Of a stretch of 64,000 bases of DNA, positions 1 through 64,000 are shown piece after piece. The first letter of the stretch is position 1, and each line of letters starts with the position of its first letter. The notes below the pieces were generated by a model, which had not been told where the DNA came from, made no database searches, and saw only the letters and a program-made list of their open reading frames with translations. The position numbers and the translations under genes were made by a program. Source of the stretch: Eledone cirrhosa (taxonomy: Eukaryota); NCBI GenBank assembly GCA_964016885.1, contig OZ024746.1, positions 75,702,001 to 75,766,000 on the forward strand. Reading direction: 5' to 3'.

Positions 1-1189
1 CCATGCAGTTTTTTTTTACTTTTGTTTCACTTTTTCAGTTTGTTTTGGGGGTGCATGATATACATCATAACAAAATGTCTCCAACCTTTTGTCAAACCTG
101 TTTCCGAGAAAACAGCCAGCAGAAGACAGGAAATTGTATCAAGAATCAACCAACACCGAGTACCTTTTGACTTTAATTCTACCTTTTCTTATGCAATATT
201 ATGTAATAAAATGTTTGAATAATACAATTATACAAAATGTGAATATAAATCACTAATCCATTAGGTTCACATATCACAGCTGTCAAAAGTTTAATTAACT
301 GACTAATCTTTTTATTAGAAAGTAACACATTGTACATACATCTCTGTATTTTCCAATGTTCTCTAGCTTGAAAGTTCTATGGCAGCTTTTCCCTGTTTCT
401 CCTGCGCATTATACACCAAAACTAGGCTTTTCCAGATATTTTTCTGGTCAAAAAGGGTTGTACACTATACACAGAATATGGTACTTTTACCAAATTGTCC
501 CACATTCAATTCTTAGCAAAGACCCCTTTAATTTGGAAAGTATCACTATCTGAACTCCCCATTTCAGTGTCACAAACCCTGTATATTTTACCTCTTTTGG
601 ATGAAAAGCAATGAAACTCCTTCATAATATCCCTTCCTCTAATATTAAGATGACTTTAACCAAGACAGGGTTCCTATATGTAGCAACTTGCTCAATGTGA
701 TAGGTGAGACGAACATGTATGTCACTTCTTTATCTTTCACTGTATTCTTGGTCTTAATTGCAACGCTATCAATAAACTCTACTGGCTCTATAATGACTTA
801 TTAAAGTTCTACAGCCCTAAAGAGAAAATGGGATGCTCTGTGTTCTCTAATAGGCCTGCTTCTCAGTTCAAGGTGTAAATGTTTCTATTCTAGGCTTAAA
901 CAATTCAGCATGAATTAACCAAGTGCATCATTCACCATGTTAATTCTTCCAACACCCATTGTAACCAACCCTGTCCAAACAGAATATACTCTACATCAAT
1001 CATAACATACACCCACAAGTTAGCTAATCATTTATGTTACTTAAGTGACATAATTAATCCGAATCTCATTTCTTATAACTACAACAAACTCTGCTCCTCA
1101 AACTTGGCAATATGCACACATAATAGTCTTATAGTGCTTCAACGTTGACTAGAGTCATATCTCATCATGATTTCATGACATTAAGAAAA

Positions 1190-1464
1190 GGGCTCCCTTT
1201 GGTCATGACTGACCATGAGGTTATATATGGAAAGTTTCCAGGCTTCAAGCCTAGGCAAGTATTTAGTGGAAGAACAACAGTGTAGTCACCTATGAATGCT
1301 AGTCTTCCTTCTACATGCCAATGTCATCACAACTAATTTTTTTCCAGCTGAGTGGACTGGAGCTATGTCTTGCTCAAGTACACAACGCACCACTCAGCTC
1401 ACAAATTGAATTTATGATCTTACAATCATGTGTTCAACACCTCAACTACTAGGTCACACATCTT
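1190..1464 (-). mobile_element. tRNA-derived SINE with CORE-like domain, degenerate
   Basis: Reverse complement resembles the head and TTGAGCAAGACA core of 22901-23234. Confidence 0.55.
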
Positions 1465-3465
1465 TTTTGCTGCTACCACACCGTTACAAAGTGTTTTATG
1501 CAATATTTTCTAGCTCAATGTTAAGTGGACTTAAAGCACTATGATTTTACATTCACAGTCCATGAGATTTGACTTACCTCCATAAGATTGGTAGCTACCT
1601 TTGTAAAACTGTTTACCTCCACTTTCTCTACCAGATCTGTATAAAGTTTATAACCACTGGTACAGATTGAGCTGTAACTGCACCTTCACTTCATAAAATA
1701 TCTTATCACTTTATTGACTGCTTTCTTCATGTTAGATTACTACAAATGTTGACATGATATTACTGCAAGATATTCAAGCCTGAAAAAAGCTTGAATATCT
1801 TGCAGTAAAACAATTTTCAATTTCGATAATTTGTTAGAAATTTATATCAAACAAGAAGTTATTGATACAGGCACTAGGTTTTCTTTAAGAGTAGAATTCC
1901 TTAAAAGTCATGTAGACTCACGTATTCTCGTCACGAAGGTACAAATTTGAGACCAGTGTCTTTATCAATGTTTGTAGGTGGTGGGCCATAGATACATCCA
2001 CATATATTTGGAGATAATGATAAAGAACACAGAATGACCTTTGTTTTTGGTAGATATATATAAAGTGCTGAAAATTCTAAATCTTGTAGCAATTCTACAT
2101 AAGGTTCCTTGTTAGGCAGTCAGAAGTTACTTCCATAAAATTTGCCATAAATACAAATCATAACACAGAAAGCTGTACTAGAAAGTACTTGGATTAAAGC
2201 AACTGCCATCACTATGTAAAGTTTTGTATGGTTTGCACACCAATACTTATTCATTATAAAACACCAACTATGAAATTTTCTGTTTTGTGTAAACAAAAGG
2301 CAGATAAATCATAAAACAATAATGACCAAACTTGTTAACCATTCAACTATGTTGTGTCCACTGTATGGCTCTTAAGCAAGTGTCATTGATATAACCTCAG
2401 AGTCGAATCAAGCCTTGTGAGAAAAATCTAGTTAACGGAAATTGTGTGGAAGCTTGTCGGATCAATTACTTTTAATTCAAAGAGTCAGTCTTGTTACACT
2501 GAATCTCCCTGAGAATTATGTTAAGGGCACATGTCTGTTTCCTTGATCCAACTGGAACACATTCTCAAAACCAATGGTACTTCATTCCATTCCAGTGACC
2601 AAACATACTACATCAAGCAACACCAAACACAGATAACACAAAAAGAATTTGATAAAAATATACCAGATTTTATATTTCAATATAAATGTTTACAATTCAT
2701 AAATATAAATTTATTAAAATATACAAAAGGAGATAGGCACCGTATGAAATAATTTGATATTTTTATAAAAAAAGGTTTGTTTAAACTTTGACCAGGAATT
2801 CAGATGTTAAAAACAGTAGTAGTTCAAACGTCTGGTGACATATACACAGACATGACAAGGCTAAACAATCATTAGAATAAGGTTGGCCTCAAATCAAATA
2901 TACTCCTATTGAATCCTCATTCCCACCCATTACCCCCTTACTCTCATACTCTCATCTATCACTCTCTATCCTGTTCTCTGCACAACACTGTGTAGCAAAA
3001 TGTGGCATTTGATCTGACTGTATCTAATCCCTTCACTAACACTCATCTCATCTATCCCTCTGCCTACCACCCACCACTACTCATCTATCTCTACCTACAT
3101 CCTACCTCAATAGTATTGCTCTACAAAAAAGGCATCTGATTTGGTGGCCCTGAATACCACCCTCAACTACTGACCGTAGTTCTCTTTCTATCCTTGCAAG
3201 CCATCATTCTCTTTTCCATATTGCTCTTGGTTCATATCTGCCACTCTCATCACCACCAATAACCCGGCATGTTGTTTCCGCTTCTTCACACTTCGCATGA
3301 TGCCATTTATTCAGTCTCCTACTAACAACCAAATTGAAGCTACCATTCACTCTCTCCTTTCCTTACTATCCTATCACATCACCTTCCTCTTTTAGTCACC
3401 TCTTCTCTTCTTTTTTCATTCTCAGTCATGTTTACCATGAAAAAATAAAGACTACAGAGAATAGT

Positions 3466-3942
3466 GAAGGCACATGTCTTAGTGGATAGAAAATTTGATT
3501 CACAATCGTGAGGTTGTGAGTTCGATTCCTGGACCAGGCGATGCATTGTCTTTTAGCAAAACACCTTATTTCATGTTGCTCTTTCTGCCAAGAGTTACAA
3601 CTGGTAGATCACACCAGCAATGAAAAGACCAATGGAAACATTGTCTCTTTGGCTCGATTTGATGAGTTCCACCTCACTCAGTAAGCAAATGAGGTCTGGT
3701 ATCTTGTCGATCAATAAAAAAAAAAAGAAGAGAGTAGAAATAACTATTTGGCCTTGCAGTGGACAAGGCAACCCCTCTAGTGCTGGTTCTATAGAACACA
3801 TGCAATACACACTGTAACGTGGTCGGGTTTAAGAATGGTTACTATTTAGCCATAGTAATCATGTCAACAATGGAACCTATGAGATTTAATGCATTAACCC
3901 ATTCATTTGTCAACATGGAAAATGGGTAAAATGTTGATGATA
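3466..3942 (+). mobile_element. tRNA-derived SINE with RTE-like tail in the 3' flank of gene A
   Basis: A/B box-like head (TGTCTTAGTGG...GAGTTCGATTCC), CORE-like block, CATGGAAAATGG..GATGAT tail. Confidence 0.65.
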
Positions 3943-3984
3943 TTCATAATTGGAAAATTTCAGAAAATGTCTTCCCCACAAAAC

Positions 3985-5346
3985 TCAGTGATAAGGTTTG
4001 TCTCCATCGTTAACAATACATTTATGAGTTGATACATAATCACTACGAGTAAATGATTTCCCACAAATAACACAGCTGTATGGTTTTTCCCCTGTGTGAG
4101 TACGTTTATGCCTTATTACACACTTTAAACTGGATAACGTTTTGCCACAGATATCACAGTAGTGTGGCTTTTTATCGGTATGAATACCTGTATGTTGAAT
4201 TAAGCTACCAGTATTTGAAAATTTCTTTCCACAAACTTCACAGTGATATGGCTTTTCTCCAGTGTGAATACGCTTGTGTACCGTTAAAATTGCTTTTTCA
4301 GAAAATGCTTTCCCACATATATCACAATGGTATGGTTTTTCCCCGGTGTGAACACGTTTATGTGTTATTAAACTGCTCTTAAGTGAAAATTCTTTCCCAC
4401 AAACTTCACAATGATATGGTTTCTCTCCAGTGTGAATACGTCGGTGTCTTTTTAAAGTACCATTTTCAGAAAATGCCTTGCCACAAGTTTCACAATGATA
4501 TGGTTTTTCTCCAGTATGCGTACGTGTGTGTTTGACTAAACTCCATCTATCTGAAAATTCCTTTCCACAAACCCCACAATGATATGGTTTCTCTCCAGTG
4601 TGAATACGTTTGTGTAATTTTAGAACATATTTTTCAGGAAATCCTTTCCCACATATTTCACAGTGGTGTTTTTTTTCTCCAGTATGTACACGTTTATGTC
4701 TTAGTAAGGTGCCACTACTTGAAAATTGTTTCCCACATATTTCACAGGGATATGGTTTTTCTCCAGTGTGAATACGTTTGTGTATTATCAAAGACTCTTT
4801 TACAGAAAATGCTTTCTTACATATTTCACAGTGGTATGGTTTTAAGTGTACACCTCTGTGTTTTTCACAGTCACTCACATTAGAAAAAGCTTTGCCACAA
4901 ACATCACACTTGTATGGTTTTTCTCCAGTGTGTGTACGTTTATGTCTTGTTAAATTACCATGTCGAGAAAATACTTTCCCACAAATTTTACAGTGGTACT
5001 GTTTTTCTCCAGTGTGAATAAGTTTATGGCTTACTAAATTACCTATTTGAGAAAATGCTTTCCCACATATTTCACAATAGTGTGGTTTTTCTCCAGTATG
5101 AGTACGTTTGTGTACTTTTAAATATGTTTTGGCAGAGAATGCTTTCCCACAAATCTCACAGTGGTGTGGTCTCTCTCCAGTGTGTGTACGCTTGTGTGCT
5201 GTTAAATTACCTTTTACAGAAAATGCTCTCCCACATATTTCACAGTGGTATGGATTTTCTCCTGTATGGGTGCGCTTATGAATAGCTAAGTTACATTTTG
5301 TAGTAAGTACTTTCCCACAAATACCACATTTGTAACATTTTCCCAT
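3985..5346 (-). CDS. C2H2 zinc-finger array protein A (16 fingers, last degenerate; no effector domain)
   Basis: 453-aa ORF of CxxC..HxxxH repeats with TGEKPY linkers; conserved acceptor TTTCAG/GGCATATTTCTGTTTGAAAG near 5453. Confidence 0.93.
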
Positions 5347-7472
5347 TTTCTAGGACCTTCTTTGAGCAACAAAACTTCCAAGATAAAATTTTACATTTTT
5401 ATTCCTTTTTATGTAGAGATTTGCAAGTAAATCTTTCAAACAGAAATATGCCCTGAAATGAAATAAAATATAATATTAGATATTAAATATCACTAAGTTG
5501 TATAATGTGTGGTGTACAAGTGACATAATAATGGTTTATGGTGAAAAATTCACAAACTGGTGTCTATCGTTTGAAAGTCTGACATATTATAGTAATTTAT
5601 TATGAACTGTGGGGTGAATTCAGCTAAGAAGACTTTAATGTCATAAGTAGAGGCATTGTACAAACTATGTCAACTTATACAAACATTATGTCAACTTAAC
5701 AATAGCTTGTTTTGTCAATGTTAAAAAATATCGATAGATTCAGGACATCAAAATAAATAATCAAACATCACAAAACAACCTACAATCTAAAGATTGGGAA
5801 CTTCAAATATAATCAATGTCCTATTGTTCACATTGTCTACTTCAGAATTTTGTGAAACTATCACAGTTCTATATACGAGTATTAGGTTTGCTGGATCAGT
5901 TCTAACTTAGGGCTAGGCAACATTAATAACTAGTTTATATATATATATATATATCTCATATTAGATTTACTAAATACAACAGAAGAGAACAATTGCATAA
6001 AGTTATAGTACATACTAGATCAACTATATATAGCATATACTGCAGATTAGATCTACTGTATACAACAGACCAGATCAGCTACATATAAAATCTACTATAT
6101 ATTGGATATACTACATACCATATGAACTATATACCATATAAACTACATAGATCTATTACAAACAAAATCTAATACAATGTATACTACACAGCGGATCAAC
6201 TATATACAATGTGGTAAATTTATAGAACATTCCTCTCGATTTCAGTGGAAATTAATTGTTTTTCCGTGTGCTATCAACTAATCTGACATCCGAACATATC
6301 CCCCCCCCCCCCCCCCAACCCCAAAAATATTAATTCTTCATACTTTAATCACAACAGCTTACAAAAATATAATTTCTTATTCAAAGTATCGGCTTTTATC
6401 CGAGAGGGGAAATACGTCTGTATCACGATTATATTTCTCTATATTCGTGAAATGGCCTAGGCATATGAACTGTTCTTGTTATTTCCAGAGCAATGTTAAA
6501 GATGTTTAATATATTTATGTATATGTCAATGGTTTTTTTTAATAGTACATTATATATTTTCACACATTGACAGTCGGCTTTCCTGATTTCCTTCGAATGA
6601 AGCAGTTCTAGTTCCATATGACTTGATATTGTTGTTTTTCGCAGTTATACTTATCTTTCTCATTTGTTCTTTTAATTTTCGACTTTATTGAAGTCTTAAT
6701 ATTTTTATACACTTGAAGAGATATGGTTTAATTGAAACCTAGATTATTAATGGAAGATAGCGCTAAGTTTTTCTGGCTAAACAGAAATGAAATGAAAAGA
6801 CATCAACATAAATATTCAAGAAATATGCAAGAATATTAGAAGACGAATATGGTATGTAGCCGATAAACCCTAAAGGGGCGCAACACATCGCTATAGCGTT
6901 TCACCAGCCCCTTCTTTCTGTTGTCTGTATCTGTTTATGTATTTACGTACAGATGTGTATGTAACTAAAGCGTAAAATGTTCTTTTATTACATAGTAGTG
7001 GATCGCTAGAATGTTTTGCCAGAAAATGTGGTGTACTTAACCACTATAAATGATTTAAAGAAAAATTATGATATGATTGATTCTGTAACGTAAAATGATA
7101 AAGGTGGAGACAAGTTCAGCTAGTAAAGCGAGATACGAGCAATAAAACACCGGTAGGTGCATATTTAGTCTCGCTTGTTATACTGGTGAGGTTTGACATT
7201 CACTTATTCGTTTCGGTAGAGGAGAGCCAGGCAGATGTTTTTTATTTACATTCCCCATTATTGCTGCTCTGAATTTTAATTGCGTCATTTACCTCCACAC
7301 CACACGAAACTAATTTTTTTCCACAAACTATTTTTTTTTTTTCAGAGGGGAGAGGCTATTTACTCCCAAATCCCGCAGTTAATTATAATTGTTTCTACTT
7401 TAGGCACAAGGCCAGCAATTACAATGTAGGCAAACAACTAGCCAAAGTAAACACAAATAAATGTTATCTCAC

Positions 7473-7620
7473 CTTGATACGTCATTTTCCTTAATTTCCC
7501 TAAATAATGATCTACTGTTAATATATATCCATCCAGTTATATATATTTATACACAGACGCGAGCAGCTGATGTGTCGCTAGTAACGATCTCCCGCTCTTA
7601 TTCTACGTTCAGAAGAAGTA
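7473..7620 (-). other. Candidate 5' non-coding exon of gene A
   Basis: Donor AAG/GTGAGATAAC at 7472, homologous to donors upstream of B, C, D and E; 5' end uncertain. Confidence 0.55.
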
Positions 7621-7656
7621 TGAAAATACCAAGCTGGAGATATAAACATTGATTTT

Positions 7657-7732
7657 ATTGGTCATCTCATGTCATGTGGTCTTAAAAGTTCATAGTTTCG
7701 CTGAAAAGTACATGCCAGGGGAAGTCACTACC
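7657..7732 (-). promoter_or_regulatory. E-box-N11-CCAAT module plus GGGGAAGTCAC motif (gene A promoter)
   Basis: Plus strand ATTGG-N11-CATGTG at 7657-7678 and AGGGGAAGTCACTACC at 7717-7732; recurs upstream of paralogues. Confidence 0.55.
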
Positions 7733-7845
7733 AGTATATTGGCGTTATATTAGTTTTCAGAGATTTTTTCCTTATCTCGATCCTATTTTGGTTATTTTTG
7801 ATTTCGAAAATATTACTAGTAATGAAACCCTTCCTTTTTAATACT

Positions 7846-9079
7846 TGTTTTTTTACAACAGGTCTCAATAGTGAAAGTGAATTTTGTTGATGATGTTAAT
7901 TAGTATTGCGTGTACGTGATATTTTTTTCTTTTCTTTTTTAGTGTATTGTGTGTACGGAAAATTTTTTTTAAATAATGACATTGTGTGTTGAAAGAAAAA
8001 ATTTTTTTTTTTTTTTAAATAACTACATAGTTATACGTTTGTTGCATATAAAATATAAATTGACGTACCTTATGAAAATCCTTATTACACCCTATAAATA
8101 GCTGAAATACAGTTGATCATCTCGCCAAACTTGTTGGCACCAACTCTATTCTCATCGAATCCTCCAAGCTGTTGAGGATTCGCCTCCAAATACTGCTCAC
8201 AAATTTCTCTAAGGAAATTGCACCAGTCTATAATTGTCGGCTTGCTAAGTCCTGTTTCTCTCATCATCTCAGTTTGGGCATGATCGTAGCACCACATATA
8301 GATAATGCCAATAAGGTATTCGAGTCGAACACGGCTTCGATAAAATAAAGAATTCCGTCGCACCGATTGACTAAATTTGTCGCGGGCGCATCGCCATCTC
8401 CATTTATCAATCCCCTCAGAATTTCTTTGCAATGTGCACGCCTCATTGCAGACAGGACAATTCACACTGTTCGCCAACAGACGCCGACTCGCCAACCACT
8501 GTAACATACACAACGTGTCACCGTGTATCACCGGACATAGTGTATACACTGTTTCAAAACGATTAAGAATAGCATTGGTATCCAAAATATCTTCAACTAA
8601 GGTAACGCGACCATTCACTCGTCCAGCCATATTTGATGTGACACTGTATTACAATCCAGCCCTTCGGTGCTTCGTTTAAAAAAATTTTCCCAGCCTTTCT
8701 GACCCCAAGTTGCCCCTCTGACCCAAATCCCTTATCATTCTCTGTCCGTCTAATGACCCTACCTTAATTTCTTTGGCGACAGAGAGTTGGTGCCAACAAG
8801 TTTGGCGAGATGATCAACTGTATTTCAGCTATTTATAGGGTGTAATAAGGATTTTCAATATTTATTTATTTCAACACACAATGTCATTATTTAAAAAAAA
8901 ATTTCCGTACACACAATACACAAAAAAAGAATTAAAAAAAATTATCACGTACACGCAATACTAATTAACACCATCAACAAAATTCACTTCCACTATTGAG
9001 ACCTGTTGTAAAAAAACAAACAAATTCACAATCCAAATTGAAAATAATGCTTTTGCGACCGGCCGTTTTGACGTATGCC
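7846..9079 (-). mobile_element. Internally deleted Merlin (IS1016/ISXO2-like) DNA transposon with long inverted repeats
   Basis: 7846-8148 is inverted relative to 8783-9020; terminus TTGACGTATGCC at 9079 matches the 50874 element; contains transposase-derived ORF. Confidence 0.8.
8085..8630 (-). CDS. Merlin transposase derivative: N-terminal Zn-ribbon/HTH region fused in frame to the extreme C-terminus, DDE core missing
   Basis: CPVC...WRWRC...SVRRNSLF...TIIDWCNFLREIC...LGG is typical of ISXO2/Merlin N-termini; tail RVGANKFGEMINCISAIY matches the C-terminus at 51879-52056. Confidence 0.7.
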   Translation of the reverse strand: MAGRVNGRVTLVEDILDTNAILNRFETVYTLCPVIHGDTLCMLQWLASRRLLANSVNCPVCNEACTLQRNSEGIDKWRWRCARDKFSQSVRRNSLFYRSRVRLEYLIGIIYMWCYDHAQTEMMRETGLSKPTIIDWCNFLREICEQYLEANPQQLGGFDENRVGANKFGEMINCISAIYRV

Positions 9080-9083
9080 AATA

Positions 9084-9222
9084 TAATAATTGTTTCTACT
9101 TTAGGCACAAGGCCAGCAATTATTCAGTGCATTACTGGTACTTTATTTTATCGACCCCGTAAGGATGAAAGGCAAAGTCAACCTCGGCGGGATTTGAACT
9201 CAGATCGTAAAGGGACGTATCT
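9084..9222 (-). mobile_element. tRNA-derived SINE, second family (Meta-domain-like)
   Basis: RC: CTGAGTTCAAATCCCGCCGAGGTTGACTTTGCCTTTCATCCTTACGGGGTCGATAAAATAAAGTACC; near-identical copies elsewhere; degenerate plus-strand copy at ~9265-9400. Confidence 0.75.
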
Positions 9223-11038
9223 AATAATGATACGGTGACATGACAGTCTACTTGTAGATTTAAGCTGGAATTTATTTCGTCGTTAGAACGTCAGATAGAA
9301 TGCTTCGTAGTATTCGTTCCGACTCTGTGGTTTGAGTTCAAATCCCACCGTCTTTGTCTTATGTCCTTTCAAGGTCGATAAATAAGATACTAATCCAGTA
9401 TCAGGAATTAAGAACTCCATGAACCAATGATGTATTTTCGATTACAATAGTGGTCTGATAAAGTTGACACACTTATCCCGTTTTCACGTATATTATATTG
9501 GCCGTATAAGGATCATTATTTTATATATATATGCGTGTGTTGCTTAGACAGGAAAGAAAGAGCAGTGCCCTGTGGCCCTTTTCATAGCCTCTGAGACTAG
9601 TAGGGAGTATACTCAAATAGGAAACCTGATCCAAATGCTTGCTTGAGTGGATTCTGTTAAAGGTATCAAGAGCCAATTGTTGGTGTTAAACTGGGCGACG
9701 GATTAAGTCTACCACTCAATAGATCAAGCAGGATTTTGAACCCAGAACATGGATCACATCAACCTCACTAATTCAAAAAAGCTTGCAACGGTAATGGACA
9801 CAGAACTCTCTCTTCTCTTTTATCTTTCAAAAGTGTGAAAAACAAATTGCATGAAACATGCGAAAAATGGGTTGTGGTATGACTATATTAAAGATATCAT
9901 CAACCAATGTATGTAAGAGAGATGACTACACTGGTGATGGCATGTGATGTGAGTGCTGGGTGAAACTTTTATGTTGCTGAGAATGGCAAATACTCAAATA
10001 CCAACACAGACAAAACTGGTTCTGGTTCTGGTTGTATGAAACGCAACCACCTATTTTGAAGGGATCTTATTTTTATTTTTTAAATTACGATACGATTTTA
10101 TATAAGAGGCATATTTAGTTACTATCTGAGTCATGAAATAATTAATGATTTAAGTAAATCCCTGAAAATTTTCATTAATTAATTGAAATAGATTGTATTC
10201 ATATGGTCATAAGAGGGTTAGATCTTATTAAAGGAATTGTTCTCTGCTAAAATGTTGAACATTTAAATATAGCAAACATTAAAAAAGATTCGGGACACAG
10301 CAAAAGTAAAAGTTGAAATATTTATTATTCAATACAACATTTACATATTTAATATGTCCGTGGATATTACATTAAAACTGTATGTATACAGTTATATGCA
10401 TATGTATGTTTATATTATAAATAATAGAAGAAAAAAAGAGAAGCAGAAAGAATGTGTGAAATGGATAGTAAAAGTGTGACAGATGATAATAATAAGGGAT
10501 CTGGGGGAGAAGGAGTGATGGCTAGCAGCACAGAAAGGCTGGTGGCAGGGTGTATCAGATATAAACAGATCCAAAGCAATCCCTTATACATAAGTCATGA
10601 TAAAATTGAAGTAAAGGTTATTGAATACAGGCAGTTGTAATGACATCTCTTATTATGCAGGCATCATGATGCGGTGAATGGAAGAGTGGGTGAACATCTT
10701 AGAGATTTAGAGGGCAGGAGAGATCCAATACCATCACAAGTAACACAAGCAGTATGGTACAGTGAATAGGAGAGAGGTTGAATGATAAATAGACGATAGG
10801 ATAACAAATAGGCGGAGTGAAGCAGATGGAGACAGAATATATTGAGCAAGAAATACAATTTATTATACCTCGCAACTGCCATTTTAAAGTTTGTTTCACC
10901 ATGCTTGTAGAGGTGACAACAATCATTCTGCTCCCTTGTCATCCTCTCCACTAAGATCAGCATTTCACCAAGTCATCCCGTGTCTTTGTGGCAAATCTTA
11001 GAATACACTTCCCATGAAACTCTGTAGTAGTGTTTCTC

Positions 11039-12376
11039 TCAAGCATGAACTTTACGTTTGTGCTTCCATAAATATCCCTTACAGACAAAAGATTCTCCAC
11101 AAATACCACATCTGTATTGTTTTTTCCCATTGTGAATACGTGTATGTTCTCTTAATCCAGTATTATATGAAAATGATTTCCCACATAATTTACAGTCATA
11201 TGGTTTCTCTCCAGTGTGAGTACGTTTGTGTCTTGTTAAAGAATAATTTCTAGAAAAGCTCCTGCCACAGATTTCACAGTGGTGTGGTTTTTCCCCAGTG
11301 TGAAGACGTTTATGTACTATTAAGGTACTTTTATCGGCAAATTGTTTTCCACAAACCTCACAGTGATATGGAGTTTCTCCAGTGTGAATACGTTTATGTA
11401 ATGTTAAAACATACTTTTCAGGAAACGCTCTCCCACATATTTCACAGCGATGTCGTTTTTCCCCAGTGTGAACACGTTTATGCCTTAGTAAACTGCCACT
11501 GCTTAAACATTGTATCCCACATATTTCACAGTGGTATGGTTTCTCTCCAGTGTGAGTACGTTTGTGTACATTCAAGGAAGATTTAACAGCATATGCTTTT
11601 CCACATATTTCACAGTTGTATGGTTTTGTGTGCACACCTCTATGTTTTTCACAGTCACTTACACTAGAAAAAGCTTTACCGCAATCAACACACTTAAATA
11701 GTTTTATCCGAGTGTGAGTTTGTTTATGTCTTGTTAAATTACCAAGTTGAGAAAATGTTTTTCCACATATTTCACAGCAGTGTTGACATTCTCCAGTGTG
11801 AATAAGCTTATGACTTGTTAAATTACCTATTTGAGAAAATGTTTGCCCACATATTTCACAGTGATATGGTTTTTCTCCAGTGTGAGTGCGTTTATGTACT
11901 TCTGTTTGATATCGAGAATTAAATGCTTTCCCACATATTTCACAGTGATGTGATTTAACTCCAGTGTGAGTACTTTTGTGATCCTTAATATAGTATTTAG
12001 AAAATACTTTCCCACATATATCACAACAGTCTTGATTTTCCCCAGTATGACTACGCTTATGCCTTAGGAAATTTCCACTACTTGAATATTTCAGTCCACA
12101 TATTTCACATTGATGTGGTTTCTCTCCAGTGTGAATTCGTTTATGCACCTTTAAATCACTTTTTGAAAAACATGCTTTCCCACATATCTCGCAGTAGTCA
12201 GATTTTTCTCCAGTGTGAGTTCGTTTGTGTACCATTACATTACCTTTTGTAGAAAATGCTTTTCCACATATTTCACAGTAGTATGGTTTTTCTCCTGTAT
12301 GAGTCCGCTTATGAGTAAATAATATACATTTTTTAGAAAATATTTTTCCACAAATATCACATTTATGTTTACTCAT
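11039..12376 (-). CDS. C2H2 zinc-finger array protein B (16 fingers)
   Basis: 445-aa intact ORF; homologous acceptor near 12506. Confidence 0.93.
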
Positions 12377-12899
12377 TTTCTGAAACTTTGAATTTAAAAT
12401 TTTATATTTTTATTCTTCCTTTCTATGAAGACATTTGCAAGCAAATAAATTTCTCTCTCAACACTGTTCACTTACAGAAAATTCTCTTTCAAACAGAAAT
12501 TTGCCCTGGAATAAAATAAAATATTAGATATTAAAAATGAATATATTGTGTAACGTGTGGTGTGTCAGTGACATGCCACATAGTTATTAATCAAAGACCA
12601 GTGGATCATAACTTTTATGTATTTTAACAACTTTCAGTATCTGTTCTCCAATATGATGTAAAACTCAGACTATTACAAAGACATAAACTTCAAACTTTGT
12701 TTTTCATTCTACAAGCTTTCAGAATTGTCCTCCCTGCCCCCTGAATACCAGAAACAATATAAGTTATTAACTCATTTCTACAGACACATAATAATATGCA
12801 TGTCAATTCTATAGTAACCTGATTCTCATACATATATATCCATCTCTCTATCTCTCTCACTCTCATACATGTATGTATATATATATAGAGAGAGAGAGA

Positions 12900-13392
12900 G
12901 AAGTTTAGAGAGCTACTCCCACTGTTGACAACAAAAGGTTTCTCCCTACATACAAAAGGACAACTGTATGACGCCTGTGTGCAAAGTGCAATGCTGCATG
13001 GCAGTGAAACATGGGCAGTAACTGCAGAAGACAGCAGCCATGTGTCGTTGGATGTGCAATGTAAATGTGAGAGAAAGGCAGAGCTTGGATGAACTGAGGG
13101 AGAAGCTGGGCTTAAGAGAAATCTGAAGTGGTGTGCAGGAAAGAAGACTGCATTGGTACGGACATGTGATGTGCATGGATAATGATCAATGGGTGAAGAA
13201 GTGCCAGGAAATGCCAGTGGAAGGAAGCCTCAGTAAAGGTAGACTAGAAAAACCTGAGCAGAGATGGTGAGAACTGACATCAAATTGCTGAGACTCACAG
13301 AGATGATGAAGGAACACGGCAAATGGAGAGATGCTGTGCTGAGAAAGACACATCCAACCCATACAAGCCTGGAAAAACGGATGTGATGATGA
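12900..13392 (+). mobile_element. RTE-clade LINE 3' fragment in the intron of gene B
   Basis: Homologous to 42320-42840 (LYDACV..MLHGSETW..WYGHV) with GATGAT tail. Confidence 0.8.
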
Positions 13393-14039
13393 TATATATA
13401 CACATATACATACATGCATATTGTGAATAGAGAAGTTACATGTGTATTTATATGTTTGTACAAATTAGGTCAAGTGTCAACAATAACATAGTCTCTGGTA
13501 GTCGGATGATGGGGTGCTCTCCCAAAAGCTTGTAAAATGAAAAAAAAAAGTATTAAGTTTATATCTTTGTAATAGTGAGTTTTGCTTCACATTGGTGAGC
13601 AGCTCCTGCTGTGAATATGGAGTCTTTTCAAAGTCCTGAATGTAAATCATACAAGCAATAGATATAGGAGGTAGCATGCAACTCAACATAAGTAAAGGTG
13701 TCATTTACAGTGCAGGGGTTTTATACACCAGCACACTTAAAAAACATTCAAACTTTAACTAAAGATAAAGTACTTGTTGAATCAATCTTTACTGCCATCA
13801 GCTGTCAAAATTAGTTGGTTAAAATTGTATCAACTGACTGCCTTGAGAAGGAGGAAGTAAAGAAATCAAGATAATCAACCCAGCTGATCCATACAATGAA
13901 GCACAACAACAGCAACACTCCCAACAAACCCAAAACCACAGACCTGTTAGGTTCAAATTGGAAGGTGCTGAATGTAAGAAGAAACTACTAAAAATACTCC
14001 AAATATCAAAATTGAGAGTACAACCAGGAACTCATCTTC

Positions 14040-15075
14040 ATTGTGTCAAACAAATTTTCGTCATGTCTCCAACACTTTGACAACCTAATCTTCAAGAGAC
14101 TTGAGTGCTTGGTCAATGTAAGACTCTCTCCAGAGTCTCGAGATCAGGCTGCATTGCCCAAACAATTTGGTGGTCTTGGTCTTCGTAAATATTCGTCCCT
14201 CTCTCTCTCCCTTGCTTCCTTTCCTCCACTCTGGTGCACAACATCCTCTCCTCTCAAGCATGAACTAGTTCCAGCAGGGAGTTGGATGAAGTTCTTCTAT
14301 GATGGAGTGAGTTGGGCTTGTCTGTTCCTGACAAGGTGGAGGACAAATGGAGTCAGAGAGTTTGGGACAACATACATTCGAAGGTCACCTTTGACACTCT
14401 ATTTAACCAGTCAGATCAGTTCTCAAGGTGCCGCTTATTGTCTGCCAGTGCCAAATACTCAGGCGACTGGGTTGCCTGTGGCTAACGTTGGTGGCCTACT
14501 CAGCTTGGACAAGCTTCATGTTTCCATTGCCCTCAGAGTGGGAGTCGATGTCTGTACGGATCTGATATGTCAGTGTGGCAAGATCCTCGACTCAACAATC
14601 ATGCTGCCCGAATGCCGATCGCTTCGTGCGTCGCACGAAGATAAACCTCATCATCAAGAGACGATGAGGTTTATCTTTTTTGGAATCGTCTGGGTTATCC
14701 AGAATTGATGGAAAAAGACCTGACGGTCTTACCCTGTACCCCTGGTTAAGAGGCAGGTGCCTTATCTGGGACGTCACAGTTAGCGACTCTTTTGCTTCTT
14801 CCACATCCTGGATGCAGGGGTTAGGGCGAAAGCTACGGCTTCTGCAGCCGAACGGAACAAAATCCTGAAATACTGTGATCTGTTGGTTAACTAAATTTTC
14901 CAGCCTGTGGCATTCGAGACGTTTGGGGGAGTTGGGCTACTGACTGCGAGGTTTATCTTCACTGACGGCTGGTGATGCTCAAGAGGGCGCTTGGTTGTTC
15001 GAGCGCATCAGCCTCGCCATCACCCAAGGTAACGCTGCGAGTATGCTGGCTTGCCTCAAAAATTATTAGAGAGGT
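14040..15075 (+). mobile_element. CRE/HERO-like non-LTR retrotransposon fragment (RT end plus restriction-like endonuclease)
   Basis: QAALPKQFGGLGLR, CQCGK Zn-knuckle remnant, [20 protein letters not shown]; frameshifted. Confidence 0.75.
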
Positions 15076-15869
15076 TTCCCAGTGCTCCTCGCAATATTAT
15101 TATCTTTTGTATAGTAGCGGTTCGTTTGTCCACCCCTTTCGCTTGCCCATTGTTGTATGTGGTCCTAGATGTATGTATTACATGCTTGCGTGTTTTTTGT
15201 TTCTCTTTTTTAATTATTTGTAATGTTATTTATACAACTCTTCAGTAAATAAAAATTCAACAGTTTCTGGACCAAAATGGAACATGAAGCAGATATATTT
15301 AAAACGTAGCTGAAAGCAAAACACTAAGGAGTTTAGTTTACTACAAACGTTTTCAAAGAGATCAAGGCTTGAATTATTATCTCCGTATGAAGTATAATTA
15401 AAACACAGGACCACCAAACCCAGATCAGTAAACATTGCTCAAATTTAAATGACATGATTCTTAATATAAGGTGAAGTCTTGTGTTATCGCAACGTGGGTC
15501 AACTACTCAGCAGTCTTTCGTTTAAGTAGACAGCAATCTTCTGATCAAGTATCTCATTCTATGTTCATTTAGATTAATATCGTTTCTTCTAATCATTATC
15601 GAACATAATTTATTTTCAAATACTTTTTTTTTTTTACAAATAAATCATTCTGAATTTACATGTGCAAAATTCCTTCGGATATGTAGAAACAGATACATGA
15701 TATCCATGCATGCTGCGATAGTTTCTTTCTTTTTACAAATAAATCATTCGGGAATTACATACACAGATCAATAAGGCACTGTTCATTTTCATTTTATTAA
15801 GTATGGCGATTGTTGTCTACTTAAAAAGAAAGATGTTAAACAAATACAAACAATAAACATCTATCTCAC

Positions 15870-16060
15870 CTTAATACAATGTTCTTCGTTATCGGGCTCG
15901 TACTTATACCACACACGTTTCATTTTAACAAATTGTAGCTTTCATTTTAATTTCGTAAATGATAATCAATTATAATGTTCACGCAATATAAATTTCAAAT
16001 AAACGAAGACAAAATTTATGATCTGTGCTCGACGATCGCCAGAGTGTTCATGTGTAATTT
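15870..16060 (-). other. Candidate 5' non-coding exon of gene B
   Basis: Donor AAG/GTGAGATAG at 15869; 5' end uncertain. Confidence 0.5.
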
Positions 16061-17306
16061 ATAGAAAATCCAAATACTTTTTATGGAACAGCAGGTCTAT
16101 GAAATAAACAGACAATTCCAAAACACAATTAGAGTTCTAACACTAACTGAAAGCTAATAAATCGCCGGAATAAAGTCGAGAAGGAAGATGAAAGCGATAT
16201 AAATAGAAGCAACTTCAAAGATACTGCCACACTCGGCTCACATATATTGTGCTCATGCGGTTAAAGTTAGAATGTATTCAGTGTACTGGTATATAATTAG
16301 TATATATATAGTATATGTTTATTTATATTCAGCAGATAATAAAATATTGCTACCAAATTTCCCCGCTCTTTCTTAACGATTGCGTGAAATACTTCCCAAA
16401 TAACAAGAGTTATCACCCCTTTCCCTTTCTTTTTAATATGCAAACGTTAATGAACTATAAATAAACTTCTGTATATAAATCAATCTATCGTCGAACTTCT
16501 AGCACTCTTAGTCAATGAATTTCCTTCGCAACACTTTCTCGATTATGTGCGCTTGGAGTTCAGCAGGCAAGAGAGCGTCCTCCCGCTGTGTTCGAGCGCG
16601 TATAATTGGGAAAGCGATGTTTGAGAAATGTTTCTTATACTGAGGTCACGGCGGGAGAGTTCCATTATAAGGGAAATCACTCCCATATTGACTTTTTTTT
16701 TTTAATAGATTTTATCAAATGTATATATACACGTATATCTATCAACTATTCTTATTTTTAATATTGACAGCAATGAAAGTAATAACGGTCACCCTTTTAG
16801 TAATATATATATGACCTTTATGGTATACTTGATCATAGCGTTGGTATCATGATAAATGGACTCAATACACTCTGTAAATTGGTTGGCCGTTAAAAGGTAT
16901 AACGATGAGTGAGGACGCTATAGACTTGTCGAAAGCATGACATCTTTAGTGATGGTGCCACGATGAATTACAATCAGTACAATCTGTAAAGTAGTTGGTA
17001 TTAGGAAAGGCATCCAGTAGTAATTACTTTTGGATCTCGTTTAACTCGGGCATTATTAATTAACTAATGTAAAATATATAATTATTTCTGGTGTGAATTT
17101 GAAAAGAAAGTTTACATTACTTCATCGCATATTGGACCTAATACTGTGTTATGGTGAGAAAATTCACAACAGACAGGTTGGTGTCTATAGTTTGAAAATT
17201 GTTATATTAATTAAAGTAATAAGTTAATTACAAGTGTATTTCTATTTTGACATTTATGAAACATCTCGTGTATTATGTGAATATGCAAGAAATTGTGTGG
17301 CGAGGC

Positions 17307-17345
<39 letters not shown>

Positions 17346-17399
17346 GAATGTTAACAGTGGAAAGTACGTTCCGTTTTCAATTTCCATCTGGACTTATAC

Positions 17400-17599
17400 C
17401 ATTCTGTCCTCTAGCTATCCATAAGATTAGTTGGATTTCTTGCAAATTGTGCACGGTGGTCGCGGACTGATCACAAATTCTGTTTCGTTCGTTTAGTAGT
17501 TTTATTGCTAGAGCATTCTAACTGATATTATTCATTTACGAAACTAAAACGTCAGATTACCAAAGTGGAACGTGTATGGTGTACTCCGAGTTCGCCAAG
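17400..17599 (+). other. Candidate 5' non-coding exon of gene C
   Basis: Homologous to 25340-25545; donor AAG/GTAGATAAT at 17600. Confidence 0.45.
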
Positions 17600-18029
17600 G
17601 TAGATAATATTTGTTTCTTTGTGTTTGATATGGATAGTTGTTTTACATACCTTGGGTTGATAGAACAAACTTTCCCTTATATTAAAAATCAACCCAGTCT
17701 ATAATGTATTTCATAAGTAAATTGATCATTGCTTTCTATGTTTATGTGATGTCGACTTGTGCGGTGGTGATTCTCTATATAATTACGATCCACTGATCTT
17801 CCGTTATAATAACTGTGACATGTCACACATTCACAATTTCGTGATATTTGATATTTAATCATTTATTTTATTTCAGGATATATTTCTGTTTGAAAGAGAA
17901 TTTTCTCTAGAAGATGCTGTAAGTCAACAGTGTTGAGGGAGATTTATTTACGTACAAATACTTTTACTTTCTTCATAGGAAGTAAAAATTAAAAAATTAA
18001 GTTTCATTGTTGAAAGAATATTTCAGAAT

Positions 18030-19640
18030 ATGAATAAACATTATAAATGTGATATTTGTGGGAAAATACTTCCTAGAAAAGGTAAACTAATCAGTCATAA
18101 GCGGACTCATACAGAAGAAAAACCTTACCACTGTGAAATATGTGAGAAAGCATTTTCTGTAAAATCATATTTAACTGCACACAAACGTACACACACTGGA
18201 GAGAAACAAGCATACCACTGTGAGATATGTGGGAAAAAATACACTACAAAACATTCTCTAATGGAACACAAAAGTTCTCACACTGGAGAAAAATCATACC
18301 ACTGTGAAATGTGTGGGAAAGTACTTTCTTCAAAAGCTTGTTTGAGGATACACAAACGTACACACACAGGAGAAAGACCCTACTACTGTGAAATCTGTGG
18401 GAAATCATATACTGTAAAATCTTCTGTAATAGTACACAAACGCACACACACTGGAGAGAGACCACATGACTGTGAAATATGTGGGAAAGCATTTTCTACA
18501 AATTCTGATTTAAGGGTACACAAACGTACTCACACTGGAGAAAAACCACATCAATGTGAAATCTGTGGGAAAGCATTTTCTCACAATTGTAATTTAAAAC
18601 AGCATAAATATACACACACAGGGAAAAAGCCATATAAGTGCAATGACTGTGGTAAAGCCTTTTCTAATATGATTGATTGTGAAAAGCATAGAGGTGTGCA
18701 CACAAAACCATACGATTGTGAAATATGTGGGAATGTATTTGCTATAAAGGCTTCTTTAACTATACACAAACGTACTCACACTGGAGAAAAACCATACCAC
18801 TGTGAAATATGCGGGAAAGCATTTTCTACAAAAAGTAGCTTGACAGTACATAAAAGAACTCACACTGAAGAGAAACGATATCACTGTGAAATATGTGGCA
18901 AAACATTTTCTCGACTTGGTAATGTTACAAGACATAAACTTGTTCACAGTGGAAAAAAGCCATACAAGTGTGATGATTGTGGGAAATCATTTTCTTATCA
19001 GAGCGATTTAAAATATCACATGGGTGTGCACACAAAACCATACGACTGTGAAATATGTGGAAAAGTATATGCTGTTAGATATTCTTTGACAGTACACAAA
19101 CGTACTCACACTGGAGAGAAACCATACCACTGTGAAATATGTGGGATACAATGTTTAAGCAGTGGCAGTTTACTAAGGCATAAACGTGTTCACACTGGGG
19201 AAAAACGACATCGCTGTGAAATATGTGGGAGAGCGTTTCCTGAAAAGTATGTTTTAACATTACATAAACGTATTCACACTGGAGAAACTCCATATCACTG
19301 TGAGGTTTGTGGCAAAAGATTTACAGATAAAAGTAGCTTAAGAGTACATAAACGTCTCCACACTGGGGAAAGACCACACCACTGTGAAATCTGTGGCAAA
19401 TCATTTTCTCAAAATGGTACTTTAACAAGACACAAACGTACTCACACTGGAGAGAAACCATATAACTGTGAAATATGTGGGAAAATCTTTTCACATGCAA
19501 CCACCTTAAAACAACATATACTTATTCACACACAAGAAAAACAATACAGCTGTGGTATTTGTGGGGAATCATTTGTCTGTGGAGGTTATTTATCTAAGCA
19601 TAAACGTAAAGTTCATGATGGAATAAAACCTTATCCCTGA
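18030..19640 (+). CDS. C2H2 zinc-finger array protein C (19 fingers)
   Basis: 536-aa intact ORF; acceptor TTTATTTTATTTCAG ending 17876. Confidence 0.94.
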   Translation: MNKHYKCDICGKILPRKGKLISHKRTHTEEKPYHCEICEKAFSVKSYLTAHKRTHTGEKQAYHCEICGKKYTTKHSLMEHKSSHTGEKSYHCEMCGKVLSSKACLRIHKRTHTGERPYYCEICGKSYTVKSSVIVHKRTHTGERPHDCEICGKAFSTNSDLRVHKRTHTGEKPHQCEICGKAFSHNCNLKQHKYTHTGKKPYKCNDCGKAFSNMIDCEKHRGVHTKPYDCEICGNVFAIKASLTIHKRTHTGEKPYHCEICGKAFSTKSSLTVHKRTHTEEKRYHCEICGKTFSRLGNVTRHKLVHSGKKPYKCDDCGKSFSYQSDLKYHMGVHTKPYDCEICGKVYAVRYSLTVHKRTHTGEKPYHCEICGIQCLSSGSLLRHKRVHTGEKRHRCEICGRAFPEKYVLTLHKRIHTGETPYHCEVCGKRFTDKSSLRVHKRLHTGERPHHCEICGKSFSQNGTLTRHKRTHTGEKPYNCEICGKIFSHATTLKQHILIHTQEKQYSCGICGESFVCGGYLSKHKRKVHDGIKPYP

Positions 19641-20230
19641 CTTTTATAAGAAAGTCTATTCTATAAATTGCCACACATCTGCAGGAGGGGGGGCTGTTAT
19701 TCCCTGTCTAAACTGAGATCTGAATTCCTAGTCAAAATTTAACTAGAAAAACCTCTTTATTAAAATACCAGCTCAGTTATTGTATATGGTACTTATCTCT
19801 GATTATCTCAGAGATTTTGATTAGATCTATGTAGTGCCATTTCACTAAAAACATTTTTATATATATATATTTTAATGAATATTAGATTAACACCTCTGGA
19901 TCACATTTTATTCACTCACCAGACAATGTCTAAGCCAGTTCATATGTCAGTTATTGAGTTAAAATTTCTCATTTTATAATTTGTGTACAAAGTAATACAT
20001 ATTCTAACTTCTCTGTAATCTTGTTTCTTTGTTAATGCCTACTGAGTTTAAAAGTTGGTGTTCAACATTTTAGCAAAAAATAATTCCTTTTGAATAAATA
20101 GTTTTAAACCTAAAATTTGACTCCCTGCTTCTTTTCATGTATATGGTTGTTCCCCACTGAGAGTAACATCTTCTACTTCACATTGATGTGTTACTTTCAA
20201 TTTACAGGGAAATTTGTATTTCTGACATGA

Positions 20231-20551
20231 TTACATGTCTATATATTTAAAATGTTTATAGTTAGATACACATTGGCACAGTCTCAATTACCCACTCTGT
20301 ATATGTACAAATGTAACTTGTATGAAAATGAGTACTTCCATTTTAGAATACTACAATGAGCAAATGAGTATATAGCCCATCACATATGTGTTTCTTTGTG
20401 ATTGTCTAGATTATAGACACATGAAGAAGACCCAACCAGGGCCGAAAATCGAAGTTTACATGTCTATATATGAAAAATGTGTATATTTATATACACATTT
20501 TCAGTCTCGGTTATCCACTCTGTGTATATATATATATATACAAATTTAACT
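20231..20551 (+). repeat. Imperfect ~90-bp direct repeat enclosing a degenerate hammerhead; Penelope-like terminal remnant
   Basis: 20231-20319 resembles 20456-20551; TATAGACAC-ATGAAGA-stem-GAAA-..TA-CATGTCTATA at 20412-20468. Confidence 0.45.
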
Positions 20552-20672
20552 TTATTGTATGCATTAGCTGCACACTTCCTAATAAATAAATAAATATATA
20601 AATATATATTATATATATATTATTATATATATATATATATATTATATGTATATATAATAATATATATATATA

Positions 20673-20902
20673 TCATCATCAACGTTTAACGTCCGTGTTC
20701 CACGCTTGCATGGGTTTGGACGGGGGTTTTCCCACTTGAGGCAAGAGTGATTGTCTTGCTCGCATAGGACTGTCTGGCAGGTTTTCTACAGTTGGATACC
20801 CTTCCTAACACCAACCACATTTACAGTGTGGGTCTGGGAGGTTTTTACCGTGTTGCCTACACGGCCACATTACAGCGTGGACTGTGTTTTTTTGTCGTGA
20901 CA

Positions 20903-20944
<42 letters not shown>

Positions 20945-21346
20945 TATATATATATTATATATTATATATATATATATATTATATATTATATATATATATA
21001 TATTATATATTATATATTATATATATTATATATATATATATATTATATATATATATATATATTATATATATATGAAACAAATGAGATCGTGTAGGTGTCA
21101 CGACAAAAAAACACACAGTCCACGCTGTAATGTGACCGTGTAGGCAACACGGTAAAAACGTCCCAGTCCCACACTGTAAATGTGGTTGGTGTTAGGAAGG
21201 GCATCCAACTGTAGAAAACCCTATGACAGTCAGTCCTATGCGAGCAAGACAACCACTCTTGCCTCAAGTGGGAAAACTCCCGTCCAAACCCATGCAAGCA
21301 TGGAACACGGACGTTAAACGATGATGATGATGATAATGATGATGAT
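20673..21346. mobile_element. Inverted pair of SINE 3' halves around an AT microsatellite
   Basis: 20673-20906 is the reverse complement of 21091-21330; same family as 47408-47680. Confidence 0.85.
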
Positions 21347-22900
<1,554 letters not shown>

Positions 22901-22902
<2 letters not shown>

Positions 22903-23234
22903 AGGCACATGGCTTAGTGATTAGACCATTGGCCTTGAAATCGAAAGGTTGAGTTCAATTCTCAGACCGGGTGATGTGTTGTTTCCTTGAGCAAGACACT
23001 TTATTTCACATTGCTCCCGTTTACTCAACTGTAGAAATGAGATGATAGGGACTGGGGTCCCTATCATTCCACTGCAAAGTAGTCGTGGAGGTGCCACGGC
23101 AAAAAAAGCACCCAGCACTCACTGTAAATGAGGTTGGTGTTAGGAAGGGCATCCAGCTGTAGAAATCAAGCCAGAATCAGTTCCCGTCCCACCCTTGCAA
23201 GCAGGGAAAAGCGGACGTAAAATGAAATGATGAT
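22901..23234 (+). mobile_element. Full-length tRNA-derived SINE (CORE-like domain, RTE-derived tail)
   Basis: TGGCTTAGTGA A box, GAGTTCAATTCT B box, CCTTGAGCAAGACACTT core, tail nearly identical to the LINE end at 42787-42840; inserted in (TA)n. Confidence 0.85.
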
Positions 23235-23264
23235 ATATATATATATATATATACAGTTTCTTGC

Positions 23265-24385
23265 TGCTCTGATGTCTCGAGGATTTATGTTCGGATAAAT
23301 GGTGCTAAATCAAAACCATTCAATGTGGAAGTCAGACTCTGCCAACGGTGTGTACTGTCACCTCTCCTGTTCATTATTTACATGAACAGGATTGACATAC
23401 ACAGCCAGGTTGGAAGTGGTATCATAACTGGTGAATGTAAAATCAGTCGGCTGGAATTTGCAGGCTACACAGTGTTATGTAACTTGACAGAAGGGGATCT
23501 CCGACTTGCATTTGATAGGTTAGATGCCGAGTACTGCAAGGCTGGAATGAAAATCAGTGCTGCGAAAACTAAGGCACTTGTCCTCTTAAGGAAGTCTTCA
23601 CAGTGCACTCTACATGTAAATGGAGTTCTACTGAAGCAGGTAGAGAAGTTCAAATATCCCAGGGCCGTGTTCACAAGTGATGAAAGGCAGGAAGCTGAAT
23701 TAAGAGTAACTGGTACAGTAGTCGGTAATCAGAAGGGACATCATCATCATCATCAATTAACGCCCATCTTCCACGTTAGCATCGGTTAGATGGGTCCCAC
23801 TTAGAGGCAAGTTGTCAGGTGACCATGTCTCGCTCATATAGAGGTGTTTCTGGCTGGTTTTCTATGGCTGAATGCCCTTCCTAGCACCAACCACATTGAC
23901 GTAGGCATAAAAGCCAAACTCACTATCTTAAATTTGGCATTCGTGCTAACCCATACCTATGTTCTTGAATCTTGAGTAATGACTGAAAGAATACGATCGC
24001 AAATACAAGCGGCCAAAATGGGGCTCCGCCAAAGGGACTTTGGAGTAACATTACTCAATATAGAGCGTAGCTCGTAGATTAGAGAGGCACTCTAGGTAGA
24101 GCCACTACTTCTCCAAATTGAGAGATCACAGCTCAAATACTATGGGCATGTAGTTAGAATATCTCAGGAAAGAATTGTGGACAGATTTTACAGGCAAAAC
24201 CAAGCAACAGGAGACCCAGAGGTTGACTCTGAACAAGATGGTTGGATAACATCCATGAGCTTGGCTGGTTTCGCTTGGGGATCCAGCCGGATCAGTTGAG
24301 ATGGTTGCTTCTAACAGGACCCGCTGGAAGCAGTGTTTGAGGGCTCTGCCCCCACAACCCTCTCAAAAATAAGTGGACGAAGAAG
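23265..24385 (+). mobile_element. RTE/Expander-like LINE remnant interrupted by a SINE tail (~23738-23900, minus)
   Basis: CVLSPLLFIIYM...KISAAKTK...QVEKFKY motifs, later YYGHVVR and RPRG motifs. Confidence 0.75.
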
Positions 24386-24396
24386 TTTGTAAATTA

Positions 24397-24465
24397 AGAA
24401 GGATTTCTCTTGATATCGAACTCTTCTGTTGTACTAGTAAGATCACATGACCTGAAATAACCAAT
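24397..24465 (+). promoter_or_regulatory. E-box-N11-CCAAT module (gene D promoter candidate)
   Basis: CACATG-N11-CCAAT at 24444-24465, oriented with plus-strand gene D; GGATTTCTCTT upstream. Confidence 0.5.
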
Positions 24466-24676
24466 GAGACTAACTTGTATATTTCTGTTTGGTCTTAACC
24501 AGGGATTGAAAACATCTTTCTTTCGCTAATTCTTTCTCTTATTTCCCGTTGTTTGTTTTATTTAAATATTATTATTTTTTAATTGTAAATATTATTGTAT
24601 GCAAGGAAAATAAAATTCTCACTTGTTAAAAAAATAAAAAAGCAGGAAATTGTGTAGCGATGCTGAGTATAGATAA

Positions 24677-24852
24677 ATGTTTCTACTTTAGGCACAAGGC
24701 CAGCAATTACCCAGTACATTACTGGTACTTTATTTTATCGACCCCATAAGGATGAAAAGCAAAGTTAACCTCGGCGGGATTTGAACTCAGACTGTAAAGG
24801 GACGTAACTATGCTAGAAAGCATGGCTTCCAACCCTCTACCGATACTGCCAA
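24677..24852 (-). mobile_element. SINE, second family
   Basis: Near-identical to 9084-9222 and 55414-55600. Confidence 0.8.
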
Positions 24853-25039
24853 ATATTGATGTTAACAGTGGACTATATGAGTATAATGTACGGCTTTAAT
24901 TTCCCTTCTGGACTCTACCTCGGTAATTATTAGCTTTCGCTTTGTCTAAGACATGTAATGATGCAAATATATGGATGTTTATATAAGTGATGTAAATGTG
25001 GGCATATGTGTGTATGTAGACTGTTGTCATATTTACAAA

Positions 25040-25320
25040 AATGATACGCGATGGGGCCCACCCACAGCCCTGGCGAACAGAATTAAGAAGGCGTTTCCCC
25101 GGAGGACGGCAAGGGAGACGCGCTGGAAAAGCCACTCCAACTCGCGGGGCTCACACCTGCGGCTGGCCAGCTCAGCGCCTACGGTGGTGAGTAAGGAGGT
25201 AGCCCTGGGGCCGAGGACACCAGAAGTCTCCACTGCCAGGAGTACGACCGCAAACCTGTCGGAGAGCGACCGGTATTTGAAAAGTTTGGCCTCCTCAGCC
25301 CAACGTGCAGCAGTCGTTGT
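25040..25320 (-). mobile_element. CRE/HERO-like endonuclease C-terminal fragment
   Basis: ETSGVLGP...WLFQRVSLAVLRGNA motif; GC-rich island. Confidence 0.7.
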
Positions 25321-25339
25321 CTATTTATTTCATAGACTT

Positions 25340-25545
25340 GGTGATTCCATAAAACTACTTCGATTTCCTGTAAATTACATATAAAAGTTCTAGTGGCCAA
25401 ATACTGATCACAAATTCTGTCTTTGTTTCTTGATAATCCTTATTGCTAGAGCATTATATTTGATATTCATTTACGAAAACTATAGTTTGCTAAATTGTAT
25501 GGTATACTCAGTATTCGTATAGAAATAGATGAACAATACATTGGG
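25340..25545 (+). other. Candidate 5' non-coding exon of gene D
   Basis: Donor GGG/GTAAGATAAT at 25546; shares CTGATCACAAATTCTGT and TATTGCTAGAGCATT with the C exon. Confidence 0.5.
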
Positions 25546-25989
25546 GTAAGATAATATATATTTGTGTTTAATATGAATAGTTGTTTCCCAACCCTGGACC
25601 AATACAATAAACTTTTTCCTTATATTAAGAATCAATTCAGTTAACTGACCCCCCCCCCCTCTATAATTAGTTTTCTTAAGTAAATTATTCGGGCATTTCG
25701 ACTGGTGTAGGCTTGATGGTTGTGTATTTTAATTTTAATTTATTTCACAGCACCATACAATGTATAAACAAAAAGTAACTTACTCGAAAGTCTAGGAAAA
25801 TATTATTTTTCGTAGGTTGGATCAATATATGGTTTCTATTTAATATTCTTATTAACGTTGGTTTCTAGATATTTAAAATAACATATTCTGTTGTGTTACC
25901 GTCAAATGGCGGATTGTGTCCTGGAAAATATGTTTCTGGTGATTATGATAGAGCATATATTAAATATTTTAAGACACTGTTTCTATTTC

Positions 25990-26178
25990 ATTGACTTTGC
26001 CTTTCATCCTTACGGGGTCGATAAAATAAAGTACCAGTAATGTACTGAGTTATTTGTGGCCTTGTGCCTAAAGTAGAAACAATTATTATTTCTATCTTAC
26101 TGGGTCGATAAAATAAAGTACCAGTAATGTACTGGATAATTGCTGGCTTTGTGCCTAAAGTAGAAACAATTATTATTT
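25990..26178 (+). mobile_element. Tandem partial copies of the second SINE family
   Basis: GGGTCGATAAAATAAAGTACCAGTAATG...GTGCCTAAAGTAGAAACAATTATTATT occurs twice. Confidence 0.8.
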
Positions 26179-27571
26179 CTATTTCACTGTTTCTATTGCA
26201 TATATACAAAAATGTAAAAGTGGAGAAGTAGTTTTTAAAAATCGACACTAAAGTGAAACTTTATTCGTTTCAGCAATTTAGAAAAGCCAAGTTTGTTTTT
26301 TACATTATTCATTATCATTGGTTTCACGTTTTAATTACTCTTATATACTCATATACATGTCGAATTTTTTAGGTTAAATTTATGGTGTACTTTCAAAGGG
26401 CTGAAGTTTACAATATAACTTAAAATACTGTATCAGTAAGTAGAAGCCCAAAAGGACAAATGATTTTTTTTTTTTTTTTTAATGAATTACACCGATGTTT
26501 GCATGCCTCGACACAAATAAAACCACATAGATCTTAATAGTGTAGAAAAATTCATGTCCTCATCGTAACATTTATGTTCGGGATAGTACTTTGATTCATG
26601 AACGTTGATCTGTTCTTTTTGTAAAACTACGTTCGAATTTTACACGAGTATATACGATACTCTATCTTTCTCTAAATTGGTTTATAAATGTAATGCTATT
26701 TGCAAAAGGCTTGTTGCTAATTGTAGCTCTCCACATGTGTTAATGTAGTTACAAATAAATTACAATATTGCTCATCTAACTGTCGTCCTAGTTTTCATTC
26801 AATTTTTTTATGGCAAACACCGATCGCTCCTCAATAATGTGTATGAATGAACACTTGGATCAGCGCATTTAAGTCACAATTTCTTGTGTAAACAACATTT
26901 CATTTCCAAAGATCATCAGGTAGTTGTATAAAAAGTACATTTCGTTGTTTCCAATTCAGTGTTTTCACTTAACGCCTGAAAATTTAACTTTACTTTAAAT
27001 TCGAAAATAAGATTTAATAACGCACATCAAATGCTAGTCAAAAGCCTACTCTTTCAACCCTCCATTATTCTAGCTCTTATTAGTGGATGTTTAGTCTAAA
27101 ACGAAACTTCACTTCACTATATAATATAAACAAGTGAAATAATAAGCATGTACTGCTGTATTGAAATTTTAGTGTGTTTTAATGTTTCTTTAAAGAATAG
27201 TTGTTATTTACATATGAAGTGATAATTACTAATTAGTTCCAGAAAGTTGTCAAAATAAATGAAACGTTATAATCAACTGGTCTTTAACTGTGAGATATTG
27301 TTGAAATATATAATTCATTACACAACATATTTATATTTAATATCTAATATCTTTTATTATTTTATTTTATTCCAGGGTATGTTTCTGTTTGAAAAAGAAT
27401 TTTCTATAGAAGATGCTGTAAGCGTTGAAAGAATTATATTTACTTGCAAATGTCTTCGTAGAAAGTCTAAAGATTGTCTCAAGCTTGGAGGCTGATTAGG
27501 CCAATACTTGTCCTGGTTTCCTTGGTATTGGGTAATTAAGAATACAAGATTAAAATTATAAATTTCAGAAA

Positions 27572-29173
27572 ATGGGTAAACATAAATGTGATATTTGTGG
27601 AAAAATATTTCTTAAAAATTGTAAACTCCTTACTCATAAGCAGACTCATACAGGAGAAAAACCTTACCACTGTGAAATATGTGAAAAAAAATGTTCTACA
27701 AAAGGTAATTTAACGGTACACCAACGTACACACACTGGAGAGAAACCATACAACTGTGAGATATGTGGGAAAAAATACACTACAAAACATTCTCTAAGAG
27801 AACACAAAAGTTCTCACACTGAAAATTCATACTGCTGTGAAATATGTGGAAAAGTTCTCTCTTCAAAAAGATGTTTGAGGATACACAAACGTACACACAC
27901 AGGAGAAAGACCCTACTACTGTGAAATCTGTGGGAAATCATATACTGTAAAATCTTCTGTAATAATACACAAACGTACACACACTGGAGAAAAACTGCAC
28001 CACTGTGAAATATGTGGCAAAGCATGTTTTTCCGAATCTGTTTTAAAGGTACACAAACGTACTCACACTGGAGAAAAACCTCATCAATGTGAAATCTGTG
28101 GGAAAGCATTTTCTCTCCTTTGTAATTTAAAAAAACATAAATATACTCATACTGGAGAAAAGCCATACAAGTGCAATGATTGTGGTAAAGCTTTTTCTAA
28201 TATGACTGACTGTAAACATCATAGAGGTGTGCACACAAAACCATACAACTGTGAAATATGTGGGAATGTATTTTCTATAAAGGCTTCTTTAACAATACAC
28301 AAACGTACACATACTGGGGAGAAACCATTCCACTGTGATATATGTGAAAAAGCATTTACTGCAAGCGATGGTTTACGGAAACACAAACGAACTCACACTG
28401 GAGAGAAACCATATCACTGTGAAATCTGTGGCAAATCCTTTACTCAACCTGGTAATTTAACAAGACATAAACTTGTTCACATTGGGAAAAAAACATACAA
28501 GTGTGATGATTGTGGGAGATCTTTTTTTTATCAGAGTGAGTTACAATTCCACAAGGGTGTGCACACAAAACCATACGACTGTGAAATATGTGGAAAAGTA
28601 TTTGCTGTTAAATCTTCTTTGACAGTACACAAACGTACTCACACTGGAGAGAAACCATACCACTGTGAAATATGTGGGATACAATGTTTAAGCAGTGGCA
28701 GTTTACTAAGGCATAAACGTGTTCACACTGGGGAAAAACGACATCGCTGTGAAATATGTGGGAGAGCGTTTCCTGAAAAGTATGTTTTAACATTACATAA
28801 ACGTATTCACACTGGAGAAACTCCATATCACTGTGAGGTTTGTGACAAGAGATTTACAGATAAAAGTAGCTTAAGAGTACATGATCGTCTCCACACTGGG
28901 GAAAGACCACACCACTGTGAAATCTGTGGCAAATCATTTTCTCAAAATGGTACTTTAACAAGACACAAACGTACTCACACTGGAGAGAAACCATATAACT
29001 GTGAAATATGTGGGAAAATCTTTTCACATGCAACCACCTTAAAACAACATATACTTATTCACACACAAGAAAAACAATACAGCTGTGGTATTTGTGGGAA
29101 ATCATTTATCTGTAGAGGTTATTTATCTAAGCATAAACGTAAAGTTCATGATGGAAAGAAACCTTATCCCTGA
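27572..29173 (+). CDS. C2H2 zinc-finger array protein D (19 fingers), close paralogue of C
   Basis: 533-aa intact ORF colinear with C; acceptor TTCCAG ending 27375. Confidence 0.94.
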   Translation: MGKHKCDICGKIFLKNCKLLTHKQTHTGEKPYHCEICEKKCSTKGNLTVHQRTHTGEKPYNCEICGKKYTTKHSLREHKSSHTENSYCCEICGKVLSSKRCLRIHKRTHTGERPYYCEICGKSYTVKSSVIIHKRTHTGEKLHHCEICGKACFSESVLKVHKRTHTGEKPHQCEICGKAFSLLCNLKKHKYTHTGEKPYKCNDCGKAFSNMTDCKHHRGVHTKPYNCEICGNVFSIKASLTIHKRTHTGEKPFHCDICEKAFTASDGLRKHKRTHTGEKPYHCEICGKSFTQPGNLTRHKLVHIGKKTYKCDDCGRSFFYQSELQFHKGVHTKPYDCEICGKVFAVKSSLTVHKRTHTGEKPYHCEICGIQCLSSGSLLRHKRVHTGEKRHRCEICGRAFPEKYVLTLHKRIHTGETPYHCEVCDKRFTDKSSLRVHDRLHTGERPHHCEICGKSFSQNGTLTRHKRTHTGEKPYNCEICGKIFSHATTLKQHILIHTQEKQYSCGICGKSFICRGYLSKHKRKVHDGKKPYP

Positions 29174-29449
29174 TTTTTGTGGAAAAGCCTGTTCTGGAAA
29201 CTGTCACTTATCTACACAGAAACTTATTCATACTTAAGGGGAAAAGCACATCTGTGATGTGTGTGATAAAGACTTTACAATTGTGAGTTTGTTAAAATAA
29301 AAAAAAAATATTCATTAATGTTTAAAAACTTCCTTTTTGGAAATTGTAAATAATTTTCTAAGTAGAGTTACTTATTAGGTCATCTAACAAAATGCCTTTT
29401 GACACAAAACATTTTCTTTTAATAGTACATTGGATAACAAATATTTACC

Positions 29450-30065
29450 ATCCAAGAATAGAAATAGGGCCAACTATTAGAATGTTGGATTAAGTTATGA
29501 AAGTTACAGAGAGTTATTGCACAATTTATCAAAAGTAGAATTAATATAGATGAGATGCAGTTTAGATTTGTGCCATTGAAAGTCACTACTGATGCCATTT
29601 TCCTAGTAAAACACTAGTACTTAGCTAGGAGTAAGCCCTTATACTTATTTTGACCGAGTTCCTGCTCTGCAATCTGGTAGTCACTAAGTGTTGTAAATGT
29701 CACCTAAATAGGTGCACTTAGCAATGAGTTTGCCAATGAATTTAGTGTGCTGGTAGGGGTACATCATGGCTCAATTCTCTGATCCTTCCTGTTTACTATA
29801 GTCATCCAGGCCATAAGAAAGAGGTTTATGGCAGGCTGTTCATGGGTACTCCTATTATATATTGATGACCTAGTTCTTATGACAGAATCTATAGAAGAAT
29901 TTTCAAATAAAGCAAAGCCGGGAATCAAAGGAGACCTCAAAGTAAACTTAGCAAAGACTGTTTAGTAAGTAGGAAAATAACCTTGTTCAGTATATGAGAA
30001 AGTAGGGAGAAACTTTATATGCTGTATTCTGTGTATAGAATAAATGCACAGGTGGTATAGTTGGA
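29450..30065 (+). mobile_element. Highly decayed RTE LINE RT fragment
   Basis: IDEMQFRFVP..STTDAIF and CSWVLL..DDLVL remnants homologous to 41460-42080. Confidence 0.65.
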
Positions 30066-31929
30066 TCACATGCAACATTCCCTACCTCTCACCATTTCTT
30101 CTGAATCTCGTTTAATTCGGTCACTAATGATTAAGTAATATAAAATCTATAAATGATTCATTACCATTTTATGTCTGCTTTCCATGGACCATTTATAGCA
30201 TATTAGAAATGAAATTTTATATTAACTGAAACTTCATTACATATCAGACATAATACTGTGCTATGGTAGGAAAATTCACAACAGACAAGTTGGTATCTAT
30301 AGTTTGAAAGTTTAGCATGTTAATTACAAACTGTGGAGTGTTTTCAGCTAACAAAACACATGAAGTGTCTGAACAAGACAATTACCTGTTTCTCTGCTAA
30401 AAATATACCTACACCACCAGAAGAATTTGTCTAGTTGAGGCTCCCTTCCATCATACATTTTGCATGCGTCCACTCAACTCCATCCTAGCATCTCCACAAT
30501 CCCTTCTGATTTACATTTCATGAAACTGATATTGATGTACATAGGTTGGTCTCTGTATTTTACATGTGAATTTTTTTTTTTTTTTTTTGTGGTAATCATT
30601 TTCATGGGGTTCTTACGGATGATGAGTTCTTTCTTCCATTAATTGGTTAGCTATTTACTCCTTCACCAAAAATAACAGCTAAGGACATAAACAGTAACGG
30701 AAACACACATACATACGTATATACAATGGGCTTCTCCACACAAGCCCATTGTATATACGTATGTATGTGTATGTGTATGTGCATCCATAAAAAGACAGAC
30801 ATACATCGAGCTATATCCTTCATCTTTTTGTTTGTTTTTCGATGCTTGCATGGGTTGGATGTACATATACATATAGGTATGTATATATAGACAGATCATT
30901 ATGACCCTTCTGTTGCTGTTATTTGGTTGGCATCCAATAGAAATTAAGCTATGGTCTCTCAACTTGCCTAGTCTTAGACTGTGACAACCTCCCCAAGATA
31001 CCAACAAGGAAAGTAGATATAAAATGATAGCAATATATACAAAACCAGCTTCCTTCTACCAAATTTCACTCGGGAGATACTGGTCTGTCTGAGGCTGTAG
31101 CAGACACTTGCCTAAAATGCCATGTTGTGGTACTGTACCTAAAACCTCATGGTTGCAAAGTGAACAGCTTCACTGTGCAACCGTACTTGCACCATTAAAC
31201 ATGGACCACATCAATTTGCACATTCTTTTGTTTCAGTCATCAGACTGCAGCCATGCTATGGCAATGTCTTGAAGGATTTTAATTCATCATATCGAACCTG
31301 ATAGATGTTTTCATCATTTACCACCTGCTTTCCCTGCTAGCAAGGCTTGGACAGGTCTATATAAACCAAGTCAGTGCTGAAGGGGGGCTACAGATTCTCC
31401 AGACAGGCTGGGCAGGGGTCTGCGTCTCACATTCTACCGAGTGTTCAAGAGAGGTTGTCATGTTATTGGCACAACTGAAAAGTCTTCCCAACCCTTTGTT
31501 TGGCAAGCTTTCTATAGTTAGATGCTCTTCCTATCACCAACCACTTTACAGCATGGACTGGGTGTGTTTATCATGTAAATCACCAACACTAGAAAGGATG
31601 TTATGTCCTTGATACAACTGAAGGATCCCCCCCAACACTTCGGTGAGTTTTCTATGGCTGGATGCCCTTCCTGTCAACCACCACCTGACAGGGTGCACCA
31701 GGTGCATTTTCGTAGCACCAACGTTAGAGAGGCTGTTGGTCCTTATCTCAAGTTGTGACAAGTGTCGTGTGATGAGAGATAAAGAGAATAGCTACTAGAG
31801 GATGCATGAATATGGGGGTGTAATTATAGTGTGTATAGCTGCTAGTGGAAGGGGAGTCACAGGAATAAGTCAAGTCACATTGTATGCTGTTGGCCGTGTC
31901 TTCACCAGCACAACATAGACCCAACCCTC

Positions 31930-32385
31930 AGTCTTTGTCATCTCTGTTATGAGGTTTAATTTTTAAGGTCGGTCTTCACAACCTCATCCCAAGTCTTCTC
32001 AGGTCTGCCTCGCCCATGGGTCACAGTCACTTGAGTTTCTCTGTATTTTTTTATACAGCTGCTATCTTCCATACACCTCACATGTCCATACCAATGCAGT
32101 CTTCTCTCTCTTGCACACCACATCCAATTCCTTTTATACCAAGTTTTTTCCTTAGTTTGCTTATATGTTGTTCATGCACACTAACATTACACATCCATCA
32201 GAACATACTCAATTTGTTTATTTTGAGTCTCTACAGGTCTTCTGTGGTTGAAGCCCATGTTTCACTGCCATGTAATATTGCAGTTTGCACACAGGCATCA
32301 TACAATCTACTCTTCACTCAGAAAGAAAAGCCCTTTGTTGTCAGTAGAGGTAATAGCTCTTTAAACTTCTTCCAGCCTGTTTTTG
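31930..32385 (-). mobile_element. Decayed RTE LINE 3' fragment
   Basis: RC encodes LYDACV..LHGSETWA..WYGH..GRPEKTW. Confidence 0.7.
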
Positions 32386-32459
32386 TAGAACTGAAGTTAT
32401 GAAACATAAACAAACAATAAATCTAAATGTAGATTTGGACACACATACATGACTGCCTT

Positions 32460-32590
32460 TTACAGCTTCTGTCTATCAAATTTCACTGATAAAGCATTAG
32501 AAATCTTACTCAGAGTGCCACACAGTGGGACTGAATCTGAAACCACTTGGTTACAATGGAAACTCCTTAACCACAAAGCCATGCTTGCAA
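32460..32590 (-). mobile_element. tRNA-derived SINE head (related copy at ~31046-31192)
   Basis: RC: GCATGGCTTTGTGGTTAAG...GGTTTCAGATTCAGTCCCACTGTGTGGCAC. Confidence 0.5.
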
Positions 32591-33309
32591 TTACATATAT
32601 GTTCACATTAAAGGATAACCACATCAACCTAACTAGAACATGGACTATATCAACCAATACATGTTAACATCAACTTCACAAGTCCAAAAAGGTCATGGGT
32701 GCTGATTTTTTTCCTCTCAATCTCTTATCTTTCAAAAATGAGAAAAGGAGACAACATGAATCATATGAAGAAATGTGATGCAGTACAGCTATTAAAGACA
32801 TCACCAATGGAGAATACCGATATCTGAGGAATACATGTGAAGCAGGTTGTCAGATTTTAGATTTAAAACTACTTATTAAAAGGAATAATTTTTTGCTAAA
32901 ACATTGTTGACATTAATAAAGAAACAAGATTACAGAGACAACAAAAGTTAGAATATTTATTATTTTGTACAGAACATAGATTATTTAACTCAACAATGTA
33001 GAGACATAAATACAAGTGTGTCAGTGAGAGATTATACCAACCTTACAAGCCATAGCAAAAATAAGATCTAGGCCTCAGTTTAAAGATAAAAAGAACAGCA
33101 ATAATTGCTTAAAATTGATTTATTCATGTAGTAGCTGATGTTTTGTGTCATCATGTAATAAGTACTTTTTTATAAAAAATAATTTACCACAGAAAAAATC
33201 CTTTTTACATATGAAGTCCATTTTACACTCTCACATATATAAATCATTTACCACAAACATCACAGCTTCAGAATGTTGCAAATTTTAGAAAATGCCTTCC
33301 ACACAAAAC

Positions 33310-34329
33310 TCAGTAGTAATATTTACCTCTATCATGAAACGCACGTTTATGATTAGATATATAAACACGACGAGTAAATCTCTTCCCACAAATATCACAG
33401 CTATATGGTTTTTCCCCCGTGTGAGTACAATAATGTACTATTAAACTGCTCTTATCTGAGAATGTTTTCCCACAAATTTCACAGTGGTGTGGTTTTTCCC
33501 CAGTATGAACACGATTGTGTCGTGCTAAGTTGCCACTCAATGAGAATTCTTTCCCACATATTTCACAGTGATATGGTTTCTCTCCAGTGTGAGTACGTTT
33601 ATGTTTTCTCAAGTCATAAAGAATTGAAAATTCTTTCCCACAAATTTCACAATAGTGTGGTTTCTCCCCAGTGTGCACACGTTTGTGTCTTTGAATTTGA
33701 CTGGTATTAGAAAAAGATTTGCCACAATAATCACACATGTACTTGTGAATATGTTTATGCCTTCTTAATTGACTTGATTGAGAAAATGATTTATCACATA
33801 TTTCACAATGATATGGTTTCTCTCCAGTGTGAGTATGCTTGTGTATCTTTATATATCCCTTATTAGAAAATGCTTTCCCACAGATTTCACAGTGGTGTGG
33901 TTTTTCTCCAGTATGGACACGTTTATGTCTTCTTAATTGGTCACTACTTTGAAATGCTTTCCCACAAATTTCACAATTGTATGGTCTTTCTCCAGTGTGA
34001 ATATATTTATGTCTTATTAAATGACTCATTTGAGAAAATGCAGTCCCACATATTTCACACTTGTGTGGTTTCTCTCCAGTATGAGTAAGTTTATGACGTC
34101 TTAAATTGGAGATTTTATAAAATGTTTTCTCGCATATGTCACAGTGGTATGGTTTTACTCCAGTGTGGGTACGTTTATGTCCAGTTAAAATACGTTTTGT
34201 AGAAAATGTTTTCCCACATATTTCACATTGGTATGGCTTTTCTGCAGCATGAATATGCATATGAACAGATAATTTACATTTTGTAGTAAGTATTTTCCCA
34301 CAAAAATCACATTGATAATGTTTACCCAT
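33310..34329 (-). CDS. C2H2 zinc-finger array protein E (12 fingers)
   Basis: 339-aa intact ORF; homologous acceptor near 34490. Confidence 0.92.
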   Translation of the reverse strand: MGKHYQCDFCGKILTTKCKLSVHMHIHAAEKPYQCEICGKTFSTKRILTGHKRTHTGVKPYHCDICEKTFYKISNLRRHKLTHTGEKPHKCEICGTAFSQMSHLIRHKYIHTGERPYNCEICGKAFQSSDQLRRHKRVHTGEKPHHCEICGKAFSNKGYIKIHKHTHTGEKPYHCEICDKSFSQSSQLRRHKHIHKYMCDYCGKSFSNTSQIQRHKRVHTGEKPHYCEICGKEFSILYDLRKHKRTHTGEKPYHCEICGKEFSLSGNLARHNRVHTGEKPHHCEICGKTFSDKSSLIVHYCTHTGEKPYSCDICGKRFTRRVYISNHKRAFHDRGKYYY

Positions 34330-35569
34330 TTCTGAAATATTCTTTCAACAATGAAACTTTAAATTTAAAATTTTACATGTTTACTCTTTTTTTATGAAGA
34401 TATTTGCAAGTAAAAATATCTCTCTCTCAACATTGTTGATGTTGACTTACACATCTTCTACTGAAAATTCTCCTTCAAACAGAAATGTCCTGAAATAAAA
34501 TAAAATATTAGATTACAGTTACTAGCGATTATTTAATGCAAAATATTTAACTGTTTATATTGTGTAATAGAAAAAATAGTGTTGTTTTTCTTATTTTTTT
34601 CTTATTAACTGGTGCTTTGTGACATATCGGACATAATATATAGGATGGAGTCAACATAATGGAAAGAATGCATCACACAGTAGTCATTCAATTTAAGGTG
34701 ACAGACACTAATAGTAATCTCCATTAAAAACAACCAGCAACATTCGGTAATAATTGTGAAATGAAAAACGAAAACAAAAATGATTGAAATCGAGTGATAT
34801 AATATCAAAGAAAATGAATAAAAAAAAGAAATTACGAGGCAGTAATGTCTAATATATTTCAAAAAGTGCATTACATTATTATGTTCATGACCAGTGTCGG
34901 CAAAATTCGTCAATTACACCAGCAAAAATCGCTGGAAGTATATGAGATCTTAAATCGAAAGATTACTGATCAACGACGATTTTTGTGTCAACAAACTAGT
35001 TGACATTACATAAACATAAATGACAAACAATAGTATACTGAAGAAAAGAATTATAGAGGAGGGGGTTAGTTAACCTTTTGTTTATGATCAATACTGGTGA
35101 CTTATGGATGAGGTCCACAACTTCATTGCTGTTATGTTAAAGTTGATGTATGTAGTAGTATCGAAGTATCAACGTAGCAAGCCCCTCGGTTCCGGGAGCC
35201 TTCGTGGATTTTGGTGTTGATTGAACGTTAGACAGTTCGCTCGCCACACTAAGATCAACTTAATATAACTAGCCCTCAGCCAGTAAAATAACGCAAGGTC
35301 GATGAGAAGAGGCCCAGTAGGCTTTTCCTTTGTACTTGGGCCGGCGTTAGATGGACGCCACTGTCAAACGACTCTCCATTTCATTTCAAATTATGCCTCT
35401 TTCTGTTAGGTATAGAAAACGACAGCATCAGCAATTAAAAAAAAACAATGGAAACTAAATTTCCTTGGTCCGATCTGATCGGCTCCTTTCCCTTTTTATT
35501 ACAATATTCTCTTGGCTGCATGATTAAATGGTTTCAATTTTTATTCAATAGTTGTAGTAGCCACAGCGA

Positions 35570-36400
35570 CTCTTTCAATTTATCTAACATCCTCGACGCT
35601 GCAGTGGAGGTTGGGGCAACTCCAACCGTAGCCGAACAGAACAAATTGCTAAAATACCGTGATTTAAAACTACATTTTTTAGATATGTGACATTCCAGAG
35701 GTTCAAGGAAAATAGGACGTTGACAACGTGGTCCCTATCAGCGTTGTCGGTGTATCTTACTAAAGTACCAAATGATCGTGAGCATGCTTGGCTGTTCTAG
35801 AGCTTTTGCTTCGCTATCACAGGTGATAATGCCATGTTATCAATTGCCTAAAATAATTTGTTGAGGCAAGTGCCAAGTTCCTCGCTATGGAGTGTACATG
35901 TCTTTTTTACTCATTTATGTTGTTGTCCAATTTCTTCTGAATATTCCACACTTTTGTAAATTGTTAATTAAATTGACTGATAGCATAAATGAATGCATAC
36001 ATGTGTTAATGTTGTGGTTGTGTGTGTACCGACATATGTAGCTATCAACAACCTATACCATCAAGTCTGGGAGAACGCTCTGTGGCGTGTAAAACCAAAG
36101 ACGCAAGTCGCCCCATGGTCCTAGAAGACAGAAAGGAGAAAGCGTCATCCTGGTGGAGAGCGAGGTAGACACTTGTAAATAGTCATTCCAACACGCGGGA
36201 GTCATTAATACAGGTGGCCAACTCCGCCTTAATAGCAGTGAATAAGGAGATTGTTCGTAGACTAAGAACGCCAGACGTCTCGGCCATTACAAGTTCAAAG
36301 ATAAACCTATTGGAACAGCTTGTCGAGCAACGTAACTTAGGTCTAACGCTGAATGCATCAGGTTGCCGCGTTCCAGTATATTGTATCGGTCCATTTTAAA
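35570..36400. mobile_element. Two CRE/HERO-like fragments in opposite orientations in the intron of gene E
   Basis: Plus 35570-35860: DSF..ILDAA..AEQNKLLKYRDL and WLF..AITGDNA; minus 36060-36400: RT-distal remnant resembling 14100-14450. Confidence 0.55.
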
Positions 36401-36422
36401 CAAAAAACAACTATCATCTCAC

Positions 36423-36540
36423 CTCAATATATTCTTCTTTATTGTGAATGATCTACAGTTAACATCCACATTATATATAAATACAGTAGGTGGGTCACTG
36501 CTCAGAGCTTCCCGCTCTTCGATAATACCAAGATGTAAAT
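36423..36540 (-). other. Candidate 5' non-coding exon of gene E
   Basis: Donor GAG/GTGAGATG at 36422; shares ATGATCTAC(A/T)GTTAA with the A exon. Confidence 0.5.
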
Positions 36541-39465
36541 ATACATGTGGGTAGACGTGTTCTTAACTTTGAGAAAAGATTTCTGTTCAAAGGGAAATCA
36601 CTCCTAATTACATAAAGCATTAACAGTCTTGAATTTTCAGAGAACATATTTAACGCCTTTATAGTGGTTGACCATTGACATAATATATCACACGATTTTT
36701 GTACATGTATATTTGGAATTATTTCGGTTTGGCTGTACCACTTCGGTTAAACAGCGAACTGAAGTATACGATAATGAAAATATTTTTTAAAAAATTAATA
36801 ATAAAAAGGTGTGGATAGATTCTACACTCTTGGTTGTGCAGTACATCTCAGCTGCGTCCAACAGGAAATAGACAGCAACACCTGCTGAATCAGCTATTCC
36901 ACCTTATGAAGCTCTTTTCTTAAGTGAGGCGCATTCCTCCTGATCTTGCAACAGAAAACGGCAGTCTGGAGACTGAAGATACCAAAGATCTTAACAGGGA
37001 CCAACAGAAAAAGAAAGCAGTCAGTCAAAGATCGATATTTGGTTATCCTCCAAGTTCCAAGCATCAATGCCCATGTGATGTGTATGGCATTAGAGAATAA
37101 AGAATTCCTGGCTAATATCTATATAGAGCAAATCTCCATATTTCCATCTTAAATTTAGGGCGATCCTTTGTCTTGGATAGATGCATGTCTTTAAACCTCT
37201 ATTATTGTTTAAAAAGTTGGAGATGGTATTTAATGATGATAAAAAATAGGGGGGGGGGGGTAACAAAAACGATAAATACAATAGTAAAAATATATAAAGA
37301 TATGTACCTGATTTTTTTAATGCTACAAACATGCACAACTTCCAGTGCACCTCCCCAAAATGGAGAGTCACCAAATTTAGTGATCCATAAACCTCATAGC
37401 AAGGTTTAAAATCAGACTGGTAGGTGGGCAATATCACGTAAATTCAGTAACCTTATATAATTGTTCTCATTAACCAATGTTCATGTGTTTTATAAAATAC
37501 AGGAGAAATTACCAAACAATTTCAATTTACATTCAATTAAAATCTATTATAATAAATCATGTACAATTCAGTTTCATCTTGTTGCCCAATTATATATGAA
37601 AATTCCTAACAGTTGGTGTTTGACAATGGTGACATCAAAAACTGTTTTTCAGTATCTGTAATAAATGTTTATGTCAATTCAACGTTTGTGTACCCTTTTT
37701 TTTTCAATAATGTATTGTAAAAATTCCTGGACCATATGATCTAAATTTCTAATTCTTGCCGTTTTTTAAGGTTATAATCTTTTTTATGACACATTATATA
37801 ATTTACTCTTACATAAATATGTATCTACATTGTTCTTGCCTCATAAGTTATTGAGTTAAATATTCTCATCTGATTTATTTAAAATCTATATTTATTTATA
37901 AGTTTAAAGAGCTATTCTACCCTACCCTCTCTCTCCCTTATTAGATAGCATTTTACATGTTTTCCATAACATGTGTTGCATAGGTCAGCACAGTCTGAGT
38001 TTGTTATTTAGAGGTATAGACATTCTAGATGAACCAGGGATTATGACTCATATATTGCACTATATACTTTTTTAGGGGTTGTGAAAGATGTAAATAGCTT
38101 TTGATGGAGTTCTCAACGAAGATCAAAACCCAGGACAGGCTGTCCATCTATAGAGAAATGATTGAATAAGATGTTTCCACAAATATTTCTCGTAGCTTTG
38201 GGTAAAACCCTTACTGTTTATGTAGATATGAATCTATAGTATACTTCAGCTGCTTAGTGCATAATTTAAAGTGTGTGTGTGTATATATATATATATAGTA
38301 TTAATATATAGGGGAACAAAGAACCTATATATATATGTGTGTGTGTATATATATATATAAACATACATACATCCCTTAAAATACATTCCTAACAAATGTC
38401 ACATCAACATCACTTTTCCCCAGGATCTAATAAGATATTTATAAGTTGATAAGTAGCAAATTTGAAAAACAACCTTTCCCACAAATTTCAAAATAGATTT
38501 GTTTTACTGTGTGTATGCATTTGTTTTGAGTAACCATAAACAAAAATAATAAAGATGTGGATGTATTTACCAGTTGACACTATTATGTTGATCGAGTTCA
38601 GCACATATGTTGTGGATAATGTTAGGGAAATCATGTAAATCAGAAAACAGTTTAATGTTTATGAATAACACAATGTAAGTGTTCTGGTGAACTTTGTATT
38701 CTTGTAATTACTACAGTGGTTGTACTGAAACATGTGTTTAATACAAACAAACCAACAAGCATGTTAAAGCCATTTTCCCTGCTAAAACTGTTTTACAGTC
38801 AGATGCCTTTTAGTTGTCTCCTATGACACACAGGGATACAGTGTCTTTATTCTAAACTGAATACACACACAGACACATATCTATGCATGCAACTATGTAT
38901 ACCTCTATATGTGTTTTAATGACAATAACTGTCACCTATTTTGAGGTTAGCTGAAAATGATTTCTTGGCTAACAGAAATGTACAGTAAATCTGAAATGAC
39001 AGAATAAGACTTATCTGAGAAGTATATATGTGCATATGTACAGTGTGTATACTGGAGTGTTAATACATGTGAATTGTTATAAAAATTTAACTATTTACAT
39101 CATATACTTATGTGTAAACATCCATCAGTGCATGTATACTGGTATGTGTATGAGTATACAAGTATATACTGATAATAATTCTGCTATTTACAATCAGAAA
39201 CTAACTGAATATTGATGGAGTTGGTTTCTCTGGTTAGGAAGTAGAAAAACACTAATCGCTGGTGAAATTAATTACTTCTAATCAGTTGGTGATTAAAACA
39301 AATCTCACCTACCCAATTTGTAACAAAATGAAATAAGTGATCTTATTATCTAATGAAACAGACAATAAAATGTGAGCTAGCATATATTGTGCACAATAAA
39401 GTTCAACTTAACATGAAATAATTGACAAAATAAATACTTTCAAATAAATTTCAATATGGTTCTTA

Positions 39466-40332
39466 ACCTGTATGAATACGTTTAATAACTTACAAATTTT
39501 ACAATGATACTGTTTTAAGTACATACTTTTGTATTTTTGAAAGACACCTGCATTAGAAAAAGTGTTTACATTAACTTAACATTGGTATGGTTTTTTTCCC
39601 CAGTATGAGTACGTTTATGCACCTTTAAGCCAAAATTTCGAGAAAATGCTTTCCCACATATATCACAATGGTATGGTTTCTCCCCAGTGTGTGTACGTAT
39701 ATGATTTGTTAAATAATTTTTTTTAGAAAATGCTTGTCCACATATTTCACAGTGGTATGGCTTTTCACCAGTGTGTATACGTTTATGATTTGTTAAATCA
39801 TTTTTTTGAGAAAATGCTTTACCACATATTTCACAGTGGTGTGGTTTTTCCTCAGTGTGAGTACGTTTGTGTCTTATTAAATTGGCAAACTCTTTCCCAC
39901 AGATATCACAGTGATCTGGTTTTTTGACATTGTGAATACGCCTATGTTTTGTCAAAAGATCATTTCGTGAAAATGCTTTACCACACATTTCACAGTGATA
40001 TAGTGTTTCTCCAGTGTGTATATGATAATGTCTTATTAAATGGTAATTAAGTGAAAATGATTTCCCACATATTTCACAGTGGTGTGATTTTTCTCTAGTG
40101 TGAGTACGTTTGTGCAATGTTAAAAACTGTTTCACATAAAATACTTTCCCACATATCTCACAGTTATGTAGTTTCTCTCTAGTGTGAATACGTTTGTGTC
40201 TTATTAAATAGTTTTCTACAGAAAATGGTTTCCCACATATTTCACAATGATATGTTTTTATCCTTGTATCATTACACCTATACATCATGTAGTATTTTCT
40301 CACAAATGTCACAATTGTAACGTTTTCCCACT
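39466..40332 (-). pseudogene. Decayed C2H2 zinc-finger gene F (8 fingers still open)
   Basis: Family start context TTTCAG-(A)nATG reads TTCTCAG-A-GTG; first finger (GKRYNCDICEK) out of frame; 3-aa deletion in finger 5; frameshift at the C-terminus followed by decayed fingers. Confidence 0.75.
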
Positions 40333-41067
40333 CTGAGAAATTAAAATTTCCAACTTGAAATTTTACAATTTTACTCTTTCGTTTTATGAAGACATTTACA
40401 AGTAAATAAATTTCTCTCTCAACATTGTTGACTTACAGCATCTGTTACAGAAAATTCTCTTTCAAACAGAAATATATCCTGAAATAAAATAAAATAATAT
40501 GTTAGATATTAAATAAGTTGTGTAATGTGTGGTGCATGAGGATGTAGAAAGTTAGATTTTTGGGTTTAAGACTTCTTATTAAAAAGAATTGTTTCCTGCT
40601 AAAATGTTAAACATTAGTCTTACACAAGAATACAGAGAAAATAACTGTTAGAATATTTATTATATTGTATAGAACTTATAAGCTGAAAATATATAAAAAA
40701 GTAGAGATATAGATATGCGTGTGTAAGTCTAGACTATTCAGTGTATGTGTGTATGTTACAAAACAACAAAACTATTTAGACATGTTATAGTTCATTGTCT
40801 AAATAACAAAGAATCGTGTAGCCTAAATGTATAAACTAGCTTAAGATGTACAAAATTTAGACCATGGATAACAACAGTAATAATTCTTAAAACCTAATAT
40901 ATTCATGTAGTAGCAGCTCAAATAATATCTTATTACAAATAGACACACATGACTTAATTAATTATTTATAGAATGAATTATTACAGAACATTTTTTAAAC
41001 ATTGATAAATACATTTATGATATTCTTAATCTCTCATATATGTAAATAATTTACCACAAATATCTCA

Positions 41068-42840
41068 CCATGAGAGACTAATGAATGTGGAGAACGAATG
41101 CGACAGAGAGGAATTACCCCCAGTAGACCCAACAGAGGGACCAGCTATTGAGATTGCCGAATATAGGGTACAAGAGGCAATTAAAGAAATGAAGAATGGT
41201 AAGGGTGCTGGAGTGTCGGGGATAGTTGCTGAGATGCTGAAGGCATCAGGGGACGTAGGCATTAAACTGGTTGCACACATCATCAATCAAGCTATATATG
41301 GTGGTGTCATACCCAAAGACTGGTGCAGCAGTATTCTCATAAATTGCTACAAAGGTAAAGGGGATGCTCTGGAGAGGAGCAATTATAGGGGCATAAAGCT
41401 GATGGATCAGGTTTTGAAAGTGGCAGAGAGAATATTAACGCAACTGATTAGAGAAAGAGTCAAATTAGATGAGATGCAGTTTGGTTCTGTGCCTCGGAAA
41501 AGTACAACAGATGCACTCTTCTTAGTGAGTCAACTACAAGAGAGGTTCTTAGAGAAGAATAAGCCACTATACTTAGCTTTTGTTGACCTAGAGAAGGCAT
41601 TTGATAGAGTACCCCGATCTGTCATCTGGTGGACCCTAAGGAAACTAGGTGTAGAGGAATGGCTTGTGAGGACAGTGAAAGCTATGTACAGGGGTCAATA
41701 AAGTGAGAGTAGGTATGGAGTTTAGTGAGGAATTCCAGATACAAGTAGGTGTACATCAGGGTTCGGTCCTCAGCTCGCTCTTGTTCATTATAGTCCTTTA
41801 AGCCATAACAGAGGAGTTTAGGACTGGCTGTCCATGGGAACTTCTCTATGCTGACGATCTGGTTCTTATAGCAGAATCAGTAGAGGAGCTGGAGAATAAA
41901 TTCTGGCTATGGAAACAGCAGTTGGAATCAAGAGGACTGAGAGTGAACATAGCTAAGACAAAAGTGCTGATGAGTAGAAGAGAGGACAATACTCCGATTC
42001 CATCAGGGAAATGGCCATGTTTGATATGTAGGAAAGGAACTGGCATAAATTCCATAAAATGTATGCAATGCAGATCTTGGATACACAAGAGATGTAGTGG
42101 GATAGCAGGCAAACTAACAGGTAGAGAAAACTATGTATGCAGTAGATGTACAAGAAAAGTTGGCAGTAGTAATCGCAGTGATAGACACATTTTTCAAATG
42201 CAGGTGGGTTCTATAGAAGTCGTTGATAGCTTCCGGTACCTAGGTGATCAGATTAGCATGGGAGGGGGGAGGTCCGAGACCATAGTATTTAGAATAAGGA
42301 TGGGTTGGAAGAAGTTTAGGGAGCTGCTTCCTCTGTTGACAAAGAAGGGCTTCTCTCTGCGTACAAAATGACGGTTATATGATGCCTGTGTGAGATGCGT
42401 GATGCTGCACGGTAGTGAGACATGGGCAGCAACTGCAGAGGATATGCGACGGCTGGAGAGAAATGAAGCAAGTATGCTCCGTTGGATGTGCAATGTCAAT
42501 GTGCGTGAACGACCAAGAATAGACGAGTTGAGAAAGAAACTGGGTATAAGAGGGATAAGTTGTGGTGTGCAGGAGAGAAGGCTGAGATGGTATGGACATG
42601 TGATGCGCATGGAGGATGACCGCTGGGTAAAGAAGTGCCAAGAAATCCCAGTAGAAGGAAGACGCAGTAGAGGTAGACCACAAAAAACATGGGCGGAGGT
42701 GGTGAGAACAGACCTCAGATCGCTGAAACTCACCGAGGAGATGACGATGGACCGTGACAAGTGGAGAGATGCTGTGCTGAAAAGGACCCGTCCAACCCTT
42801 GCAAGCAGGGAAAAGCGGACGTAAAATGATGATGATGATG
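41068..42840 (+). mobile_element. 5'-truncated RTE-clade LINE (RT, PHD-like Cys finger, C-terminal domain, (GAT)n tail)
   Basis: NYRGIKL, QFG, AFVDLEKAFDRV, YADD and FRYLG motifs over ORFs 41081-42824 with stops/frameshift; ATCTCA repeated at 41062-41067 and 42841-42846. Confidence 0.92.
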
Positions 42841-42926
42841 ATCTCAGATCTATAGTTTTACTCACATGTGAATAAGTTTATGTGCAGATAGGTTGCAAAT
42901 TTTAGAAAATGTCTTCCCCACAAAAC

Positions 42927-43329
<403 letters not shown>

Positions 43330-44280
43330 TCAGTGATATGGCTTCTTTCGAGTGTGAATACGCCAGTGTCTTTTTAAAGTACTATTTTCAGAAAATGCCT
43401 TGCCACAAATTTCACAATGATATGGTTTTTCACCTGTGTGCGTACGTGTGTGTTTGACTAAACTACATCTATCTGAAAATTCTTTTCCACAAACCCTACA
43501 ATGATATGGTTTCTCTCCAGTGTGAATACGTTTGTGTAATTTTAGAACATATTTTTCAGGAAATGCTTTCCCACATATTTCACAGTGGTGTTTTTTTTCT
43601 CCAGTATGTACGCGTTTATGTCTTAGTAAACTCTGTCTACTTGAATATTGTTTCTCACATATTTCACAAGGATATGGTTTTTCTCCAGTGTGAGTATGTT
43701 TGTGTATTATTAAAGACTCTTTTACAGAAAATGCTTTCTTACATATTTCACAGTGGTATGGTTTTAAGTGTACACCTCTGTGGTTTTCACAGCCAGTTAC
43801 ACTAGAAAAAGCTTTGCCACAAACATCACACTTGTATGGTTTTTCTCCAGTGTGTATACGTTTATGTCTTGCTAAATTACCAAGTTGAGAAAATAGTTTC
43901 CCACAGATTTTACAGTGGTATTGCTGTTCTCCAGTGTGAACAAGTTTATGACTTCTTAAACTAAAAATGTAAGAAAATGCTCTGCCACATATTTCACAGT
44001 GATACGGTTTCTCTCCCGTGTGAGTACGTTGGTGTATCTTTATATAACTTTTATTAGAAAAAGCTTTCCCACAAATCTCACAGTGATATGGTTTATCTCC
44101 AGTGTGTGTACGCTTGTGTTCCGTTAAATAAGCTTTTACAGAAAATGATTTTTCACATATTTCACAGTGGTATGGTTTTTCTCCTGTATGGGTGCACTCG
44201 TGAATAGACAAATTACATTTTGTAGAAAGTATTTTCCCGCAAATATTACATTTGCAATGTTTTTTTGTTTTATGAAACAT
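43330..44280 (-). CDS. C2H2 zinc-finger protein G (11 fingers), truncated duplicate of H; may be a pseudogene
   Basis: 316-aa ORF with 20 aa differences from H over the shared length; ends at a 2-nt deletion CAC TGT GAA to CAC TGA. Confidence 0.7.
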   Translation of the reverse strand: MFHKTKKHCKCNICGKILSTKCNLSIHECTHTGEKPYHCEICEKSFSVKAYLTEHKRTHTGDKPYHCEICGKAFSNKSYIKIHQRTHTGEKPYHCEICGRAFSYIFSLRSHKLVHTGEQQYHCKICGKLFSQLGNLARHKRIHTGEKPYKCDVCGKAFSSVTGCENHRGVHLKPYHCEICKKAFSVKESLIIHKHTHTGEKPYPCEICEKQYSSRQSLLRHKRVHTGEKKHHCEICGKAFPEKYVLKLHKRIHTGEKPYHCRVCGKEFSDRCSLVKHTRTHTGEKPYHCEICGKAFSENSTLKRHWRIHTRKKPYH

Positions 44281-46874
44281 TTAAGCAATGGAACTTCAGG
44301 AAGATATTTGCAATTAAATAAATCTCTCTCTCTCAACACTGTTAACTTACAGCATGTCCTACAGAAAATCTTCCTTCAAACTGAAATACATCCTGAAATA
44401 AAATAAAATAAATATTAGATGCTTAATATCAATATATTGTGTAATGTGGTACACCTTAACATTTCACAGTTGTCATACTCAAAGACTAGTGGATCATGAT
44501 ATTTATCTGTTTGCAATGTTCAGTTTCCAAGAATTGATTATCACTTCCCATGAAAACAACAACTCATTCATAAATATCAAAATATGCATATTTTACCAAT
44601 TATCTTATTTACAGATTATAACCAGTCATATCTAGGTAAATAGGAGAGCTTAATGAAACAGAACTGGTCTTGTAAAAGTCAGCTCTCAATGAAATATGTA
44701 TATCTCTTTAAATATATGGTATGAACATGTGATGCGTATGAAGGAGGACAGCCATATAGAAAGGTGCAGGGTGCTCAAAGTTGATGGAAGCTATGGAGTA
44801 GGAAGACCTAAGAAGACTTGGGATGACCTTGTACAATTGCACCTTTTAAAATTGACGACATACAATCGAGATCTCTGGCATTATACAGTAATACACAAGA
44901 CTCACCTTCCTATGTGCACGGGTTGAAGCATTTTTTTGGTATGCACCACCAAAGCATGGAAAAATGGACGTTTAACAGTGACGACGATGATGTATATTTA
45001 TATATATGTATGGCGTCAAATCTATGTGCTAGAAATAGAAGTAAATTCTCACCCCATTTTTCCATTTTCAGAAAATAAGTTGACAGCTTGACGAGGGTCA
45101 GATTACTTGAAAACAGATGAAAGATCTTAATTATTATAAATTTTATATATATACATATATATATCAATTTGATTAAAATAACAGGATGCCAGACAAGTGA
45201 TAGCCCGTTAACCCTTTAGCCTTTAAACCAGCCATATCCAGCCAGAATTCTCCCACCCCTTTCTGTTTAAACTAGCCATAACCGGCTACTCATACTTATA
45301 TTAAGGTATTGCTCTCAAAATCTCATAGCTTCAGTATTATGTGAGATAATTCTGTGAAATAAAGTGTTTACTCTGAGTCACTTGACCTCACAACACATCT
45401 AACCTATGCGTGGAAAAATAGACATTAAATGATGATGTTTATATATATATAATATCAGTCCATACTGACATTTTATTATATATACTTACATATGATCCTC
45501 AGTCCATATTCAGTTCCCTAATCAAAATATATAAAATATTAATGTATACAGTATTTACTTATGTATAAGTCCACTTATAATGTGACCATTGCTTTCTTTC
45601 ATAGATCAATACTGGTAGGCTTAAATTCATCATAATCATTTTACCTCTACTTTCCATGCTGGCAGAGGTTATTTCAGTCCTTGGTAAAATTTTAAGACAT
45701 AATTATTAACAAATAAATATCATTAATTAAACAAATTATTTGTTTCTTTGTTTTTGTACATGGTCACACAAAATTATTAATAGAATCAAGATTTGTAGAT
45801 ACATTTGCTTTTATTCAAAACTGAGTGATTTGCTTGTGGCAGTAACCATACTAGAAAGCTCCTTTGCACTGGGCCTCCCTGCTACATAGTCTAGTTTCTT
45901 TCTTTTTGTTCCTTTCAAAATGAATAAATCATCATCCACTAAAGTTTTGCTTGTGGTTAATTCTCTTGTGTGTCAGATATCATATATTTTATATCGGAGT
46001 GCACCTACTTATGTTTAATGGCTTTCTTGGGCAATCTTGTTAGTGGGTCAATCGGTGGTGTGTGTGTGTTCCTAAAATGTTTTTTTCTTTGCATAGTTTA
46101 AAGAGTCAGTTTGTGATTAGATATGGTGTTCGATACTTATCTGTCCGGATATTTTATGTGGTGGCTTCAAGTAGTATTGAGAAGAAAAGAAGGTGGAGGA
46201 GGAAATTTTGCAGTGTTTTCATTGGCTTTAGTTCCTGATAACTTTTTTAATAATGCATATTTTTAAATGAAATTTTACAGAAACATTTTCGAAGGTGTGT
46301 TTAATTTTAATTATTACATTTAAAAAATACTTTCATTATTTTACATTTGTAAGTAGGCTAAACATAAACTCGAAAATTTGTTTATCATGCCTTATAATTT
46401 CATATTATAGATCTTCTATAAGAACGCAATATCATTTCTACAATAATGAATTCCAGAATATATATTGATGAATCATAATCTACACCTTCGGAAATGTATC
46501 TCTGCAAAAAATTCATGATAAAATATGCATTAAGTAACAAATATGGTGTGAGAGGCACTAGACAAGTAATGCCGCAAAAGTTACCTAGCACCAGGTACGC
46601 ACATGATATAACTATCCTTCATGACAACCAATAATTTCTGCCGTTCTTGCAAAACTTATATTGTGGACATGCATTATAGGATAAACATATACATAGCTAA
46701 GTTCAAGCAGGAAAAGTCAATATCTCAGTGATGTAAACATGTGCGAACGAAGATACATGCAAAGTTGAGACAGGAACCCACTGTCTAATTCTTCATTTAT
46801 ACAAGGTATTTGTATATATTTTAAGTTGCTTAAATAGTGAGCAAAATATATTGAAGTGTAAAATCAATCGATCC

Positions 46875-46913
<39 letters not shown>

Positions 46914-47407
46914 ATAACAAGTAGGGACAAGGTGTCAAATTATCATTAAGTTCATTCAGGTGTGACACACGTTTCGCGATTGATCAGATCAAGATTCGAA
47001 CTCTATTGATCGGGCTCGATTCTGTAATCAAAAACTCATCTGACTTCTGTTTGCTTACATATGTATGTGTGCTCTTGTAACATTAGTACACGAGTAAGCA
47101 TTCGCGAATCTTATAGTTGCAGTTAATTAGTTACATGTAAGTGCTCTTCCTGTAGCAACAGAAAAAATCTAGGGTCTTGAAGGCAGGCCAAAAGAGCGTA
47201 CATATACTATTATGGTTAACCAACAATACCTAAGAATGTATGTATACTAACCCCTGCAAACATTCTTAGGTTATTAAATATCAACACATACTTAAGCCCA
47301 TACCACTGATACGTCTCAGCTCATCTACGATGAGGAACTTTGCATATATAAACAGCAGTTAACTATTAACATCAATATACATATATCATCATATATATAT
47401 ATATATA

Positions 47408-47680
47408 TCATCATCATCATCATCATCATCAGCATCGTTTAACGTCCATCTTCCACGCTTGCATGGGTTTGGACGGGAGTTTTCCCACTTGAGGCAAGAG
47501 TGGTTGGCTTGCTCGCATAGGACTGTCTAGCAGGTTTTCTACGGCTGGATGCCCTTCCTAACACCAACCACATTTACAGTGTGGACTGGGAGGTTTTTAC
47601 CGTGTTACCTACACGGCCACATTACAGCGTGGACTGTGTGGTTTTTTGTCGTGACACCTACACGACCTCATTTGTTTCAG
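47408..47680 (-). mobile_element. SINE 3' half with RTE-type tail
   Basis: Highly similar to the arms of 20673-21346; (CAT)n tail. Confidence 0.8.
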
Positions 47681-47824
47681 ACTGGATGTTCTGGTACCAA
47701 CATAACTTTACATTGAAAGGGGTGGTGTGGATGCGGTGGGGGTAGTGGGACGGGGGTGTATTTTTGTTAGAGGTGTCTACTGACTGTAGTAGGTTTCACT
47801 TTGTACTTAGGTAAGGCGGGTCTT

Positions 47825-49000
47825 CTGTAGCGCCAAAGATCTCGGTCCAGTGACATTGTCTTGGAGAGGCGTAAGTGTGTGAGGTCGGAATTTATCAAGT
47901 CGTCCCAGGTTTTTCTGGGTCTACCTACTCCGTGGCTACCATCTATTTTTATTGCCCTGCACTTTTTTATACAGCTGTCGTCTTTCATGCGCATCACGTG
48001 ACCGTACCAACGTAGTCTTCTCTCGAGTAAACAACATCTGATCCCTCTTATTTCTAATTTTTCCCTTAGTTGGTTTATGCTTTGCCGTTCACGTATATTA
48101 CTATTACACATCCAGCGGAGCATGGAAGCTTCGTTCCTCTCCAGTCTGCGTATATCCTCTGCACACAATGCCTAGGTCTCACTGCCATGTAACATTGCTG
48201 TTCGTATGCAGGCATCATACAGCCTGCCTTTCATTTTTAGAGAGAACCCTTTAGCGGCTAATAGTGGTATAAGCTCTCTGAACTTTTTCCATCCAGTTCT
48301 GACTCTAGCTACTGTACTTTCAGAGCACCCTCCACCACTGCTGATTTTGTCACCCAAGTAACGGAAGGTGTCGACTATTTCTATAGAACCATCTGTGCAA
48401 TGGAATGAGCTAGTATTCTGTGGGCACTTGCTGCTACTTATTGCACCAGAGCACCGGCCACATATAAAATCTATATTCTTAGTTAGCTTACCTGTGATCC
48501 CACTACATCTTTTATGAACACATACTTTGCATTTGGGACATAAAATGGAGTTTCTGCCTACTCCTTTCCTACACACTGAGCATGGCCATTTCCCGGATGG
48601 GACCGGTGCCCTATTTTCCTTCCTACAAACTAGAACTTTAGTCTTAGACAGGTTAATTTTAAGGCCTTTTGAGTCTAGGTCATGCTTCCACGTTTGGAAT
48701 TTCTTTTCTACTTCAGCCATTGATTCAGCTATGAGCGTTAGATCATCTACGTATAGGAGTTCCCATGGGCAGCCGGTCTTGAACTCCTCTGTTATAGCCT
48801 GAAGGGCAATAATAAATAGTAGGTGGCTAAGAACGGAGCCCTGATGAACACCAACTTTTACGCTAAACTCTTCACTATATTCGTTGTTAATTCTAACCTT
48901 GCTGACTGTTTCTTTATACATGGCTTGTATAGCTCTCACAAGCCATTCATCAACACCTTCGACTAACACTGCTGGTCCCTCTATTGGATCGATGTGGGGA
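47825..49000 (-). mobile_element. RTE LINE fragment with internal deletion; absent from the duplicate copy
   Basis: ORFs 48172-49056 and 47767-48168: GVHQGSVLS, YVDD, WPCSVC..HKRC, FRYLG; PIEGPA joined directly to GVDEWLV. Confidence 0.88.
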
Positions 49001-49006
49001 TATATG

Positions 49007-49042
<36 letters not shown>

Positions 49043-49126
49043 ATTGCCTCAAACAACTCGATTAGTACTTGCTATATGGAGGCTACAACTTCAATTCATA
49101 CCCAATATTATATACATATATATATA

Positions 49127-50256
49127 CAGGGTGCGGACGGTATTTGAGGGCAGATTTATGGTTTTAAAAAAATGCTTATATAATAACAGAAAAAAACTGT
49201 CGTCTTATAAAAATAACATAAACATAAAGCTAAATTATCAATTTAATAATTTCATTCAATAAAACCACCATAAGCATCAACATGGGGTCGAAATTGTTTG
49301 CAAAGTCGGATTAAGTGGTCCTTGTTCATATCGGACATGACTCGAATTATGGCGGCTTTCAAAGAATCTTTGGTGCTATGGGGGTGTTTATTGACATTTT
49401 TCTCAACGATGCTCCATACATAGTCCAGTGCATTGAGATCTGGAGAATTAGGAGTCCAAATGTTGGGGGGTGATGTGATCATGCAAATTGTCAGCCATCC
49501 ATTCTTGTGTCATTTGAGCCTTGTGTGATGGTGCAGAATTTTGTTGAAAGTCATAAGGCCTTCCATTTCATACACTGTTGATCTAAGGCTTAACAACTTT
49601 ATCCAAAACCTCAATATATGCAGCAGCATTCACCCTTAAGGCCTTGTGGAAAAAAGTGAGAAGGCATCACATGTCCTTCATTACTAACAACACCCAAAAC
49701 CATGACACTTGCAGAAGGGTCTGCACATAGCCATCTGTCATTTCTTCTATTAGTTTTGTGGCCCTGGTCAAAATTTTTCTCATCTCAGAAAAACCAAATC
49801 ATACCATCTTCTGATGGATTTTTAAGTTTGTTTAAAAGTGTTTTGCATCTGATTAAACGCTTTCTTTTCTTTTTTTCTGACATTCTTTTCATCACATAAG
49901 ATTTGTATCTGATGTCTTTATGCACAACATTTCTGATTGTTTTTTCTGACACACCAACATTTTTTGCAATTGACCTCATTCATTTTCCTGGATTGTCATC
50001 AATGTTTTGCTTAACTTCCTGAATAAATTTAGGTGTCCTGATAGAATCAGAGCGTTTGGAATGTTTTTTACGTTTTGATACAGGTAATACGCTTCCATCT
50101 TCTTTCTCTAATTCACACTGAATCTTGTGGACAAAAGATCTTGCAACTTTCAGAAAACGACAAGCACAACATACCTTTTCATTTCATTAGTAAGCATAGT
50201 TATTTTCTGAAATGGAAGTTCAATAAAAATTACATGTGTCCTCAAATACCGTCCAC

Positions 50257-50262
<6 letters not shown>
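49127..50262 (-). mobile_element. Tc1/mariner superfamily (maT-like) transposon with decayed transposase
   Basis: TIRs CAGGGTGCGGACGGTATTTGAGG / CCTCAAATACCGTCCACACCCT in TA context; WFF..DEK and W.PNSPDLN.LDY motifs. Confidence 0.88.
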
Positions 50263-50292
<30 letters not shown>

Positions 50293-50310
50293 TGGGCACT
50301 ACAACGCTAT

Positions 50311-50688
50311 TAGCTGTCAGTCGTGAAAGCAGCCGAAGGTGATGTCATTCGTCATCGTTTATTTCCGTATTACTACCACCACGCGTAAGTGGAGTTTTCA
50401 CACGTTTTTTATTTTTTTATTTTTTTTATTAAAGCATATCGATGTAAGTGGAGTTACTTAAATGAAAATATAGGTGGCCCTTAAAAGGGCCAAATTAGAA
50501 AACAAATTTAAGTTAATTAGAAAACAAGTCATGGTTATCAAATAAATTGGATTTAATCATTTAAATTTTCATAGTCATGGTTATCAATGTAGAAAACGCG
50601 TGATATTTTCATTTAAGTAACTCCACTTACGCGTGGTAGTAATACGGAAATGTTTTGCTTTCATCGGCTGCTTTTGACTGACAGCCTA
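50311..50688. mobile_element. MITE-like element with imperfect long inverted arms
   Basis: GCTGTCAGTC..AAAGCAGCCGA / TCGGCTGCTTT.GACTGACAGC; ATTTCCGTATTACTACCA and GTAAGTGGAGTTACTTAAATGAAAATAT also occur inverted. Confidence 0.7.
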
Positions 50689-50815
50689 TGTTTGGCCTTT
50701 ATAACTTATGTTTATTGCTCTGGTCTTTATTTGGTCCATGGAGCGCTTGCCAGCATAAATCGGATATTGCGTTTTGCTATTTTCGACCACAGGCGTAATC
50801 CGATCTCGCTGAAAC

Positions 50816-50871
<56 letters not shown>

Positions 50872-50873
50872 TA

Positions 50874-51667
50874 GGCATACGTCAAGACGGGCGGTCTCAA
50901 AAGTGAAACTAATTTTTGACAGTTACGATTGTGAATTTGTTTGTTTTTTTACAACAGGTCTCAATAGTGAAAGTATAATGCAGACACACGCAATTGTATG
51001 GATTCTTAATATATATATATGTGTGTGTGTGTATGTATATATATATATATATATATGTGTGTTTGTATATATATATGTGTTTGTGTCATGATCGTTTAAC
51101 GTCTATCTTCCACGCAAGCATGGGTTTAGACGTATATATATGTTTGTGTGTATATATGTGTTTGTGTGTATATATATGTGTTTGTGTGTATATATATGTG
51201 TCTGTATATATATATGTGTATGTATATATATATTTATGCACACATACACATTTGTATGAATTTGTAGATGTATCTATATATGCCTACAAATTCATACAAA
51301 TGTGTATGTGTGCATAAATATATATATACATACACATATATATATATAGACACATATATATACACACAAACACACAAAAATATACACACAAACACATATA
51401 TACACACAAACATATATATACGTCTAAACCCATGCTTGCGTGGAAGATAGACGTTAAACGATGATGATGACACTAACACACATATATATATACATACACA
51501 CACACATATATATACACACCCACACATATATATATTAAGAAATCCATACAATTGCGTGTGTCTGCATTATACTTTCACTATTGAGACCTGTTGTAAAAAA
51601 ACAAATTCAAAATCGTAACTGTCAAAAATTAGTTTCACTTTTGAGACCGGCCGCCTTGACGTATGCC
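50874..51667. mobile_element. Merlin-ended foldback element (near-complete palindrome)
   Basis: Ends GGCATACGTCAAG / CTTGACGTATGCC; arms share ACAACAGGTCTCAATAGTGAAAGT with 7846-9079. Confidence 0.85.
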
Positions 51668-51670
51668 ATA

Positions 51671-52210
51671 GGCATAGGTAAAATATAACGTTCGAGAAAG
51701 TGAAACTAGTTTTTATGACAAGTGAATGTGTTTGTTTTTTAGTATTGCGTGTGTGATTATTTTTATTTTTATTTTTTTGTGTATTGTGTGTACGGAAAAT
51801 TAGACGTACCTTATCAACATCCTTATTAGACCGTATAAATAGCTGAAATACAGTTGATCATCTCGCCAACCTAATGTGCACACACAACTCATAGAGAACA
51901 CTTGGAGCCGTGCGAAGAAAAAAGCTCCGTCGACAACATGGGACAAGCGACGATTTATTCCCCTCGTATTTAGCTGAATTTCTTTAGCGGCAGAGAGTTG
52001 GTGCCAACAAATTTAGCGAGATGATCAACTGTATTTCAGCTATTTATACGGTCTAATAAGGATGTTGATAAGGTACGTCTAATTTTCCGTACACACAATA
52101 CACAAAAAAAGAAAAAGAAAAAATAATCACACACGCAATACTAAAAAACAAACATTCACTTGTCATAAAAATTAGTTTCACTTTCTCGAACGTTATATTT
52201 TACCTATGCC
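51671..52210 (+). mobile_element. Second Merlin foldback element with transposase C-terminal remnant
   Basis: ~200-bp arms with ends GGCATAGGTA / TACCTATGCC; centre translates HTQLIENTWSRAKKK/LRRQHGTSDDLFPSYLAEFL*RQRVGANKF. Confidence 0.85.
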
Positions 52211-52241
<31 letters not shown>

Positions 52242-52279
52242 TAAATATTAATAAAATAGATGTTCTTTTGATCAATTAC

Positions 52280-52332
52280 ATTTTATTATATATATTTCGA
52301 ATGTACAACAGTACGTCCTCATCAGACAAAAT
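52280..52332 (-). ncRNA. Minimal type I hammerhead ribozyme
   Basis: RC: ATTTTGT-CTGATGA-GGACGTAC.TGTT.GTACATTC-GAAA-TATATA-TA-ATAAAAT (stem I, core, stem II, palindromic stem III). Confidence 0.75.
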
Positions 52333-52442
52333 ATAATGATACATGACATACCCTGAGATGTTAAATGGTTAAGATTTAATCAATATATACCTTGATTAAA
52401 TCTTAACCATTTAACATCTCAGGGTATATCATGTATCATTAT

Positions 52443-52495
52443 ATTTTGTCTGATGAGGATGTACTGTTGTACATCCGAAATTTGTATAATAAAAT
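52443..52495 (+). ncRNA. Minimal type I hammerhead ribozyme (stem III mutated)
   Basis: ATTTTGT-CTGATGA-GGATGTAC.TGTT.GTACATCC-GAAA-TTTGTA-TA-ATAAAAT; perfect 8-bp stem II. Confidence 0.7.
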
Positions 52496-52638
52496 GTAAT
52501 TGATCAAAAGAACATCTATTTTATTAATATTTATATTTTAATATTAATAACTCCGGAAAATTATTGTTTCGTAGAGTGCTTCCAATCTACTGTAAAACTC
52601 ATTCTTTGACATACTCATTGAATATTGTTTAACACTTT

Positions 52639-52673
<35 letters not shown>

Positions 52674-53153
52674 TGATGTGAATATATTAGACATATACAC
52701 ACACACAGTACGTCAAATAAATGTACTAACACTTCAGGAAAAGAAAAACTAGTATAAATATATATATATAAACACATACACATACATACAAAAGATCAAT
52801 TCCCTTGTTGAGATATATCTAATTGAATGTGTATATCTTTTCCTGAAGTATGAATATTATTTAGGCCCTTTATGATCTGAGTTCAAATCCTGCCGAGGTT
52901 AGAAGTAGAAAGAATTATTTATTAGCGGACTCACTCTTTCTCTGTCAATAAAGATTGTTACACATTACTAATTATCAACGTTACTGTGTATAGATGCATA
53001 TATAAACATCACTCAATACAGTTTACTAACTGTCAATTTTAATATATACATGTATATATAAACAACAATCCATACTCACATTTTACTACGTACGACTTTT
53101 ATAAAAATAATATCACAAAAGATAGAAAACATGGCGATATATACATGAATTTG

Positions 53154-53236
53154 ATTGGTCGTCTCACATCACGTGGTCATAAAATGTTTTTTTTTTAAAT
53201 TTGTCAACGAATTCCACATCAAGGGAGATCACTCTC
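53154..53236 (-). promoter_or_regulatory. E-box-N11-CCAAT module plus GGGAGATCAC motif (possible promoter of gene G)
   Basis: ATTGG-N11-CACGTG at 53154-53175; AAGGGAGATCACTCTC at 53221; minus-strand GTGAGT donor near 53079. Confidence 0.5.
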
Positions 53237-53646
53237 AATTTACATAGACTGTATGTGAGCAAAACTCAAAATGTGATCGAAACGTTTTAGAACATTCTAA
53301 AATAATTAAGGGTTTGAATGTAAAGTTTTCAGTAATTTGACAGATTAATGTATTCGAAGGTAAGGTGAGTCTATTCTACAGATACATACACGCGCGTGCA
53401 ATCTTTTTATACAGAAAACATGATTGCACCACGGCTCACCTTAAATATTAACTTTGCGACTGCCCCAAATGATAGACCTCTGGAGATCTCTCGTGGAGAA
53501 CGTTCATCCTTAACATTGCTAAGACAGAATCTCAAAGACTAGCCTTTTCCCTTCAAAGTCAGAAAATACTTGAACTGCTATCCCTCTACAAATCTCAGGT
53601 GAAAATCACACTGGAATACTGCTCTCGCGTCTGGGATATCACTATA

Positions 53647-54075
53647 TACCATTGTAGTATTTGTGCGAAAACCTTTCTTCGAAAAGGTGAACTTTCAGTT
53701 CATAAATATACCCATACAGGTGAAAAACCATACTAATGTGACATTTGGGAAGACGAATTTACTTCTAATGGTTCATTAAAACGTCATAAATATATTCATA
53801 CAGGTGAAAAGCCATATAAATGTGACATTTGTGAGAAAGCATTTACTAGAAAGCATGATGTTTTAATTCATAAATATATACACACTGGTGAAAAACCACA
53901 TAAATGTGATATTTGTGAGAAATCATTTATTAGAAAATGTGACCTTTCAGCTCATTTATATTGTCATACGGAGGAAAAACCATACAAATGTGATACTTGT
54001 GGGAAAGAATTTTCTAGTAATATTTCATTAACAAGACACAAAAAGATTCACATTGGGGAAACAACATCTGTGTGA
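53647..54075 (+). pseudogene. 5'-truncated C2H2 zinc-finger relic (5 fingers) of a different subfamily
   Basis: Translates [37 protein letters not shown]...; internal stop, lost Cys, no start codon. Confidence 0.8.
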
Positions 54076-54349
54076 AAGTTTTGTGAGGAATGTTCTTCAA
54101 AATTTAAATTGACAGATGAAAACTTGTCCCGGTACAATTGAGAAGCATTATCAATGACATATTTCAATTTCTTTCAATCATTGAAATAAATTTTCTTAAA
54201 TATCAACCAATTAAATACAGGTTTTTCTGATTCTTTCATTGTCCTGTTTGTCTAATCTAGTAACTTTTCAAATTTCTTTCCTAGTAAAAAAACATGTTTT
54301 AACTTAAGGACAACTGTGCATAGGTGAATATGTTACTCTTTTGACATGT

Positions 54350-55400
54350 GATCTCCCATCACTGTCAAGACCAGCTTTTGAAAGCGCAATATGATGACAG
54401 TAAAGGTGAGATTGTCTCTTGTCCCTTTACTCTATGAAACTTCAACAGTTTGCAGTTGATATATTTCACTATTTGATGGACAAAACATTTTTTCTGAAAT
54501 TGCACGTTGTTCTTCCTAGTTACTGACTTCCATTCATTTCTATTCAGTGCAAGATGTTCCCAATATATTGGGCAAAGATTGAAGGGTAACTTTTGTGACA
54601 ATGATATTTCATTTTAAGTTTGTGGTGGGGAGACTTACTGAGAATTATTCACCATAAAGTAATTGTTTTGAAAGCTTGAAATCAAGATGGATGACATGCC
54701 CACCCCATTACATATGACATTTGATAAGGAAACATTCAATACTAAGGCATTCCACCCTTTCCAGCACTTCTGTATCAGGTGTAAAATATTTCCAACTGAT
54801 GCTTACTGTATGCATTAAAAGAAAAACACTCTGCTGAAGCCTTCCAAGGATTTGAACATGTCACTATTGTATCCATCTCTCTGATGATTATGGTAAGGAT
54901 GTAATAATGCAGGCTATCATAGTTAGAAAGCTTTGTGGAAAGTTTCAAATCCGTTTAACTAGACTTGTTTTTCAAGTGCTCACTCCAAATGCAATGAAAA
55001 CCTTATCAACTCTTGAGTTGGTCTCAGAATTCAAGGATCTCTCCTTAGTGACAAAGCTACCAAGATACATAAAATAAACATCAAGTCTCATTATCAGAAC
55101 AAGTATATTTGGTTCCACATGGCTCACTTGGAGCAGATGTAATCATCTCTTAAGTTTGGACTTTTTTTCTTCTGCTATATTGCAAGTCTTAAAGCAGTAC
55201 AGACACAGTAGAAGAGATTCATTACTTTCTGAGATATAACAGCCTTCAATTTAGCTTTGATAATTCTCACACAACTTACCTGTTGTGTGATAGTGGACAA
55301 AGTTAGCTAGTTCACAATCCTGAAATGTATGGATAATTATAGCTGCAAAATATATGTAGAATAAAGTGCAGGTATATTCCCCTGCTTGACACCTTTGTTC
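54350..55400 (-). mobile_element. Old RTE/BovB-like LINE remnant
   Basis: RC has GVKQG at ~55395, YLGS at ~55060 and WEHLALNRNEW near 54540. Confidence 0.55.
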
Positions 55401-55413
55401 ACAGGTTCACTTC

Positions 55414-55600
55414 TAATAATTGTTTCTACTTTTGGCACAAGACCAGCAATTACACAGTGTATTACTGGTACTTTATTTTATCAACCCCATAAGGATGAAA
55501 AGCAAAGTTAACCTCGGCAGGATTTGAACTCAGAATAGCAAGGGCCGTAACTCCATCCGTCAAAGCATGGCGTCCGACCCTCTACTGATACTGCCAATCC
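55414..55600 (-). mobile_element. SINE, second family
   Basis: Near-identical to 24677-24852. Confidence 0.8.
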
Positions 55601-55722
55601 ACCAATGCAGTTGAATGAAATCAATGGCTCATGTATTGTAATAATGGAGGTGATGGGCTTTGGTAATATAGTGTCAATCACAATCAGTTTTTCTTGATTA
55701 TGTCAGTGGAGCAGACATTTAA

Positions 55723-55905
55723 CCTTTTAGCATTTAAACTGACCATATCTGGCCAGAATTCCCACAACTCTTTCTGTTCAAACCGATGTTAAGGTATGAC
55801 TCTAAAAGTAAATAATATTAAAATTTCAGATTCTATATTATGCGAGATAAAGTGTTTACTGTGAAAATACAATAGTACATATAGAGTAATGTAAATGCTA
55901 AAGGG
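55723..55905. mobile_element. piggyBac-like MITE (other copies 60310-60503 and, truncated, 45212-45372)
   Basis: TTAA-CC(C/T)TTTAGCATTTA...TAAATGCTAAAGGG-TTAG. Confidence 0.65.
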
Positions 55906-56439
55906 TTAGATCACTGAGTGAGAGTGGTGGAAAAGGTTGATGTGGATCATGAATGGAGGTACAATGAAGTTTTTGTTCATGGATCACCTTGCACTTCACA
56001 TGATGGAAAGGTAGGAGTCTTTCTATTGAACTTTACTCAGTCAGTTGGTGACAATTTTAAGCATAATTTTATTTTCTGTTATTAAATGCCCAGCTGCCTC
56101 TAATTTAACTTCTGTTATTTTAAAAAAAATTGCTATTTAAGCTCATTAATCCAGAAAATATCAAGGATACCAGTTCAGACAAAAAATATTTATCATGAGG
56201 TTGATATTTAAATAATTGAACAGAATGTTAGGTGTGTTTTTATTAAGAAAGAAATCAGAAAAATTACTGAATTAAAACAGGACAATAAAAGGATCCGAGA
56301 AAAACTTTATTTAATCGGTTGGTTTCTAAGAATACTTATTTCAGTAAAAATGTCAATATTGCTTTTCAATTGTACCAGGACACATTTTCATCTGTCAACT
56401 TACATTTTGTAAAGAATTCTTCTACAAAACTTTCACACA

Positions 56440-56568
56440 GCTTAGATTGATTCCTCAATGTGAACCTTCTCGTGTTTTGTTAATGAAATATTTCTAGAAA
56501 ATTCTTTCCCCCAAATATCACATTTGTATGGTTTTTCCTCAGTATGACTATATAAATGAATTCAAAGC
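56440..56568 (-). pseudogene. Last 1.5 fingers of an inverted paralogue of the 53647-54075 relic
   Basis: Reverse complement reads [33 protein letters not shown]; 3' flank also homologous. Confidence 0.75.
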
Positions 56569-56585
56569 TCCCGAGCTCTAACAAA

Positions 56586-57666
56586 GGACTCCAGATACAA
56601 GTAGGTGCACATCAGGGTTCGGTCCTCAGCCTGCTCATATTCATTATAGTCCTCCAAGCCATAACATAGGAGTTTAAGACTGGATGCCCATGGGAACTTC
56701 TCTATGCTGATGATCTGGTTCTTATAGCAGAATAAGTAGAGGAGCTAGAGAATAAATGGAAACAGCAGTTGGAATCAAGAGGACTGAGAGTGAACATAGC
56801 TAAGACAAAATTGCTGATGAGTAGAAGAGAGGACAATACTCCGATTCCATCAGGGAAATGGCCATGTTTGATATGTAGGAAAGGAACTGGCATAAATACC
56901 ATAAAATATACACAATGCAGATCTTGGGTACACAAGATATGTAGTGGGATAGCAGGCAAACTAACAGGTAGGGAAAACTACGTATGCAGTAGATGTACAA
57001 GGAAAGTTGGCAGTAGTAATCGCAGTGATAGACACATTTTTCCAATGGAGGTGGGTTCTATAGAAGTGGTTGATAGCTTCTGGTATCTAGGTGATCATAT
57101 TAACATGGGAGGGGAGGGGGGTTCCGAGGCGATAGTATCTAGAATAAGGACAGGTTGGAAGAAGTTTAGGGAGCTGCTTTCTCTTGACAAAGAAGGGCTT
57201 CTCTCTGCGTACGAAAGGACGGTTATATGATGCCTGTGTGAGATGCGTGATGCTGCATGGTAGTGAGACATGGGGAGTAGCTGCAGAGGATATGCGACGG
57301 CTGGAGAGAAATGAAGCAAGTATGCTCCGTTGGATGTGTGTGTACGACCAAGCATAGATGAGTTGAGAAAGAAACTGGGTATAAGAGGGATAAGTTGTGG
57401 TGTGCAGGAGAGAAGGCTGAGATGGTATGGACATGTGATGCGCATGGAGGATGACCGCTGGGTAAAAAAGTGCCAAGAAATCCCAGTAGAAGGAAGACAC
57501 AGTAGAGGTAGACCACGAAAACATGGGCGGAGGTGGTGAGAACAGACCTCAGATCGCTGAAACTCACCGAGGAGATGACGATGGACCGTGACAGATAGTG
57601 TGCTGAATATGACCCGTCCAACCCTTGCAAGCAGGGAAAAGCGGACGTAAAATGATGATGATGATG
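56586..57666 (+). mobile_element. Duplicate of the RTE LINE at 41068-42840, cut at the duplication breakpoint
   Basis: Aligns to 41729-42840 and has the same 3' junction. Confidence 0.9.
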
Positions 57667-57752
57667 ATCTCAGATCTATAGTTTTACTCACATGTGAATA
57701 AGTTTATATGCAGATAGGTTGCAAATTTTAGAAAATGTATTCCCCACAAAAC

Positions 57753-59123
57753 TCAGTGGTCAGGTTTGTTTCCATCATTAACAATACATTTATGAGTTGA
57801 TTTAGAATCACTACGAGCAAATGATTTCCCACAAATAACACAGCTGTATGGTTTTTCCCCAGTGTGAGTACGTTTATGCCTTATTACACACCTTAAACTA
57901 GAGAATGTTTTGCCACAGATATCACAATGTAGTTTTTTCCCAGTATGAATACCTTTATGTGCAAATAAGATACCACTAGTTGAAAATTTCTTTCCACAGA
58001 TTTCACAGTGATATGGCTTCTTTCCAGTGTGTGTACGTTTGTGGACTGTTAAAATACCTTTTCTAGAAAATGCGTTCCCACATATATCACAATGGTGTGG
58101 TCTTTCCCCAGTGTGAACATGTTTATGTATTATTAAGGTGGTTTTATGTGAAAATTCTTTCCCACAAACTTCACAGTGATATGGTTTCTCTCCAGTGTGA
58201 ATACGCCAGTGTCTTTTTAAAGTACTATTTTCAGAAAATGCCTTGCCACAAATTTCACAATGATATGGTTTTTCACCAGTGTGCGTACGTGTGTGTTTGA
58301 CTAAACTACATCTATCTGAAAATTCCTTTCCACAAACCCTACAATGATATGGTTTCTCTCCAGTGTGAATACGTTTGTGTAATTTTAGAACATATTTTTC
58401 AGGAAATGCTTTCCCACATATTTCACAGTGGTGTTTTTTTTCTCCAGTATGTACACGTTTATGTCTTAGTAAACTCTGTCTACTTGAATATTGTTTCTCA
58501 CATATTTCACAAGGATATGGTTTTTCTCCAGTGTGAGTACGTTTGTGTACTATTAAAGACTCTTTTACAGAAAATGCTTTCTTACATATTTCACAGTGGT
58601 ATGGTTTTAAGTGTACACCTCTGTGTTGTTCACAGCCAGTTACATGAGAAAAAGCTTTGCCACAAACATCACACTTGTATGGTTTTTCTCCAGTGTGTGT
58701 ACGTTTATGTCTTGCTAAATTACAAAGTTGAGAAAATAGTTTCCCACAGATTTTACAGTGGTATGGCTTTTCTCCAGTGTGAATAAGTTTATGACTTCTT
58801 AAAGTAAGAATCATCGAAAATGTTCTGCCACATATTTCACAGTGATACGGTTTCTCTCCCGTGTGAGTACGTTGGTGTATCTTTATATAACTTTTAGTAG
58901 AAAAAGCTTTCCCACAAATCTCACAGTGATATGGTTTATCTCCAGTGTGTGTACGCTTGTGTTCCGTTAAATAAGCTTTTACAGAAAATGATTTTTCACA
59001 TATTTCACAGTGGTATGGTTTTTCTCCTGTATGGGTGCACTCGTGAATAGACAAATTACATTTTGTAGTAAGTATTTTCCCGCAAATATTACATTTGTAA
59101 CGTTTTTTTGTTTTCTGAAACAT
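57753..59123 (-). CDS. C2H2 zinc-finger array protein H (16 fingers), colinear with A and G
   Basis: 456-aa intact ORF; homologous acceptor near 59233. Confidence 0.9.
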
Positions 59124-60672
59124 TTTAGCAATGGAACTTCAGGAAGATATTCTAGGAAGATAAATCTCTCTCCTAACACTGTTAACTTACAGCATGTCCT
59201 ACAGAAAATCTTCCTTCAAACTGAAATATATCCTGAAATAAAATAAAATAAATATTAGATGCTTAATATCAATATATTGTGTAACGTGGTACACCTTAAC
59301 ATTTCACAGTTGTCATACTCAAAGACTAGTGGATCATGATATTTATCTGTTTGCAATGTTCAGTTTCCAAGAATTGATTATCACTTCCCATGAAAACAAC
59401 AACTCATTCATAAATATCAAAATATGCATATTTTACCAATTATCTTATTTACAGATTATAACCAGTCATATCTAGGTAAATAGGAGAGCTTAATGAAACA
59501 GAACTGGTCTTGTAAAAGTCAGCTCTCAATGAAATATGTATATCTCTTTAAATATATGGTATGAACATGTGATGCGTATGAAGGAGGACAGCCATATAGA
59601 AAGGTGCAGGGTGCTCAAAGTTGATGGAAGCTATGGAGTAGGAAGACCTAAGAAGACTTGGGATGACCTTGTATAATTGCACCTTTTAAAATTGACCACA
59701 TACAATCGAGATCTCTGGCATTATACAGTAATACACAAGACCCACTTTCCTATGTGCACGGGTTGAAGCATTTTTTTGGTATGCACCACCATCCCCACCA
59801 TACACCTCATATATCCTAACACTTCACCTCACCCTAGATCTACCTCTCCAATCCCCACACACTACTTCCCAGTCCACACTGTAAAGTGGTCATTTTGGTG
59901 TCACAATAAAAAGCACCCAGTACATACTGTAAATCTGGTTGGTTTTAAAGAGGGCATCTAGTCGTAGAAACCAAACCCAAATCAATTCCGTTTGAGTAAG
60001 ACATGGTCATCTGATCTGGTTAGTCTCACAACAGGACAACTTGTCTAATAGCATGGAAAAATGGACGTTTAACAGTGACGACGATGATGTATATTTATAT
60101 ATATGTATGGAGTTCAAATCTATGTGCTAGAAATAGAAGTAAATTCTCACCCCATTTTTCCATTTTCAGAAAATAAGTTGACAGGTTGACGAGGGTCAGA
60201 TTACTTGAAAACAGATGAAAGATCTTAATTATTATAAATTTTATATATATACATATATATATCAATTTGATTAAAATAACAGGATGCCAGACAAGTGATA
60301 GCCCGTTAACCCTTTAGCATTTAAACCAGCCATATCCAACCAGAATTCTCTGTTTAAACTAGCCATAACCGGCTGCTCATACTTATGTTACGGTATTGCT
60401 CTCAAAATCTCATAGCTTCAATATTATGTGAGATAATTCTGTGAAATAAAGTGTTTACTGTGAAAATACAAAAGTAAATATAGAATAATGTAAATGCTAA
60501 TGGTTTTATTGTTGCAAAAAAAAACTATATATATTTCAATTTACTCTTAATTATTTTTTTTCACTTATTTAACAGGCCATTCAACACAACTTTCATTACT
60601 TTTTATAAATTTTTGTTTAATCTGTTTGTGTTTATCGTAATTTCTTTTATTGATTAACTAGTTATGCAATCT

Positions 60673-60730
60673 GCACCTGATGATGTTGCCAGGATCTTAT
60701 GTAACTAGGCCATTGAAATATATATAGTGT
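60673..60730 (+). ncRNA. Degenerate minimal hammerhead in a Penelope-like remnant
   Basis: GCAC-CTGATGA-(imperfect stem II)-GAAA-TATATA-TA-GTGT; 60712-60748 recurs inverted at 60502-60540. Confidence 0.5.
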
Positions 60731-61087
60731 TTTTTGAAACAATAAAACTTTAAAGGGGTATCTCCAGTTCGGCCTCCTGTTGTTTTAATCAATAAATATT
60801 TAACTCCGTTCCAGCACCAGCCATGAGAGTCAACATCAATGATGACAAGTTGCGTAACAGAGTGCTTCTCCTACTATTACATTATGGTTAACTAAACAGA
60901 ATGACCATTGGTGAACCACAAAACATAAATGTATATATTTATATATGAATATATATATATATATATATATAGCAGTAATAGGTAAGTAAAAATCCAAGGT
61001 GTAGAGCAATTCAAGTATGTAGGGCGAGTTTGAATGTAATTATTCTGATTTGTTACTACAAGAGTGCCATACCAGATACGTATATTT

Positions 61088-61495
61088 CGTTGGTCATTGA
61101 TGACCAACTTGTTCAACCTGTGCCAATGAAAATGAACCGTGTTTACTCATATTGGTGAAAAAAGAAGAGTCAAACCAAGGCCTGGAAATCATGTAATGAT
61201 GAAAAGTGGTGATATTGAATAATCTCCACAATATCAATACACTTAACAAACAAGCACCCAGTCAATCCTGTTATATGGTCATTTTGTGCCACAATAAAAA
61301 GCCTTTTTTCACTAATATGGTTGGCATTTGGAAGGGCATCAAGTTAAAATACAGATCTGTCTCCCTTACACCATCTAGATTATCTGCTCTTGGTTTGACT
61401 ATCTTCGCTTACTTTTTTTTTGCCACCATGAGTAAACATTTTCCAGTTCATTTTCATCAGCACAGGTTCAACAAGTTGGTCATCAATGACTAACG
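61088..61495. mobile_element. MITE-like element with ~90-bp inverted arms and an internal SINE fragment
   Basis: CGTTGGTCATTGATGACCAACTTGTTCAACCTGTG / CACAGGTTCAACAAGTTGGTCATCAATGACTAACG. Confidence 0.65.
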
Positions 61496-62958
61496 GACGT
61501 AGTCACTTGACCTCACAACACATCTAACCTATGCAAGGGTGGAAAAATAGACATTAAATGATGATGATGATTATATATATAATATCAGTCCATATTCAGT
61601 TCCCTAATCAAAATATATAAAATATTAATGTATACAGTATTTACTTATGTATAAGTCCACTTATAATGTGACCATTGCTTTCTTTCATAGATCAATACTG
61701 GTAGGCTTAAATTCATCATAATCATTTTACTTCTACTTTCCATGCTGGCAGAGGTTATTTCAGTCCTTGGTAAAATTTTAAGACATAATTATTAACAAAT
61801 AAATATCATTAATTAAACAAATTATTTGTTTCTTTGTTTTTGTACATGGTCACACAAAAATATTAATAGAATCAAGATTTGTAGATACATTTGCTTTTAT
61901 TCAAAACTGAGTGATTTGCTTGTGGCAGTAACCATACTAGAAAGCTCCTTTGCACTGGGCCTCCCTGCTACATAGTCTAGTTTCTTTCTTTTTGTTCCTT
62001 TCAAAATGAATAAATCATCATCCACTAAAGTTTTGCTTGTGGTTAATTCTCTTGTGTGTCAGATATCATATATTTTATATCGGAGTGCACCTACTTATGT
62101 TTAATGGCTTTCTTGGGCAATCTTGTTAGTGGGTCAATCGGTGGTGTGTGTGTTCCTAAAATGTTTTTTTCTTTGCATAGTTTAAAGAGTCAGTTTGTGA
62201 TTAGATATGGTGTTCGATACTTATCTGTCCGGATATTTTATGTGGTGGCTTCAAGTAGTATTGAGAAGAAAAGAAGGTGGAGGAGGAAATTTTGCAGTGT
62301 TTTCATTGGCTTTAGTTCCTGATAACTTTTTTAATAATGCATATTTTTAAATGAAATTTTACAGAAACATTTTCGAAGGTGTGTTTAATTTTAATTATTA
62401 CATTTAAAAAATACTTTCATTATTTTACATTTGTAAGTAGGCTAAACATAAACTCGAAAATTTGTTTATCATGCCTTATAATTTCATATTATAGATCTTC
62501 TATAAGAACGCAATATCATTTCTACAATAATGAATTCCAGAATATATATTGATGAATCATAATCTACACCTTCGGAAATGTATCTCTGCAAAAAATTCAT
62601 GATAAAATATGCATTAAGTAACAAATATGGTGTGAGAGGCACTAGACAAGTAAAGCCGCAAAAGTTACCTAGCACCAGGTACGCACATGATATAACTATC
62701 CTTCATGACAACCAATAATTTCCGCCGTTCTTGCAAAACTTATATTGTGGACATGCATTATAGGATAAACATATACATAGCTAAGTTCAAGCAGGAAAAG
62801 TCAATATCTCAGTGATGTAAACATGTGCGAACGAAGATACATGCAAAGTTGAGACAGGAACCCACTGTCTAATTCTTCATTTATACAAGGTATTTGTATA
62901 TATTTTAAGTTGCTTAAATAGTGAGCAAAATATATTGAAGTGTAAAATCAATCGATAC

Positions 62959-63003
<45 letters not shown>

Positions 63004-63583
63004 ATAACAAGTAGGGACAAGGTGTCAAATTATCATTAAGTTCATTCAGGTGTGACACACGTTTCGCGATTGATCAGATCAAGATTCGAACTCTATTGAT
63101 CGGGCTCGATTCTGTAATCAAAAACTCATCTGACTTCTGTTTGCTTACATATGTATGTGTGCTCTTGTAACATTAGTACACGAGTAAGCATTCGCGAATC
63201 TTATAGTTGCAGTTAATTAGTTACATGTAAGTGCTCTTCCTGTAGCAACAGAAAAAATCTAGGGTCTTGAAGGCAGGCCAAAAGAGCGTACATATACTAT
63301 TATGGTTAACCAACAATACCTAAGAATGTATGTATACTAACCCCTGCAAACATTCTTAGGTTATTAAATATCAATACATACTTAAGCCCATACCACTGAT
63401 ACGTCTCAGCTCATCTACGATGAGGAACTTTGCATATATAAACAGCAGTTAACTATTAACATCAATATACATATATCATCATATATATGTGTGTGTGTGT
63501 GTGATTGCCTCAAACAACTCGATTAGTACTTGCTATATGGAGGCTACAACTTCAATTCATACCCAATATTATATACATATATA

Positions 63584-64000
63584 CAGGGTGCGAACGGTAT
63601 TTGAGGACAGATTTATGGTTTTAAAAAAATGCTTATATAATAACAGAAAAAAAAAGTGTAGTCTTATAAAAATAACATAAACATAAAGCTAAATTATCAA
63701 TTTAATAATTTCATTCAATAAAACCACCATAAGCATCAATAACTGCTTCTACACGGGGTCGAAATCGTTTGCAAAGTCGGATTAAGTTCATATCGGACAT
63801 GACTCAAATTATGGCGGCTTTCAAAGAATCTTAGGTGCTATGGGGGTGTTCATTGACATTTTTCTCAACGATGCTCCATACATAGTCCAGTGCATTGAGA
63901 TCTGGAGAATTAGGAGTCCAAATGTTGGGGGGTGATGTGATCATGCAAATTGTCAGCCATCCATTCTTGTGTCATTTGAGCCTTGTGTGATGGTGCAGAA
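63584..64000 (-). mobile_element. Duplicate of the mariner element, cut by the window edge
   Basis: Aligns with 49127-49539. Confidence 0.88.

Follow-up and report, generated by a model that had tools for sequence, protein, structure and literature searches.

Contact-residue divergence between two young tandem C2H2 zinc-finger genes of Eledone cirrhosa, one intact and one truncated

The window analysed here, a stretch of 64 kb (75702001-75766000 of its contig) in an AT-rich and retroelement-rich genome, contains eight open frames with tandem C2H2 fingers, which we named A to H after the list of open reading frames. Paralogue A (3985-5349, minus strand) has 16 fingers and 89% nucleotide identity to G, and it served as the outgroup for polarising changes. 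B (11039-12409, minus strand), C (17979-19640, plus strand), D (27554-29173, plus strand), E (33310-34344, minus strand) and F (39566-40432, minus strand) are further tandem C2H2 finger frames. G (43330-44280, minus strand) is a 316-codon frame with 11 canonical C2H2 fingers, as judged from the frame list, Pfam and the finger motif, and its stop codon is made by a 2-bp deletion. H (57753-59123, minus strand) is an intact 456-codon frame, open to 59138; of its 16 fingers the last is a variant and the other 15 are canonical. The architecture of H is that of paralogue A, i.e., the ancestral number of 16 fingers.

G and H lie in the two copies of a tandem segmental duplication, delimited by self-BLAST blocks. 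Copy 1, which carries G (41734-49538, no strand assigned), comprises a retroelement fragment, the zinc-finger exon and upstream DNA, and copy 2, which carries H (56590-64000, no strand assigned), reaches the end of the window. The identities of the blocks range from 92.7 to 99.3%, namely 94.97% (3239 columns), 95.06% (425), 99.27% (1906) and 92.70% (548), and neutral divergence is 0.3% to 3.9% depending on the block, with 6 mismatches per 1906 columns in the 1.9-kb block. Among the 113 matches to G listed from the 3.0-Gb assembly, the best were G itself, H (97%), A (89%) and B, C and D (77-78%), all others being at 73% or below. This genome-wide ranking (H 97%, A 89%, next at most 78%) therefore identifies G and H as sisters and A as their nearest outgroup. 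The two copies stand in tandem with no closer genome copy among the matches listed, as expected of a recent, lineage-specific duplication in a physical cluster. A homologue search with H gave no orthologue among the 8000 candidates listed, which were filled by generic vertebrate ZNFs of at most 54% identity. Directly 3' of the zinc-finger gene, each copy of the duplication also carries a retroelement fragment with RT and PHD parts, and the nearest named relatives of this local RT-PHD retroelement are found in Octopus vulgaris (61% identity) and Hydractinia (54%).

Both genes encode Krueppel-type C2H2 fingers (C-X2-C-X12-H-X3-H), with 11 by motif in G and 15 canonical ones in H, and the translations contain TGEKP-type linkers, two of which are damaged in G. 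The Pfam scores of G are 252 bits for zf-H2C2_2 (cutoff 40) and 163 bits for zf-C2H2 (cutoff 25.2), and those of H are 367 and 205 bits, respectively. Finger 6 has a short non-canonical linker that is common to A, B, C, D, G and H. KRAB (PF01352) had no match in the G and H frames, nor did Pfam return anything else of substance there beyond zf-C2H2 and zf-H2C2_2, and the 26 sense-strand frames of at least 40 aa in the 3.2-4.4 kb upstream of G and H gave 0 Pfam matches at E<=0.01. SET was absent from the G and H frames and from these 26 upstream frames, which sets the pair apart from PRDM9-like genes. Within G and H the off-diagonal, finger-to-finger nucleotide identity is about 70-75%, and because the fingers are only this similar, neither gene is a minisatellite-like array evolving by unequal exchange.

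In H, the open frame extends no more than five codons beyond the ATG on the 5' side. A YAG stands directly before the start codon in A, B, C, D and E; it is also present in H, and G has AT there. The ancestral ATG has been lost in both G and H, the start used being four codons upstream. Judging from these motifs, the H/Q difference between the two genes at codon 3 may affect a splice site or the leader, and not the protein. One contig of read set X3 (44196-44354) is colinear through the start codon of G and the upstream GTAAGT, but it is not decisive for the gene structure of H because in G the conserved AG is replaced by AT.

Four sets of public reads from one study (X1, X2 and X4 from one sample, X3 from another) each contain both G-specific and H-specific contigs, and the differences between the genes are therefore real. 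In X3, the G-specific contigs are 43892-44010 and 44196-44354, and the H-specific contigs are 58555-58714, 58735-58853 and 58824-59068. Several unique non-coding bins with cover in X1, X2 and X4 have none in X3; we suspect that X3 is a transcriptome, and gaps in its cover carry no weight.

G and H (the latter from the ATG at 59123) can be aligned codon by codon without gaps over the 316 codons from the shared ATG. The first-pass annotation of this DNA had reported 20 amino acid differences over this length, 8 of them at the helix positions -1, +2, +3 or +6, and the codon alignment reproduces these counts exactly. All eight contact differences are as listed there: N/T at -1 of finger 3 (F3), Y/M at -1, F/L at +2 and S/T at +3 of F4, G/C at +2 of F5, S/H at -1 and N/Q at +6 of F6, and I/V at +6 of F7 (G/H in each case). 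The statement that contact positions make up about 14% of the residues also agrees with our count of 44 out of 316 (13.9%), against which 8 out of 20 differences give a hypergeometric p=0.0026, and so does the remark on codons that need 2-3 nucleotide changes (Y/M needs 3, S/H 2 and N/Q 2). At the nucleotide level, 29 out of 948 nt differ, 24 in amino-acid-changing codons and 5 synonymously. The stretch that had been flagged, i.e., fingers 3-7 of G (43690-44060, minus strand), contains all 8 contact-residue differences, and 19 of the 29 nucleotide differences of the 948-nt frame fall in 43697-44054.

Other parts of the earlier description needed amendment. Fingers 8-11, described as near identical, have 0 amino acid differences within the fingers, but there are 2 in the last linker. 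The adjoining DNA, a putative intron described in the same terms, has only 7 mismatches in about 617 nt at 44335-44951, but 44309-44334 is a dense patch of differences. G and H had moreover been treated symmetrically; the counts stand, but it had been missed that the frame of G ends after finger 11, whereas H continues for 5 fingers.

Zinc ligands, hydrophobic core and linkers are, to our knowledge, constrained in every C2H2 family, and a uniform null is therefore wrong for contact enrichment. The first-pass annotation had regarded further paralogue pairs as a check on its claim, and within the cluster the other pairs are enriched as well: 30 of the 82 differences of A-H fall at 60 of 453 contact positions (p=8e-10), 23 of the 80 of C-D at 72 of 539 (p=5e-5), and B-C, B-D and A-B behave likewise. 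The long-branch omegas of a fixed-sites model (contact 0.85, rest 0.23), combined with Nei-Gojobori site counts, predict that a share of 0.375 of the replacements falls at contact positions, and the 8 out of 20 of G-H do not exceed it (p=0.49). The view that the enrichment by itself marks diversifying selection is thus not supported, the observed share being the family-wide expectation. Enrichment alone reflects that contact residues are the fastest class, and it is no sign of positive selection by itself.

Contact positions were also compared with positions +1 and +5 of the helix, where no base is contacted. The contrast is present in G-H (8/44 vs 0/22, p=0.031) and in A-H (30/60 vs 7/30, p=0.013), and absent from C-D (23/72 vs 12/36, p=0.64). 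Outside the window, we screened 22 finger-rich open frames at 20 loci elsewhere in the genome. In the young pair L014-L028, 0/68 contact codons were changed, with 3 replacements elsewhere (pS 1.9%), and in the young pair L015-L025, which is in two pieces, 0/72 were changed, with 15 replacements elsewhere (pS 1.1-5.1%). A plain lack of constraint on helix-coding DNA, or hypermutability there, would therefore not fit; some young pairs do not let their contact residues drift freely, and G-H is conspicuous among them. The older pair L013-L017 (pS 0.28) has changes in 60/104 contact codons and a maximum likelihood (ML) contact omega of 1.08 (p=0.66), the ML contact omega of C-D is 0.87 (p=0.57), and that of the A branch is 0.85. 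An omega of about 1 on older branches is compatible with episodic change, and it is equally predicted in the long term if contact residues evolve neutrally.

Contact-position enrichment is informative only when set against a neutral rate and split by lineage. In Nei-Gojobori counting of site classes, the contact pN of G-H is 12/107.7 = 11.1%, as compared to 1.8% for other codons and 5/184.8 = 2.7% for all synonymous sites. The synonymous differences between G and H number 5 only, which leaves few neutral markers in the frame. The neighbouring non-coding or dead DNA of the duplication differs at 89/2267 = 3.9%, and the figure for all non-coding blocks combined is 115/5146 = 2.2%. The contact pN is above the 3.9% of the flank (one-sided Fisher p=0.0017) and above the 2.2% of all non-coding blocks (p=9e-6); when clustered changes were collapsed to events, contact against flank gave p=0.017.

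Lineage assignment was by parsimony with A as the single outgroup, which is weak at fast sites. Among the 29 nucleotide differences, 16 are G-derived, 8 are H-derived and 5 are ambiguous, 4 of these 5 being in the finger-4 helix. The G lineage has 12 replacement and 4 synonymous changes; 3 of the 12 are at contact codons, which is not an enrichment (p=0.23), and the other replacements are spread along the gene, several of them in linkers. On the H lineage, the first 948 nt have 8 changes: 1 is synonymous, and of the 7 that fall in replacement codons, 5 are at contact codons. All 8 of these H-derived changes lie within 274 nt, in fingers 4-7 (58550-58823, minus strand), and a range-scan gives p=0.001 for this clustering of 8 changes and 0.003 for 7 events. 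Over the whole of H, 6 of the 9 amino-acid-changing codons are contact codons (F4 -1, F5 +2, F6 -1, F6 +6, F7 +6 and F14 +6), a class that comprises 64 of the 456 codons (p=4e-4). Non-contact residues of H are conserved: the rate of the G lineage, 24/1367 = 1.76%, would have led to 16.6 replacements, and there are 3 (p=6e-5). The contact changes of H number 6 to 10 vs 2.75 expected, the p value running from 0.06 to 6e-4 with the assignment of the ambiguous sites. By parsimony, F6 -1 (AAT in A, AGT in G, CAT in H) and F6 +6 (AAA in A, AAC in G, CAA in H) changed on both lineages. Conversion of H by A was considered as a source of the sites scored as G-derived and was rejected, since these sites are isolated, whereas A is about 11% diverged from both genes, and have no flanking tract where H equals A.

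Relative to H, 2 bp are deleted from G after 43333, which places a stop behind finger 11, and the sequence of fingers 12-16 persists as an out-of-frame remnant (42880-43329, minus strand) with 2-bp, 11-bp, 3-bp and 1-bp deletions after 43333, 43258, 43139 and 43063, respectively. The remnant also carries 8 G-derived substitutions, one of which turns a zinc-ligand His codon into Asp. These lesions are seen in a DNA-read contig of X4 (43022-43380) that is colinear with 0 gaps. With its 2-bp, 11-bp and 1-bp deletions and premature stop, G has the frame lesions of an unprocessed pseudogene, and within the remaining frame two TGEKP linkers have become TGEQQ and TRKKP. The first 948 nt of G have 0 indels. 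As a sign of constraint, this lack of indels is significant only against the gene's own dead 3' part (p=2e-4) and not significant against flank rates by a rough count, and thus gives no ground for constraint on G. It is likely that G has lost its function and is decaying neutrally.

Codon likelihoods were obtained with our own GY94-type model on the tree of G, H and A, with the contact partition set a priori. For the whole tree, one omega is rejected in favour of two (p=1e-8), and the contact omega of 1.27 is not above 1 (p=0.38). For the G and H branches together, the contact omega is 3.4 vs 0.57 for the rest (LRT against 1, p=0.018). Under a clock constraint, H has a contact omega of 4.2 and 0.20 for the rest (contact >1, p=0.035), and when the finger-4 codons 101-107 are left out, its contact omega is 3.1 (p=0.15). 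For G, the clock model gives an omega of 0.95 outside the contact positions and 2.6 at them, which does not depart significantly from neutrality (p=0.48) on the basis of only 16 derived changes. Overall, codon likelihood support for a contact omega above 1 is borderline. The first-pass annotation had proposed rapid retargeting by selection, and this proposal keeps the support of the contact pN above flank and the young-branch omega of 3.4, but the signal is that of the H lineage only, and the likelihood test is no longer significant without the finger-4 patch. Diversifying selection on G is not borne out, G being truncated by frameshift and fitting neutrality.

The finger-4 helix patch of G (43961-43980, minus strand; H counterpart 58804-58823) has 8 differences from H in 20 nt, 4 of them consecutive, and it has the look of an imported tract. 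Both finger-4 versions occur in X3 contigs (43892-44010 and 58735-58853, with 0 other letters each), and because both are present in public reads they are not assembly errors. A reading of the patch as a 6-8-nt shifted alignment with compensating indels was dropped, one shared hexamer being its sole basis. The first-pass annotation had offered conversion of a patch from other paralogues as a source. When the 33-nt finger-4 patch was compared with the window (G and H masked) and the 20 other-cluster loci, the best match had 7 mismatches for the G version and 10 for the H version, and genome-wide 24-nt scans allowing up to 2 mismatches gave only the patches themselves and one chance-level hit (a control pattern gave 2). 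An extant donor is therefore not supported by the cluster and genome-wide scans for tracts of more than about 12 nt.

Clustered changes are found nearby as well. Shortly before the start codon of G, a non-coding patch (44309-44334, minus strand) has 11 mismatches and a 3-nt indel relative to H 59152-59174, from which it follows that clustered multi-nucleotide replacement happens here without protein-level selection, and the frameshift site of G combines 3 substitutions and the 2-bp deletion in an interval of 18 nt. In C and D, the 3' halves, i.e., the last ~7 finger units, are nearly identical; together with the G/H block of 6 mismatches in 1906 columns, this indicates that conversion is active in the cluster. 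A complex mutation is therefore a live alternative for finger 4, and complex mutation events inflate omega tests.

Our tentative reading, to which we would give slightly less than an even chance, takes H to have acquired a new target through selection on fingers 4-7 and G to be its truncated, decaying sister. A young tandem duplication gave rise to G and H, C2H2 poly-zinc-finger genes in which no KRAB was found; selection for a new DNA target would then have driven changes of H at the base-contacting helix residues of fingers 4-7, and frameshifts cost G its fingers 12-16, likely followed by neutral decay. We infer from the rates that the contact excess came from positive selection after duplication (neofunctionalisation) and not from clustered mutation. 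Selection on H is likely, though not proven. By analogy with characterised C2H2 fingers, the contact residues would set DNA specificity here too, and one may conjecture from related systems that the target of H is a transposable element.

The same counts could have arisen with no positive selection at all, if contact residues are merely the least constrained class (omega near 1), G is decaying, and sampling noise plus one finger-4 complex mutation supplied the rest. This would account for the contact omegas of 0.85-1.08 in the three older comparisons (A branch, C-D and L013-L017), for the agreement of 8/20 with the expected share of 0.375 (p=0.49), for the fit of G to neutrality (p=0.48) and for the loss of significance in the LRT once the finger-4 patch is removed (p=0.15). 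It sits poorly with a contact pN of 11.1% above a flank of 3.9% (p=0.0017, or 0.017 by events), with the contact changes of H outnumbering its synonymous and non-contact ones (6/9, p=4e-4), and with the 0/68 and 0/72 of the two young pairs, which argue that contact residues are normally constrained at such an age. We regard this neutral account, the strongest competitor, as somewhat unlikely. It is improbable, in our assessment, that a patch import explains the data, either by micro gene conversion or by a template-switch or multi-nucleotide mutation, with no selection on individual substitutions. The 8 differences in 20 nt of finger 4, 4 of them consecutive, the comparably dense patch in non-coding 44309-44334, the mosaic of 0.3% to 3.9% over the duplication and the C/D 3' halves, nearly identical over about 7 finger units as conversion would leave them, are all in keeping with such an event. 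However, the best donor match has 7 (G) or 10 (H) mismatches over 33 nt in the window and 20 loci, the genome-wide 24-nt scan (up to 2 mismatches) returns the patches themselves and one chance-level hit, and the differences in fingers 5-7 are isolated single codons.

The symmetric reading, in which G and H are both functional and were both retargeted by diversifying selection, is very unlikely. The contact omega of G has a point estimate of 2.6, F6 -1 and F6 +6 changed on both lineages, and the first 948 nt of G are without an indel. But G lost five fingers by frameshift and shows more indels and the loss of a zinc ligand downstream, its non-contact omega is 0.95, its linkers are damaged (TGEQQ, TRKKP), and its contact share of 3/12 is not enriched.

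In arms races between KRAB-ZFPs and retroelements, such as those of ZNF91 and ZNF93 reportedly described by Jacobs et al. in 2014, a duplicate gains new contact residues and hence a new target, and in PRDM9 the contact positions evolve rapidly. The mechanism proposed here is like the former and the rapid contact change is like the latter, but no KRAB domain was found here, and neither PR/SET nor KRAB was found in G and H. The analogy with KRAB-ZFPs and PRDM9 drawn in the first-pass annotation thus holds for the mode of evolution but not for membership. Albertin et al. reportedly described C2H2 expansions in cephalopods in 2015. The locus resembles the cephalopod C2H2 expansions as described in the available part of PMC12513265, with large C2H2 gene clusters in an AT-rich and retroelement-rich genome; in that part of the text 'positive selection' has 0 occurrences, and it offers no direct comparison for contact-residue selection.

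Judging from the accessible portion of Emerson and Thomas 2009 (PMC2604467), positive selection in recently duplicated poly-ZF genes is centred on positions -1, 3 and 6, the finger number varies among paralogues, and gene conversion was checked. As in the genes described there, G and H are recent tandem duplicates in one cluster, their finger number differs (16 vs 11), and changes fall at the helix specificity residues, with structural residues and linkers conserved. Unlike the genes in that portion of the paper, G and H have no detected KRAB, SCAN or BTB, one partner looks to be decaying rather than diversifying, and there is one pair with one outgroup, for which the test of omega >1 is borderline. 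The sections of Wells et al. 2023 (PMC10547256) at hand describe positive selection at -1, 3 and 6 likewise in recent duplicates among the zebrafish FiNZ genes, in several metazoans, octopus among them, high entropy at the positions that contact bases, and a transposon-driven or transposon-conflict model for metazoan ZNFs. Like FiNZ as presented in those sections, the present genes form a tandem ZNF family without KRAB, in which residues that contact bases rank among the most variable and retroelement fragments lie around the genes; unlike FiNZ, no N-terminal associated domain was detected in G and H.

That young poly-ZF paralogues diverge at specificity residues is a pattern known since 2009, and G/H is a new, modest instance in which KRAB was not found. 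Because the pattern has long been documented and the evidence is borderline, the pair adds an example and not a principle. It is possible, though in our judgement rather doubtful, that a family of zinc fingers only, with no recognisable effector domain, goes through the same cycle of duplication and retargeting as vertebrate KRAB-ZFPs. With every tandem duplication, one copy would be selected to a new target, plausibly a young retroelement, within about 1.8% neutral divergence per lineage, and its sister would be shed by truncation, with bursts (G-H) and stasis (the other young pairs) averaging to an omega near 1 on older branches. If selection on H is real, this would be a very young (~3% diverged) change of specificity in a zinc-finger family lacking KRAB. 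The ancestor, the retargeted daughter and the decaying sister would then all be readable in one 64-kb window, which would make the locus a convenient system for ZNF turnover outside vertebrates, in the sense of the transposon-conflict model as set out in the available sections of Wells et al. 2023 (PMC10547256).

Among the eight open frames of tandem C2H2 fingers in the window, C (17979-19640) and D (27554-29173) form a mosaic. Their first 12 finger units carry 1-24 nucleotide differences per 28 codons, whereas the last approximately 7 units carry just 0-4 over the same length. In addition, a block of approximately 61 amino acids spanning two fingers is the same, without a single difference, in B (11039-12409), C and D. 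Taken together, the C/D mosaic and the block common to all three suggest that gene conversion has taken place between these members of the cluster.

The segmental duplication carrying the young sister copies G and H also contains an unusually similar stretch. Self-BLAST of the window aligned a 1.9-kb non-coding block at 45499-47398 to 61585-63488 with 6 mismatches in 1906 columns; the adjoining blocks of the duplication are 2-4% divergent. The 1.9-kb block has the look of a tract that was recently converted or homogenised, or else of a strongly conserved element, and the sense ORFs within it had no Pfam matches. Close to one end of G, 18 nucleotides (43333-43350) hold both its 2-bp frameshifting deletion and three substitutions, a cluster that looks like a single complex mutational event.

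The surroundings of the start codon were compared in G (44260-44400), H (59100-59240) and the DNA upstream of A-E. In each of A to E, a YAG lies immediately 5' of the start codon; H has the YAG as well, but G has AT at this place. The ancestral ATG is gone from both G and H, with an ATG four codons upstream as the replacement start, and a GTAAGT lies another approximately 70 nucleotides upstream. Finger 6 (43770-43830 in G, and its counterparts in A, B, C, D and H) is atypical in all six arrays: helix position +4 is Cys and not Leu, and the linker that follows is shortened to H-LKPY-x-C or H-TKPY-x-C. This finger may divide the array into two putative binding modules.

Four public read runs were compared on 41700-49200 and 56500-64000. 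The run X3, from a different sample than the other three, gave contigs on the finger exons of both G and H, and none on several unique non-coding bins of these two intervals that the other three runs cover. X3, whose kind is not on record, may be a transcriptome. Pfam identified fragments of a retroelement in which a PHD finger follows the reverse transcriptase, at 41030-42877 (+), 48172-49071 (-) and 56736-57703, and the closest named proteins in the homologue search belong to Octopus vulgaris (61%) and to Hydractinia (54%). The family is very abundant, since read contigs stack on these fragments to depths of tens to hundreds of thousands. A TA-rich simple repeat of approximately 1.2 kb (21346-22559) can be read in three frames as long open frames of Y/I.

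Elsewhere in the genome, the zinc-finger locus L015 (C18:8461786-8465676) and L025/L027 (C28:126871428-126875771) form an inter-chromosomal gene pair with 99.0-99.5% identity, in which the C28 copy is divided between two open frames. They may represent a further duplicate with one partner broken.
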